32,000 nucleotides of DNA from Xanthomonas campestris pv. campestris str. ATCC 33913 (GTDB lineage Bacteria > Pseudomonadota > Gammaproteobacteria > Xanthomonadales > Xanthomonadaceae), in NCBI RefSeq assembly GCF_000007145.1, contig NC_003902.1, positions 1,207,436 to 1,239,435 on the forward strand. Reading direction: 5' to 3'. The notes under the pieces were generated by a model. That model saw nothing but the letters and a program-made list of their open reading frames with translations. It made no database searches and was not told where the DNA came from. Positions 1 to 32,000 of the stretch are shown in pieces. Both the position numbers and the translations under genes were made by a program. Numbering within the stretch: the stretch's first letter is position 1; every line of letters starts with the position of its first letter.

Positions 1-1
1 G

Positions 2-187
2 GTGGAGCTGAAGGTGCCGGCCGATTCCGAGGCTGGGCGCAAGTTGCGCCTGCGCGGCCGCGGCTTGCCGGGCGCCACCCCGGGCGACCAGATCGTGGAG
101 CTGGAAATCCTGGCCCCGGCGCCCACCGACGAGGCGCAGAAGAAGGCGTATCGGACGCTGGCCAAGGCCTTCGGCGAATCGATCTGA
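2..187 (+). CDS. cbpA: 3' end of a DnaJ-class curved-DNA-binding protein (CbpA-like), truncated by the window edge
   Basis: The ORF enters from the window edge. The tail KLRLRGRGLPG..GDQIVELEILAP..DEAQKKAYRTLAKAF fits the DnaJ/CbpA C-terminal domain pattern. TGA at 185-187. Confidence 0.7.
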   Translation: MELKVPADSEAGRKLRLRGRGLPGATPGDQIVELEILAPAPTDEAQKKAYRTLAKAFGESI

Positions 188-503
188 CGCAGTGGGTGTT
201 GTGATGAAGCGCGTGCTGATGTGTCAGCGCGCGCTGCATTGCCCGGCTGCAGGGCCGGTGGTGCGGGTTGCCGGCGTGGTGTTTTGAATGGCCGCGAATC
301 GCGTCGCGATCGCTGCCCGGCATGGCGTTGGCCGGTCGATGGCCCGAAGCGCTGCGTTCTTCGCTATCGCCTCGACAGGGCTATGTGCTTCGGGCCGCCA
401 ACGCCCATCGCACCCAGGCTCTCCGGGTCCCCGCAAACGCCACGACCAGCTACCGAAAGCGCGGCCGGCGCACTACACTCGCCGCGCACACTAGGGGAAA
501 CAC

Positions 504-890
504 ATGGCACGTATTCTGATTGTCGACGACTCGCCGTCGCAGCTGCTGGGGATTCAGCGCATCGTCGAGAAGTTGGGGCACGAAACCATCACTGCCACCG
601 ACGGCGCCGCCGGCGTGGAAGCGGCCAAGTCGGCACTGCCGGACCTGGTGCTGATGGACGTGGTCATGCCCAACCTCAACGGGTTCCAGGCCACCCGCAC
701 GCTCAAGCGCGAGCCCACCACCCAGCACATCCCGGTGATCCTGGTGACCACCAAGGACCAGGACACCGACCGCATGTGGGGCATGCGCCAGGGCGCCCGC
801 GCCTACATCACCAAGCCGTTCTCCGAAGACGAGCTGCTGGAAGTGATGGAGCGGGTGTTCAACCAGAAAGACGAGCCGCCGGCGGCGTGA
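504..890 (+). CDS. Single-domain CheY-like response regulator (REC domain only)
   Basis: 128 aa. ILIVDDS acidic pocket, phospho-acceptor context LVLMDVVMP, VILVTTK and KPF motifs. AGGGGA RBS at 493-498 ahead of ATG 504. Confidence 0.85.
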   Translation: MARILIVDDSPSQLLGIQRIVEKLGHETITATDGAAGVEAAKSALPDLVLMDVVMPNLNGFQATRTLKREPTTQHIPVILVTTKDQDTDRMWGMRQGARAYITKPFSEDELLEVMERVFNQKDEPPAA

Positions 891-1400
891 TCGCGCCGGC
901 AGTGCGCCAGCCTTTCTTGCTTGGGCGCACGGGAGATAGGCGCTTTTAGGGTCCAGGCACGCGATACGCCATCCTTCGGAAGTGAGTTGCTGGACGTGAC
1001 CCGATAGATGGTCGATCAGTAAAGACGAGCTGCTGGCTGCGTGACCGCACCCGGCAGTGCGCCCGGACTTCTTGAAGCATGCGCACGCGCGATAGGTGGG
1101 CGGCAGTCCGGGCATGTCATAAGCCGTCCTCCGGGAGACGAGCTACTGGAAGTGACCGGACAGCTCGCCCAATCAGACTGACAAGCCGCTGGCGTGCGAT
1201 CGCACCGGCAGTGCGGCAGCCCTTCCTTGAATTAGCGCATGCGCGGTGTCTGCTCGGCGAATCGGAGCACGTTAAAAACCGTGCCTGGACGAGCTGCTGG
1301 AAGTGACGGATAGACAGCCAACCAGAATGCCCCCCAGCGTCGGGTGGTGTGATTGCATTAGCAGGGCGCGAGCCTGTCAGTGGTCGAGGGCCGGCGGGCA
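818..1400 (+). repeat. Degenerate tandem repeat, about 155-bp period, about 3.5-4 units; unit 1 is the last 24 codons plus the 3' flank of the response-regulator gene
   Basis: GACGAGCTGCTGG(A/C).GTGA recurs at 828, 1024 (with a more diverged copy at about 982), 1137 and 1288. CCGGCAGTGCG-loop-GCGCA(C/T) recurs at about 896, 1051 and 1206. Units start near 818, 973, 1129 and 1285. Confidence 0.8.
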
Positions 1401-1861
1401 GGGTGGCGCTGGCACAGCTCAGATGCCCGGCAGAAGGTCCAGGTCCTCTGACCACGGGAGTCATCCCGCCAACCCAGCATCAGCATCAGCACGCCTCTCG
1501 TCCTGCCTGCCCGCTGTGGGTGCTCGGCGCGATGGTGGGTGGCCGCCTGCCAAGACCGGCTTTCCAGGTCTGTCCCGTACGCTCGCCGCCCATCAAGGCC
1601 AACCCGCCTATCGGGTGCACCTGGCGCCCTGTGGCCTTCCTCATCCACGTTCCAGACCAGGCCTAACCCTCGCTTCCCGCCTTCCCGGCCTCCGCCCGGC
1701 CCCGGCAACCACCCACCCCCAATCCGCCGCCGGCTAAACCACGCCGCACCAATCTGGCCCTTTCAAAACGGCCGGTCTGCCCCATCTAGTAGAATCATCG
1801 AAATCACAACACGGCGGCACTGCGGGACTGGCCCGCACAGCCCCCTGATCATGGAGCGTGC

Positions 1862-3004
1862 ATGGCCTGGAACACACCCGGCAACAAGGGCGGAGACGGC
1901 CCGGATCCCAACCGTCGCAGGTCCTGGGGGCCGCGCGGGGGCGGCAACGGTGGTGGCTGGGGCAATCTGCCCGCCCCGTTGAAAGAGCTGTTCGATGGCG
2001 GCGTGTGGCGCTGGGTGCTGATCGCCGTGGTGCTGATGGTGCTGTTTTCCAGCTTCCAGCTCATTGGCGAGCAGCAGCGTGGCGTGGTGCTGCGCTTTGG
2101 CCAGTTCTCGCGGATCCTGCAGCCTGGCCCCAGCTTCAAGCTGCCCTGGCCGATCGAATCGGTGCGCAAGGTCAACGCCACCGAGATCAAGACCTTCAGC
2201 AACCAGGTACCGGTGCTGACGCGCGACGAGAACATCGTCAACGTCTCGCTCAACGTGCAGTACCAGATCAGCGACCCGCGCAAGTACCTGTTCGGCTCGC
2301 GCAATGCGGACCTGGTGCTGGAGCAGGCTGCGCAGAGTGCGGTGCGTGAGCAGGTCGGTCGCTCCGACCTCAACACCGTGCTCAACAATCGCGGCCCGCT
2401 GGCCATTGCGTCCAAGGACCGCCTGCAGGCGGCGCTCAATGCCTACAACACCGGCTTGTCGGTGACTGGCGTGACCCTGCCCGACGCGCGTCCGCCGGAA
2501 GAAGTGAAGCCGGCCTTCGACGAGGTCAACGGTGCCCAGCAGGTGCGCGAGCGCCTGATCAACGAAGCCCAGGCCTACGCCGCCAAGGTGGTGCCCGAAG
2601 CGCGCGGCCAGGGTGCCCGCACCCGCACCGGCGCCGAAGGCTACAAGCAGGCCGTGATTTCCAAGGCCGAGGGCGATGCCGACCGTTTCACCCTGCTGCA
2701 GGAGCAGTACGCCGGCGCGCCGGACGTCACCCGCAAGCGGCTGTGGCTGGAAACCGTGCAGAAGGTGCTGTCGGAAAACCGCAAGGTGATCGGCAGCGAT
2801 GGCCGCCAGGTCATCTACGTGCCGTTGCCGGCCGATGCCGGCAAGAGCGGCAATGCCGGAACAGCTACGGGTAACGGCAGCACCCCGTCGATGGTGCCGC
2901 AGGACGTGCTGTTGAATCCGCCGCAAGGCAATGGCGGCAGCGCCGAAGGCATTCGCAATCCGGAACGCGGCCCGCGTCCGACCGGCCGTGAGGGGACCGA
3001 ATAA
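1862..3004 (+). CDS. hflK: HflK, SPFH/band-7 modulator of FtsH protease
   Basis: 380 aa. Gly-rich N-terminus MAWNTPGNKGGDGPDPN, one TM helix, SPFH core, and a gene partner overlapping by 1 nt (TAATG). GGAG RBS at 1852. Confidence 0.9.
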   Translation: MAWNTPGNKGGDGPDPNRRRSWGPRGGGNGGGWGNLPAPLKELFDGGVWRWVLIAVVLMVLFSSFQLIGEQQRGVVLRFGQFSRILQPGPSFKLPWPIESVRKVNATEIKTFSNQVPVLTRDENIVNVSLNVQYQISDPRKYLFGSRNADLVLEQAAQSAVREQVGRSDLNTVLNNRGPLAIASKDRLQAALNAYNTGLSVTGVTLPDARPPEEVKPAFDEVNGAQQVRERLINEAQAYAAKVVPEARGQGARTRTGAEGYKQAVISKAEGDADRFTLLQEQYAGAPDVTRKRLWLETVQKVLSENRKVIGSDGRQVIYVPLPADAGKSGNAGTATGNGSTPSMVPQDVLLNPPQGNGGSAEGIRNPERGPRPTGREGTE

Positions 3005-3867
3005 TGAAGAATTCGCTAGTCATCGGCCTGATTGTCGCCGTGTTGCTTGGCCTGATGGGCTCGGTGTTCGTGGTGCGCGAAGACCAGACCGCCATGGTGC
3101 TCAACCTGGGCCGCGTGGTGCGTGCCGACCTCAAGCCCGGCCTGCACTTCAAGATTCCGGTGGTGGAATCGGTGCGCGTGTTCGATCGCCGCTTCCAGGT
3201 GCTGGACACCGCCCCGGCGCGTTATTTCACCGCCGAGCAGAAAGACGTGAGCGTGGACTTCTTCGCCATCGGGTACATCTCCGATGTGCGGGCGTTCTAC
3301 CGCGCCACCGGTGGTGAGGAATCGGTGGCCAACTCGCGTCTGGCCCCGATCATCACCGACTCGCTGCGCAACCAGATCAACTCGCGCACCCTGCAGCAGC
3401 TGGTCTCCGGCGACCGCAGCGAACTGATCGCCAACCAGCTCAAGGGCATCAACGCCGCGATCAAGGGCTTGGGCATGCAGATCACCGACCTGCGCATCAA
3501 GCAGATCGACCTGCCCACCGACAGCCAGGTGATCACCGACGTCTACGAGCGCATGCGTGCCCAGCGCAAGCAGGAAGCCAGCAAGCTGCGCGCCGAAGGC
3601 GAAGAACAGGCCCTGACCATCCGCGCCCAGGCCGACCGCGAATCCACCGTGATCGTGGCCGACGCCGAGCGCGATGCGCAGAAGCTGCGTGGTGAAGGCG
3701 ATGCCGAAGCTGCCCGCATCTACGGCCAGGCCGGCTCCAAGGACCCGTCGTTCTACGCGTTCTACCGCAGCCTGGAGGCCTACCGCGGCTCCATGACCGA
3801 CGGCAACGGCGTGATCGTCCTCGACAAGAACGACCCATTCCTGCAGTACCTCAGAAGCGATCGTTGA
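3004..3867 (+). CDS. hflC: HflC, SPFH/band-7 modulator of FtsH protease
   Basis: 287 aa. N-terminal TM helix, SPFH core, Glu/Ala/Arg-rich coiled region. Start overlaps the hflK stop. Confidence 0.9.
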   Translation: MKNSLVIGLIVAVLLGLMGSVFVVREDQTAMVLNLGRVVRADLKPGLHFKIPVVESVRVFDRRFQVLDTAPARYFTAEQKDVSVDFFAIGYISDVRAFYRATGGEESVANSRLAPIITDSLRNQINSRTLQQLVSGDRSELIANQLKGINAAIKGLGMQITDLRIKQIDLPTDSQVITDVYERMRAQRKQEASKLRAEGEEQALTIRAQADRESTVIVADAERDAQKLRGEGDAEAARIYGQAGSKDPSFYAFYRSLEAYRGSMTDGNGVIVLDKNDPFLQYLRSDR

Positions 3868-3885
3868 TCGCTCTGCTTTGAACCG

Positions 3886-3919
3886 ACAACGCCCGCGTCA
3901 TGCGGGCGTTGTTGTATTT
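3886..3919 (+). terminator. Rho-independent terminator after hflC
   Basis: 11-bp stem ACAACGCCCGC / GCGGGCGTTGT (3886-3896 / 3902-3912), 5-nt loop, then TGTATTT. Confidence 0.6.
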
Positions 3920-4061
3920 GCCTCTGACTGTCGAGCAGGCATGCGCGCCCCAAGCGGAGGAACGCACCCGGGCGCGACCGCCTTACCGGGAATGCCCGTC
4001 GCGCCCAGGTGCGCTCCTACGACGCGGAACTTGTCGGGCACACTGCATCTCCCAGGTTGCG

Positions 4062-4259
4062 ATGGTGTTGGTGATGCAAGAGTTTCTGTCCGCGTTATGC
4101 CTGATCGCCGTCATCGAAGGCCTGCTGCTGTTTGCCGTGCCCACCGCCTGGAAGCGCATGGTCGAGCAACTGTTCAGCCTGCCCACCACGCAATTGCGCG
4201 CCATTGGCGGCATCACGTTGGTGCTGGGTGCAATCGCGCTGTGGATCGTGCGCCACTGA
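4062..4259 (+). CDS. Small two-TM membrane protein, DUF2065/YjeT-like
   Basis: Hydrophobic 65-aa product MVLVMQEFLSALCLIAVIEGLLLFAVP...LVLGAIALWIVRH. It sits directly after hflC, as yjeT does in enterobacteria. The 5' part of the 3900 ORF overlaps the hflC terminator, so an internal ATG at 4062 (or 4074) is preferred. Confidence 0.6.
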   Translation: MVLVMQEFLSALCLIAVIEGLLLFAVPTAWKRMVEQLFSLPTTQLRAIGGITLVLGAIALWIVRH

Positions 4260-4462
4260 GGGGACAGCCCGTCATCGGCTGTGACAGAAGCGGGCAGGGA
4301 GACGGCGATCGGCAACAGCCGATTGCAGCCACCAGCAGGGTTGCGCCGCTGGGGCGCTCAGCGCGTTTGAAGCACCCGGCGGGCACGCAGCGCGCCCCAA
4401 TCTGACCAATCCCGGAGCGGCCACCCCCAAGGGGTAGTGCATGCCACCCGAAACCCGGATAA

Positions 4463-5935
<1,473 letters not shown>

Positions 5936-5958
5936 TCGGCTGACGCCATCGCACTGCC

Positions 5959-5990
5959 AAAACGGCCCGGCTTGTCCGGGCCGTTTTCAT
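5959..5990 (+). terminator. Rho-independent terminator after purA
   Basis: 12-bp stem AAAACGGCCCGG / CCGGGCCGTTTT with loop CTTGT, followed by a T-rich tail. Confidence 0.75.
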
Positions 5991-6102
5991 TTGAGGATTG
6001 CTGAGCATTGGCATGACCTTTGGCGGTGCGCGAGCGAGCGTGAGCGGAGGATCATCGCTAGCACCGCGCAACATGCGCCTCCCTCCGCCTACGAGAACTG
6101 CC

Positions 6103-8775
6103 ATGCGTCTTCCCCTGGTGACCGCCATCGCCCTGGTCCTGACCGGTACCGCCCTGACCAGCGGCGTGTACGCTGCCGAATTTGCAGTACCCACTGCGGC
6201 CACATCCGCCGCATCGGCCATCACCACCCAGCTGCCGCGTACCGCCAGGCCCAGCCACTACGCGATCGAGATCACCCCACATGCCGAGACGATGACCTTC
6301 GACGGTAAGGTCAGCATCGATGTCGAGGTGCTGGCGCCCACCGATGCCATCGTGCTGCAGGCCGCGCAGCTGACCTTCGGCAAGGCCACGCTGGCCGCAG
6401 CAGGCCGCAAGCCGGTCGCAGCCAAGGTCACCACCGACGCGGATGCGCAGACCGCCAGCATTGCCACCGGCAAGCCACTGGCGCCGGGTAAATATGTGCT
6501 GACGCTGGCCTACAGCGGCACCATCAACACGCAGGCCAATGGCTTGTTTGCGCTCGATTACACCACTGCGCAGGGCGCGCGCCGCGCACTGTTCACGCAG
6601 TTTGAAAACTCGGATGCGCGCCGCTTCGTACCCTCGTGGGACGAGCCCAACTTCAAGGCCACCTTCGATTTGGTCATCAATGCGCCCGCCGGGCAGATGG
6701 CAGTGAGCAACATGCCGGTCGCCTCGTCCAAGCCGGGTACAAACGGGTGCACCCGCGTGGCGTTCCAGACCTCGCCCAAGATGTCGACCTACCTGCTCTT
6801 CGTGAGCGTGGGCGACTTTGAGCGCGCCACCGTCAAGGCCGATAACGGTACCGAGATCGGCGTCATTGCGCAGAAGGGCAAGGTAGGCCAGGCGCAGTTT
6901 GCGCTGGAATCCGGCCGTGATGTGCTGCACGAATACAACGACTACTTCGGCATCCAATACCCGCTGCCCAAGCTGGACAATATCGCCGCACCAGGGCGCA
7001 GCCAGTTCTTCAGTGCCATGGAAAACTGGGGCGCGATCTTTACCTTCGAGTACACGCTGTTGCTCGATCCTGCGGTGGCCAACGTCAGTACCAAACAAGG
7101 CGTGTTCACTGTTGCAGCACATGAGATCGCGCACCAGTGGTTCGGTAATCTGGTGACCATGGCGTGGTGGGACGACCTGTGGCTCAACGAAGGCTTTGCC
7201 AACTGGATGGAAGCACGCACCACGGCAAAATTGCATCCGGAATGGGATATCGACAAGACCGGCCCGGCGCAAAAAAGTCGCGCGGCCATGCGTCGCGATG
7301 CGTATGTCACCACCCATCCGGTGGTGCAGCACGTGGCCACCGTGGAGCAGGCCAGCCAGGCCTTCGACAGTATCACCTACGCCAAGGGTGAGGCCGTGAT
7401 TGCCATGCTGGAAGACTACGTTGGCGAGGATGCCTGGCGCACCGGCGTGCGCAGCTACATCCGGCAGCATCAGTACGGCAATGCGGTGACCGACCAGTTG
7501 TGGCAGCAGATCGATACGGTGGCACCCGGCAAGCAATTCATCCAGGTGGCTCACGACTTCACCCTGCAGCCGGGCGTGCCGTTGATCAAGGCCAGCAGCC
7601 GTTGCGTGGGTGGTCAGACCACGGTCACGCTGGAGCAGGGCGAGTTCACGCTGGATCGGCCCGACAAGCAGCCGCTGCGCTGGCATGTGCCAGTTGTGCT
7701 GCGTGGCGGTGATGGCAAACAGGTGCGTGTGCTGGTGGACGGCACTGCACAGGTACAGTTGCCTGGCTGCAAGGTGCCGGTGGTGGTCAATGCCGGGCAA
7801 AAGGGCTATTTCCGCACAGCGTATGCACCGATGCAGTTCAAGGCGCTGGCCGCGGGCTTCAGCGCATTGCCGGTGGTGGACCAGCTGGGCGTGTTGAACG
7901 ACACCAATGCACTGGCCGGCGCGGGCGTACAACCGGAGACGGACCTGCTGAATCTCGCGGCCCAGGTAAAGGTCGGCGCATCGCCGGATATCTGGGAGAT
8001 GGTGGCCAGCATCTACGACAGTGTGGATGGAAGCTTCGAGCGTGACCAGGCTGCGCGCGCTGCCTGGCGCGCGTACGCCGTGCCGCACCTGTCGGCGGAG
8101 TTCGCAACATTGGGCTGGGACAATCGTGATGACGATTCGGCGGAGATCCAACAACTGCGCACACGCTTGATCGGCAGCCTCAGCGGCATGGGCGATGCGG
8201 CCGTGATTGCCGAAGCGCGCCGGCGGTTTGCCGGGTTCCAGGCCAACCCCGCGTCGCTGTCGCCCGAACTGCGCGACAGCGTGCTCGGTGCGGTTGCGCT
8301 CAATGCCGATGCCGCTACCTGGGATGCGTTACATGCGTTGGCCAAGCAGGAGACCTCATCGATGGTGCGCGACACCTATTACGACTTTCTTTCCATGGCC
8401 GATGATCAGGCGCTGGCCAAGCGCGCGTTGGAACTGGCGCTGACAGAGGAGCCAGGCGCCACCACCGGTGCGAGCATGATCGACCGGGTCGCCTCCCGGC
8501 ACCCGGAGTTGGCGTTCGACTTTGCGGTGGCGCATCGCGCACAAGTAGACATGTTGGTGGATTCCACCTCGCGTGCCCGCTACTACCCAAGCCTGGGGAT
8601 GGATTCGGCCGACCTCGCCACAGCCAACAAGATCAAGGCCTACGCCGACACGTACATCGCGCCAACCTCTCGGCAGACCGCAGACAACGCCATCAACACG
8701 ATTCAGACGCGGGTGAAGCTGCGGGCGGCGTCGCTGCCGCAGATCAAAGCGTGGTTGGCCGCGCGCAAGCGTTGA
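6103..8775 (+). CDS. pepN: Secreted M1-family aminopeptidase N-like zinc metallopeptidase
   Basis: GAMENWG exopeptidase motif and HEIAHQWFGNLVTMAWWDDLWLNEGFA (HExxH-18-E). The signal peptide MRLPLVTAIALVLTGTALTSGVYA-AE supports ATG 6103. ATG 6073 and 5998 are possible but less likely. Confidence 0.88.
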   Translation: MRLPLVTAIALVLTGTALTSGVYAAEFAVPTAATSAASAITTQLPRTARPSHYAIEITPHAETMTFDGKVSIDVEVLAPTDAIVLQAAQLTFGKATLAAAGRKPVAAKVTTDADAQTASIATGKPLAPGKYVLTLAYSGTINTQANGLFALDYTTAQGARRALFTQFENSDARRFVPSWDEPNFKATFDLVINAPAGQMAVSNMPVASSKPGTNGCTRVAFQTSPKMSTYLLFVSVGDFERATVKADNGTEIGVIAQKGKVGQAQFALESGRDVLHEYNDYFGIQYPLPKLDNIAAPGRSQFFSAMENWGAIFTFEYTLLLDPAVANVSTKQGVFTVAAHEIAHQWFGNLVTMAWWDDLWLNEGFANWMEARTTAKLHPEWDIDKTGPAQKSRAAMRRDAYVTTHPVVQHVATVEQASQAFDSITYAKGEAVIAMLEDYVGEDAWRTGVRSYIRQHQYGNAVTDQLWQQIDTVAPGKQFIQVAHDFTLQPGVPLIKASSRCVGGQTTVTLEQGEFTLDRPDKQPLRWHVPVVLRGGDGKQVRVLVDGTAQVQLPGCKVPVVVNAGQKGYFRTAYAPMQFKALAAGFSALPVVDQLGVLNDTNALAGAGVQPETDLLNLAAQVKVGASPDIWEMVASIYDSVDGSFERDQAARAAWRAYAVPHLSAEFATLGWDNRDDDSAEIQQLRTRLIGSLSGMGDAAVIAEARRRFAGFQANPASLSPELRDSVLGAVALNADAATWDALHALAKQETSSMVRDTYYDFLSMADDQALAKRALELALTEEPGATTGASMIDRVASRHPELAFDFAVAHRAQVDMLVDSTSRARYYPSLGMDSADLATANKIKAYADTYIAPTSRQTADNAINTIQTRVKLRAASLPQIKAWLAARKR

Positions 8776-8918
8776 AATGGCGTCACGGTGCATGGCATCT
8801 GTTTGCTACCCAGCGGATAGGTGCCAGCCCGTGACTTCCGCATTGACATCAGTGCGTGGTGTCTGCATTTGCCAATGACGATGGTGCTCGCCAAGATGGC
8901 CGCACTGCTACATGGACG

Positions 8919-9710
8919 ATGCCAATGCGTGTTGTTTCAACTGATCACTTTTCTGTGGCGCGTGTCGCGTGCAGCACCGCACGCGTCATTGCGCTTGTCT
9001 GCACGCTGACGTGTACAGCGGCCAGCGCACGCACTATTGCGCAGGTGCGCTACCCGCAGATCGCTGCACATGCTGCCGCCGTGGAAGGTCTGGTCCCTAC
9101 GGGGTGGCGGGTAGAGCAACGGCTGCAAGGTGACCTGGACCGCGACGGCCGTAACGATGTCGTGCTGGTATTGAAAATGACCGACGCGGCGAACGTGCTG
9201 CAGGTTGACGAGCGCACGCCCGAACCGCTGGACACCAACCCACGCATGCTCATTGCAGCGCTCATGGACCCGGCTGGTGGCTATCGTACGGTGACGCAGG
9301 ATCACGCCCTGATCCCACGCGGCGTCTCCACTGATCAGGATGAGTCTCTCGACGAGAGCGGCACCACCGGAGGCGGCGGCGTTGGTATCAACACAGCCGG
9401 TACGGTCACCGTCACCCTGAGCCAGTTTGCCTCGATGGGCTCCTGGCAAATGGGCGAGACCAGCTTCAATTTCCGCTACCAGGACGGCTGCCTGCGCCTG
9501 ATCGGCTACGAGCGCTCAACGGTACAGCGCAACACCGGCGAGACCAACGCGCTCAGCATCAACTACCTCACCGGCCGCGCCTGGCGCACGCAGGGCAGCG
9601 TCGACCACGACGGTGAGCCACCAAAGCGCTGGCTGCGGCTGCCCAAGCAGCCGTTGCAATGCCTGGAGCAGGTGGGCGATGGGTTGATGTTCAATCCGAA
9701 GATCGAGTAG
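8919..9710 (+). CDS. Hypothetical secreted protein
   Basis: The ORF has GC-rich third codon positions. N-terminal hydrophobic segment VIALVCTLTCTAASA, a GDLDRDGRNDVVLVL Asp-rich loop and a Gly-rich stretch. No family recognised. Start is uncertain (8856/8919/8925). Confidence 0.5.
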   Translation: MPMRVVSTDHFSVARVACSTARVIALVCTLTCTAASARTIAQVRYPQIAAHAAAVEGLVPTGWRVEQRLQGDLDRDGRNDVVLVLKMTDAANVLQVDERTPEPLDTNPRMLIAALMDPAGGYRTVTQDHALIPRGVSTDQDESLDESGTTGGGGVGINTAGTVTVTLSQFASMGSWQMGETSFNFRYQDGCLRLIGYERSTVQRNTGETNALSINYLTGRAWRTQGSVDHDGEPPKRWLRLPKQPLQCLEQVGDGLMFNPKIE

Positions 9711-9907
9711 TCCATGCGAACTACGTGGCCAGCCAAGGCATCGATAGACGCGTAGTACAGACCCTGCAGCGCTATCGCCCAGCTAGTTGCTGAGCGATAG
9801 CGTTACAAGCAGCGAGACGGAGTGCGATGTCCCCAACTGTCTGCGCCGGTGCTTACTGAAAGTGCTCGCTGTTGTCGGCAAGGGCCGAGCGGTCAATTCC
9901 CTGCGCC

Positions 9908-11233
9908 TCACCCGATGCGCATTGCCGAACCCTCACGCACCCGGTTGTCCATCTCCTGCTGCTGGCTTTGCACTAATGCCTGTTGGCGATCCGTGTTGGC
10001 AATTTCCAGCCGCTGCAGCGATTGCTCAACCGGCGTCTGCACCGCGACATCGGTCGGCATGTGAGCGCGCAGGTGCGCGGGGTTATTCAATTCGCCCTGT
10101 ACAACAAACACGTGACGCCCGGCGGGGCTGTCGGCTGTCTGTGTGCTCAGCACCACGTGATCGGCGCGGTCCAGGTTGTTCTGGCGGGCGAGGGTCATCA
10201 CGCTGGCGATGAGGCGCTCACTGTTCTCGTCCGGTGTGCGCCCGGCTTGCGCATCGATGGCGTTGACGCCTGCGCGGACCTGCTGCAGCAATGCATAGTC
10301 CCGGTGGCCAGGCCCAATATCGGCCAGTTGGGTGGGCGCCTGTTTCGGGTCTAGAACGCCATCGACCGACGCGGTTAACGGGCTGCGGGTGATGGAGCGG
10401 TGCGGGTCGTCCTCATGAAACTGCGTGGCTTTGTGCTGCCGTTCCATGCGGACGGCGCGGGTATCGTTGAGTTCGGCGATACGGCCGGGATTGGTCTCTT
10501 CGCGCATGGAAAGATGCCCGCCGCCTGCGCTGACATTCACCCATTTTTGCTCTTTTTCGAAGTACATCGCATAGAAGCTGTTGCTGCCGATCACATTGGG
10601 ATCGACCGCGGAGCGGCCTTCCAGCATCTGGATCGCGTCGGTCGTCCCCAGCTTTGCCAGGTACTGGCTGCCGTCCACCACCCCCATTTGCGCAAAGGTC
10701 TCGTAGCCCGTGTTGCTGATACGGGTGGTGCCGGCGTACTCGTTGTCGAGCATGTTGGTCCAGATCTGCTCCAGCTTCTGGGGGCCGCTTTTTTCCAATG
10801 CCGCTTGCAGAAGGACGCGAGGCGTCCAGCAGTTGGGGTCGAGCTCATGGTCCAGGAAGGCTTGGTCGTGCGCCAGCATGACGGAGGCCCCGGGCAGGTT
10901 CAGCGCCAGATCTGGACGATCTTGACGGAACCAGATTTTCCGAAGTTCAAGATCCTTCTTGAGCAGTGTCTGTCCAAAATCCTCCCACTGCCGCTCGCTC
11001 AAGTCCGCGTTGGCAAAACGAGAGCCAGTATCGTGCTGTGTCCTGGCATAGTCTTGCGCGTAACTGTTGGCCACTTGGCCGGGCAAGCTGTCGTTGCGCA
11101 CCACGCCCAGCGCCAGCGTACCGTAGCCGTCCGCGCCATCCAGCTGCGAAAGATAGTTCCAGTACAACTCGCGATTGCCTTTATCCGCGTAGTTGGTAAG
11201 GATCTTGAGATCTTGCCCAGTCAATCCACTCAT
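9908..11233 (-). CDS. Putative X-T4SS effector (X-Tfe): unknown N-terminal toxin domain plus C-terminal XVIPCD secretion domain
   Basis: 441 aa. The C-terminal 132 aa (9908-10306) read ..SERLIASVMTLARQNNLDRADHVVLS....VFVVQGELNNPAHLRAHMPTDVAVQTPVEQSLQRL followed by a Gln-rich tail. This fits the XVIPCD pattern and is clearly homologous to the tail of the 16317-17981 gene. GGGAG RBS. The gene starts 25 nt after a lipoprotein gene. Confidence 0.8.
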   Translation of the reverse strand: MSGLTGQDLKILTNYADKGNRELYWNYLSQLDGADGYGTLALGVVRNDSLPGQVANSYAQDYARTQHDTGSRFANADLSERQWEDFGQTLLKKDLELRKIWFRQDRPDLALNLPGASVMLAHDQAFLDHELDPNCWTPRVLLQAALEKSGPQKLEQIWTNMLDNEYAGTTRISNTGYETFAQMGVVDGSQYLAKLGTTDAIQMLEGRSAVDPNVIGSNSFYAMYFEKEQKWVNVSAGGGHLSMREETNPGRIAELNDTRAVRMERQHKATQFHEDDPHRSITRSPLTASVDGVLDPKQAPTQLADIGPGHRDYALLQQVRAGVNAIDAQAGRTPDENSERLIASVMTLARQNNLDRADHVVLSTQTADSPAGRHVFVVQGELNNPAHLRAHMPTDVAVQTPVEQSLQRLEIANTDRQQALVQSQQQEMDNRVREGSAMRIG

Positions 11234-11258
11234 ATTTTACTCCCTGTCAGTAGACCGA

Positions 11259-12122
11259 TCACCTGACTTTGGTGCGTGCCAGTACTTCTTTTACTGCATC
11301 CTCCATGCGTTTCCAGTCCTTCAAGAATGCACGCTTGTAGTTGAGAGTGATGGAAAGTTTGTTTTCGATATCGGAGAAGTAGTGGACGCAACTTGCAGCG
11401 ACGGCACCTTTTTCATGGACTACTTCAGATCCCTCCAGCCGAACGCCATCTCCTCGGAATTTTTTGCTGTCGCACTTGATGAATGTGGTCAAATTGCCGC
11501 TGGAGTCGCGCGCGACGTACCAGTCGTCCTCAAACGCAGGGTTGCGCGTTGGAGGCTTGCCGTAGTGGGCTTCGTACGCTTTAACGTACACCGCCATCTT
11601 TTCTTCATCGATGGCATACGGCGTCAATCCGAGTGTTTCAGGCTGTGCAATACGCAGATCGAGTCTGTCGACGGGATCACCCCGTTCGACAGAATCAGGC
11701 TCGGTAAGCGCTTCGTTAGACGAATAACGTGCCAGCAATCCTTCGATGGGGACACGGTCAACATAATTCATCGAGGCATGGATCTCCTTGCGGAAATCAT
11801 TCGTGCGCGGGTTCGCCCGCGCACCGGGCGGGGTGGGGGTCATATCTGGCCACTCGATGACCAGCGTCACCACCTCGATGGACCACGGTGCGATCTGGCT
11901 ATCCAGATAGTTGGCGGGGATGCGGAAGGTGTTCGGCCCTAGCTTCACATCGACGGGAGCATCCGAATAGGTGTGCCCGTTGATGGTGCGGCCTGTGGTA
12001 ACGGTGCCTGACATGGGGGAAGTCCTTTTTTGTTCGGGTGATGGCGTCCGTGCACAGGCACTGCCGGTGACAGCGATGGCGAGTGCAAGGGCCAGGCACC
12101 GGCCGGATGACATCATGTGCAT
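11259..12122 (-). CDS. Putative cognate immunity lipoprotein (X-Tfi-like)
   Basis: 287 aa. Lipoprotein signal MHMMSSGRCLALALAIAVTGSA-C. It lies immediately upstream of the XVIPCD gene on the same strand and looks visibly lower in GC than its neighbours. Confidence 0.65.
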   Translation of the reverse strand: MHMMSSGRCLALALAIAVTGSACARTPSPEQKRTSPMSGTVTTGRTINGHTYSDAPVDVKLGPNTFRIPANYLDSQIAPWSIEVVTLVIEWPDMTPTPPGARANPRTNDFRKEIHASMNYVDRVPIEGLLARYSSNEALTEPDSVERGDPVDRLDLRIAQPETLGLTPYAIDEEKMAVYVKAYEAHYGKPPTRNPAFEDDWYVARDSSGNLTTFIKCDSKKFRGDGVRLEGSEVVHEKGAVAASCVHYFSDIENKLSITLNYKRAFLKDWKRMEDAVKEVLARTKVR

Positions 12123-12380
12123 TGGTCAATCCATTGCAGGGTTCGCCGCAACTATAGGCAACTTGGGATCAGCGCGACAGCAAGGGCCAAGCCTGCGATT
12201 GTCCGTGCCATGCGCCGCACGACATGGGAATGCGATCACGCTCTGCCGGAAGGAAAGGCGCGTGGATCAAAACGCGGGCGGTGCAACGGCCGCTCGCCAC
12301 GTGTGCCGAAGAAGGACGTTTGCCGCCCTTGATCGCACTAAGTGTCGAGCTGCAGCGTGGTCAACGCAGACGTCGCCGCG

Positions 12381-13094
12381 TCATGCTCCAAACGCGCCAT
12401 CGATCGTATGCATTGCGCCGGTGACAAAGCTCGCTTCCGGGCCTGCCAGCCATGCCACCATGCCGGCCACTTCGTCGGCACGGCCGTGGCGTTTGATCGC
12501 CATGAAGCTGTGCATCAGGTCTTTCATCGGCCCGTTTTCCGGGTTGGCATCGGTATCGATCGGGCCCGGTTGCACCACGTTGATGGTGATGCCACGCGGC
12601 CCGAAGTCGCGGGCCAGCCCGCGCGCCAGCCCTTGCAGCGCGGATTTGCTCAGCGCGTAGGACGCCATGCCGGGCAGCGGCATGCGGTCGCCGTTGACCG
12701 AGCCGATCACGATGATCCGCCCGCCGGGCGGCATCTGCCGCGCGGCCTCCACGGCGGCGTGGTAGGGCGCGTGCACGTTGATGCGCAACAGCCGGTCCAC
12801 CGCGTCCGGATCCTGGTCCAGCGCATCGCCGAACAAGGCGATGCCGGAGTTGACCACCAGCACATCCAGCGGCCCGCTGCGGCGCACCGTTTCGATGACC
12901 GCATCGCGGTCGGCACTGTCGGCCAGCACCGCGGTGCTGCCGGTGTCGCTGGCCAGGCGCTGCGCCGCCTCGACAGAGCCGGCATAGGTAAACGTCACCC
13001 GCGCGCCCTCGCTCACGAAGCGCCGCACGATGGCGGCCCCAATCCCCCGGCTGCCACCGAGCACCAATACCGACTTGTCTTTGAACGCTGACAT
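12381..13094 (-). CDS. SDR-family NAD(P)-dependent oxidoreductase
   Basis: VLVLGGSRGIGAA Rossmann motif, NSG, and a catalytic YALSK (YxxxK). ATG 13094 gives the canonical N-terminus MSAFKDKSVLVLGG. Confidence 0.9.
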   Translation of the reverse strand: MSAFKDKSVLVLGGSRGIGAAIVRRFVSEGARVTFTYAGSVEAAQRLASDTGSTAVLADSADRDAVIETVRRSGPLDVLVVNSGIALFGDALDQDPDAVDRLLRINVHAPYHAAVEAARQMPPGGRIIVIGSVNGDRMPLPGMASYALSKSALQGLARGLARDFGPRGITINVVQPGPIDTDANPENGPMKDLMHSFMAIKRHGRADEVAGMVAWLAGPEASFVTGAMHTIDGAFGA

Positions 13095-13111
13095 GCACCA
13101 CCTCGCAATTA

Positions 13112-13129
13112 ATGTAGCGGGTAATACAT
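13112..13129. promoter_or_regulatory. Possible TetR operator in the divergent SDR/TetR intergenic region
   Basis: Imperfect inverted repeat ATGTA-N8-TACAT inside an AT-rich 70-bp divergent promoter region. Confidence 0.3.
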
Positions 13130-13164
13130 AATATATTTCGCCTGCCGTCAAGGATGTTGTAACA

Positions 13165-13755
13165 ATGACTACAGAAACCTCCCGGGCGCGCGGCCGGCCG
13201 CGCGCATTCGACCCGGATCAAGCGGTCGCCACCGCGCAGCAGCTGTTCCATGCGCGCGGCTACGACGCACTGAGCGTGGCCGACCTCACCCAGGCGCTGG
13301 GCATCAACCCGCCCAGTTTCTACGCCGCCTTCGGCAGCAAGGCCGGCCTGTATGCGCGCATCCTCGACCGCTACGCGCAGACCGGGGCCATCCCGCTGCC
13401 ACAGATCCTGGACACCGACCGCCCGCTGGCCGACGCGCTGGCAGACGTACTGGAGCAGGCTGCGCGCTGCTACGCCGCAGACCCCGCTGCCACCGGCTGC
13501 CTGGTGCTGGAAGGCACGCGCAGCAACGACGCGCAGGCGCGCGAGGCGGCCTGTGGTTTTCATGTCGCCGCCCAGGAGTTGATCCGCTCCCACATCGCCA
13601 AGCAGCGCCCGCACGACGCCGACCGGCTGGCGGATTTCGTCAGCACCACCATGGCCGGGCTGTCCGCCAGCGCCCGGCATGGGCAGAGCCTGGAGCGTCT
13701 GCTGGCGAGTGCGCGCTTGGCGGGGGAGGCGCTTCGGGTGGCGCTGCGCGGATAA
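13165..13755 (+). CDS. TetR/AcrR-family transcriptional regulator
   Basis: N-terminal HTH RGRPRAFD..A...LF..RGYDALSVADLTQALGINPPSFYAAFGSK. Divergent from the SDR gene. Confidence 0.9.
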   Translation: MTTETSRARGRPRAFDPDQAVATAQQLFHARGYDALSVADLTQALGINPPSFYAAFGSKAGLYARILDRYAQTGAIPLPQILDTDRPLADALADVLEQAARCYAADPAATGCLVLEGTRSNDAQAREAACGFHVAAQELIRSHIAKQRPHDADRLADFVSTTMAGLSASARHGQSLERLLASARLAGEALRVALRG

Positions 13756-14241
13756 ACAGGGTGCGAGCGGGCAGAGGGCTTTCGATGGCGTGCGCGCACC
13801 TGCTCGCTAATCGAGGTGCGCTTGCCGCTACTCAGTACGGTCAATGGTCAGGTGGTACGAGACGATCGTGATTGGCCGTCGCTCAGGCGAAGTCGTTGTC
13901 GGATGATTGGTGCGGTAAATCAGGAAGGGACGGGGCAGCGCCTGTGGGACATCCATGTTCTAGGCTGGCTTTAACACAGGCCACTTCAACCTCCTTGTGC
14001 AATGCTGGTGAGCACATGGAGCCGCGCGCAGCGTGTTGTTTAAACGTTTCAAACTATCCGAATTGCTGCTCACCCCGGACAGTCGCGCTGAGTCCATACC
14101 AGATGGTGTCGTTGCGGGATGCAGCGTCTATTTCGGTCCCGCAATGGGAGCGCCGCTGAACCATTTTCGTCTGCGATCAGTCACTTGACCGAGCCTACTC
14201 ATACGGCCACAGTCCGGGACGTTCGCCCTCTTCGTTCAAGG

Positions 14242-15165
14242 ATGCCCGTGAAGAAGCTGACCCATTGCATCGTGGCGACCGCGCTGGTGCCCATCATGAC
14301 GCTTGGGTGTGCACGGCTTTCGATGGAAAAGGCTGCCGCAAAACCCCCAAGTGGTGCACAAGAAGCATCGTTTTTTCCTCAGGCGCCTGCTGCCACGCCT
14401 TCGCCTTGGGTGCCCTTCAAGCTGGAACGGCAGATGGGTGCGGTCTGTGTGGATCGTATGCAATCACAGGGTTCCTCGCCTGCACCATTGCTAAGGGACG
14501 GGTTTTGCAAAGGCCCGGCGCCTGCGCATATAGCGCGCGCATTGCTTGCCCTGCCTGCAAGTGCGGTTGACGCCTCGCCGCGAGCGCGCGAAGCGAGCCT
14601 GCGCGATGCCGTGTATGTGGCCGCACCCGGCTTGGGACGGCGCGCGGACTTCACCGTGGTTGCGGGTGATCTGACGATCCGTTCGTTTGAGAGTGCTGAG
14701 CCTGACAAAACGGTGTACGTGGTTTGGTCGGTGAAATGCGGTCCGGGCGAAGCTGGCCTCGCGTGTCAGTCAGGCAAAGGCCGCAAAGCCTATCGCCTCG
14801 GTAAGGACGGCACCGCACATGACGTCAGTGCATTGGTGTTCCCGCCGGTGCCCAGCCTGAGCGCTCAAGACATTGCCAGGCAAAACGACCACGGCGGCTC
14901 GGAGCTTTTTCTGTTCGACGACAAGCTACCTGTGGCGTCGACAATGCGATGGCTGATGGAATTTGATCCCGACCAGCCACTGGCCACCGATGACCCGAAG
15001 CGCGTCGGGTCTTACGCCCATTTTGGTTTTCTTCGGTGGACAGGCGAACGCTTCGAGCTGGTAGAGCGAGTCCCTAGAGCGCAGTGGCCATGTCGTCAGC
15101 AACGCACAGGCCAACCCGCGTGCTCGGATTATCCCGATGGTGAGGACCGTTTCGTTTCGAGGTAA
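14242..15165 (+). CDS. Periplasmic lipoprotein, paralogue A (putative X-Tfi immunity protein)
   Basis: Lipobox IMTLG-C after MPVKKLTHCIVATALVP. AAGGA RBS. Homologous along its whole length to the next gene, with six conserved Cys. Confidence 0.7.
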   Translation: MPVKKLTHCIVATALVPIMTLGCARLSMEKAAAKPPSGAQEASFFPQAPAATPSPWVPFKLERQMGAVCVDRMQSQGSSPAPLLRDGFCKGPAPAHIARALLALPASAVDASPRAREASLRDAVYVAAPGLGRRADFTVVAGDLTIRSFESAEPDKTVYVVWSVKCGPGEAGLACQSGKGRKAYRLGKDGTAHDVSALVFPPVPSLSAQDIARQNDHGGSELFLFDDKLPVASTMRWLMEFDPDQPLATDDPKRVGSYAHFGFLRWTGERFELVERVPRAQWPCRQQRTGQPACSDYPDGEDRFVSR

Positions 15166-15329
15166 ATGCAGTGGCAACACGGATTACCATGCTGTTAGGT
15201 GCGGCATGAGGTGAAAGGCTCGCGCACGAGTCACTAGACCAGAACTGTAAGCAGTGCGACGCAGAGCAATGACGTGTTTTGGTAAAAATTACGTAGATCT
15301 TGGGCTACCCCATTCAGACGGAGCAGAGC

Positions 15330-16247
15330 ATGCGTCATCGCCATTTAAACGGACTGGTTGTGGGTGCCGTGTTCATCGCTGCAGCTGGATGCGCCCAAGA
15401 CAGCGCGCGCTCGGCAAACCGTACCTCTACGGCAGCACCCGCCTCCGAGCATGCCTACCCAGCAGTGCCATCGTCTTCTCCAAAGCCTTGGAAGCGCTTC
15501 GCGCTGGAGCAAGGCATGGGGGCAACGTGTTCAACCCGGTCGCAGCGAACCTCTTCTGGCCGCAGCGCCCTGCTGCCGGCTGACGAATGTATCGGCCCTG
15601 CGCCGCGTCCCCTTGCCAAAGTCATTTTGTCGCTTACACCGTCTGATCTTGGGCTTTCAGTTGAAGCACGGGGCGAGGCCTTGAAGCATGCCGTTTACGT
15701 TGCGTCACCTGGCTTGGGTGAGCGCGCGGACTTCTTGTTGGCGAGCGATAAATTCTGGGTGCGCTCATTCGAATCGCATGATCCGCTTCAAACCGTTTAT
15801 CTGGTCGGCGGTGTGAGCTGTACCGATCAGGCATTGAACTGCAAAGATTCGCGTGGAGTACGCGGGTTCCGGTTTGAGGGGAAAGATCGGCTTGTGGATG
15901 TCAGTAAGAACGTATTGCCAGCGGCGCCTACATTGTCCGAAGACGACGTGCGTCGCTATCAAGCCTATGCGGAGCCGGTTCCCTCTCTGGATGTTTCGCG
16001 TCTGTGGCAGGTTCCCGTGTTGCGCTGGGTCATCGAATTCGACCCGGATGCGCCGTTGGCCGGTGACCCGCGCTATTACAACGATTGGGCGTATCTACAT
16101 TTCGGGTTTCTGGTATGGAACGGAAAGCGCTTCGATTTGATGGATAAGGTTGATCGCTCACGTTGGCCGTGTAGGCCCGTCGCTGAAGGAACGGCGGCCT
16201 GTTCTGGCCCGCTGGATAACAGGGGCGATCGTTTCGTCACTCCTTAG
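15330..16247 (+). CDS. Periplasmic lipoprotein, paralogue B (putative X-Tfi immunity protein)
   Basis: Lipobox AAAG-C after MRHRHLNGLVVGAVFI. GGAG RBS. Blocks shared with paralogue A: AVYVA.PGLG.RADF, RSFES..P..TVY, RW..EFDPD.PLA, HFGFL.W.G.RF.L...V.R..WPCR and DRFV. Confidence 0.7.
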   Translation: MRHRHLNGLVVGAVFIAAAGCAQDSARSANRTSTAAPASEHAYPAVPSSSPKPWKRFALEQGMGATCSTRSQRTSSGRSALLPADECIGPAPRPLAKVILSLTPSDLGLSVEARGEALKHAVYVASPGLGERADFLLASDKFWVRSFESHDPLQTVYLVGGVSCTDQALNCKDSRGVRGFRFEGKDRLVDVSKNVLPAAPTLSEDDVRRYQAYAEPVPSLDVSRLWQVPVLRWVIEFDPDAPLAGDPRYYNDWAYLHFGFLVWNGKRFDLMDKVDRSRWPCRPVAEGTAACSGPLDNRGDRFVTP

Positions 16248-16316
16248 AGTAGCTACCAAAACGATGGCGTCGCTACGTTTTGTTGGCCGTTCTTAATCGA
16301 TGCATGGAGAGCAAAG

Positions 16317-17981
16317 ATGGCTCGGGTCATAGAGTTCAATATCAAAGAGCGTGCGGATGAAGTGGTGGTGTTGTTCAATGCGAACCGTCCAGCAGACGCG
16401 GTGGCATTGCTGGAACAACACCGCCAGGGACAGCCTGAGGTCGTGCGAGAAAGCATGGACCGTTATGTCGGCAGCCAGGCAGAGCGCGGCATCGCCAGCG
16501 GTGCTGAAGGCCCGCAGACACCCTCCGTAGCAGCAGGGCTACAGCGCCTACAAGGCATCCCAACAACTCCACCGAGATTTCCAGCCGAAGCGGAGATGGC
16601 GGTTCTTTCCGACCGGCAGAAGTACGACGTCTACGCAAGTATCGCCCAGGCTCGCGGCAACACGGCCGCGGATCAATCGCTGGCCACGCCAGGGCAACGG
16701 GTCATCTTGGGGTTGCGCCAAGAAAACTCCACGCTCGACGCCATGGTAGATTCGGCTCATCCAACGCAACGAGCGGCAGATAACCCGGCAACTGCGCGTG
16801 ACGAATCGCGTGGCGGCAGTGGCGTCTACAACGACCGCTTGGTCGTCTTGTGGAAGGATGCTGACGGCACCCCGCACGTGGTGGAATCCAATCGCGCCAA
16901 TACAGAGCCCACCGCGCAATACGACCATCACGCCGGCAATACGGGAGCGAGGCCGCTGGGCGAGGGCGGCCGCGAGAATCGACGATTCGATCCTTCCCCT
17001 GGGTTTGAAAGCATTACGCGGCCCCGCAAGATCGAAGGTGACGACGTCAATGCAGACGGCGTTCGAGATCTTGGACGTCTGCATGACGGCACGATCGAAA
17101 TGCAGAGGGCGCAGCATCCCAATCCTTTGCTGGCCGGAACCCTGGACGACGCGCTGAGGCCCAGTCAGGCTGCGGTCACCGCAGGGCGCGAGATGGTGCA
17201 GCGAGACAGCAATGCCGATGGTTGGTTCGATTAGACCGATGTCAACGGTACGCAGGATCTCAACGACACGTTCAAGATCCATCGCGGATCACGTGGAAGT
17301 ACGGATTCCGCCGGTTGCCAGACGATCCACGCGGACGACTACGACGCGTTCATGGATGCTGTTCAAGGCAACCCCGCACAAACGCGCTGGCAATACGTGC
17401 TGACCAGCACCACGCCCGGGCCGGTGCGGGAGCAGCAACGGGACCAAGGGCGAGGGAATGAAGGGGCACAGCCAGGGCAGGAGGAGCGGGGGCATCCGCC
17501 GGCCCAGCCGCAGCGGCAGAACGGCGGGCCTGCAGCGCCTGTGCCTGGGAGGCCACGACAGGCAGACGCAGAAGACGCCCAACCCGCGCCTCACCCGTTG
17601 CATGCGCAGGCCAGCACCTTGGTCGGCCGGCTGGACGCCAGCATGGGCCGCGCCAGCGATGCGCACAGCGAGCGGATGAGCGCCAGCCTTGCGCACTTGG
17701 CAAAGGAGCATGGGCTTGAGCGGATTGATCACGTAATGCTGAGCAACCAAACATCGCGTGCAGCGGCCGGTGCCACCGTGTTCGTGGTACAGGGCGAACC
17801 CAGCAACCCGGCCCATCTGCGCGCCAGCATGCCCACCGATCTGGCTGTCACTACGCCGGTGGAGCAGTCGCTGGCAAAGCTGCAGGAGCTAGATGCGCGT
17901 ACCTTGGCGCAAGCGCAGAGTCAGGCGCAGGAAAGAGCGGTGGCTCAGGAAGAGGCGGTCAAGCCCCGGAGTATTGGGTGA
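16317..17981 (+). pseudogene. XVIPCD-tailed X-T4SS effector gene interrupted by one in-frame TAG (17232-17234)
   Basis: ORFs 16317-17234 and 17352-17981 are in the same frame. Reading through the single TAG gives a continuous 553-codon product. The C-terminal 129 aa (17592-17981) are an XVIPCD homologous to the 9908-10306 tail, preceded by a Pro/Gln/Gly-rich linker. Confidence 0.75.
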
Positions 17982-18070
17982 GGTTGTCCGTTCCCAGCCT
18001 TCGGCTGTGGACAAGCGCTCGGTTTCTCTTTTGAAAGCGCCCGCTTGCAAAAAGCGATCGTCCGACCGAT

Positions 18071-18094
18071 ATTCCAGATTCCGGAATCTGGAAT
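18071..18094. promoter_or_regulatory. Perfect 24-bp palindrome, likely autoregulatory operator of the downstream wHTH gene
   Basis: ATTCCAGATTCC|GGAATCTGGAAT ends 14 nt before the GTG start at 18109. Confidence 0.5.
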
Positions 18095-18108
18095 AAGGCG
18101 GGCTGGCT

Positions 18109-18639
18109 GTGGAATTGAAGCCCCAGGATCTGGTGGTGCTGTACAAGCAAGTCGCCCAGGCGAACCAAACCTGGACCTATGCCTCGCTGGGAGAAGCGCT
18201 GGGCATGAGCGCCTCTCAGGTGCATCGCAGCGTCAAGCGCGCGGTGGCATCTGGTTTGGCTCTTGAAAAAAGCCGGGGCGAGTGGGAGACGGTGCGCACG
18301 GCTTTGCACGAGTTTGCGGTCCACGGCGTGCGCTATGCCTTTCCTGCCGTCATCGGGCCGCTAAAGCGCGGCATTCCGACCTCCTTTGGCGCGCCTCCTC
18401 TGTCCATTGCCATTTCCAGCGCCCCAGGGGACGCACCGGTATGGCCAAGCGCGCAGGGCACGTCCAAAGGGCCTAGCTTGTCGCCGTTGTCAGCCGGTGT
18501 GCCCACTGCTGCGATGGCCGACCCTGCCTTGCATGCGCTGCTGGCGCTGCAGGATGCCCTGCGCAGCGGGCGTGCCCGCGAGCGCGCGCTGGCAGCAAGC
18601 TATCTCAAGCAATTGCTGGGGATTGGTGATGCGGCCTGA
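18109..18639 (+). CDS. Winged-helix/HTH protein, AbiEi-like antitoxin/regulator candidate
   Basis: 176 aa, GTG start. The N-terminal TYASLGEALGMSASQVHRSVKRAVASGL is HTH-like. The 3' end overlaps the next gene by 11 nt. Confidence 0.55.
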   Translation: MELKPQDLVVLYKQVAQANQTWTYASLGEALGMSASQVHRSVKRAVASGLALEKSRGEWETVRTALHEFAVHGVRYAFPAVIGPLKRGIPTSFGAPPLSIAISSAPGDAPVWPSAQGTSKGPSLSPLSAGVPTAAMADPALHALLALQDALRSGRARERALAASYLKQLLGIGDAA

Positions 18640-19315
18640 TGATCCTAATCTGCCGCATCTGCTTGTGATTGCGGATGCATTGGGCGAGCTTCGCGAACAC
18701 GTAGTCTTTCTTGGCGGGGCAGTGGTTGGCCTGCTGGTGTCGGATCCATTGGCTGAAAACGTCCGCGCCACCTATGACGTCGATGCGGTGGTCAATCTTG
18801 ATTGGTCTCGGTTTCGCGGTATTGAGGCGCGTGTGGAATCGCAGGGCTTCGCGCGCGAGATGCAGAGCGGCGTCGTCTGCCGCTGGGTACACAAAGCATC
18901 GGGCTTCATCTTCGACTTGATGCCAGTGGATGAAGGCGTGCTTGGATTCTCCAACCGCTGGTACGCCCATGCTGTAGAGACGGCCCAAGTGGTGGCCTTG
19001 AGCGATCGCCTGTCCATCCGTTTGGTGACAGCGACAGCATTCGTGGCGACCAAGCTCGAAGCCTTCGTTACCCGAGGCAACAGTGACTTCCTTTCCAGTC
19101 ACGACCTAGAGGACGTCCTCAATGTCGTCGATGGCCGGGCCGAGCTGGTGGAAGAGCTTGCCGTGGAGCATGCAGACCTTCGGCATTGGGTTGCCGACGT
19201 GTTTTTGGGGCTAGTCGATAACCCGACGTTTGTGAATGCGTTGCCGGGATTGGTCGCCGAACCGGAGCGCGCAAGCGTCGTGCTTCAGCGCCTACGCACC
19301 ATTGCATCAGCGTAG
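18629..19315 (+). CDS. Pol-beta-fold nucleotidyltransferase, AbiEii-like toxin candidate
   Basis: 228 aa from ATG 18629. FLGGAVVGLL..NVRATYDVDAVV (GG..R.T.DxD), FIFDLMPV (second acidic motif) and ATKLEAF (K..A) match the NTase motif order described for AbiEii/DUF1814-type toxins. Confidence 0.6.
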   Translation: MRPDDPNLPHLLVIADALGELREHVVFLGGAVVGLLVSDPLAENVRATYDVDAVVNLDWSRFRGIEARVESQGFAREMQSGVVCRWVHKASGFIFDLMPVDEGVLGFSNRWYAHAVETAQVVALSDRLSIRLVTATAFVATKLEAFVTRGNSDFLSSHDLEDVLNVVDGRAELVEELAVEHADLRHWVADVFLGLVDNPTFVNALPGLVAEPERASVVLQRLRTIASA

Positions 19316-19370
19316 CTGCGACACCGTCGGCTTAGGTCTGCAAACAAAACCTTGAAGCACCGGCGCCCGC

Positions 19371-19393
19371 TTGCGATCATGCATCGCAATTGC
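19371..19393. promoter_or_regulatory. Overlapping inverted repeats upstream of the ParD-like gene (possible operator)
   Basis: TTGCGAT-catgc-ATCGCAA (19371-19389) overlaps the palindrome GCAATTGC (19386-19393), about 20 nt before ATG 19411. Confidence 0.4.
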
Positions 19394-19410
19394 AACGCAC
19401 TGGGCCGGCC

Positions 19411-19674
19411 ATGAAATCCGCATCACTTCCATCGCTCCGGGTAGACCCGGCGCTGCGCGAAGCGGCCGAAGCCGTGTTGCAGGAGGGTGAGACGCTTTCC
19501 AGCTTTGTCGAGCACTCCGTGCGTGCCCAGGTGCAGCAGCGCCAGCAGCAGGAAGCCTTCATTGCCCGTGGGCTGGCTTCGCGTGACAGCGCCAAGGCAT
19601 CCAACCGGTACATCGAGGCGAAGGATGTGCTGGCCGGGCTGCAGTCCCAACTGGACAAGGCGCGCAAGGGCTGA
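19411..19674 (+). CDS. RHH-type antitoxin, ParD/CopG-like
   Basis: 87 aa. The N-terminal beta-strand/helix pattern SLRVDPALREAAEAVLQEGETLSSFVEHSV fits a ribbon-helix-helix. It lies directly upstream of a ParE/RelE-like gene. Confidence 0.6.
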   Translation: MKSASLPSLRVDPALREAAEAVLQEGETLSSFVEHSVRAQVQQRQQQEAFIARGLASRDSAKASNRYIEAKDVLAGLQSQLDKARKG

Positions 19675-19680
19675 GCCAGC

Positions 19681-19989
19681 GTGGGATATTCCGTCCGCTT
19701 CACTCAGTACGCGCGCAACGATCTCGCGCGTCTTTACGACTGGCTGCTACAGCGTGCCGAAAGCGGCTTCACCGTGGTCGAGCGCGCGCTGCAGGCCATC
19801 CGCGACGGCGTCACCGTGCTGGCACTTGCCCCGTTGAGCTGCCGCAAGGCGGTGCCGGCAGACCCGTTCTTGCGGGAGTTGGTGATCGGCTTCGGTGCCA
19901 GCGGCTATGTGCTGCTGTTTGAGGTTGAAAGCAATCAGGTCGTCACCGTTTTGGCAGTCAGGCATCAGCGTGAAGACGACTATCATTGA
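19681..19989 (+). CDS. ParE/RelE-family toxin
   Basis: 102 aa, GTG start 6 nt after the antitoxin stop. Y..A..DL..LYDWL.. followed by LRELVIGFGASGYVLLFEVESNQVVTVLAVRHQRE is the typical ParE/RelE C-terminal beta-sheet. Confidence 0.75.
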   Translation: MGYSVRFTQYARNDLARLYDWLLQRAESGFTVVERALQAIRDGVTVLALAPLSCRKAVPADPFLRELVIGFGASGYVLLFEVESNQVVTVLAVRHQREDDYH

Positions 19990-20026
19990 GTTAGGCACCT
20001 GCGTCCACCTCTTGGCGTGAGAGTCG

Positions 20027-23000
20027 ATGCCCGGGCAGGGCCAAAATCAGGGGTTAAAGATAGTGAGTGACCAGTTTTTCAAGCAGCCTATTCTCAATTC
20101 TCCATACGGTTACCCGTCTTTGCACTGGGAGCTCGACGAAAAGGGGCAACCTACACAGCAAGTAGTCAAATCTCGCCGAGCATCCAGCTTCGTTAGTCCG
20201 ATTCCAAAGCCACGTCGGCACCAGGGCGAGCAGGCTACCCTGGCGCTGGATGAAGTTGAGAGCCTGGCTGACGACGGGCAGCGCTACCGACACTCTGAGC
20301 TAATCAATTCGGTGCGGCGGGAGGTCGATGCTTGGCGTCTCTTGCCACCTGCGCAGTGGCGCGTCACCCCTGAAACAGCCCGCTTACTGGAACATTGGCG
20401 CAACCACAAGTTCGCCGGTGTGCGCCCATTCTTTTGCCAAGTAGAAGCGGCCGAGACCGCCATCTGGTTGGCCGAGGTCGCTCCACAGCTTGGAAAGAAC
20501 GGCGAGCGCTTCCTCGATCACCTGAAAAAGGCCAGCACTGATGCCAATCCCGGCTTGATGCGTTTGGCGCTGAAGCTGGCGACTGGTGCAGGCAAGACCA
20601 CGGTCATGGCCATGCTCATTGCCTGGCAGACGGTTAATGCCGTACGGCATCCGCAGAGCAAGAAATTCACCCGTGGTTTCTTGCTGGTCGCTCCTGGCCT
20701 GACCATCAAGGATCGTTTGCGTGTGCTATTGCCCAATGATGCAGACAGCTACTACGCCAACCGCGAAATCGTGCCACGCGACATGCTGGCCGATTTGGAC
20801 AAGGCCAAGATCGTTATCACCAATTACCACGCTTTCAAGCGACGTGAACGCATGGAGCTGTCCAAGGGCGGCCGCCGCCTGTTGCAAGGCCGTACCGGCA
20901 GCGAGCTGGAAACGCTGGAAACCGAGGGACAGATGCTCCAGCGAGTCATGCCGGAATTGATGGGGCTGAAGAATATTCTTGCCATCAACGACGAGGCACA
21001 CCATTGCTATCGGGAGAAGCCGCACGCTGCCGTAGACGATGAAGATCTCGATAAAGATCAGAAAGCGGAAGCCGAGGACAACAATGAAGCCGCTCGGCTT
21101 TGGATTTCTGGCCTAGAAGCGGTCAACCGCAAGCTGGGGCTGCAGCAGGTGATGGACCTGTCTGCAACGCCTTTCTTCCTGGCCGGCTCTGGCTATGTGG
21201 AGGGCACGCTCTTTCCGTGGACGATGAGCGATTTCTCGCTGATGGACGCTATCGAATGCGGCATCGTCAAGTTGCCGCGCGTGCCGGTCGCCGACAACAT
21301 TCCCGGTGCGGAAATGCCCATCTATCGTGAGCTCTGGAAGCACATAGGCAAGAAGATGCCGAAGAAGGGGCGCGGCAAAAACGCCCAGCTCGATCCATTG
21401 GCCATCCCGGTGGAATTGCAGACCGCACTGGAAGCTCTGTACGGCCACTACCTCAAAACCTACGAAGCTTGGAAGCAGGCAGGCATCAACGTTCCGCCAT
21501 GCTTCATTGTGGTGTGCAACAACACCGCAACTTCCAAACTGGTGTTCGATTACATCTCCGGCTTCGAGCGCACGAATGAGGATGGCTCCAGCACGCGTGT
21601 GCCAGGCCGGTTGGAGCTGTTCCGCAACTTCGACGAACATGGCGAGCCGCTGGCGCGCCCAAACACCTTGCTGATCGACAGCGAGCAACTCGAATCTGGC
21701 GAGGCGCTGGACGATAACTTCCGGGGGATGGCCGCCGACGAGATCGAACGCTTCAAGCGCGAGATCATCGAGCGCACCGGCGATCGCGGCCAGGCTGAGA
21801 ACCTGAGTGACAGCGAATTGCTGCGAGAGGTAATGAACACCGTGGGCAAGCAGGGCCGCTTGGGCGAACAAATTCGCTGCGTGGTGTCGGTGTCCATGCT
21901 CACGGAAGGTTGGGATGCCAATACCGTTACCCACATCCTCGGGGTGCGTGCGTTCGGCACCCAACTGCTGTGCGAGCAGGTGATTGGCCGTGCCCTGCGT
22001 CGTCAGTCCTATGAATTGAACGAACAAGGCCTCTTTGACGTGGAGTACGCCGACGTATTCGGCATCCCCTTCGACTTCACAGCCAAACCAGTCGTCGTCA
22101 CGCCGCCCAAGCCCCGCGAAACCATCACAGTCAAGGCACTGCGCCCGGAACGCGATCATCTGGAAATCTGGTTCCCGCGCGTGCAGGGCTATCGCGTCGA
22201 GCTGCCAGAAGAACAACTCGAAGCTGAATTCAACGACGACCACCACGTCAGCCTGACGCCCGACAGGGTTGGTGCGACCAAGACCCACAACGCCGGCATC
22301 ATTGGCGAGGCAGTGGAGCTGGATATCAAGCATCTGGGAGACGTGCGCCAGTCCACCCTGCTGATGGAGTTGACCAAGCATCTGCTGTTCCAGCATTGGC
22401 GTGATAAAGGCCAGGATGCACCGATTGCATTGTTTGGTCAGCTCAAGCGCATCGTGCGCCAGTGGCTGGACGAGTGCCTGGAGTGCAAGGGCGGCACGTA
22501 TCCGGCGCAGTTGATGTACCGCGAACTGGCGGACATGGCCTGCCAGCGCATCACCAAGGGTATTACCGCGAAGGAACTGGAAAAGGGCCGGCAGGTCAAA
22601 GCCATCCTCGACCCATTCAACCCGACCGGCAGCACCGCGCACGTGCGTTTCAACACTTCGCGTCCGGGCAGTGAACGCTGGGAAACCCTCGGTGTAGAGA
22701 ACCAGCCGAAAAACCAGGTCAACTGGGTGATTCTGGACAGCGGCTGGGAAGGCGAATTCTGTCGCATCGCCGAATCGCATCCCAAGGTGCTGGCCTACAC
22801 CAAGAACCACAACCTCGGCCTGGAAGTACCCTACCGCTTTGGCTCGGCCAACCGCATCTACATACCTGACTTCATCGTTCAAGTGGACGATGGTCGCGGC
22901 AAGAACGATTCACTGAATCTGATCGTCGAGATCAAGGGCTACCGGCGCGAAGATGCGAAGGAGAAGAAGTCCACCATGGACACCTACTGGATTCCTGGCG

Positions 23001-23149
23001 TGAACCACCTCGGCACACACGGTCGCTGGGCCTTCGTCGAGTTTGGTGACGTTTACGAAATGCAGGATGACTTCGCCAAAGAGGTCGAGGCGAAGTTCAA
23101 CCAAATGATTGAAACGGCTGTGCCCGCGCCGGGAAACAAGGAATACTGA
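20027..23149 (+). CDS. Type III restriction Res-like subunit: SF2 DEAH helicase with a C-terminal PD-(D/E)xK nuclease
   Basis: Walker A TGAGKTT (20582-20602), DEAH (20990-21001), motif VI QVIGRALRR, and a C-terminal IPDF..(20 aa)..VEIKG nuclease-like motif. The alternative GTG start at 20063 gives MSDQFFKQPILNSPY. Confidence 0.85.
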   Translation: MPGQGQNQGLKIVSDQFFKQPILNSPYGYPSLHWELDEKGQPTQQVVKSRRASSFVSPIPKPRRHQGEQATLALDEVESLADDGQRYRHSELINSVRREVDAWRLLPPAQWRVTPETARLLEHWRNHKFAGVRPFFCQVEAAETAIWLAEVAPQLGKNGERFLDHLKKASTDANPGLMRLALKLATGAGKTTVMAMLIAWQTVNAVRHPQSKKFTRGFLLVAPGLTIKDRLRVLLPNDADSYYANREIVPRDMLADLDKAKIVITNYHAFKRRERMELSKGGRRLLQGRTGSELETLETEGQMLQRVMPELMGLKNILAINDEAHHCYREKPHAAVDDEDLDKDQKAEAEDNNEAARLWISGLEAVNRKLGLQQVMDLSATPFFLAGSGYVEGTLFPWTMSDFSLMDAIECGIVKLPRVPVADNIPGAEMPIYRELWKHIGKKMPKKGRGKNAQLDPLAIPVELQTALEALYGHYLKTYEAWKQAGINVPPCFIVVCNNTATSKLVFDYISGFERTNEDGSSTRVPGRLELFRNFDEHGEPLARPNTLLIDSEQLESGEALDDNFRGMAADEIERFKREIIERTGDRGQAENLSDSELLREVMNTVGKQGRLGEQIRCVVSVSMLTEGWDANTVTHILGVRAFGTQLLCEQVIGRALRRQSYELNEQGLFDVEYADVFGIPFDFTAKPVVVTPPKPRETITVKALRPERDHLEIWFPRVQGYRVELPEEQLEAEFNDDHHVSLTPDRVGATKTHNAGIIGEAVELDIKHLGDVRQSTLLMELTKHLLFQHWRDKGQDAPIALFGQLKRIVRQWLDECLECKGGTYPAQLMYRELADMACQRITKGITAKELEKGRQVKAILDPFNPTGSTAHVRFNTSRPGSERWETLGVENQPKNQVNWVILDSGWEGEFCRIAESHPKVLAYTKNHNLGLEVPYRFGSANRIYIPDFIVQVDDGRGKNDSLNLIVEIKGYRREDAKEKKSTMDTYWIPGVNHLGTHGRWAFVEFGDVYEMQDDFAKEVEAKFNQMIETAVPAPGNKEY

Positions 23150-23150
23150 T

Positions 23151-26069
23151 ATGGCAACGAAGAAAACAGAGAAGCACGGCAAGAGTATCGAGCAGATCAC
23201 TCATACCGAGGCCAAACGCAAGAACATTCCGACGGTGGAGCATCAGTCGGTGATGCAGCATCACGAGCAAGCGCCGGTGCAGGTGGCCTACCCACGTGCC
23301 AACCGGCAATGGTTAGAGGAACTGTGCGCTTTGCATGACGCGGGAAAGGTCTCCCAGGAATTCCAGCAGCGACTTAACCGCGATCTTGACCCGCAACTCA
23401 TCTGGCGCGGCAAGGACCAGCAGGATTGGTCGGATCTGGTCGTCAACGCGCCGCCTCTCTACATCCAGGAAAAGGTCAAGCCCAAGGCGCTGATCGACGA
23501 CCTGCGCCGTCAGACCGACGCGCGCCGCGAAGCCGCCGCGCCGCAGCAGCAGGACATGCTGGATCTATTCGGCGACTTCAACGGCCTGCCCGAAGGCGCG
23601 GACCGCACCGAGTTCTACCAGCACGAGGGCCATTGGCAGAACCGTATGATCCTGGGCGATTCCTTGCAGGTGATGGCCAGCCTGGCCGAGCGCGAAGGGT
23701 TGCGCGGCAAGGTGCAGTGCATTTATTTCGATCCGCCGTATGGCATCAAATTCAACAGCAATTTCCAGTGGTCAACCACTAGCCGTGATGTGAAGGATGG
23801 CAATACCGGCCATATCACTCGCGAACCGGAGCAGGTTAAGGCGTTCAGGGATACCTGGCGCGACGGGATTCATTCGTATCTGACGTATTTGCGTGACCGA
23901 TTGATGGTGGCGCGGGATTTGTTGACGGAATCTGGGTCGATCTTTGTGCAGATTGGTGATGAGAACGTGCATCGCGTGCGGGCTGTGCTTGATGAAGTTT
24001 TTGGCGAAGATAACTTTGTCTCTATGATTCAGGTGCAAAAAACAGGTAGCCAAGCGTCAAATCTTTTGGCGAATACAGTTGACTTTGTTTTGTGGTATGC
24101 CCGCACAAAGAAAAAAGTCAAATATCGACAGCTTTACTCGGACCGCACTGCAGGGCATGTTTCTTCCGATCGCTACGATCAAATCGAACTTGACGACGGC
24201 GAAGAACGTCGGCTTAAGCGTGATGAATTGGATAGAAAGGTTGAAATTCCGCCAGGCCGAATTTTTCGGCAAACTAGCCTAATATCATCTGGTCAAGCGT
24301 CAAGCGAACAAATCTTTGTTTTTCAGAACAAGCAATATCGTCCGGGTGCATCGAATCATTGGAAAACGACAGTCAGTGGTCTTGGCGTTCTTGCAAAGGC
24401 AGGGCGTATTGCGGCAGGCGCGTCAACGGTGCACTACAAACGCTATCTTAATGACTTCTCCGTTTTGCCTATCGCAGATCGTTGGGAGTCGCTGCAAATC
24501 GGCACGGGCTTGATCTACGTTGTGCAAACCGCAACCTCAGTCGTAGAGAGGTGCCTGTTGATGGCATCCGACCCTGGCGATCTAGTGCTCGACCCTACCT
24601 GCGGCTCCGGTACCACCGCCTATGTTGCCGAACAATGGGGACGCCGGTGGGTGACCATCGACACAAGTCGCGTCGCGTTAGCACTGGCCCGCGCGCGGAT
24701 AATGGGAGCGCGCTACCCGTATTATCTACTGGCCGATTCCCGCGAAGGTCAATTGAAGGAGGGCGAGATTACCCGCTGCGCGCCCTCCAGCCAGCCCGCC
24801 TGGGGTAACATTGTCCACGGCTTCGTCTATGAACGCGTGCCACACATCACGCTCAAATCCATCGCCAACAACGCCGAGATTGAAGTCATCTGGGACAAGT
24901 TCCGGACTACGCTGGAGTCGCTGCGCGAAAAGCTGAGCCATGCACTCGGCAAGCAGTGGAAGGAGTGGGAGATTCCGCGCGAAGCCGATGCAAAATGGAG
25001 CCATACCGCGAAAGAGTTGCATGCCGACTGGTGGCAGCAACGAGTCGCCTGCCAAAAGGAAATTGACGCCTCGATCGCGGCCAAGGCCGAGTTCGAGTAC
25101 CTCTACGACAAACCCTACGGGGACAAGAAGAAGGTGCGAGTGGCGGGCCCCTTCACGGTTGAATCGCTTAGTCCGCACCGCGTATTGGGCGTGGACGAGG
25201 AAGACAACCTGATTGACCATGTGGCCGAGACCCAAGCCGAATACGGTCAGGACTTTGCCAGCCTGATCCTGGCCAACCTGCGCACCGCCGGTGTGCAGCA
25301 GGCACGCAAGGCCGACAAGATCGAATTCACCTCACTAGAGCCGTGGCCGGGCGAACTGGTCTGCGCCGAAGGCCGCTACCTCGAAAATGGACAGGTGAAG
25401 CGTGCCGGCATCCTAGTTGGTCCGGAATTTGGCACGGTCACCCGCGCTGACCTAGTTGATGCCGCCCGCGAAGCGGGTGATGCCAACTTCGATGTACTAA
25501 TTGCCTGCGCCTTTAACTACGACGCTCCTGCCAGCGAGTTCAGTAAGCTGGGCCGCATCAATGTACTCAAAGCGCGCATGAATGCCGAGCTACACATGGC
25601 CGAAGACCTGAAGAACACCGGCAAGGGCAATCTGTTCGTGATCTTCGGCGAGCCGGATGTGGACGTGCTGGACACACAGGGTCACAGCATCCGCCGATAC
25701 GATGGCAAGCGTGACGTTATCGAGGTACCTGCCGACGGGCAACTGGTGGTGCGCATCAACGGCGTGGATGTATTCCATCCCAGCACCGGTGAAGTGCGTA
25801 GCGACGGTGCAGACGGCATCGCCTGCTGGTTTTTGGATACCGACTACAACGAGGAATCCTTCTTCGTCCGCCATGCCTACTTCCTCGGCGCGAACGACCC
25901 GTACAAGGCTCTGAAGACTACCCTCAAAGCTGAAATCGACCCCGACGCCTGGGCAACGCTCAACTGCGACACCTCGCGCCCTTTCCCGAAACCGAGTAAC
26001 GGTCGGTTTGCGGTGAAGGTCATCAATCACCTCGGTGATGAGGTGATGAAGGTATTTAAGGTGAACTGA
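23151..26069 (+). CDS. Beta-class (motif IV before motif I) N6-adenine-type DNA methyltransferase, 972 aa, Mod-like with a long C-terminal extension
   Basis: DPPY at 23730-23741 and DPTCGSGTT at 24591-24617. AAGGAA RBS. ATG lies 1 nt after the Res stop. About 440 aa follow motif I. Confidence 0.9.
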   Translation: MATKKTEKHGKSIEQITHTEAKRKNIPTVEHQSVMQHHEQAPVQVAYPRANRQWLEELCALHDAGKVSQEFQQRLNRDLDPQLIWRGKDQQDWSDLVVNAPPLYIQEKVKPKALIDDLRRQTDARREAAAPQQQDMLDLFGDFNGLPEGADRTEFYQHEGHWQNRMILGDSLQVMASLAEREGLRGKVQCIYFDPPYGIKFNSNFQWSTTSRDVKDGNTGHITREPEQVKAFRDTWRDGIHSYLTYLRDRLMVARDLLTESGSIFVQIGDENVHRVRAVLDEVFGEDNFVSMIQVQKTGSQASNLLANTVDFVLWYARTKKKVKYRQLYSDRTAGHVSSDRYDQIELDDGEERRLKRDELDRKVEIPPGRIFRQTSLISSGQASSEQIFVFQNKQYRPGASNHWKTTVSGLGVLAKAGRIAAGASTVHYKRYLNDFSVLPIADRWESLQIGTGLIYVVQTATSVVERCLLMASDPGDLVLDPTCGSGTTAYVAEQWGRRWVTIDTSRVALALARARIMGARYPYYLLADSREGQLKEGEITRCAPSSQPAWGNIVHGFVYERVPHITLKSIANNAEIEVIWDKFRTTLESLREKLSHALGKQWKEWEIPREADAKWSHTAKELHADWWQQRVACQKEIDASIAAKAEFEYLYDKPYGDKKKVRVAGPFTVESLSPHRVLGVDEEDNLIDHVAETQAEYGQDFASLILANLRTAGVQQARKADKIEFTSLEPWPGELVCAEGRYLENGQVKRAGILVGPEFGTVTRADLVDAAREAGDANFDVLIACAFNYDAPASEFSKLGRINVLKARMNAELHMAEDLKNTGKGNLFVIFGEPDVDVLDTQGHSIRRYDGKRDVIEVPADGQLVVRINGVDVFHPSTGEVRSDGADGIACWFLDTDYNEESFFVRHAYFLGANDPYKALKTTLKAEIDPDAWATLNCDTSRPFPKPSNGRFAVKVINHLGDEVMKVFKVN

Positions 26070-28147
26070 TGGAATTCCGGATCGCCGATACGTTTACTAC
26101 CAGCCTTGCCCGCTTGACCGGTGATGAGCAGAAGGCCGCCAAGACCACCGCGTTCGATTTGCAGGTTAATCCGAGCGGCAAGGGTATGAGCTTTCATAAG
26201 CTCGACAGGGCCAAAGACCTGAATTTCTGGTCAGTGCGCGTCAGCCGTGACATCCGTCTGATCGTTCACAAAACAGCGGGCAGCCTGTTGCTGTGCTACG
26301 TCGATCACCACGACAGGGCCTATCAATGGGCCGAGCGGCGCAAGCTTGAGGTGCATCCGACGACCGGCGCGGCACAACTCGTCGAGATCCGCGAACGTGT
26401 CGAGGAAATCCTCGTTCCGAAGTACGTCGAGGATCGTGCATCGGCTACGCGCCCTAAGCCGAAATTTTTCGAAAAATACAGTGATGCGCAATTGCTGGCC
26501 TATGGCGTGCCGCAGGAATGGCTAGGCGATGTAAAGGCTAGCGATGAGGATTCGCTGCTGGATTTGGCTGATCACCTGCCGGGCGAAGCGGCCGAGGCGC
26601 TGCTCGAACTTGCGACCGGCGGTACGCCTGCGTTGCCGGAAGTGGCGAGCAAAGGAGCAGACCCATTCCAGCACCCCGATGCGCAACGCCGCTTCCGCGT
26701 CATGTCTGATATGGACGAGTTGGTTCGCGCCCTTGAGTATCCATGGGACAAATGGACTGTGTTCCTACATCCGGCACAGCGGCAACTCGTCGAACGGAAT
26801 TACAACGGAGCGGCGCGCGTGTCCGGCTCGGCGGGCACGGGAAAAACTGTGGTGGCTTTGCACCGCGCTGTGCATCTGGCACATAAAGATGAAGACGCAC
26901 GTGTTCTGCTTTCCACGTTTTCCGATACCCTGGCCAACGCGTTGCGCGGCAATCTGTACCGACTTATCTGGAACACTCCTAAGCTCGGCGAGCGTATCGA
27001 CGTGGCTGCGATGGAGGCTATCGGTATTCGCTTGTATTCAGCGGAATTTGGCAAGCCAGTATTCGCTAGCCGGGATGAAATTTCCACTCTGCTGAAGGCT
27101 GCCGCCATGCAAGTCGATGGCCTGAAAGCCAACACTGCATTCATGCTCTCCGAATGGGAGGACGTGGTAGACACCTGGCAGGTCGATGACTGGGAGAGTT
27201 ACCGGGATGCCAAGCGGTTGGGCCGAAAGACGCGCCTACCGGAGGTGCAGCGCGCCTTGTATTGGCAGGCATTCGCCCAAGTAAAGTCACAGTTGGAACA
27301 GGCTGGCAAGATCACTGCCGCTGAAATGTTCGCTAGGCTTGCCGAAGTCATGCCCAAGCGTAAGCATCCGGTATTCGATTACATCGTGGTGGATGAGGCG
27401 CAGGACATTAGCGTGCAACAATTGCGCTTCCTTGCAACGATTTCCGGCAATCGCGCCAATGCACTCTTTTTCTCTGGCGACCTCGGCCAACGCATCTTCC
27501 AGACGCCGTTCTCGTGGAAACATCTGGGTGTTGATGTGCGTGGTCGATCGCGCACGCTCAATATCAATTACCGTACGTCACACCAGATTCGCTTGCAGGC
27601 CGACCGGCTACTCGGCCCCGATGTATCTGATGTGGACGGAAACGTCGAAAGCCGTAAGGGCACAATTTCCGTGTTCAATGGGCCGGAGCCGACCATCTGC
27701 AGCTATGCCGATGCCGACGCGGAAATCCAGGCTGTCGGTGTATGGTTGAAACAATGCAATAGCAGTGGCGTGCTGCCGCAGGAAATAGGTCTCTTTGTCC
27801 GGTCCGAAAGTGAATTGTCTCGCGCACAAGCGGCAGTAAAGGCCGCTGACCTGCAAGGGCGCGCACTTGGTAAGGACATGGCCACGGAAGAGAGCTTCGT
27901 CACTATTACCACCATGCATTTAGCCAAGGGCATGGAATTTCGCGTGGTTGCGGTGATGGCCTGCGATGATGAAATCATTCCTTCACAGATGCGCATCGAC
28001 ACTGCTGCCGACGAGGCCGATTTGACCGAAATCTACAATACCGAGCGCCAGTTGCTGTACGTGGCTTGCACCCGTGCCCGCGATCAGCTGCTTGTCTCGG
28101 CAGTGAAGCCGGAGTCTGAGTTTTTGCGAGATCTGGTGCAAGAGTAA
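26069..28147 (+). CDS. SF1 UvrD/Rep-like helicase with an N-terminal RelE/ParE-like domain
   Basis: ATG overlaps the Mod stop (TGATG). Motifs: GSAGTGKT (26825-26848), VVDEAQD, GDLGQRIF, INYRTSHQI, TMHLAKGMEFRVV and LLYVACTRARDQL. N-terminal roughly 90 aa: F..SL..L...EQ....TAFDLQ.NP..KG...HKL.......WSVRVSRDIRLIVHK...SLLLCYVDHHDRAYQWA. Confidence 0.85.
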   Translation: MEFRIADTFTTSLARLTGDEQKAAKTTAFDLQVNPSGKGMSFHKLDRAKDLNFWSVRVSRDIRLIVHKTAGSLLLCYVDHHDRAYQWAERRKLEVHPTTGAAQLVEIRERVEEILVPKYVEDRASATRPKPKFFEKYSDAQLLAYGVPQEWLGDVKASDEDSLLDLADHLPGEAAEALLELATGGTPALPEVASKGADPFQHPDAQRRFRVMSDMDELVRALEYPWDKWTVFLHPAQRQLVERNYNGAARVSGSAGTGKTVVALHRAVHLAHKDEDARVLLSTFSDTLANALRGNLYRLIWNTPKLGERIDVAAMEAIGIRLYSAEFGKPVFASRDEISTLLKAAAMQVDGLKANTAFMLSEWEDVVDTWQVDDWESYRDAKRLGRKTRLPEVQRALYWQAFAQVKSQLEQAGKITAAEMFARLAEVMPKRKHPVFDYIVVDEAQDISVQQLRFLATISGNRANALFFSGDLGQRIFQTPFSWKHLGVDVRGRSRTLNINYRTSHQIRLQADRLLGPDVSDVDGNVESRKGTISVFNGPEPTICSYADADAEIQAVGVWLKQCNSSGVLPQEIGLFVRSESELSRAQAAVKAADLQGRALGKDMATEESFVTITTMHLAKGMEFRVVAVMACDDEIIPSQMRIDTAADEADLTEIYNTERQLLYVACTRARDQLLVSAVKPESEFLRDLVQE

Positions 28148-28274
28148 TCGCTCGAGTTTTGGATTCTTCAGGGAATCGACAACCGAATGCGGTTTTTTGC
28201 GAGTCTTCTTGACTCATTGTAATTTGGGTAGCAATCTAGCGGTACGGAGCCTCGAAACTCCCCGTACAGCGGTA

Positions 28275-28303
28275 CCCACCTCCGACAAACCGGTGGGTTT
28301 TTT
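28275..28303 (+). terminator. Rho-independent terminator downstream of the Res-Mod-helicase operon
   Basis: CCCACC (28275-28280) pairs with GGTGGG (28292-28297) and is followed by TTTTTT (28298-28303). A weaker AACCG/CGGTT+TTTT hairpin lies at 28181-28199. Confidence 0.6.
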
Positions 28304-28343
28304 GTGCCTGCTTGTTTAGGGGCGCAACCGACGTGATGCCTGC

Positions 28344-28418
28344 GTCGGGAGGGCGGCTAATACAACACCCGCAAGGGGAATACGCCCGCCGGCTGTACGC
28401 GGTTTCGAGCCTCCCGAC
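28344..28418 (+). other. Predicted structured RNA element / 5' leader upstream of the small ORF pair
   Basis: 9-bp closing helix GTCGGGAGG / CCTCCCGAC. An inner helix GCGG/CCGC encloses a CCC-GCAA-GGG (GNRA) hairpin. Downstream are a CGCC-TTGC-GGCG hairpin and the palindrome TTCCATGGAA (28452-28461), just before the GAGGAG RBS. Confidence 0.3.
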
Positions 28419-28474
28419 TTCCCGTCCGTCGCCTTGCGGCGGGTGGGCTGATTCCATGGAATGAGGAGCAGGCC

Positions 28475-28771
28475 ATGTCGGACGTTGTACGAGATGCGCA
28501 GTCACACCCGGGCTACTACCTGCCAGAGCACGCGCAATACCGCCTGCAGCAACTACGTGACCACATGCGCTTTTTGGCGCGCTTGGCGCAGCCGCGTACG
28601 CAGGCCGAAGAGCAGGCGAGGCAACCGGCTATCCGCTTGGACGAGCTGGCGTGCTGCCTGGAGCTGCTGGCCGAGCAGGTAACGCAGGCACTGGCGCAGG
28701 TGCAGTGGCCCGCGCGGCTTGAGCTCGACGTCTCTGACAACGCGCGTGCTGACGACGGGGAGGCCGCATGA
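28475..28771 (+). CDS. Small acidic helical hypothetical protein (98 aa)
   Basis: Strong GAGGAG RBS 6 nt upstream, GC-rich third positions, and a stop overlapping the next start (ATGA). Confidence 0.5.
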   Translation: MSDVVRDAQSHPGYYLPEHAQYRLQQLRDHMRFLARLAQPRTQAEEQARQPAIRLDELACCLELLAEQVTQALAQVQWPARLELDVSDNARADDGEAA

Positions 28772-29037
28772 GCTGGACGGTGATGGCGTCGGCCCGCGCG
28801 CGCAGGCGGGCAGGAGATGACAAGCCGCGTGAGGTGTTTGCCTTCGCCATCACCCTGGAGCAAGTGGATGCGCTGGATCAGTTGCTGCTGACCATCGCCG
28901 CCCATGGCGATGTGATCGCTGCCGGCAACGCCGATCGGCTGGGCCGCGGCACCTTGCCCGTGCTGGGCAGCGCCATCTTCGATGCGGCCGGTGCCATGCG
29001 CACCATCCTGGACCAGTTGGCGCTTCAGCGGCTTTGA
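28768..29037 (+). CDS. Small hypothetical protein (89 aa), distant paralogue of the preceding ORF
   Basis: ATGA overlap with the upstream ORF. The block ITLEQVDALDQLLLTIA aligns with IRLDELACCLELLAEQV in the partner. Confidence 0.5.
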   Translation: MSWTVMASARARRRAGDDKPREVFAFAITLEQVDALDQLLLTIAAHGDVIAAGNADRLGRGTLPVLGSAIFDAAGAMRTILDQLALQRL

Positions 29038-29170
29038 TGGCCCTGTCTTGTCTGCTCCCTGCGCCCATGGTGCCTGCGCGTTGGCGTGGCAGATACAAGC
29101 GCCACCCGTCGCTGCGTGCAGCGGCCGATCTGCAGAACCCGGCGTATCGCGTCTGCAGAACGATCGGTCG

Positions 29171-30550
29171 TCATTGTTTCGTGGCAAGCGCCGCTTTTGC
29201 CAAGGCGGACATCAGCCGTTTTGCCTTCTCCGGATGCTTGACCTCGTTTTCGCTCACCTGCTCCACAACGCTGAGTCCATCGGCCTGTATCTGCCTTGGC
29301 GTGAACAGCATGCCTGCCGCGCCGGGAACCGAGGCCAGCAGCGTCAACGGGTCGTACAAGTTGAGTTTGGTGACCCTCGGCCAGATCTGGTCGAAGGCCA
29401 TGGCTTGGTTTGCGCCCTCTTGCGGGCTGTTTGCCTGCGGTAGTGCGTCTGCGGTGAACGTGCGAAAGAACCACGCCTGATCCAGGCCCGGAAGCAGCCC
29501 TGCCTGAATCCCTTCCCACAAGCCGTTCAAGGCGTTTTTCTGCACGTCTTCGAGATATCTGCCCACCGAATGCCCACTCTTCGCCAGGCCTTCGTAGAAC
29601 GAGGGCGACACCGCTGTCTTGTAGGCAGCTTCCTTGGTCACGATGCGCAACGGGATCTGCAGTTGCTGTGCCTTGCGGTACAGGCCACAGGCCGCGTCCA
29701 GGTCTGTCGCATTGTTGTAGGCGCGTGCGTCGGGCTGCACATGGCCGTCGGCGTCCCTGGCCGGCTCGACGCCCCCCATGATGGTGATGCTCTTGACGCG
29801 CTCGCGCACAAGCGCCGGATGCGCATCGACCAGCGCATGGGCGTCGGTCATGCCGGCAATCACCACCATGCTCAGCCCCTGCGGTGCCTGCATCAGGCGC
29901 TCGTGCAGCGCTTGCAGGCTGTTGTCGCAAATTTCGGCCGATTCCGCACGCAACCCCTGGCCTTCCTGCAGGAATTTGGCATGGTCCTTGGCCTGTTTCG
30001 CACTCATCAGGTAATCCTGCCCGCGTGAGACACGCACATTGGGGAGTTGCAGGCGGTTGAACACGCCCTTTGCGAGCCGGGCGCGCTCCTCGCGCACGCT
30101 GGCATCGCCCAAGGTCACCGCAACGTCGGTGAGGCGTACAAAGCCCGTTACCTGCAGTTGCTTGCCGATGGTGTAGGCGACCACATCGTCGGGGTCCTTG
30201 TTGGGGTCGGTAAACAGCACCGTGTCGCGCGGTGTCGCCGGGGTGTGGAAACTGAGCTCCCGCAGCACCGCTGCTTCGTCGGGCGTCAGGCACGTACCGC
30301 CTTCGGCCCCGAGTTCGGCAAGCATTCGGCGCTGTGTTGCCGTCAGCGCAGGCGCACTGAGTGAGCGTTTGAGGACGGCAGCGCCTTGTGGTCTTTTCCG
30401 CGGCAATGCCTGCAGCGCCCCATCGCTGATCTGCGCGCAGGGCAGGTGTTGATCTGCCGACACGGTTGCAGTGCGCTCACCCGTAGACCCGGACGTTGCA
30501 TGAGCGCCTGCGGGCACATGCAGTGTGGGGCGATGCCTGATGGAATCCAT
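29171..30550 (-). CDS. xopQ: Type III secreted effector XopQ/HopQ1 family (nucleoside-hydrolase-like fold)
   Basis: 459 aa. The sequence is collinear with my recollection of HopQ1/XopQ: KRSLSAPALT..QR.ML, FTDPNKDPDDVVAYTIGKQLQ, ITIMGGVEP..DADG.VQPDARAYNNATD, IPLRIVTKEAAYKTAVSPSFYEG, KLNLYDPLTLLASVPGAA and HPEKAKRLMSALAKAAL. GAGGA RBS. PIP box upstream. Confidence 0.92.
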   Translation of the reverse strand: MDSIRHRPTLHVPAGAHATSGSTGERTATVSADQHLPCAQISDGALQALPRKRPQGAAVLKRSLSAPALTATQRRMLAELGAEGGTCLTPDEAAVLRELSFHTPATPRDTVLFTDPNKDPDDVVAYTIGKQLQVTGFVRLTDVAVTLGDASVREERARLAKGVFNRLQLPNVRVSRGQDYLMSAKQAKDHAKFLQEGQGLRAESAEICDNSLQALHERLMQAPQGLSMVVIAGMTDAHALVDAHPALVRERVKSITIMGGVEPARDADGHVQPDARAYNNATDLDAACGLYRKAQQLQIPLRIVTKEAAYKTAVSPSFYEGLAKSGHSVGRYLEDVQKNALNGLWEGIQAGLLPGLDQAWFFRTFTADALPQANSPQEGANQAMAFDQIWPRVTKLNLYDPLTLLASVPGAAGMLFTPRQIQADGLSVVEQVSENEVKHPEKAKRLMSALAKAALATKQ

Positions 30551-30625
30551 CTGCTGTCCTCGCGTCGATGCTGGCCAATGAAGCGATCAGGATGGAGGCG
30601 GCTCCATTCCCTGGGATATCGATCG

Positions 30626-30650
30626 GCGAAGGGCGTTGCAACGACACGAA
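30626..30650 (-). promoter_or_regulatory. PIP box (HrpX-dependent plant-inducible promoter) of xopQ
   Basis: The minus strand reads TTCGT-N15-TTCGC, matching the consensus TTCGB-N15-TTCGB. A YANNNT-type -10 (CATCCT, plus-strand coordinates 30589-30594) lies 31 nt downstream, about 39 nt before the ATG. Confidence 0.85.
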
Positions 30651-30988
30651 GCGCAGGTTGCCTGTTGCACTGCTTCGAGTGTGAAAGCGTGACCATCAGC
30701 ATGGCGCGCGTTGCGATCTGCAGAGATCCTGCGCCCTCACGATGCGATTGCCGTCTGCCTGACGACTGCCTTCTACGCCGTTGTCAGATGGATTGGTCAG
30801 TCACTTACTTGCGGCTGCGCGAAGCCGCGCATCTGTAAAGGCTTCTGCATCGTCTGCTGGCTGAGCGCGCTGCGACGCATGCACGTCGCCAGACCGTCCA
30901 TTTTTTCGGTCTTGCGCCAAGCGCAATGACGCTTGCGTAGCAGAGTGGTACGCAAGCACTTTGGTGAATCTGTTCTAAGAGGTGAGGC

Positions 30989-31738
30989 ATGGGTTCCTTC
31001 CCAGTGACTTCTGTGGCTCGTGAAGCGGTAAGACACGATCAGCGCGAGGCGCAGGCCCCGCGTGAGGTGGGTTACTCCTCGCAACGCGGCGACCCGCAGG
31101 CCAATCCACAATTGAAGCAAGACCTGTCGCGTGCGCCCGTGCGTGCGGCGCGGCTCAAGGCCCCACGCGTGCCTATCGGTGTGCACATTGCGAATACCGG
31201 GCTGCAGGCAGCGCGGTTTGCCACCTCTGCGGTCGCAGGGCCAGCCGAAGCCGCAGTTCTGGACGCGGTGCATGCGCCCGCTGCGGCGGCATATGACTAT
31301 GCAAAAGGGGAGGTGTCCTGGAAAAAGAATGCGGGTGTCACGCTTGCGCCGGCCTTGGCCTACGCCGTGGTGATGGGCACGCTGTCTGCCGTGCAGTATC
31401 TGGCGAACCGGTACCTGCAAGCGCAGTCGCAGACGAGTGTCAGCAAGGCCGACAGGGCGAAGGAGTTGGGCGTCACCGAAGCATGCCTGGACGCGGCCGT
31501 TGCCATGGTGAACAAGGGGGAGGTGGCCGGTCCCGGGGGTGAGATGACCGAAGAAGAGGCAGCTGCGCTGGCAGCAGATCTTCAGAACCTGGCAACGGCA
31601 GACCGTTCCCGGCTGCCGCCAGAGCTCTGGCGCGCTGCCAGCGGCGTTGGCGACGACGCCTACGCATTGGTCACGCAACTGCTCTTGGCCGCAAGAGCCC
31701 GCGCGTCTGCAGAGGCGTCTGCATCGTACGGCAGTTGA
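30989..31738 (+). CDS. Hypothetical Ala-rich protein with one predicted TM segment
   Basis: 249 aa. GAGGTGAGG RBS, GC-rich third positions, hydrophobic stretch VTLAPALAYAVVMGTLSAVQYL. No recognisable family. Confidence 0.5.
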   Translation: MGSFPVTSVAREAVRHDQREAQAPREVGYSSQRGDPQANPQLKQDLSRAPVRAARLKAPRVPIGVHIANTGLQAARFATSAVAGPAEAAVLDAVHAPAAAAYDYAKGEVSWKKNAGVTLAPALAYAVVMGTLSAVQYLANRYLQAQSQTSVSKADRAKELGVTEACLDAAVAMVNKGEVAGPGGEMTEEEAAALAADLQNLATADRSRLPPELWRAASGVGDDAYALVTQLLLAARARASAEASASYGS

Positions 31739-31802
31739 AAGGTGATCCCACGCGTTGCTGGTTGGAGTGGCGGGCCACGCATGCCCTGCCGGGTTTTCCG
31801 AA

Positions 31803-32000
31803 CTACACCGGCGCAGACTTCAAAATCCCAGACAAACTCTCTCGCAAGATCAACTGCAGATGCATGCGGTTGAGTTCCATGCCGCTGGTCATTACGTTGT
31901 GCAGGCCGCCGCACATGGCGGCCACGGCGAAGACGCGGGCCTGGAATTCCTGCTCGCTGCTGGCCGGGTCGGCGTGGCCGCGCAGCAGGCGCTTGAGCAG
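31803..32000 (-). CDS. 3' end of an unidentified gene running in from the window edge (65 codons)
   Basis: Open frame on the minus strand from 32000 to the stop (TAG, complement of 31803-31805): LLKRLLRGHADPASSEQEFQARVFAVAAMCGGLHNVMTSGMELNRMHLQLILRESLSGILKSAPV. It is absent from the ORF track because it has no start in the window. The product is unknown, possibly the C-terminus of a regulator. Confidence 0.4.
   Translation of the reverse strand: MLKRLLRGHADPASSEQEFQARVFAVAAMCGGLHNVMTSGMELNRMHLQLILRESLSGILKSAPV

Follow-up and report, generated by a model that had tools for sequence, protein, structure and literature searches.

Smlt3024 and Smlt3025 of Stenotrophomonas maltophilia K279a form the founding pair of a family of antibacterial effectors and cognate immunity proteins (Bayer-Santos et al. 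2019, PMC6759196). Secretion of Smlt3024 depends on the type IV secretion system (T4SS) and on contact. In E. coli, the protein slows growth solely upon periplasmic targeting, a mild and non-lytic phenotype from which the cells are rescued by Smlt3025 (PMC6759196). In a two-hybrid assay, VirD4 was bound by Smlt3024 (PMC11253643). [quoted passage not shown]

Here, we analysed a 32-kb stretch of the Xanthomonas campestris pv. campestris (Xcc) ATCC 33913 genome, referred to as the window, for which an initial annotation had proposed a lipoprotein gene followed by a gene coding for a substrate of the bacteria-killing T4SS, the latter ending in a Xanthomonas VirD4-interacting conserved domain (XVIPCD). 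Both open reading frames were found at exactly the coordinates and lengths proposed, and they can be divided as follows:

9908..11233, minus strand: X-Tfe effector gene, 441 aa, Smlt3024 family (NCBIfam and exact Xcc protein matches)
10424..11233, minus strand: toxin domain of the effector, aa 1-270 (AlphaFold2 model)
10313..10423, minus strand: low-confidence linker, aa 271-307 (AlphaFold models)
10004..10312, minus strand: XVIPCD secretion signal and VirD4-binding domain, aa 308-410 (Pfam PF20410)
9911..10003, minus strand: Gln-rich C-terminal tail, aa 411-441 (composition)
11234..11258, minus strand: intergenic spacer of 25 nt in a bicistronic arrangement (sequence reading)
11259..12122, minus strand: X-Tfi immunity lipoprotein gene, 287 aa, Smlt3025 family (NCBIfam and 6PDK match)
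12054..12122, minus strand: signal peptide and lipobox of the immunity protein, aa 1-23, with the predicted lipidated Cys23 (PROSITE-type pattern)

A gap of 25 nt separates the lipoprotein gene from the effector gene that follows it, and direct reading of the sequence places a GGGAG ribosome-binding site at 11240..11244, 6 nt ahead of the effector ATG. The pair is flanked by a pepN-like gene on one side and an SDR/TetR pair on the other. A scan of positions 9600..12450 found no sigma-70 promoter, and the number of terminator-like sites in the same interval did not exceed the shuffle expectation, with none located downstream of the effector gene. A second XVIPCD gene in the neighbourhood holds a nonsense codon.

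The effector passes the NCBIfam equivalog NF050128 ("Smlt3024 family type IV secretion system effector") with 851.8 bits against a cutoff of 800, its residues 1-434 aligning with positions 1-434 of the 436 in the model. It is an exact match to Xcc proteins annotated either as XVIPCD domain-containing or as Smlt3024 family effector, and is approximately 70% identical to the S. maltophilia family members. The X. citri protein XAC1165 had been guessed as an orthologue by gene numbering and was discarded, as XAC1164/XAC1165 belong to the Smlt0113 family (PMC6536674). Taking these matches together with those of the lipoprotein described below, we consider it very likely that the two genes are the Xcc orthologues of the S. 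maltophilia pair Smlt3025/Smlt3024 and act in the general mode outlined further on. A pair of this type is not new: it is already named, is covered by curated families and has a characterised founding member. The discovery value of the locus is therefore small, since the pair already stands in the Xcc annotation under the curated family name. Similarly, the question of a new antibacterial activity, which the initial annotation had raised, has been recognised in the field since 2019 and did not originate with this window. For most of the checks suggested with it, namely toxicity in the periplasm versus the cytoplasm, rescue by the lipoprotein and interaction with VirD4, results on the orthologue already exist (PMC6759196; PMC11253643), and the proposal of a periplasm-acting toxin agrees with Smlt3024 being toxic only from the periplasm (PMC6759196).

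The upstream product has the N-terminus of a lipoprotein, as proposed: it is hydrophobic, with the strongest 15-residue hydrophobic stretch beginning at aa 9, and a PROSITE-type pattern identifies the lipobox ALAIAVTGSAC at aa 13-23, with the cysteine at position 23. Its suggested role as immunity partner is supported by the NCBIfam equivalog NF050129 ("Smlt3025 family inhibitor"), which it passes with 548.2 bits against a cutoff of 500 over residues 1-287 of 287, and by the sequence similarity of its aa 41-285 to the crystallised Smlt3025 (6PDK, E 8e-129). Xcc entries under the name 'Smlt3025 family type IV secretion system inhibitor' have the identical sequence. Of 78 related loci, 76 encode a homologue of the lipoprotein immediately ahead of the effector, a pairing seen across Xanthomonas, Stenotrophomonas, Lysobacter, Luteimonas and others, with a spacer of about 20-60 bp in most cases. 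Effector and immunity protein identities are correlated across these loci (r = 0.96); we dropped this value as evidence for co-evolution, as it mostly reflects shared phylogeny.

At the C-terminus of the effector, the profile check recovered the proposed XVIPCD: Pfam PF20410 (X-Tfes_XVIPCD) matches aa 308-410 with an E-value of 1.5e-29, and its score of 103 bits, for a cutoff of 24.9, is well above anything chance would give. In sequence, this domain matches the NMR structure of the XAC2609 XVIPCD (7mu9) and TfcB (7r6s), and Foldseek aligned it to 7mu9 with a TMt of 0.63. Among the motifs on which the XVIPCD assignment had originally been based, SERL is present and VFVVQGELNNPAHLRAHMPTDVAVQTPVEQS fits the expected pattern exactly, whereas GL.R.DHVVLS was misread, the sequence being NLDRADHVVLS. 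The tail is indeed rich in glutamine, which accounts for 6 of the last 31 residues (19%), and is modelled as a low-confidence helix. Residues 271-307 probably form a flexible linker: in the model of the N-terminal domain, no secondary structure is assigned beyond aa 268 and the pLDDT is 60 at aa 281-290 and below 50 at aa 287-300, and in the full-length model it is below 50 at aa 281-299.

Some database labels would instead make the protein a haemolysin, that is, an RTX cytolysin directed against eukaryotic cells: several cluster members are annotated 'hemolysin', and distant homologues of the N-terminal domain are found at the N-terminus of RTX-repeat proteins. This is hardly credible for the window effector. 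It has no RTX nonapeptide repeats (PF00353), which occur only in the distant long homologues, its only Pfam domain is the XVIPCD, its secretion signal is of the T4SS and not the T1SS type, and the orthologue that has been tested, Smlt3024, acts on bacteria (PMC6759196). The label appears to have been carried over from the RTX-linked relatives, and we rejected it on account of the missing repeats.

The N-terminal toxin domain was modelled from an alignment of 51 sequences with AlphaFold2, a run which replaced a full-length run with 23 close homologues (pLDDT 64), whose Foldseek matches were XVIPCD structures only. The resulting model is of high confidence (pLDDT 90.3, pTM 0.88). It contains eleven helices (the one at aa 166-205 spans 40 residues), a sheet of four strands (aa 214-245) and a last helix at aa 249-268. 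The N-terminal strings quoted in the initial annotation are present in the effector, and its view that this region resembles nothing recognised was upheld in Pfam, the PDB and Foldseek; its size estimate of roughly 250 residues was too low, the folded domain comprising about 270. The toxin domain has no Pfam match, and Foldseek searches with the model found no neighbour in the PDB (best E 0.42, TM at most 0.23) or in the viral library BFVD (best E 0.65). No profile or fold match to a lysozyme or other glycoside hydrolase, an amidase, a lipase, a nuclease, an HExxH peptidase or a colicin-type pore was obtained from Pfam, the PDB and Foldseek. Likewise, a literature search on Smlt3024, XVIPCD, FrpC/FrpD activity and other gene names returned no assigned activity.

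The profile check on the N-terminal region yielded a single PDB match, the uncharacterised 9p3h. This is the K279a protein CAQ44090.1, deposited as 'conserved hypothetical protein', which matches the window effector over its full length (E 3e-118; profile E 1.7e-165); it was not among the Foldseek PDB matches, and our literature search found no paper on 9P3H. The representative of its 50% cluster is 47% identical to the N-terminal domain of the window effector, and 9p3h itself shares 49% identity with a 440-aa S. maltophilia protein of the Smlt3024 family. Judging from the 48% figure given in PMC6759196, 9p3h is probably the paralogue Smlt0500.

Across 66 sequences with identities down to 21%, RTX-linked ones included, residues G52, D94, R98 and W136 of the toxin domain are invariant, and R21, Y24, Y37, N56, H122, F126, T137, W158 and W231 are conserved to at least 95%. 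The window effector retains all family-conserved residues. The family is modest in size (212 clusters at 50% identity) and its domain is found on XVIPCD, RTX-repeat or DUF6861-type carriers. Such a strictly conserved set of polar and aromatic residues suggests a defined active or ligand-binding site, while the same residues could be structural or form a protein-binding surface. We tentatively propose, a little short of an even chance, that R21, Y24, Y37, N56, D94, R98, H122, W136, W158 and W231 contribute to a catalytic or small-ligand site, which would act on a conserved envelope component. We favour such a site because these residues are unchanged whether the carrier is an XVIPCD, RTX repeats or a DUF6861-type protein.

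The authors of the 2019 study speculated that the toxin might not be an enzyme but act stoichiometrically, sequestering or blocking an essential component of the periplasm or of signalling by binding to it (PMC6759196). Growth arrest instead of lysis would be in line with such an activity, as would the mostly helical fold without similarity to any enzyme fold and the homologous RTX context, which includes FrpC with its FrpD-binding N-terminal region (PMC6759196). However, Asp, Arg, His, Asn and Trp residues are kept down to 21% identity and across delivery systems, and invariance of this kind would rather be expected of a catalytic or small-ligand site than of a protein interface that would co-evolve with varied prey; in addition, a few injected molecules would need to titrate an abundant target. 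We therefore regard a binder as possible but rather doubtful.

Alternatively, the toxin could enter the inner membrane from its periplasmic side and, as a pore or ion channel, dissipate the membrane potential, leading to stasis without lysis. Some T6SS periplasmic effectors depolarise the membrane in this way, causing stasis but no lysis. The non-lytic phenotype, which requires the periplasm (PMC6759196), and the largely alpha-helical fold with its 40-residue helix would suit this activity. However, the effector has no hydrophobic helical hairpin, its highest 15-residue Kyte-Doolittle mean being 1.0, Foldseek gave no match to colicin-type or other pore-forming domains, and the conserved residues are polar or aromatic, unlike those of a hydrophobic face. 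A pore is thus improbable.

By orthology with the S. maltophilia pair, we propose the following mechanism. The effector, in which no signal-peptide-like segment was found, would be made in the cytoplasm and dock with its C-terminal XVIPCD on the coupling protein VirD4. Upon contact, the VirB/VirD4 T4SS would inject it into a rival Gram-negative cell, where it is expected to act from the periplasmic side and to slow or stop growth without lysis. In the producer, the lipoprotein would be exported by the Sec and Lol pathways, adopt an FrpD-like beta-sheet fold and reside in the periplasm, where it would neutralise the toxin, most likely by direct binding. One might speculate further that the N-terminal domain has enzymatic activity and a fold not described before, that it acts on a conserved envelope molecule via D94, R98, H122, N56 and the Trp residues, and that the same logic of a toxin with an FrpD-like lipoprotein extends to a set of RTX 'hemolysins'; we put this forward as a possibility only, less probable than the site itself.

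A different question is whether the pair is still in use. It might be a stranded remnant, with an effector that is no longer delivered since the T4SS is fragmented or absent, and an immunity gene kept mainly as protection from attack by relatives. No virB/virD4 genes are present within the 32-kb window, and for Xcc ATCC 33913 and 8004 the virB locus has been described as fragmented (PMC6536674), although Xcc B100, 8004 and ATCC 33913 are still counted among the X-T4SS carriers in the same review (PMC6536674). An effector form of 209 aa, identical over 198 aa and then divergent and stopped, was found on 137 Xcc contigs, immunity sequences are widespread, 13 related loci carry orphan immunity-like extra copies, and the nonsense codon in the second XVIPCD gene nearby fits the same picture. 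The effector gene may hence be disrupted in many Xcc genomes, an indication, if so, that it is dispensable. On the other hand, the effector reading frame in the window is uninterrupted from start to stop and has all conserved residues and a good ribosome-binding site, and an identical intact effector is present on 33 contigs. On balance, we consider a stranded remnant unlikely.

What our analysis adds to the known family is a high-confidence model of the toxin domain without a neighbour in the PDB, a set of conserved residues as candidates for mutagenesis, and the finding that this modest domain family almost always occurs together with its lipoprotein. If the domain is indeed an enzyme, Xcc would offer a tractable second system with naturally disrupted alleles.

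The window pair resembles Smlt3024/Smlt3025 in gene order and size, with effectors of 441 aa in the window and 440 aa in K279a and a 287-aa lipoprotein, and both effectors share a layout of an unassigned N-terminal domain, a linker, an XVIPCD and a Gln-rich tail. In contrast to S. maltophilia K279a, the Xcc host is a plant pathogen, and the window pair, unlike the K279a pair, is not adjacent to a virB/virD4 locus. The small HTH gene smlt3026, which lies upstream of the K279a operon, is absent at the window locus, where no same-strand open reading frame of at least 60 aa is present in 12123..12380. The K279a protein 9p3h has the same architecture as the window effector and represents a paralogous branch that is solved but unpublished. 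The XVIPCD and the upstream immunity gene are also the logic of the peptidoglycan hydrolase XAC2609, the GH19-like TfcB (7r6s) and the nuclease TfdA, whose toxin domains belong to recognisable enzyme families, whereas that of the window effector does not. Lastly, large RTX proteins of the T1SS type (P0208, P0292, P0311) have the toxin domain at their N-terminus, with 21-38% identity to the window domain and with delivery by RTX/T1SS instead of XVIPCD/T4SS. On the enzyme reading, these RTX 'hemolysins', and possibly Neisseria FrpC/FrpD, would be antibacterial weapons delivered by the T1SS.

Two minus-strand ORFs lie exactly at the coordinates at which the initial annotation had placed an operon for an XVIPCD effector and its immunity lipoprotein:

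11259..12122, minus strand, immunity lipoprotein gene, 287 aa (ORF call)
9908..11233, minus strand, effector gene, 441 aa (ORF call)

A ribosome-binding site, GGGAG, is found 6 nt 5' of the effector ATG, inside the 25-nt spacer between both genes. The proposed XVIPCD at the C-terminus of the 441-aa protein is borne out by a Pfam match to PF20410 (X-Tfes_XVIPCD) at aa 308-410 (E 1.5e-29); the motifs that had been quoted for it are present, but one of them reads NLDRADHVVLS and not GL.R.DHVVLS. No signal peptide was seen in the effector, and the upstream protein is a lipoprotein, as had been claimed, with the canonical lipobox ALAIAVTGSAC and Cys23.

Both proteins fall into curated NCBIfam equivalog families, which are named for the Stenotrophomonas maltophilia K279a pair Smlt3024/Smlt3025. 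The effector scores 851.8 bits (cutoff 800) against NF050128, the Smlt3024 family type IV secretion system effector, and the lipoprotein 548.2 bits (cutoff 500) against NF050129, the Smlt3025 family type IV secretion system inhibitor; aa 41-285 of the lipoprotein also align to the Smlt3025 crystal structure 6PDK (E 8e-129). The reading as an effector/immunity pair is therefore supported, and the pair is already known: identical Xanthomonas campestris pv. campestris (Xcc) proteins are in public databases for both, several of them already bearing the family names. The ATCC 33913 copy of the effector is XCC1056, whose gene model of 398 aa has its start set 43 codons too late. Several database records, XCC1056 and relatives, name the protein "hemolysin", a misleading label that appears to have been carried over from RTX-linked relatives. 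What remains of value is the activity of the toxin domain, for which we found no related solved structure with a known function.

A search with the N-domain (aa 1-300) gave 403 clusters at 90% identity and, from a library of 1.84 billion representatives, 212 clusters at 50% identity, so the family is modest in size; most of the members seen come from Xanthomonas, Stenotrophomonas, Pseudoxanthomonas, Lysobacter and Luteimonas. An immunity homologue lies directly upstream on the same strand in 76 of the 78 loci fetched, the two exceptions being short contigs, and further immunity-like copies are located nearby in 13 of the 78. Extra immunity copies are usual in polymorphic toxin systems. Among the long homologues scanned, three (P0208, P0292 and P0311) contain RTX repeats, and in another, P0246, the toxin domain is placed C-terminal to a DUF6861 region; the toxin module is thus shared across different delivery contexts.

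The initial annotation had also stated that the toxin domain resembles nothing recognisable, and this holds. The domain has no Pfam match, and besides XVIPCD entries and noise from the Gln-rich tail, PDB sequence and profile searches returned only 9p3h, an unpublished K279a structure deposited as "conserved hypothetical protein". The 9p3h sequence is CAQ44090.1 and shares 49% identity with a Smlt3024-family protein of 440 aa from S. maltophilia; 9p3h most probably represents the paralogue Smlt0500 of PMC6759196. A first AlphaFold model of the full-length effector was poor (pLDDT 64), and a model of the N-domain built from a 51-sequence alignment reached a pLDDT of 90.3 and a pTM of 0.88. This model predicts eleven helices, a sheet of four strands (aa 214-245) and a last helix, after which the chain continues as a disordered linker. 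A Foldseek search with it gave no neighbour in the PDB (best E 0.42, TM at most 0.23) or in BFVD, and 9p3h was absent from the matches. Across 66 toxin-domain sequences, which take in the RTX-linked and DUF6861-linked relatives and go down to 21% identity, G52, D94, R98 and W136 are invariant, and conservation reaches 95% or more at R21, Y24, Y37, N56, H122, F126, T137, W158 and W231. As these polar and aromatic residues are fixed whatever the carrier, they speak for a defined site, either catalytic or for a small ligand, and not for a variable protein interface. We thus favour the hypothesis that the toxin domain is an enzyme or a specific ligand binder, whose target might be a conserved envelope molecule. 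Second to this comes the idea of the 2019 authors that it acts as a stoichiometric inhibitor (PMC6759196). Formation of a pore is the least likely mode of action, because no hydrophobic hairpin was seen in the toxin domain and Foldseek matched no pore-like fold.

The immunity gene has a GC content of 0.56 (GC3 0.64) and the effector gene one of 0.61 (GC3 0.75). The housekeeping neighbours (pepN-like and SDR genes, GC3 0.79-0.82) are richer in GC than the pair (11001..12000 and both genes), which is consistent with horizontal acquisition. One flank carries hflK/hflC-like Band 7 genes, purA and the pepN-like aminopeptidase gene, the other the genes for the SDR oxidoreductase and for a TetR regulator. 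The 32-kb window contains no virB or virD4 gene; according to a review, Xcc B100, 8004 and ATCC 33913 carry the X-T4SS, and the loci of 8004 and ATCC 33913 are fragmented (PMC6536674). A further set of ORFs surrounds the pair:

8856..9710, plus strand, 284-aa ORF, convergent, just downstream of the effector gene
14119..15165, plus strand, ORF directly upstream of the second effector gene, paralogous to the next
15300..16247, plus strand, ORF directly upstream of the second effector gene, paralogous to the previous one
16317..17981, plus strand, second X-T4SS effector gene with an XVIPCD (PF20410), 554 aa if joined

The 284-aa ORF has no Pfam, NCBIfam or PADLOC match. In the second effector gene, a single in-frame TAG (17232-17234) separates a 305-aa from a 209-aa ORF; the joined sequence matches PF20410 (E 7e-27), and intact 554-aa Xcc homologues (P0316) have Gln at the equivalent codon, presumably CAG. 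Neither Pfam nor the PDB gave a match for its N-terminal ~370 aa, which contain, just past the TAG, the motif IHRGSRGSTDSAGC; we take this motif to be reminiscent of L,D-transpeptidase-type H...S.GC sites. PMC6536674 mentions an XAC1164/XAC1165-Smlt0113 family, of which the protein may be a member. The two upstream ORFs, the first of which matches XCC1059 of ATCC 33913 exactly, are 37% identical to each other (E 6e-65), have lipoprotein-like N-termini (…TLGCA… and …AAGCA…) and gave no Pfam, NCBIfam or PADLOC match; both are probable immunity genes for the second effector, arranged in tandem.

Within the 90% cluster of the first effector, a 209-aa form on 137 contigs is identical to aa 1-198 of the window protein and then continues with RRPPALSSGLV and a stop, and 198-aa "partial" calls end where this identity does. 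In many Xcc strains, the effector gene may thus be broken at codon 198 by an insertion or frameshift; the immunity gene remains widespread, and the effector copy of the window is intact. Together with the nonsense codon in the second XVIPCD gene, the 209-aa form suggests that the X-T4SS arsenal may be decaying in parts of the species.

The low-GC stretch at ~14-28 kb (GC 0.53-0.60 versus ~0.66 in the flanks) also contains a probable defence island at 18386..28147 on the plus strand:

18386..19315, plus strand, PDC-M21B-like protein (PADLOC, E 4e-61)
20027..23149, plus strand, ResIII helicase, 1040 aa, with an endonuclease-like C-terminal region
23109..26069, plus strand, full-length Type III methyltransferase (1898 bits)
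26069..28147, plus strand, UvrD/GajB-like helicase

For the founding pair, secretion of Smlt3024 was found to require the T4SS and cell contact, and growth of E. coli was slowed by Smlt3024 only if the protein was targeted to the periplasm or injected through the T4SS of X. citri (Bayer-Santos et al. 2019, PMC6759196). The same study showed that Smlt3025 neutralises Smlt3024, solved its structure (6PDK), whose topology resembles that of the Neisseria lipoprotein FrpD, and noted that the N-termini of RTX proteins are homologous to the Smlt3024 N-domain, leaving the mechanism open. VirD4 was bound by Smlt3024 in a two-hybrid assay in 2024 (PMC11253643), and our literature search for work after the 2019 paper giving an activity for the family found none. 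By orthology, the Xcc effector would be a toxin guided by its XVIPCD to VirD4 and injected by the X-T4SS, which would act in the periplasm and arrest growth, and the upstream lipoprotein would be its periplasmic neutraliser. The 258-bp gap upstream of the immunity gene (12123..12380) contains neither a minus-strand ORF of at least 60 aa nor a recognisable sigma-70 promoter. In the K279a operon, the immunity gene is preceded by smlt3026, which encodes a small HTH regulator; the Xcc operon lacks a counterpart, and its regulation may therefore differ from that of the K279a operon.

Follow-up and report, generated by a model that had tools for sequence, protein, structure and literature searches.

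A probable recent nonsense pseudogene of an X-T4SS effector, with candidate immunity genes retained, in Xanthomonas campestris pv. campestris ATCC 33913

The closest described systems to the locus reported here are the X-Tfe/X-Tfi pairs. In pairs such as XAC2609/XAC2610 and Smlt3024/Smlt3025, the effector has a C-terminal XVIPCD and a variable N-terminal toxin domain, and lipoprotein immunity genes are adjacent to it; our locus shares this layout. Split X-Tfe genes are also on record. XAC1164/XAC1165 of X. citri is an X-Tfe split by a frameshift; Smlt0113, the gene it was compared with, is intact (Sgro et al. 2019, PMC6536674). There, as in our locus, the toxin part and the XVIPCD are found in separate ORFs, and the authors deemed the pieces to be probably non-functional (PMC6536674). 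The vir locus is reported to be fragmented in Xcc strains ATCC 33913 and 8004 (PMC6536674). No vir genes were found within the window analyzed here, which is a 32,000-nucleotide stretch of the ATCC 33913 genome (contig NC_003902.1, positions 1,207,436 to 1,239,435).

The locus contains two candidate immunity genes followed by an effector frame that is interrupted once. Its features are as follows, with positions counted from the first letter of the window.

14119..15165 (+): ORF of candidate immunity gene 1, for an X-Tfi-like lipoprotein; likely start ATG 14242 or GTG 14248, signal peptide ending in ..IMTLGC
15300..16247 (+): ORF of candidate immunity gene 2, paralogous to gene 1; likely start ATG 15330 (MRHRHLNGLVVGAVFIAAAGC), lipoprotein-type signal ..IAAAGC; ends in TAG
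16317..17234 (+): first effector fragment, codons 1-305 and the premature TAG; contains the N-terminal helical region (1-92) and, as residues 93-305, ~77% of the toxin domain from its N-terminal end
17232..17234 (+): premature amber codon 306; C to T at 17232, changing CAG (Gln) to TAG
17235..17420 (+): rest of the toxin domain, codons 307-368; invariant His322 (17280-17282) and Cys334 (17316-17318) in FKIHRGS..TDSAGCQTI, codons read from the sequence
17421..17582 (+): low-complexity Q/P/G-rich linker, codons 369-422; pLDDT below 50 for 368-422 in the AlphaFold2 model, variable in alignments
17583..17981 (+): XVIPCD (Pfam match to codons 423-523; PF20410, E 7.2e-27), C-terminal tail and TGA; now split off from the toxin fragment

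We propose that this locus is an antibacterial effector/immunity module of the bacteria-killing T4SS of the Xanthomonadales (X-T4SS), in which two paralogous genes for periplasmic lipoprotein immunity proteins precede the effector. The ancestral effector would have been a 554-aa protein with an N-terminal helical region, a toxin domain of ~275 residues with a His/Cys pair, a disordered linker, and an XVIPCD. The C-terminal XVIPCD would be recognized by the VirD4 coupling protein for export, and the toxin domain would attack peptidoglycan in the periplasm of the target cell. In the ATCC 33913/Xc86 lineage, a single C-to-T transition has changed Gln306 from CAG to amber TAG; translation would end inside the toxin domain, and the strain would no longer deliver the toxin. 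The upstream candidate immunity genes are unaffected, so the cell should stay protected against sister strains that fire the intact toxin.

A second, intact X-T4SS module lies 4 kb from the broken one. It consists of a 287-aa Smlt3025-family inhibitor (11259-12122, minus strand; NF050129, 548 bits against a cut-off of 500) preceding a 441-aa Smlt3024-family effector (9908-11233, minus strand; NF050128, 852 bits against 800). The two modules are divergent around an SDR/TetR gene pair, and the window therefore holds a small effector island. Downstream of the split effector, two overlapping plus-strand genes at 18109-19315, coding for 176 aa (HTH) and 228 aa, match PADLOC PDC-M21A/B with E-values of 7e-42 and 1e-61. 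PDC-M21 is a candidate defence system. Every X. campestris locus that was examined has it conserved directly 3' of the effector. The plus-strand region at 19390-28147 holds a YlcI/YnfO-type antitoxin paired with a ParE toxin, and then a BPTD_3080-family restriction endonuclease of 1040 aa, a type III methyltransferase of 972 aa, and a UvrD/NERD-like helicase. PDC-M21, ParE, and this type III R-M system make up a variable defence island: other X. campestris strains have Mrr and a type I R-M cassette at this position after ParE, which indicates a variable defence slot. At 28344-28426 on the plus strand, the Rfam sRNA-Xcc1 (RF02221) is matched over the full model length with 78.4 bits against a gathering score of 53.

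Translation of the effector region gives one frame of 555 codons, which runs from 16317 to 17981 on the plus strand. Its sole internal stop is the TAG at 17232-17234, at codon 306 (..SNADGWFD*TDVNGTQDLNDTFKIH..), and its natural terminator is the TGA at 17979-17981. The ORFs at 16317-17234 (305 aa) and 17352-17981 (209 aa) share this frame, with an offset of 1035 nt, or 345 codons. A single frame broken by one TAG was the starting point of the original prediction, which proved accurate to the base. Homology to the single-ORF 554-aa orthologues is unbroken across the amber codon, and chance is therefore not at issue for the split.

The protein had also been called an XVIPCD effector from its letters, and profile searches with the reconstructed protein bear this out. 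Pfam PF20410 (X-Tfes_XVIPCD) scores 94.4 bits over residues 423-523, where the cut-off is 24.9. The C-terminus aligns in sequence with the XVIPCD chains 9p3h, 7r6s, and 7mu9 of the PDB, and 7r6s and 7mu9 are matched by Foldseek as well. Among 5.8 billion proteins searched there were 284 relatives, which come from Xanthomonas, Lysobacter, Stenotrophomonas, Luteimonas, and Pseudoxanthomonas and are mostly named 'XVIPCD domain-containing protein'. The domain boundaries are clear in the AlphaFold2 model of an intact orthologue (P0001, mean pLDDT 85.6), which has four parts: a helical N-terminus (~9-123), a single uninterrupted beta-rich domain (~129-366), a linker (368-422) that is disordered, with pLDDT values under 50, and the XVIPCD. 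A toxin domain and an XVIPCD on one polypeptide, as expected of an X-Tfe, are present in the orthologues and not in the window. There, the TAG at codon 306 separates the toxin domain from the XVIPCD, and the window copy therefore reads as an X-Tfe pseudogene.

Orthologues were compared for a sense codon at position 306, as had been suggested with the original prediction. Every close full-length orthologue has Gln at this position, and the 554-aa X. campestris orthologues are otherwise identical. Three partial X. campestris products (P0122, P0126, and P0128, with 461, 344, and 412 aa) equal the window translation over their full length except for Q306. The arrangement that had been named as speaking against a nonsense mutation, with all orthologues being two separate genes, was not found; intact orthologues are single ORFs with Gln306. 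Between the window and L005, a near-isogenic ENA metagenome scaffold with a matching gene neighborhood, there are 6 SNPs over 12.7 kb. One is at 17232, which is T in the window and C in the scaffold, and none is in the two upstream genes. Together, Gln306 in the orthologues and the C at 17232 in L005 demonstrate a CAG-to-TAG transition and show that it is very recent.

The single base that separates the two states, together with the otherwise identical intact alleles in other strains, would also fit a sequencing or assembly error, in which case the real genome would have CAG and an intact gene. However, the same TAG is present in genomes from two platforms. The ATCC 33913 record is a Sanger-era complete genome (2002; 5,076,188 bp), and in its protein AAM40360.1 the last residue (..NADGWFD) is exactly that of the 305-aa product. 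X. campestris Xc86 was sequenced by Illumina MiSeq in 2018 (PMC6025950), and its draft is an Illumina/SPAdes assembly. Contig QCWZ01000139.1 of this draft (GCA_003111945.1) matches 12.9 kb of the window with 100% identity and has the same TAG. The 305-aa product is recorded on 5 contigs (NCBI and Logan), of which QCWZ01000139.1 is one. It is very unlikely that a substitution error would be repeated across platforms. We therefore treat the sequencing error listed in the original prediction as excluded, its chance being close to nil. The TAG is present in independent assemblies of what may be the same strain or lineage, given that Xc86 was sequenced as a 'reference' X. campestris. The TAG allele may thus be limited to a single strain lineage, or may even have arisen in culture.

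Even with a true TAG, a small amount of full-length toxin might still be made if the amber codon were read through or suppressed, whether this is programmed or simply tolerated; dosage control would be one possible use. Five of the six premature stops across species in this effector family are TAG, as could be expected if this codon were tolerated. However, TAG accounts for 57% of the single-nucleotide routes to a stop in the effector gene, and five of six is not unusual on this basis (binomial estimate, p~0.19). The premature stops in other species are also at different, non-homologous positions, and close relatives simply have CAG at codon 306. TAG is the genuine stop of both the adjacent immunity gene 2 and PDC-M21B, and the ending of immunity gene 2 in this codon indicates that TAG terminates translation in this genome. 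No tRNA is present within the window. Nothing was found to favor the low-level readthrough that the original prediction had offered as a possibility, and we consider it extremely improbable.

The favored explanation is a recent nonsense mutation with retained immunity, one of the possibilities raised at the outset. It is the one that fits Gln306 in the orthologues, the C/T difference at 17232, and the intact upstream genes. We give a probability of roughly 90% to the reading that the gene is a recent, ordinary nonsense pseudogene of an X-T4SS effector whose immunity has been retained.

The 305-aa product is without the probable catalytic pair His322 and Cys334, the last three strands and a helix of the fold, and the XVIPCD, as judged from the AlphaFold2 model and the sequence. 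The stop is upstream of both the invariant His322/Cys334 motif and the XVIPCD. As originally proposed, neither effector fragment is expected to be both active and secretable, and a functional effector product would be absent from the TAG strain.

It has to be considered whether the two ORFs could be a functional two-gene arrangement, in which the N-terminal fragment and a separately translated XVIPCD-only protein would both have roles, the XVIPCD remnant serving, for example, as a VirD4-binding decoy or adaptor. Small ORFs with only an XVIPCD recur in Xanthomonas (XAC0323, XAC1165, XAC3404; PMC6536674), and in-frame ATGs are present downstream of the amber codon at 17352 and 17643. Against this, the orthologues are single ORFs, and the authors of the review regard the XVIPCD-only ORFs as probably non-functional fragments (PMC6536674). 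No Shine-Dalgarno-like sequence was read before either of the candidate restarts, and a promoter/terminator scan around the locus found no promoter-like site for the downstream remainder. The split cannot be older than a few SNPs, and there is no sign of adaptation to the split state. Such an arrangement is therefore highly improbable. In promoter/terminator and repeat scans around the locus, nothing of relevance to the split exceeded shuffle expectation.

Consistent with a recently inactivated gene, no extra substitutions have accumulated in the TAG lineage. Estimates of dN/dS between species (window compared with X. codiaei, X. euvesicatoria, and X. bonasiae) were ~0.05-0.1 both for codons 1-305 and for codons 307-367; within the TAG lineage, dN/dS of the two halves is uninformative because there has been no divergence since the mutation. 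The dN/dS of the XVIPCD was similar to that of the other parts of the gene where the XVIPCD is homologous. The low values in all parts of the gene indicate that the whole effector was under purifying selection until recently.

Divergence along the effector is mosaic when 17583-17981 is compared with L002 and L013. In comparison with X. campestris pv. raphani, codons 1-422 have a dS of 0 and one replacement (F7L), while the XVIPCD has a dS of 0.21. In comparison with X. bonasiae, the toxin domain is conserved and the XVIPCD is essentially unrelated (dN 1.5). This pattern suggests that the XVIPCD and linker may have been swapped by recombination.

The two genes upstream of the effector encode proteins that are 37% identical to each other (E 6e-65). 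Searches of Pfam, NCBIfam, and PADLOC gave no family match for either one. Both ORFs are intact and are identical in L005, the near-isogenic strain with the intact effector, which upholds the earlier claim that both immunity genes had survived. Because both are upstream of the effector, the nonsense codon can have no polar effect on them. Linkage between effector and immunity homologue is firmly established: among 79 loci, taken from one genome per species, a homologue directly adjoins the effector on the same strand in 68. The homologue is 5' of the effector in the Xanthomonas/Luteimonas branch and 3' in the Lysobacter/Stenotrophomonas branch, and arrays of 2-4 copies are found in some loci. 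Some Xanthomonas species have only the first paralogue and one has only the second; both are present in the campestris/codiaei/euvesicatoria/prunicola/dyei group. X-Tfe genes have an adjacent, usually upstream X-Tfi gene, whose product is often a lipoprotein. With two such paralogues upstream and the linkage in 68 of 79 loci, we infer that these lipoproteins are the cognate immunity (X-Tfi) proteins.

The immunity genes and the effector (14248-17978) have a third-position GC of 0.59-0.72. Such values look low for Xanthomonas chromosomal genes and would fit horizontally exchanged cargo.

The toxin domain spans ~275 residues (~93-368; window positions 16590-17420), and the amber codon falls inside it, before the invariant His322 and Cys334 and before the XVIPCD. 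Conserved residues are present on both sides of the stop. In 93 family members, R296, D297, N299, D301, and G302 before the stop are invariant or nearly so, as are H322, G324, T329, D330, S331, A332, G333, C334, T336, and WQY 358-360 after it. In 29 distant proteins plus the reference, H322, G324, S331, and C334 are conserved in 30 of 30. Over the toxin domain as a whole, R134, D173, T196, D243, R296, H322, S331, and C334 are invariant.

A profile of residues 92-368 found 425 relatives of the toxin domain among 1.84 billion representative proteins. In many of these, the same module, ~230 residues long, is at the extreme C-terminus. The modules that precede it in remote relatives are LysM, PG_binding_1, glucosaminidase, phage lysozyme, CHAP/NlpC-P60, and VgrG3-like C-terminal domains. 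The toxin domain matched no Pfam or NCBIfam family, and four divergent members had no Pfam match at E<=10. A PADLOC scan of the domain returned no family. There was no PDB match at E<=10, and a PDB search with the family profile returned XVIPCD structures only. These fusion partners, the lipoprotein-type immunity candidates, and the H-x11-SAGC motif suggest that the toxin domain would act as a peptidoglycan-directed enzyme in the periplasm of the target cell. It probably represents an unnamed family of peptidoglycan-acting enzymes.

Structural comparison gave one lead. With the full-length model, Foldseek returned mostly XVIPCD and helical-repeat noise. With a domain-only model (pLDDT 82.5), the best match was Tlde1a (7uma_A, 7uo3_A), which was not significant (E 0.57, probability 0.15, TM 0.18/0.27). 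Tlde1a is an L,D-transpeptidase-like T6SS effector of Salmonella. The effector resembles Tlde1/YkuD proteins in having a His followed ~10-17 residues later by an S-x-G-C motif, and in its putative periplasmic peptidoglycan target. The effector keeps the order of these residues and the S-x-G-C core. However, it has H322-x11-C334 within H-R-G-S..T-D-S-A-G-C-Q-T, compared with H-x(14-17)-[S/T]-H-G-C-h-R in Tlde1/YkuD, so that the two residues are more closely spaced and the trailing Arg is missing. No YkuD or Tlde1 (DUF2778) HMM was matched at E<=10. The relation is one of resemblance and not of membership, and Tlde1a is kept as a lead only.

Disruption of the effector is not limited to the window. 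Independent nonsense or frameshift lesions were found in ~8 effectors among the 79 species-representative loci (L012, L016, L020, L045, L049, L053, L061, and L084). Premature TAG or TGA stops are present in X. dyei, X. nasturtii, X. floridensis, S. maltophilia R-24, and a MAG, and frameshifts in X. phaseoli and X. hortorum; the effector of a Pseudoxanthomonas MAG is also among the ~8 that are disrupted. The adjacent immunity ORF is full length in 4 of the 5 nonsense cases, and the fifth, X. nasturtii, cannot be judged because its ORF runs up to the start of the contig. In X. phaseoli, decay has affected the immunity gene as well as the effector. The X. phaseoli locus (L045) was considered as a possible counterpart of the published XAC1164/XAC1165 split. 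Its ORFs are 390 and 285 aa, compared with the published 437 and 127 aa, and equivalence is not claimed.

A wider reading of these lesions would be that disarmament with immunity kept (an 'immune non-shooter') is recurrent and possibly selected, and that the toxin domain is a new, unnamed peptidoglycan-directed family of His/Cys enzymes that also occurs in proteins with LysM and lysozyme fusions. We consider this reading, taken as a whole, to be unlikely. The number of lesions is too small to separate selection from neutral decay.

With the nonsense pseudogene as the preferred reading, 16317-17981 should be annotated as one X-Tfe pseudogene in place of two hypothetical proteins, and it should not be taken for granted that ATCC 33913 deploys the effector toxin. 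The locus would be a cleanly dated first step of effector loss with immunity retention in a bacteria-killing T4SS, consisting of a single SNP with the intact allele in circulation. A natural isogenic pair is available for competition experiments. If confirmed, an uncharacterized X-Tfe toxin domain with an invariant His/Cys pair, which other proteins carry in fusion with peptidoglycan-binding and -cleaving modules, would matter more broadly.

In contrast to the known X-Tfe pairs, the toxin domain of this effector has no match to Pfam, NCBIfam, or a solved structure, two paralogous immunity genes are present, and the effector ORF is interrupted. The locus also resembles T6SS, CDI, and bacteriocin loci with orphan or retained immunity genes beside a decayed toxin, where the toxin is inactivated, the immunity is kept, and the cell is protected but disarmed. 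It differs from these in its X-T4SS context and in being an apparent early snapshot, one SNP old, and not a long-standing orphan island. When compared with XAC1164/XAC1165, the lesion is a single nonsense substitution and not a frameshift, and it cuts inside the toxin domain. The split can also be dated as very recent because intact, otherwise identical alleles circulate in X. campestris. Split X-Tfe genes have already been described; what is added here is a nonsense example with the intact progenitor allele still in circulation.

Follow-up and report, generated by a model that had tools for sequence, protein, structure and literature searches.

A three-gene operon of Xanthomonas campestris pv. 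campestris raises the question of whether a restriction-modification (R-M) pair and the helicase gene behind it form a single phage-defence system, and whether such a system has been described before. The window analysed was the whole stretch of 32,000 nucleotides, from which the original prediction had proposed co-translation of the three genes and an undescribed architecture. Judging from its sequence, the locus is a genuine phage-defence operon, and we infer both the defence activity of the trio and contact between its proteins.

Layout of the operon and its restriction-modification pair

The ORF list of the window and the sequence itself gave the three ORFs and both tight junctions as they had been proposed (Table 1). 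The gap between Mod and helicase was 2-12 nt in compact homologous loci, and dozens of genomes spread over many phyla share the gene order and strand, which rules out a chance arrangement. The three genes form one tightly coupled unit, as had been described. Two hairpins past the helicase stop likely mark the end of the operon, and neither is by itself evidence of function. GC content was 0.53-0.59 across 20-28 kb of the window versus 0.62-0.66 in the flanks. A ParDE-like toxin-antitoxin pair lies directly upstream of the operon.

Table 1. Positions of the operon's genes, domains, motifs and junctions in the window.
Feature	Window position	Strand	Residues (aa)	Basis or detail
Res, type III-like restriction subunit	20027..23149	+	1040	NCBIfam NF046055; Pfam ResIII
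Res ATPase motifs			187-191; 322-325; 651-659	Walker A GAGKT; DEAH; motif VI
Res nuclease motif			P947-D948 ... E968-x-K970	PD-(D/E)xK
res stop / mod start	23147..23153	+		TGA-t-ATG, spacer 1 nt; read from sequence
Mod, beta-class DPPY methyltransferase	23151..26069	+	972	PADLOC MTase_III; Pfam N6_N4_Mtase
Mod motifs			194-197; 481-489	Motif IV DPPY; motif I DPTCGSGTT
Mod predicted target-recognition region	23991..24470	+	~281-440	Hypervariable across family
Mod C-terminal extension	24708..26066	+	~520-972 (~450 aa)	Conserved; absent from classical type III Mods
mod stop / helicase start	26067..26071	+		TGATG, overlap 1 nt; read from sequence
ArmD-like helicase	26069..28147	+	692	RelE-fold N-terminus, helical linker region, UvrD/PcrA/Rep-type SF1 core
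RelE/YoeB-fold domain	26069..26386	+	~1-106 (fold ~first 90)	AlphaFold model; PDB fold search
SF1 helicase core	26765..28144	+	233-692	Pfam UvrD-helicase 2e-16, UvrD_C 9e-16
Helicase motifs			253-260; 442-446; 665-671	Walker A GSAGTGKT; motif II DEAQD; motif VI VACTRAR
Terminator-like hairpin 1, past helicase stop	28201-28215	+		Consensus scan
Terminator-like hairpin 2	28275-28303	+		CCCACC...GGTGGG + T-run; read from sequence
Hairpin pair, whole stretch after helicase stop	28201..28303	+

Res matched NCBIfam NF046055, the 'BPTD_3080 family restriction endonuclease', over its full length with 1350.7 bits (cutoff 800). Its domains point to an SF2 helicase-like ATPase followed by a PD-(D/E)xK nuclease at the C-terminus: Pfam placed a ResIII ATPase domain at residues 175-382 (E=9e-10) and a weak, sub-threshold RE_endonuc match at 900-981. 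The catalytic motifs are intact, with G187, G189-T191, D322, E323, H325 and H326 as well as P947, D948, E968 and K970 invariant in 75/75 sequences (74 homologues and that of the window). Since homologues align from residues 7-18, the start of Res may lie a few codons further downstream. A search of the PDB found no sequence relatives of Res. Res has its own curated family and falls below the canonical type III models, with 18.6 bits against NF012027 (cutoff 564) and only E=2.4e-4 against PADLOC REase_III, so that two-site, hemimethylation behaviour of the type III style is an assumption for this protein.

Mod is predicted to carry out N6-adenine (or N4-cytosine) DNA methylation. Residues 1-971 covered all 983 positions of PADLOC MTase_III PDLC03632, a REBASE-derived type III MTase model, with 1898 bits, and Pfam located the N6_N4_Mtase domain at 188-511 (E=8e-31). 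DPPY and the motif I core (D481, P482, C484, G485, G487 and T488) were invariant in 124/124 aligned sequences, and the closest PDB matches were type III Mods (6k0w, EcoP15I Mod 4zcf and Mbo45V). Mod was measured from its ATG; in the program-made ORF list the frame opens earlier, at a TTG at 23109. On the ATG count Mod is as unusually long as had been proposed, ~330 aa beyond the solved type III Mods (567-644 aa). Type III Mods carry their target-recognition domain (TRD) between motif IV and motif I. At the corresponding region of Mod, mean pairwise column identity among 123 full-length homologues fell to 0.23-0.44 versus 0.89-0.95 in the flanking catalytic blocks. The recognition region has diversified across the family, and such hypervariability between blocks above 0.9 is what would be expected of an R-M system diversifying its specificity. 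The C-terminal extension was conserved across the family at mostly 0.64-0.92, except for a 40-residue block at 841-880 (0.39); Pfam returned nothing for it at E<0.1, and a PDB sequence search gave zero matches in the region. Res or the helicase may dock on it.

The pair follows the same two-subunit domain logic as classical type III R-M (EcoP15I, EcoP1I; Mod2Res): there too, Mod is a beta-class DPPY methyltransferase that holds its recognition domain in the stretch from motif IV to motif I, and Res joins an SF2 helicase-like ATPase to a PD-(D/E)xK nuclease at the C-terminus. However, domain calls confirmed that the trio runs res then mod, whereas classical type III loci run mod then res. Further differences are the extra Mod C-terminus, the third gene and two slots for cargo.

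The third gene and its ArmD relatives

The original prediction of a complete UvrD-like SF1 helicase holds for the third protein, whose UvrD N- and C-terminal domains span residues 234-679. The AlphaFold model of the full protein (pLDDT 87.1, pTM 0.80) had its best Foldseek matches in D. radiodurans and E. coli UvrD, PcrA and Rep (E down to 2.6e-22), and K259, D442 and E443 were invariant in 117/117 aligned sequences. The N-terminus, predicted to be toxin-like, was modelled as a RelE fold. Pfam matched HigB only below threshold (E=0.032), and sequence profiles did not detect RelE in the PDB; the AlphaFold model of the domain (pLDDT 86.6), however, matched the structures of YoeB, RelE and YafQ with TM 0.67-0.77 (target-normalised), rmsd 2.3-3.0 A and E ~1e-4. 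When hhalign was run against what we take to be the sequence and catalytic residues of E. coli YoeB, helicase residues 51-81 paired with 53-83, placing R63 at YoeB R65 and H81 at YoeB H83. H43, R63, H80, H81, Y85 and W87 were invariant in 117/117 aligned sequences, and the domain is among the best-conserved parts of the helicase (0.75-0.80). The structure model and the YoeB alignment together suggest a YoeB-like active site.

The trio belongs to no named system in PADLOC. Mod alone matched MTase_III, and the helicase matched only through its core, to GajB and 'NERD+UvrD' models and also to AbiO and DRT-associated helicases. The GajB matches were many (best E=3.9e-25), but the trio lacks the GajA/OLD nuclease of Gabija, whereas GajB lacks the RelE-fold N-terminus and Gabija has no methyltransferase.

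Homologues of the helicase were found in ARMADA type II (ArmA-ArmB-ArmC-ArmD). Residues 5-686 aligned at 33% identity (E=2e-79) with the product of the terminal gene in an ARMADA type II locus of E. coli, and full-length matches of this type (28-36% identity) were the last genes of loci encoding SNF2, a ~1600-aa MTase, a ~2100-aa DEAD-box protein and UvrD in E. coli, Thermus, Microvirga, Nostoc, Haematobacter and Cylindrospermopsis. RelE-site and helicase motifs were invariant between the trio helicase and its ARMADA homologues, K259 and D442 corresponding to ArmD K266 and D454, the residues mutated in the ARMADA preprint (Bell et al., bioRxiv 10.1101/2025.09.15.676423). These alignments identify the third gene as a homologue of ArmD, the terminal RelE-UvrD helicase that the literature calls 'GajB-like'. 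Both proteins combine a RelE fold with a GajB/UvrD-like SF1 helicase in ~700 aa, and both are encoded last, after a methyltransferase/helicase-nuclease core, by a gene overlapping or abutting the preceding one. The cores differ: the trio has a type III-like Res and a beta-class Mod, and lacks the YprA-like ArmC (DUF1998), the SNF2/BrxHII-like ArmA and the PglX-like gamma-class (NPPW) ArmB. The helicases also fall into separate identity classes, 46-100% beside BPTD_3080 and 28-36% in ARMADA loci. The trio appears to be a type III-like R-M pair that gained an ArmD-type helicase known from the unrelated ARMADA system.

Co-inheritance and defence cargo

The original prediction had suggested testing whether the helicase and the Res/Mod family are syntenic more often than chance; seen from the helicase, the link was strong and far beyond chance. 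Among helicase loci with 10 kb of upstream DNA, 45/46 had a Mod gene ahead of the helicase, with order and strand unchanged. These loci came from Proteobacteria, Acidobacteriota, Nitrospirota, Verrucomicrobiota, Latescibacterota and others, and Res was found at all Mod loci with at least 5 kb of upstream DNA. Res and helicase co-diverged in pairwise identity (Mantel r=0.83, reached by 0/999 permutations), more tightly than Res and Mod did (r=0.55). The reverse link was weaker. The helicase was present at 14/20 close Mod loci and absent within 10 kb at the other 6, some of these operons clearly ending without it, and none was found beside Res/Mod relatives sharing <=45% identity. The helicase is optional for the Res/Mod family; Res-Mod alone therefore likely restricts, and the share of the helicase may be small or phage-specific.

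In relatives, the operon is a scaffold with two slots (between Res and Mod, and between Mod and helicase) that carries whole, unrelated defence systems. Complete known systems lay in these slots, among them Hachiman, IetAS, DRT UG14, Dsr1, SIR2-pAgo, PD-Lambda-5, SoFic and CBASS; the slots also held PDC-S06 and a TIR effector, and the cargo was highly diverse (138 ORFs in 88 clusters). Accessory defence genes are also embedded in type I R-M and BREX loci, where conserved R-M genes similarly frame variable defence inserts, but here the frame is Res, Mod and an ArmD-like helicase with two slots, of which no description was found in the literature searched.

Since unrelated defence genes clearly accumulate at the locus, the helicase could itself be hotspot cargo at the operon's end, a stand-alone defence protein of the Nhi, AbiO or GajB type functionally unlinked to R-M. 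Its PADLOC core matches would fit, as would two copies that lack Res/Mod in the available upstream DNA (10 kb at L037, 5.7 kb at L176). We consider this improbable: unlike the cargo, the helicase is a single orthologous family (58-97% identity between loci) whose gene comes last, on an unchanged strand, at every locus. In compact loci it is translationally coupled to Mod, and it co-diverges with Res. In ARMADA, too, its homologue is a fixed terminal subunit without which the system fails (10.1101/2025.09.15.676423).

Helicase identity reached 80-97% among Xanthomonas, Bordetella, Burkholderia and Pseudomonas, which indicates recent horizontal transfer. Such travel on mobile DNA, the neighbouring ParDE-like pair and the classical role of UvrD-family helicases in repair would also suit a mobile element's epigenetic regulator or DNA-repair module, or an addiction module that selfishly serves only its own maintenance. 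Any of these is very improbable, in that an intact nuclease and a methyltransferase with a hypervariable recognition region are a signature of restriction rather than regulation, known defence systems are nested in the operon, and the ArmD homologue is an experimentally established defence component (10.1101/2025.09.15.676423). Moreover, addiction and defence can coexist in R-M systems.

Proposed action of the trio

The RelE fold raises the possibility of abortive infection. Res-Mod would be the first line, and the RelE-UvrD protein a latent toxin, restrained either by its own helicase domain or by the R-M complex. Inhibition of R-M by a phage, or a build-up of DNA ends or replication intermediates, would lead the helicase to switch on the putative RelE-fold RNase, which would cut ribosome-bound mRNA and halt translation, as with PrrC/EcoprrI or the CARF-RelE protein Cami1 of type III CRISPR. 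The invariant residues at YoeB-equivalent active-site positions, the presence of Cami1 (8phj) among the fold-search matches and the asymmetric dependence of helicase on R-M, a pattern of add-on guards, all speak for it, and comparative genomics has established the idea of R-M-attached RNases as PrrC-like second lines (PMC3710099). PrrC is likewise an RNase-fold module genetically tied to R-M, but it is an anticodon nuclease headed by an ABC-type ATPase and lies inside a type I locus, whereas in the trio a RelE-like RNase fold is joined to an SF1 helicase. However, no conserved antitoxin-like gene accompanies the helicase. In ARMADA type II, the sole tested system with an ArmD homologue, deletion of armD or K266A abolished protection, and infected cells remained intact and metabolically normal, and the mechanism was termed direct and non-abortive (10.1101/2025.09.15.676423). 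Abortive behaviour like that of PrrC is therefore unsupported for the trio by the ARMADA data, and we regard the latent-toxin reading as rather unlikely. Of the four ARMADA deletions in EHEC, that of armD had the mildest effect (10.1101/2025.09.22.677730).

The claim of an undescribed architecture was overstated: Res belongs to NF046055, Mod to the type III MTase model, and the RelE-UvrD protein is a homologue of the described ArmD (10.1101/2025.09.15.676423). The novelty is the combination of known parts, nameless in PADLOC and in the literature searched, and not a categorically new system. MANTIS / Gao_RL (MtsABCD; bioRxiv 10.64898/2026.09.23.753747) also marks self by methylation and also combines a second NTPase with a helicase-nuclease effector; its hemimethylation at asymmetric sites and its bias towards inverted site pairs are reminiscent of type III logic. 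None of the MANTIS families (DUF499 AAA+ ATPase, DUF3870 protein, BREX-type MTase, PLD nuclease-SF2 motor fusion) is found in the trio.

We think that the trio is probably a three-component, methylation-based anti-phage/anti-plasmid system whose ArmD-family helicase acts after non-self recognition. Mod would methylate a short sequence chosen by its variable recognition region, marking host DNA as self, and would direct Res to unmethylated sites in incoming DNA. The helicase would be a co-inherited accessory partner, ATP-dependent and direct (non-suicidal). Most likely it would load at a nick or break made by Res, or at a stalled complex, and unwind the invader's DNA, blocking its repair or replication and passing it to nucleases, while the RelE-fold domain may contribute RNA or ribosome contact or cleavage.

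Operon layout and enzyme families

The trio consists of res (1040 aa), mod (972 aa) and a helicase gene (692 aa). The junctions given in the original prediction (TGA-t-ATG at 23147-23153 and TGATG at 26067-26071) both read identically in the sequence, and the helicase stop codon was followed by two terminator-like hairpins. GC content over 20-28 kb was 0.53-0.59 versus 0.62-0.66 in the flanks. Outside the trio, the window was a Xanthomonas-type chromosome with hflK/C-like Band 7 proteins, adenylosuccinate synthetase and aminopeptidase N. The features are listed in the table.

Features in and around the res-mod-helicase operon
Feature	Position	Strand	Basis
Xanthomonas type IV secretion effector and Smlt3025-family inhibitor, side by side	9908-12122	-	XVIPCD 1.5e-29; inhibitor 545 bits
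209-aa ORF	17352-17981	+	matches Smlt3024-family effector profile positions 313-432 of 436 only
309-aa ORF	18386-19315	+	PADLOC candidate-system protein PDC-M21B, E=3.8e-61
YlcI/YnfO-type small protein and ParE toxin (toxin-antitoxin pair)	19390-19674, 19681-19989	+	NCBIfam 1e-13; Pfam 6e-14
Res ORF	20027-23149	+	ORF list of the window
Mod ORF	23151-26069	+	ORF list of the window
Helicase ORF	26069-28147	+	ORF list of the window

The match of the 209-aa ORF was confined to the C-terminal third of the Smlt3024-family effector, about 6 kb from the effector/inhibitor pair, and judged by its sequence this ORF looks like a truncated effector copy beside the island. Given the PDC-M21B match, the low-GC defence island may begin near 18.3 kb; the 309-aa ORF had no match in Pfam or NCBIfam, and no PDC-M21A partner was found. 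The toxin-antitoxin pair lay directly upstream of res with a gap of 37 nt and may share one transcript with the trio. The pair was not conserved, with zero ParE matches in 80 homologous loci (L001-L080; L-numbers denote homologous loci in other genomes, plasmids, metagenomes and viral contigs). In a search for repeats bounding the island, no direct or inverted repeats longer than 11 nt were found between 17.7-19.5 kb and 28.1-28.8 kb, and no promoter was found 5' of res by a consensus sigma-70 scan, which is uninformative for this organism.

Res belonged to NCBIfam NF046055, the 'BPTD_3080 family restriction endonuclease', an equivalog model that scored 1350.7 bits (cutoff 800) and matched residues 18-1019 over profile positions 1-969 of 970. 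Plasmid homologues of Res bear the same BPTD_3080 name in RefSeq. Pfam recognised the ResIII ATPase (9e-10), with a weak endonuclease match at the C-terminus, and the translation contained Walker A, DEAH, motif VI and a nuclease motif, P947-D948...E968-x-K970. The active sites were intact, the key catalytic residues being invariant in 75/75 aligned sequences. Res is therefore built like a type III Res, from an SF2 helicase-like ATPase and a C-terminal PD-(D/E)xK nuclease. The canonical type III Res models nevertheless barely matched: NF012027 gave 18.6 bits versus a cutoff of 564, and the best PADLOC REase_III match (E=2.4e-4, 17 bits) covered 44 residues only. A PDB sequence search found no sequence-related solved structure for Res.

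Mod and the PADLOC MTase_III model PDLC03632 aligned over their full lengths (1898 bits), and the protein's nearest solved relatives in a PDB search were type III Mods. In a beta-class Mod, the target-recognition domain (TRD) sits between motif IV and motif I. With DPPY at residues 194-197 and motif I at 481-489, the protein had the arrangement of a type III Mod, namely a beta-class N6A/N4C methyltransferase with motif IV before motif I and the TRD between them. Among 123 full-length homologues, residues 281-440 were hypervariable, with a column identity of 0.23-0.44 and flanking blocks above 0.9. Since this stretch stands at the TRD position, the Mod family is acquiring diverse specificities, as functioning restriction-modification (R-M) systems do. 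Residues 520-972 were without a Pfam or PDB relative and were well conserved (mostly 0.64-0.92), which fits a structural or docking part. A match to a Cas3 HD domain in Mod residues 48-77 (23292-23381 in the window) was most likely spurious, with a Pfam E-value of 0.0012, 27 bits versus a cutoff of 43 for TIGR01596, and poor conservation (column identity 0.29).

Type III R-M systems have mod upstream of res, whereas the window and all close relatives have res and then mod. Such systems are further characterised by hemimethylation of asymmetric sites and by ATP-dependent cleavage that needs two inversely oriented unmethylated sites. Because the canonical Res models and the gene order both failed, we filed the locus as type III-like (BPTD_3080 family) instead of canonical.

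The RelE-fold helicase and its relation to ArmD

All SF1 motifs of the helicase were intact, and UvrD, PcrA and Rep were the best structure matches (E to 2.6e-22) of its AlphaFold model (pLDDT 87). A RelE-fold N-terminus had been proposed for this protein. Its RelE domain was resolved by the structure model only, the sequence searches failing: the Pfam HigB-like match stayed at 15.1 bits, below the cutoff of 27, and a PDB profile search with the N-terminus returned noise without RelE. The model of residues 1-232 had a pLDDT of 86.6 overall and above 90 over residues 1-100, and in Foldseek residues 1-90 superposed on YoeB 2a6r, RelE 3g5o and 3bpq, and YafQ 4mmj, with target-normalised TM scores of 0.67-0.77, rmsd of 2.3-3.0 A and probability 1.00, bearing out the proposed fold structurally. 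A profile comparison aligned helicase residues 51-81 to residues 53-83 of E. coli YoeB. This alignment placed the helicase residues R63 and H81 at R65 and H83, the catalytic residues of YoeB; H43, R63, H80, H81, Y85 and W87 were invariant in 117/117 aligned sequences. Together, the structure matches and the profile alignment supported the RelE-fold reading at the level of structure. Alternative architectures for the N-terminal domain were sought among 1.84 billion representatives; the top 150 of 3203 matches all belonged to this helicase family or were fragments of it, and therefore revealed no other architecture. A survey of multidomain RelE/ParE proteins does not mention helicase fusions (PMC11980606).

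ARMADA type II was described as ArmA (SNF2-like), ArmB (a PglX-like methyltransferase), ArmC (YprA-like) and ArmD (bioRxiv 10.1101/2025.09.15.676423). In that study, protection against HK022 was gone with any one of the four genes deleted, ArmD K266A abolished it and D454N did so partially, and the protection was called direct and non-abortive; its text makes no mention of a type III or BPTD_3080 context. In EHEC, armD deletion was the mildest among the four ARMADA deletions (bioRxiv 10.1101/2025.09.22.677730).

When plasmids were searched by tblastn with the window helicase, two groups were obtained. Members with 46-86% identity adjoined BPTD_3080 Res/Mod genes; the full-length group with 28-36% identity was the last gene of loci encoding SNF2, a methyltransferase of about 1600 aa, a DEAD-box protein of about 2100 aa and UvrD, an order that is the ARMADA II layout. 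On the ARMADA side, the match in E. coli pQnrS1_005237 (E=2e-79, 33% identity across helicase residues 5-686) was the final gene of an SNF2-MTase-DEAD-UvrD locus. In the alignment, the RelE-site residues and the helicase motifs, including Walker, were common to both groups. The split, the layout and the shared residues make gene 3 a homologue of ArmD that stands outside ARMADA.

The trio and ARMADA II have exactly one module in common, ArmD, which joins a RelE-like domain to a GajB/UvrD-like helicase and stands last in its operon. The other parts differed. The defining YprA-like (DUF1998) ArmC was absent, with no DUF1998/YprA match in any of the three proteins and no gene for a counterpart of about 2000 aa in the locus; in place of ArmA (BrxHII/SNF2-like), gene 1 was ResIII/BPTD_3080; and instead of ArmB (PglX-like, NPPW, gamma-class), gene 2 was a DPPY beta-class methyltransferase. 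Gabija was likewise distinct, in that GajA (an OLD-family ATPase-TOPRIM nuclease) was absent in 18-29 kb and GajB models matched the helicase core only. MANTIS/Gao_RL, which is defined by the DUF499 AAA+ protein MtsA, the DUF3870 protein MtsB and the PLD-SF2 protein MtsD (bioRxiv 10.64898/2026.09.23.753747), was rejected since none of the three proteins matched these families in Pfam or PADLOC. Models of DISARM, BREX, Hachiman, Nhi, Hma and MADS were absent among the best 25 matches listed. With the defining proteins of each system absent, the trio is not ARMADA, Gabija, MANTIS, DISARM or BREX.

HMM searches of the three proteins in PADLOC (2023 release of PADLOC-DB), Pfam and NCBIfam assigned them to no named multi-gene system. 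Searches of open-access papers and bioRxiv found no literature on 'BPTD_3080', and those on type III plus UvrD systems, type III R-M hotspots and GajB-like proteins with methyltransferases found no description of the trio. The claim of an undescribed architecture thus stood, within the open-access papers and bioRxiv searched, for the combination, and fell for the parts, which are already known; the breadth of the combination and its two-slot frame (below) were likewise not described in that literature. A disrupted 'type III' island of about 7 kb in a paper on P. syringae pv. actinidiae could be of the same family.

Co-inheritance of the trio and its cargo slots

We further investigated if the three genes form one unit. 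In a helicase-centred scan of one genome per species, more than 571 relatives were found in many phyla, and the 80 best kept had 61-91% full-length identity. Synteny with Res/Mod held as anticipated: Mod lay upstream in 45/46 loci with the full 10 kb upstream, Res was also in reach in 43, and order and strand were always res, mod, helicase. On metagenome contigs centred on Mod, Res was present wherever at least 5 kb lay upstream, and 14 of the 20 full-reach loci had the helicase no more than 10 kb downstream; of the remaining six, some operons ended without a helicase and others ran on with long same-strand cargo. Plasmid family members with a Res identity of at least 52% had the helicase, and those at 45% or 40% were without it. 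The R. etli family member (33% Res identity) had the classical mod-then-res order. Res and helicase pairwise identities were correlated across 51 loci (r=0.83; reached by 0/999 permutations), and the lower Res-Mod correlation (r=0.55) is due to TRD variation loosening it. The genes are thus inherited together, and these tests indicated that the helicase depends on R-M but R-M not strictly on the helicase.

On a Hymenobacter canadensis plasmid (L086, 37% Res identity), Mod was followed at 14816-20318 by DUF4747, a hypothetical protein and two DUF2075 helicases of Schlafen-type SF1. No ArmD-like helicase was found in that stretch, and the DUF2075 helicases may have replaced the terminal helicase as analogues. 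A 624-aa protein after Mod on PCC 7002 pAQ5, tried as a diverged helicase, showed no similarity. Solitary helicases were seen in a Betaproteobacteria MAG (L037, 66%) and an IMG/VR contig (L176, 55%), with no Res or Mod in the upstream 10 kb and 5.7 kb respectively. The helicase was found on 4 of 2.9 million IMG/VR viral contigs (L174-L177), with the full trio in 2, so the main vehicles of the system seem to be plasmids and genomic islands instead of phages.

The three genes abut in the window; in relatives, the gaps were 0-4.6 kb between Res and Mod (slot 1) and 0-9.4 kb between Mod and the helicase. A survey of L001-L080 and L088-L167 gave 138 gap ORFs in 88 clusters, nearly all co-oriented. 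Slot representatives were complete known defence systems or candidates: IetA+IetS, DRT UG14, SoFic, SIR2-pAgo, PD-Lambda-5 A+B, PDC-M32A, PDC-S06, HamA+HamB (Hachiman), Dsr1 and a TIR effector. Plasmid relatives carried CBASS and toxin-antitoxin pairs. This cargo supports a defence role for the Res/Mod/helicase frame. The commonest slot-1 cargo, present in 9 loci (L016, L017, L019, L026, L042, L047, L063, L066 and L069), was a protein of about 490 aa with DUF4062, HATPase_c_4 and Fic-like_C, resembling pAgo-associated PNTD regions (PADLOC, E=5.6e-14). Several cargo ORFs, among them a triplet of 251-254 / 178-182 / 140-141 aa (L041, L028, L023) and a pair of 349-352 / 268 aa (L032, L044), recurred without a PADLOC or Pfam match and are candidate new defence genes. 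As many slot ORFs had no such match, the two-slot frame is a practical handle for new defence genes.

Proposed mechanism and meaning

Mod would mark self DNA and steer Res towards sites that lack methylation. The ArmD-like helicase would work after recognition in an ATP-requiring step, probably unwinding from the lesion made by Res and so reinforcing direct restriction, and its RelE-fold domain might cleave RNA, contact the ribosome or dock a protein. The main rival to this reinforcement of restriction is a PrrC-like guard, with the RelE domain serving as an abortive toxin. The RelE fold favours a guard, as does the asymmetric dependence between the helicase and R-M, but the non-abortive ARMADA phenotype speaks against it. 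A wider proposal, which we advance tentatively, is that the RelE-fold/UvrD ArmD-family helicase is a portable effector that plugs into unrelated methylation-based cores (YprA/PglX in ARMADA II, type III-like Res/Mod here) and couples DNA non-self recognition to RNA cleavage or DNA-end processing, and that the operon serves as a specialised carrier, bringing whole systems (Hachiman, IetAS, DRT, Dsr1, pAgo, CBASS) into its two slots and expressing them jointly, in at least 12 phyla.

ArmD has hitherto been seen inside ARMADA type II only, beside three very large proteins, and an ArmD-like third gene on a simpler R-M core suggests a modular partner of methylation-based restriction generally. Spanning about 8 kb, built on two enzyme types that are well understood and having homologues in more than 570 species-level genomes, the trio is a tractable system for the role of a RelE-fold/SF1 helicase, and the solitary copies could reveal whether the helicase acts alone. 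With current tools the trio would go unnoticed or be under-called, PADLOC recognising Mod only. The locus also broadens the type III paradigm, in that its res precedes mod, its Mod is long and its Res family falls outside the canonical models. If the portable-effector and carrier proposal is true, the trio would represent a kind of composite defence locus that is widespread and so far undescribed.

Follow-up and report, generated by a model that had tools for sequence, protein, structure and literature searches.

The window analysed here, a stretch of 32,000 nucleotides from Xanthomonas campestris pv. campestris str. ATCC 33913, carries three closely spaced genes on the forward strand. The first (20027..23149, +) encodes a BPTD_3080-family restriction endonuclease of 1040 amino acids with a Res-like SF2 motor and a C-terminal endonuclease. 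Its product matches the NCBIfam model NF046055 with 1350.7 bits (cut-off 800) and Pfam ResIII, with weak additional matches to RE_endonuc; the match to the PADLOC models of Type III restriction endonucleases is weak (REase_III, E 2e-4), and the enzyme falls into BPTD_3080, a separate NCBIfam family. A literature search for the term 'BPTD_3080' returned zero occurrences. The second gene (23151..26069, +), whose ATG at 23151 lies 1 nt past the stop of the first, encodes a large N6/N4 DNA methyltransferase of 972 amino acids that matches PADLOC MTase_III (PDLC03632) over its full length with 1898 bits and PF01555 with E 7e-31. Across loci, methyltransferase residues ~321-480 are hypervariable in the conservation profile and behave as a target-recognition region would. 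The third and last gene (26069..28147, +) encodes an ArmD-like RelE-UvrD helicase. Reading of the sequence confirmed an open reading frame of 692 amino acids from the ATG at 26069 to the stop at 28147 on the + strand, and the motifs quoted from it in an earlier, sequence-only reading are present (EFRIADTF at 2-9, HKL at 43-45, WSVRV at 54-58 and DHHD at 79-82). The helicase start overlaps the methyltransferase stop in the sequence TGATG (26067-26071), and a Shine-Dalgarno-like AAGGTG (26058..26063, +) can be read 5 nt before the ATG. The called neighbours of the helicase are the endonuclease, the methyltransferase and a small XAC0095-domain protein. Placement inside a restriction-modification (R-M) operon, as proposed by the sequence-only reading, is borne out by the endonuclease and methyltransferase genes identified with Pfam, NCBIfam and PADLOC. 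Just upstream of the cassette, at 19390-19989, lies a self-contained ParD/ParE pair whose sequence is without similarity to the RelE-like domain of the helicase.

The order endonuclease, methyltransferase, helicase on the same strand was found in 42 of the 47 genome loci with enough flanking sequence and was seen in IMG/VR contigs too. The cassette is present in at least 595 species genomes from many phyla, and clustering at 90% identity divides the helicase clade into ~4,450 protein clusters. Signs of mobility are a G+C content below that of the flanks, copies on plasmids and copies on predicted viral contigs; variable cargo genes are inserted between the core genes, and toxin-antitoxin pairs flank the cassette in two genomes. 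Sister strains with a disrupted endonuclease or methyltransferase gene still have an intact helicase gene, so that the protein is evidently tolerated without a working R-M partner. This arrangement is best explained by a horizontally mobile Type III-like R-M cassette in which the helicase gene comes third and is translationally coupled. Among distant BPTD_3080 pairs, the third gene is missing (Rhodococcus) or a deaminase-domain protein stands in its place (PCC 7002). For the third-gene helicase family, a context of giant methyltransferase and DEAD/DUF1998 helicase was found only around the distant clade. Routine annotation hides the toxin-like domain, since the protein goes under the names 'UvrD-helicase domain-containing protein', '3'-5' exonuclease' or 'ATP-dependent helicase'. 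JGI labels many family members 'RelE', and a 2025 survey of multidomain RelE/ParE toxins by Gerdes does not mention helicase fusions.

Residues 233-692 (26765..28147, +), the greater part of the protein, form a UvrD/GajB-like SF1 helicase core. Both PF00580 (60.8 bits, E 2e-16) and PF13361 (58.7 bits, E 9e-16) exceed their cut-offs, Walker A with GTGKT at 256 contributes K259 (26843-26845), and Walker B with VVDEAQD at 440 contributes D442 (27392-27394). The UvrD N- and C-terminal domains together with these motifs place it in the UvrD/Rep/PcrA-type SF1A group; since its scores are far under the equivalog cut-offs of UvrD, Rep, PcrA and HelD, it is none of those orthologs. PADLOC matches the core best with NERD+UvrD (E 7e-30) and next with GajB (E 4e-25), in agreement with the fusion to a UvrD-like motor that had been read from the sequence. 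Positions 1-198 of the NERD+UvrD profile, its N-terminal nuclease, correspond to exactly the part that is replaced in the window protein. Ahead of the core lies a family-specific helical adaptor (aa 139-232; 26483..26764, +), modelled with confident helices at 139-182 and 203-232. It is conserved in both the window clade and the ArmD clade, has no matching Pfam model, and carries the motifs LL.YGVP..WL, LP.EA.EAL..LA.G and RRF.V...EL...L..P...W.VFLHP. The adaptor is joined to the N-terminal domain by a poorly conserved flexible linker (aa 109-138; 26393..26482, +) with pLDDT below 50 at residues 111-125, no secondary structure up to 138 and an identity of 47% over residues 121-160.

The N-terminal domain (aa 1-108; 26069..26392, +) was assigned to the RelE/YoeB/YafQ type of the BECR fold from AlphaFold, Foldseek, PF05015 and hhalign against YoeB. 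AlphaFold2 was run on aa 1-235 with an alignment of 150 sequences at 29-87% identity and returned a model with pLDDT 86.3 and pTM 0.80, in which pLDDT exceeds 90 across most of aa 1-108. The modelled elements follow the order b1 2-6, a1 7-14, a2 18-33, b2 42-44, b3 53-57, b4 62-68, b5 72-80 and a3 81-89, and a family-specific beta hairpin follows at aa 91-106. Of the 50 structures that Foldseek ranked highest in the PDB, 47 are RelE, YoeB, YafQ, HigB or ParE toxins; two entries for Cami1 and one for Txp40, all of them fusions with a RelE domain, make up the rest. The top match is YoeB 2a6r_C (E 4.2e-4, probability 1.00); RelE of M. jannaschii (3bpq_B; E 5.7e-4, probability 1.00) superposes with a TM by target of 0.76 and an rmsd of 2.4 A over 84 columns. 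By predicted structure and with the right topology, the domain is thus a member of the RelE/ParE superfamily, and TM by target is 0.67-0.76 for RelE/YoeB compared with 0.54-0.61 for ParE. An earlier model of aa 1-115 built from a shallow alignment (74-94% identity, pLDDT 60) had already led Foldseek to RelE toxins with E 1e-2 or worse and TM 0.3-0.45; it is superseded by the model from the deeper alignment. The Foldseek E-values are modest (4e-4) and the Pfam match is under the curated cut-off.

The evidence from sequence comparison is weaker than the structural evidence, yet consistent with it. HigB-like_toxin PF05015 matches the window protein with E 0.008 and 17 bits, where the curated cut-off is 27, so that no curated RelE/ParE sequence model in Pfam is reached above its cut-off. 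The same model matches 31 of 35 diverse family members, also sub-threshold, with a best E of 7.5e-5, and hhalign of the family against E. coli YoeB, with a YoeB sequence checked to be identical to 2a6q_E, gives E 1.4e-4. Searched against PDB sequences, both as a single sequence and as a profile, the N-domain gave only noise and a marginal RelE3 (E 1.4), and NCBIfam and PADLOC returned no matches for the isolated domain. Sequence by itself cannot settle the fold; with the model included, we conclude with high confidence that aa 1-108 are predicted to form a RelE/YoeB/YafQ-type toxin fold. The RelE/ParE fold that the sequence-only reading had proposed for the N-terminus therefore stands on the AlphaFold model and on high-probability structural matches that are near-exclusive to the superfamily, and the outcome that would have spoken against it, a search without RelE/ParE matches, did not occur. 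Nor was a helicase accessory domain assigned to residues 1-110 by Pfam, NCBIfam or PADLOC.

Four positions known from YoeB are retained in the family. H43 (codon 26195..26197, +) aligns with YoeB Glu46 and is the predicted general base, chemically like YafQ His50; all 57 window-clade sequences have His at this position, and all 92 sequences of the ArmD clade have Glu. R57 (26237..26239, +) is aligned by hhalign with YoeB Arg59 and kept as Arg in 57/57 and 91/92 sequences of the two clades, respectively. R63 (26255..26257, +), aligned with YoeB Arg65 and matched to its transition-state stabilisation, and H81 (26309..26311, +), aligned with the general acid YoeB His83, are both invariant in 149/149 homologs, H81 as the first residue of an invariant H-D-x-A-Y-x-W-A motif. 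Catalytic roles of E46, R59, R65 and H83 are described for YoeB, and YafQ uses His as base (PMC3814384); non-RNase, ParE-type members of the fold are without such residues (PMC11980606). Of the 149 aligned homologs, 148 keep the full set, with Glu for H43 in the sister clade, which answers the question of catalytic conservation raised by the earlier reading, and the clades that retain it are only ~30% identical to each other. The variation within the set is a clean His/Glu switch at position 43, which conserves the chemistry of a general base. Since strands b2-b4 and the C-terminal element carry the acid, the base and the arginines, the domain groups with the RNase branch of the superfamily in hhalign and across the 149 homologs, and the near-invariant YoeB-type set favours a working RNase effector. 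The 'E-Q-K' proposed as a conserved signature did not hold up, as conservation throughout the family is confined to Q21. YoeB Tyr84 aligns with the invariant Asp82; the nearest Tyr to that position, Y85, is replaced by Met in 16 of 92 ArmD-clade sequences.

Conservation extends beyond these positions, P35, A84, W87, A88, G100 and Q103 being invariant or nearly so. Median identity is 82% in the N-domain versus 60% in the helicase core, which puts the N-domain on a level with the catalytic cores of the endonuclease and methyltransferase; in the window clade it is 77-93% across phyla, and the methyltransferase C-terminus, aa 881-986, is conserved at 84-85%. Recent DNA exchange beside the cargo insertion site was considered as the cause of this identity and rejected, because identical residues use the same codon in 47% of cases in the N-domain versus 40% in the helicase core. 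Synonymous sites in the N-domain have diverged, hence selection acts on the protein.

No conserved open reading frame that could be an antitoxin was found 3' of the helicase in 65 loci, and upstream inserts are variable or absent. The claimed lack of an adjacent antitoxin is thereby upheld, and an adjacent, co-transcribed cognate partner as in type II toxin-antitoxin systems does not accompany the gene. The ParD-like gene upstream of the cassette was considered as the missing antitoxin and rejected, its pair being absent from 80 of 80 related loci and unrelated in sequence. An apparent stand-alone N-domain in locus L058 proved to be a truncated remnant, a 205-aa open reading frame in a decayed locus. 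The RelE-like domain occurs with three unrelated partner sets, namely R-M, ARMADA II and a DUF4011/RecB-like cluster.

Taken together, we propose, with a probability of roughly 0.55, that the window protein is a putative ArmD-family RelE-type RNase with a complete catalytic set, controlled by its motor and encoded as the third gene of an R-M cassette. The earlier reading had left open whether the domain is an effector, a sensor or a domesticated module; the catalytic set favours a predicted RNase effector, and most likely the protein is such an effector under the control of a DNA-sensing motor. The motor would engage foreign DNA, or DNA ends or single strands arising from restriction, as GajB does with GajA products. 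This ATP-dependent engagement would release or position the RNase domain, which would at other times be kept inactive inside the protein or complex, in place of a separate antitoxin. Once released, it would cleave mRNA, most probably ribosome-bound as for RelE, YoeB and Cami1, and a shutdown of phage gene translation would provide a second line of defence. Counted against this proposal are the replacement of YoeB Tyr84 by Asp82, the sub-threshold Pfam match, the modest Foldseek E-values and the intact helicase beside disrupted endonuclease or methyltransferase genes in sister strains. In addition, the hairpin and adaptor might lie permanently over the face that would meet RNA or the ribosome; the pTM of 0.80 hints at packing.

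The fold could alternatively be domesticated and non-catalytic, docking Res/Mod, RNA or the ribosome without cleavage and recruiting or regulating the helicase. Conservation past the catalytic positions, an equally conserved C-terminus of the adjoining methyltransferase that would fit an interface, the missing antitoxin and the survival of the gene where R-M genes are broken are all compatible with this. However, the four catalytic positions persist in nearly every homolog of such divergent clades, the His to Glu exchange keeps acid-base function, and ParE-type non-RNase members are without such residues (PMC11980606); the three unrelated partner sets further argue against a partner-specific docking role. 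We therefore consider a domesticated fold rather unlikely. Somewhat less probable again is a nuclease fed by the motor, which would act independently of the ribosome on what the helicase delivers, either RNA such as phage transcripts and R-loops or single strands. By analogy, such a design would resemble the NERD-UvrD, AddA and Cas3 HD-helicase fusions; the best PADLOC match is NERD+UvrD with its nuclease part replaced, YoeB has weak ribosome-independent activity (PMC3814384), and YoeB of A. tumefaciens is reported to cut DNA (bioRxiv 10.1101/795211). But the conservation of a base and an acid implies chemistry at the 2'-OH and hence RNA rather than DNA as substrate, the nearest relatives in structure are mRNases that depend on the ribosome, and the modelled disordered linker of ~30 residues suggests a tethered domain that reaches out and not a nuclease fixed at an exit channel.

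That RelE/ParE toxins are classic addiction factors, that the cassette is mobile (low G+C versus flanks, plasmids, predicted viral contigs) and that toxin-antitoxin pairs flank it in two genomes could point to an addiction module in cis, in which cassette loss is lethal and the R-M genes are stabilised selfishly, not kept for phage defence. We regard this as very improbable: a fused toxin without a labile antitoxin cannot give the usual post-segregational killing, the helicase persists as the R-M genes decay, and ArmD is needed for anti-phage defence (bioRxiv 10.1101/2025.09.15.676423; PMC13463889). Delivery of a ParE-like gyrase or topoisomerase poison by the DNA motor is scarcely credible; weak Pfam ParE_like matches in 13 of 35 members and ParE2 structures among the Foldseek matches are outweighed by the lower TM values of ParE toxins and by their lack of the catalytic RNase residues (PMC11980606), which do not vary in this family.

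If the proposed RNase is active, it would exemplify an RNase of toxin fold whose regulator is a DNA motor on the same polypeptide in place of an antitoxin, and the cassette would exemplify an R-M system with a second layer at the RNA level. We tentatively speculate further, although we rather doubt that all of it will hold, that the cassettes represent a widespread R-M class with a built-in, translation-targeting back-up, in which an antitoxin-free, tethered RelE-type RNase serves at least three unrelated defence chassis. The third-subunit motor, on meeting the products of restriction, or foreign DNA that has slipped past it, would then unleash the RNase on ribosome-bound mRNA. DNA-level immunity would be directly coupled to translational shutdown, with an ArmD-like plug-in module common to these chassis. 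The window clade offers a simpler three-gene and very abundant chassis for probing the role of the ArmD-type RelE-like domain, and the near-invariant H43, R57, R63 and H81 are ready mutational targets.

Compared with YoeB, YafQ and RelE, the window domain has the same fold, counterparts of YoeB E46, R59, R65 and H83, and a His-for-Glu base as in YafQ. Those toxins are free-standing proteins of ~85-95 aa, whereas the window domain runs into a 580-aa helicase, is without a cognate antitoxin gene, has an extra hairpin and carries Asp for YoeB Tyr84. Cami1 (CARF-RelE of type III CRISPR; PDB 8phj, 8phb), solved on the 70S ribosome, likewise has a RelE fold covalently joined to an immune sensor and is antitoxin-free, which shows that a sensor-tethered RelE domain can work without an antitoxin. 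Its sensor is a cA4-binding CARF domain and not a helicase, while the window protein would presumably be activated by DNA; Cami1 ranks only 35th among the Foldseek matches (E 2.5e-2), poorer than the free-standing toxins. The helicase core resembles GajB and NERD-UvrD in matching the PADLOC models of both, and GajB reportedly senses DNA termini from its partner nuclease (bioRxiv 10.1101/2023.05.02.539174). In contrast, the window N-terminus has a RelE fold instead of NERD, GajB lacks any such region, and no gene of the GajA type, the OLD-type ATPase-TOPRIM nuclease expected beside GajB in Gabija, is among the called genes adjoining the helicase. As in Type III R-M systems, a Res-like SF2 motor-endonuclease and a Mod-like methyltransferase share one operon, and the methyltransferase has a hypervariable stretch of the kind usual in specificity domains; the difference is a third gene for a predicted helicase-RNase, conserved in the window subclade.

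The closest known counterpart is ArmD, the ARMADA type II anti-phage protein of E. coli NCTC 12900 and EDL933 (Z5902; bioRxiv 10.1101/2025.09.15.676423; mBio 2026, PMC13463889). Aligned with the plasmid-encoded ArmD of E. coli, the window protein is collinear from residue 5 to 686 at 34% identity (E 9e-101), and its K259 and D442 are in register with ArmD K266 and D454; in the plasmid protein these two residues agree with the published numbering. With a RelE-like N-domain, linker, adaptor and GajB-like UvrD helicase common to both and homology over the full length, it belongs to the ArmD family, and in both cases the gene closes a defence operon that includes a methyltransferase. ArmD is essential for ARMADA II defence, which the Walker A substitution K266A abolishes, and the mutations described in the text of the ArmD papers are in helicase motifs only (bioRxiv 10.1101/2025.09.15.676423; PMC13463889). 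The partners of ArmD are ArmA (BrxHII-like), ArmB (PglX-like methyltransferase) and ArmC (YprA/DUF1998 helicase), none of which lies upstream in the window, where the partners are the BPTD_3080 Res-like endonuclease and an N6_N4 methyltransferase. The predicted general base is His in the window clade and Glu in the ArmD clade, and the window clade is much more uniform in its N-domain. The RelE-UvrD helicase architecture is thus not new, having been published as ArmD in a 2025 preprint, whereas the R-M cassette context of an ArmD-like helicase appears to be new.

The helicase is the last gene of a three-gene cassette on the forward strand. Gene 1 (20027-23149) encodes a BPTD_3080-family restriction endonuclease (REase) with a ResIII motor domain (NCBIfam, 1350 bits at a cut-off of 800), gene 2 (23151-26069) a large N6/N4 DNA methyltransferase (MTase) matching the PADLOC Type III MTase model over its full length with 1898 bits, and gene 3 (26069-28147) an ORF of 692 amino acids, read from the window sequence, whose translation contains all motifs quoted in the sequence-only reading. 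The MTase starts 1 nt past the REase stop, the helicase ATG overlaps the MTase stop (TGATG), and AAGGTG lies 5 nt 5' of this ATG. The overlap and the 1-nt gap indicate a tight three-gene operon, and the proposed placement in an R-M operon holds. From residue ~233 on, gene 3 encodes a UvrD-type SF1 helicase (PF00580 and PF13361, both above cut-off), which confirms the claimed fusion to a UvrD-like motor. It has the Walker A (K259) and Walker B (D442) residues, and the core matches the PADLOC models NERD+UvrD (E = 7e-30) and GajB (E = 4e-25) while staying far below the NCBIfam equivalog cut-offs of UvrD, Rep, PcrA and HelD. Residues 1-232 matched no helicase accessory model in Pfam, NCBIfam or PADLOC. 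The G+C content is 53-59% over 20001-28000 in comparison to 62-67% in the flanking chromosome, as expected of acquired DNA; no tRNA gene was found in the 32-kb window. An ORF at 9908-11233 (reverse strand) carries the XVIPCD domain of X-Tfes, a Xanthomonas type IV secretion effector signal; with the HflK/C-like, PurA and aminopeptidase N genes found upstream, it points to a Xanthomonas-type chromosome.

For the N-terminus, sequence methods gave a signal that is consistent with a RelE/ParE fold but sub-threshold. The Pfam model HigB-like_toxin reached E = 0.008 and 17 bits with the window protein, below the cut-off of 27, and hit 31 of 35 diverse members of the family, with E = 7.5e-5 at best; ParE_like matched 13 of the 35. 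Many homologs are already named “mRNA-degrading endonuclease RelE” by JGI. With a shallow alignment, AlphaFold first gave a poor model (pLDDT 60), whose Foldseek matches were nevertheless RelE toxins already. Distant relatives found on plasmids (28-48% identity) were used to gather a second clade, and with the resulting alignment of 150 sequences (29-87% identity) residues 1-235 were modelled at pLDDT 86.3 and pTM 0.80. The modelled elements b1 (2-6), a1 (7-14), a2 (18-33), b2 (42-44), b3 (53-57), b4 (62-68), b5 (72-80) and a3 (81-89) stand in the RelE order, after which come an additional hairpin (91-106), a linker modelled as disordered (111-138) and an adaptor made of helices (139-232), which may pack on the N-domain, as the pTM hints. 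Among the 50 best Foldseek matches in the PDB, 47 are RelE, YoeB, YafQ, HigB or ParE toxins, for example YoeB (E = 4.2e-4) and M. jannaschii RelE (E = 5.7e-4, TM by target 0.76, rmsd 2.4 Å, 84 columns), and the remaining three are fusions that contain a RelE domain, Cami1 in two entries and Txp40 in one. These are the matches whose absence the sequence-only reading had named as evidence against its RelE/ParE assignment, and, as far as the predicted fold goes, the fused RelE-like N-terminus is real and was read correctly.

A 10-sequence family profile was aligned by hhalign (E = 1.4e-4) with E. coli YoeB, whose sequence was confirmed to be identical to PDB 2a6q_E. It pairs H43, R57, R63 and H81 of the window protein with Glu46, Arg59, Arg65 and His83 of YoeB, which serve as general base (Glu46), in transition state stabilization (Arg59 and Arg65) and as general acid (His83)(PMC3814384). 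The suggested check of RelE catalytic residues came out positively: R63 and H81 are invariant among 149 homologs and R57 is found in 148, while position 43 separates the clades, with His in each of the 57 window-clade sequences and Glu in each of the 92 others. Judged from sequence, this switch keeps the predicted chemistry and parallels the difference between YoeB and YafQ, whose general base is His (PMC3814384). The invariant Asp82 stands opposite YoeB Tyr84; position 85 is Tyr in the window protein and Met in 16 of the 92 ArmD-clade sequences. The “E-Q-K signature” of the sequence-only reading is not conserved, Q21 alone being kept across the family.

The N-domain profile was found in at least 595 species genomes from Proteobacteria, Verrucomicrobia, Planctomycetes, Nitrospirae, Acidobacteria, Chloroflexi, Spirochaetes and other phyla, and a protein search gave 4,451 clusters at 90% and 2,433 at 50% identity. 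Across phyla, the N-domain is 77-93% identical to that of the window protein (median 82%), compared with medians of 60% for the helicase core, 62% for linker and adaptor, 71% for the REase and 65% for the MTase. In 40-residue windows its conservation equals that of the REase and MTase catalytic cores. Recent DNA exchange as the cause was ruled out because identical residues share the codon in only 47% of cases (helicase core 40%); the conservation thus reflects selection on the protein.

Of the 47 loci whose upstream flank spans 9 kb or more, 42 have the REase and MTase genes before the helicase on the same strand, four have the MTase alone and one has neither. The arrangement also occurs in IMG/VR contigs and on Pseudomonas plasmids. 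Two cargo slots of variable size (0-8 kb) were seen on the two sides of the MTase gene in the related loci L001-L080, one towards the helicase and one towards the REase; their defence-like cargo includes Fic/DOC-HTH, DUF4411, AAA_15/AAA_21 ATPases, an IrrE/ImmA-type peptidase, Bro-N and a 1710-aa protein, and both are empty in the window. More distantly, a BPTD_3080 REase-MTase pair in Rhodococcus lacks the helicase, and on the Picosynechococcus PCC 7002 plasmid pAQ5 (L092, 14702-16576) the third gene is a different one, whose 624-aa product carries a cytidine/dCMP deaminase domain at its C-terminus. This makes the helicase an accessory gene of a single subclade. The pAQ5 cassette also holds a UPF0175/DUF3368 pair between REase and MTase.

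Within the MTase, residues ~321-480 (24111-24590) are only 28-39% identical among loci in comparison to 83-93% in the flanking motif regions, which fits a swapped target-recognition domain with presumably diversified specificities. The C-terminal ~100 residues (25791-26069; ~881-972 counted from 23151, 881-986 in ORF numbering) are 84-85% conserved, level with the adjacent helicase N-domain, and could be an interface between MTase and helicase. Near the MTase N-terminus (~23290-23380, residues 62-91 in ORF numbering) there are weak, sub-threshold Cas3 HD-domain matches (TIGR01596, E = 3.9e-6, 27 bits, cut-off 43; PF18019, E = 0.0015).

Beyond the predicted fold, residue conservation, gene linkage and ArmD homology established here, we propose that the window protein would act as an RNase effector under the control of its DNA motor. 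The RNase domain would be ribosome-dependent and inhibited in cis until a trigger reaches the motor. GajB reportedly senses DNA termini from its partner nuclease (10.1101/2023.05.02.539174), and by the titles of PDB entries 8phj and 8phb the sensor-tethered RelE domain of Cami1 works on ribosomes. A ribosome-independent nuclease fed by the motor is improbable. That the N-domain is a domesticated docking domain is an unlikely alternative, and the near-invariant catalytic positions speak against it. A ParE-like poison has only a minimal probability, since ParE structures match the model less well (TM 0.54-0.61).

An addiction function is highly improbable. Among 65 loci, nothing past the 3' end of the helicase gene was found to be conserved, so that a dedicated antitoxin is lacking, in agreement with the earlier claim of no adjacent antitoxin. 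A free-standing pair of a ParD-like antitoxin (about 87-94 aa) and a ParE-family toxin lies directly upstream of the REase (19390-19989, forward strand; toxin at 19681-19989, 102 aa, PF05016, ending in RHQREDDYH); none of the 80 related loci has this pair, and no similarity between it and the helicase N-domain could be detected. A P. amygdali plasmid has a MazEF pair at a similar position. Three sister chromosomes have a damaged R-M part: a shortened REase gene with an IS transposase in place of the MTase gene (L095), a 472-aa ORF alone before the helicase with the REase gene absent (L096), and an MTase split into 481 and 472 aa (L097). Despite this damage the helicase is 100% identical in all three. 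In a decayed locus (L058, 2570-4101) the helicase is cut to a 205-aa ORF with a second N-domain fragment upstream, and between the fragments lie a small antitoxin-like and a 127-aa toxin-like ORF, VapBC/PIN-like by eye.

The RelE-UvrD architecture is already published as ArmD of the ARMADA type II defence system, defined in a 2025 preprint (10.1101/2025.09.15.676423), and the window protein is thus a variant and not a first of its kind. Defence requires all four genes, including ArmD and its ATPase, and is abolished by ArmD K266A (10.1101/2025.09.15.676423); the armD deletion phenotype was confirmed in EHEC (mBio 2026, PMC13463889). The text of these two papers describes no mutants of the RelE-like domain, and helicase fusions go unmentioned in a 2025 survey of multidomain RelE/ParE toxins (PMC11980606). 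An E. coli plasmid homolog, with K266 and D454 at the published ArmD positions, aligns with the window protein end to end (34% identity, E = 9e-101). In a third context, the ArmD-like module lies between a RecB-like/SF1 helicase and a DUF4011-REase helicase. On a Qipengyuania citrea plasmid (L087), a RelE-UvrD helicase of 48% identity is flanked in this way by a 1135-aa RNase_H-like/SF1 helicase (annotated TM0106 RecB-like nuclease) with a 240-aa protein on one side and a 1900-aa DUF4011 helicase with a REase_MTES_1575 domain on the other; an Abi-family gene adjoins the cluster. Apparently new here is an ArmD-like protein whose predicted general base is His and which has joined a Type III-like R-M cassette. 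While the ArmD clade has Glu at position 43 and the E. coli homolog lies 3' of giant MTase and giant DEAD-box helicase genes, the window clade has His, and the window protein is partnered with a BPTD_3080 REase and an N6/N4 MTase.
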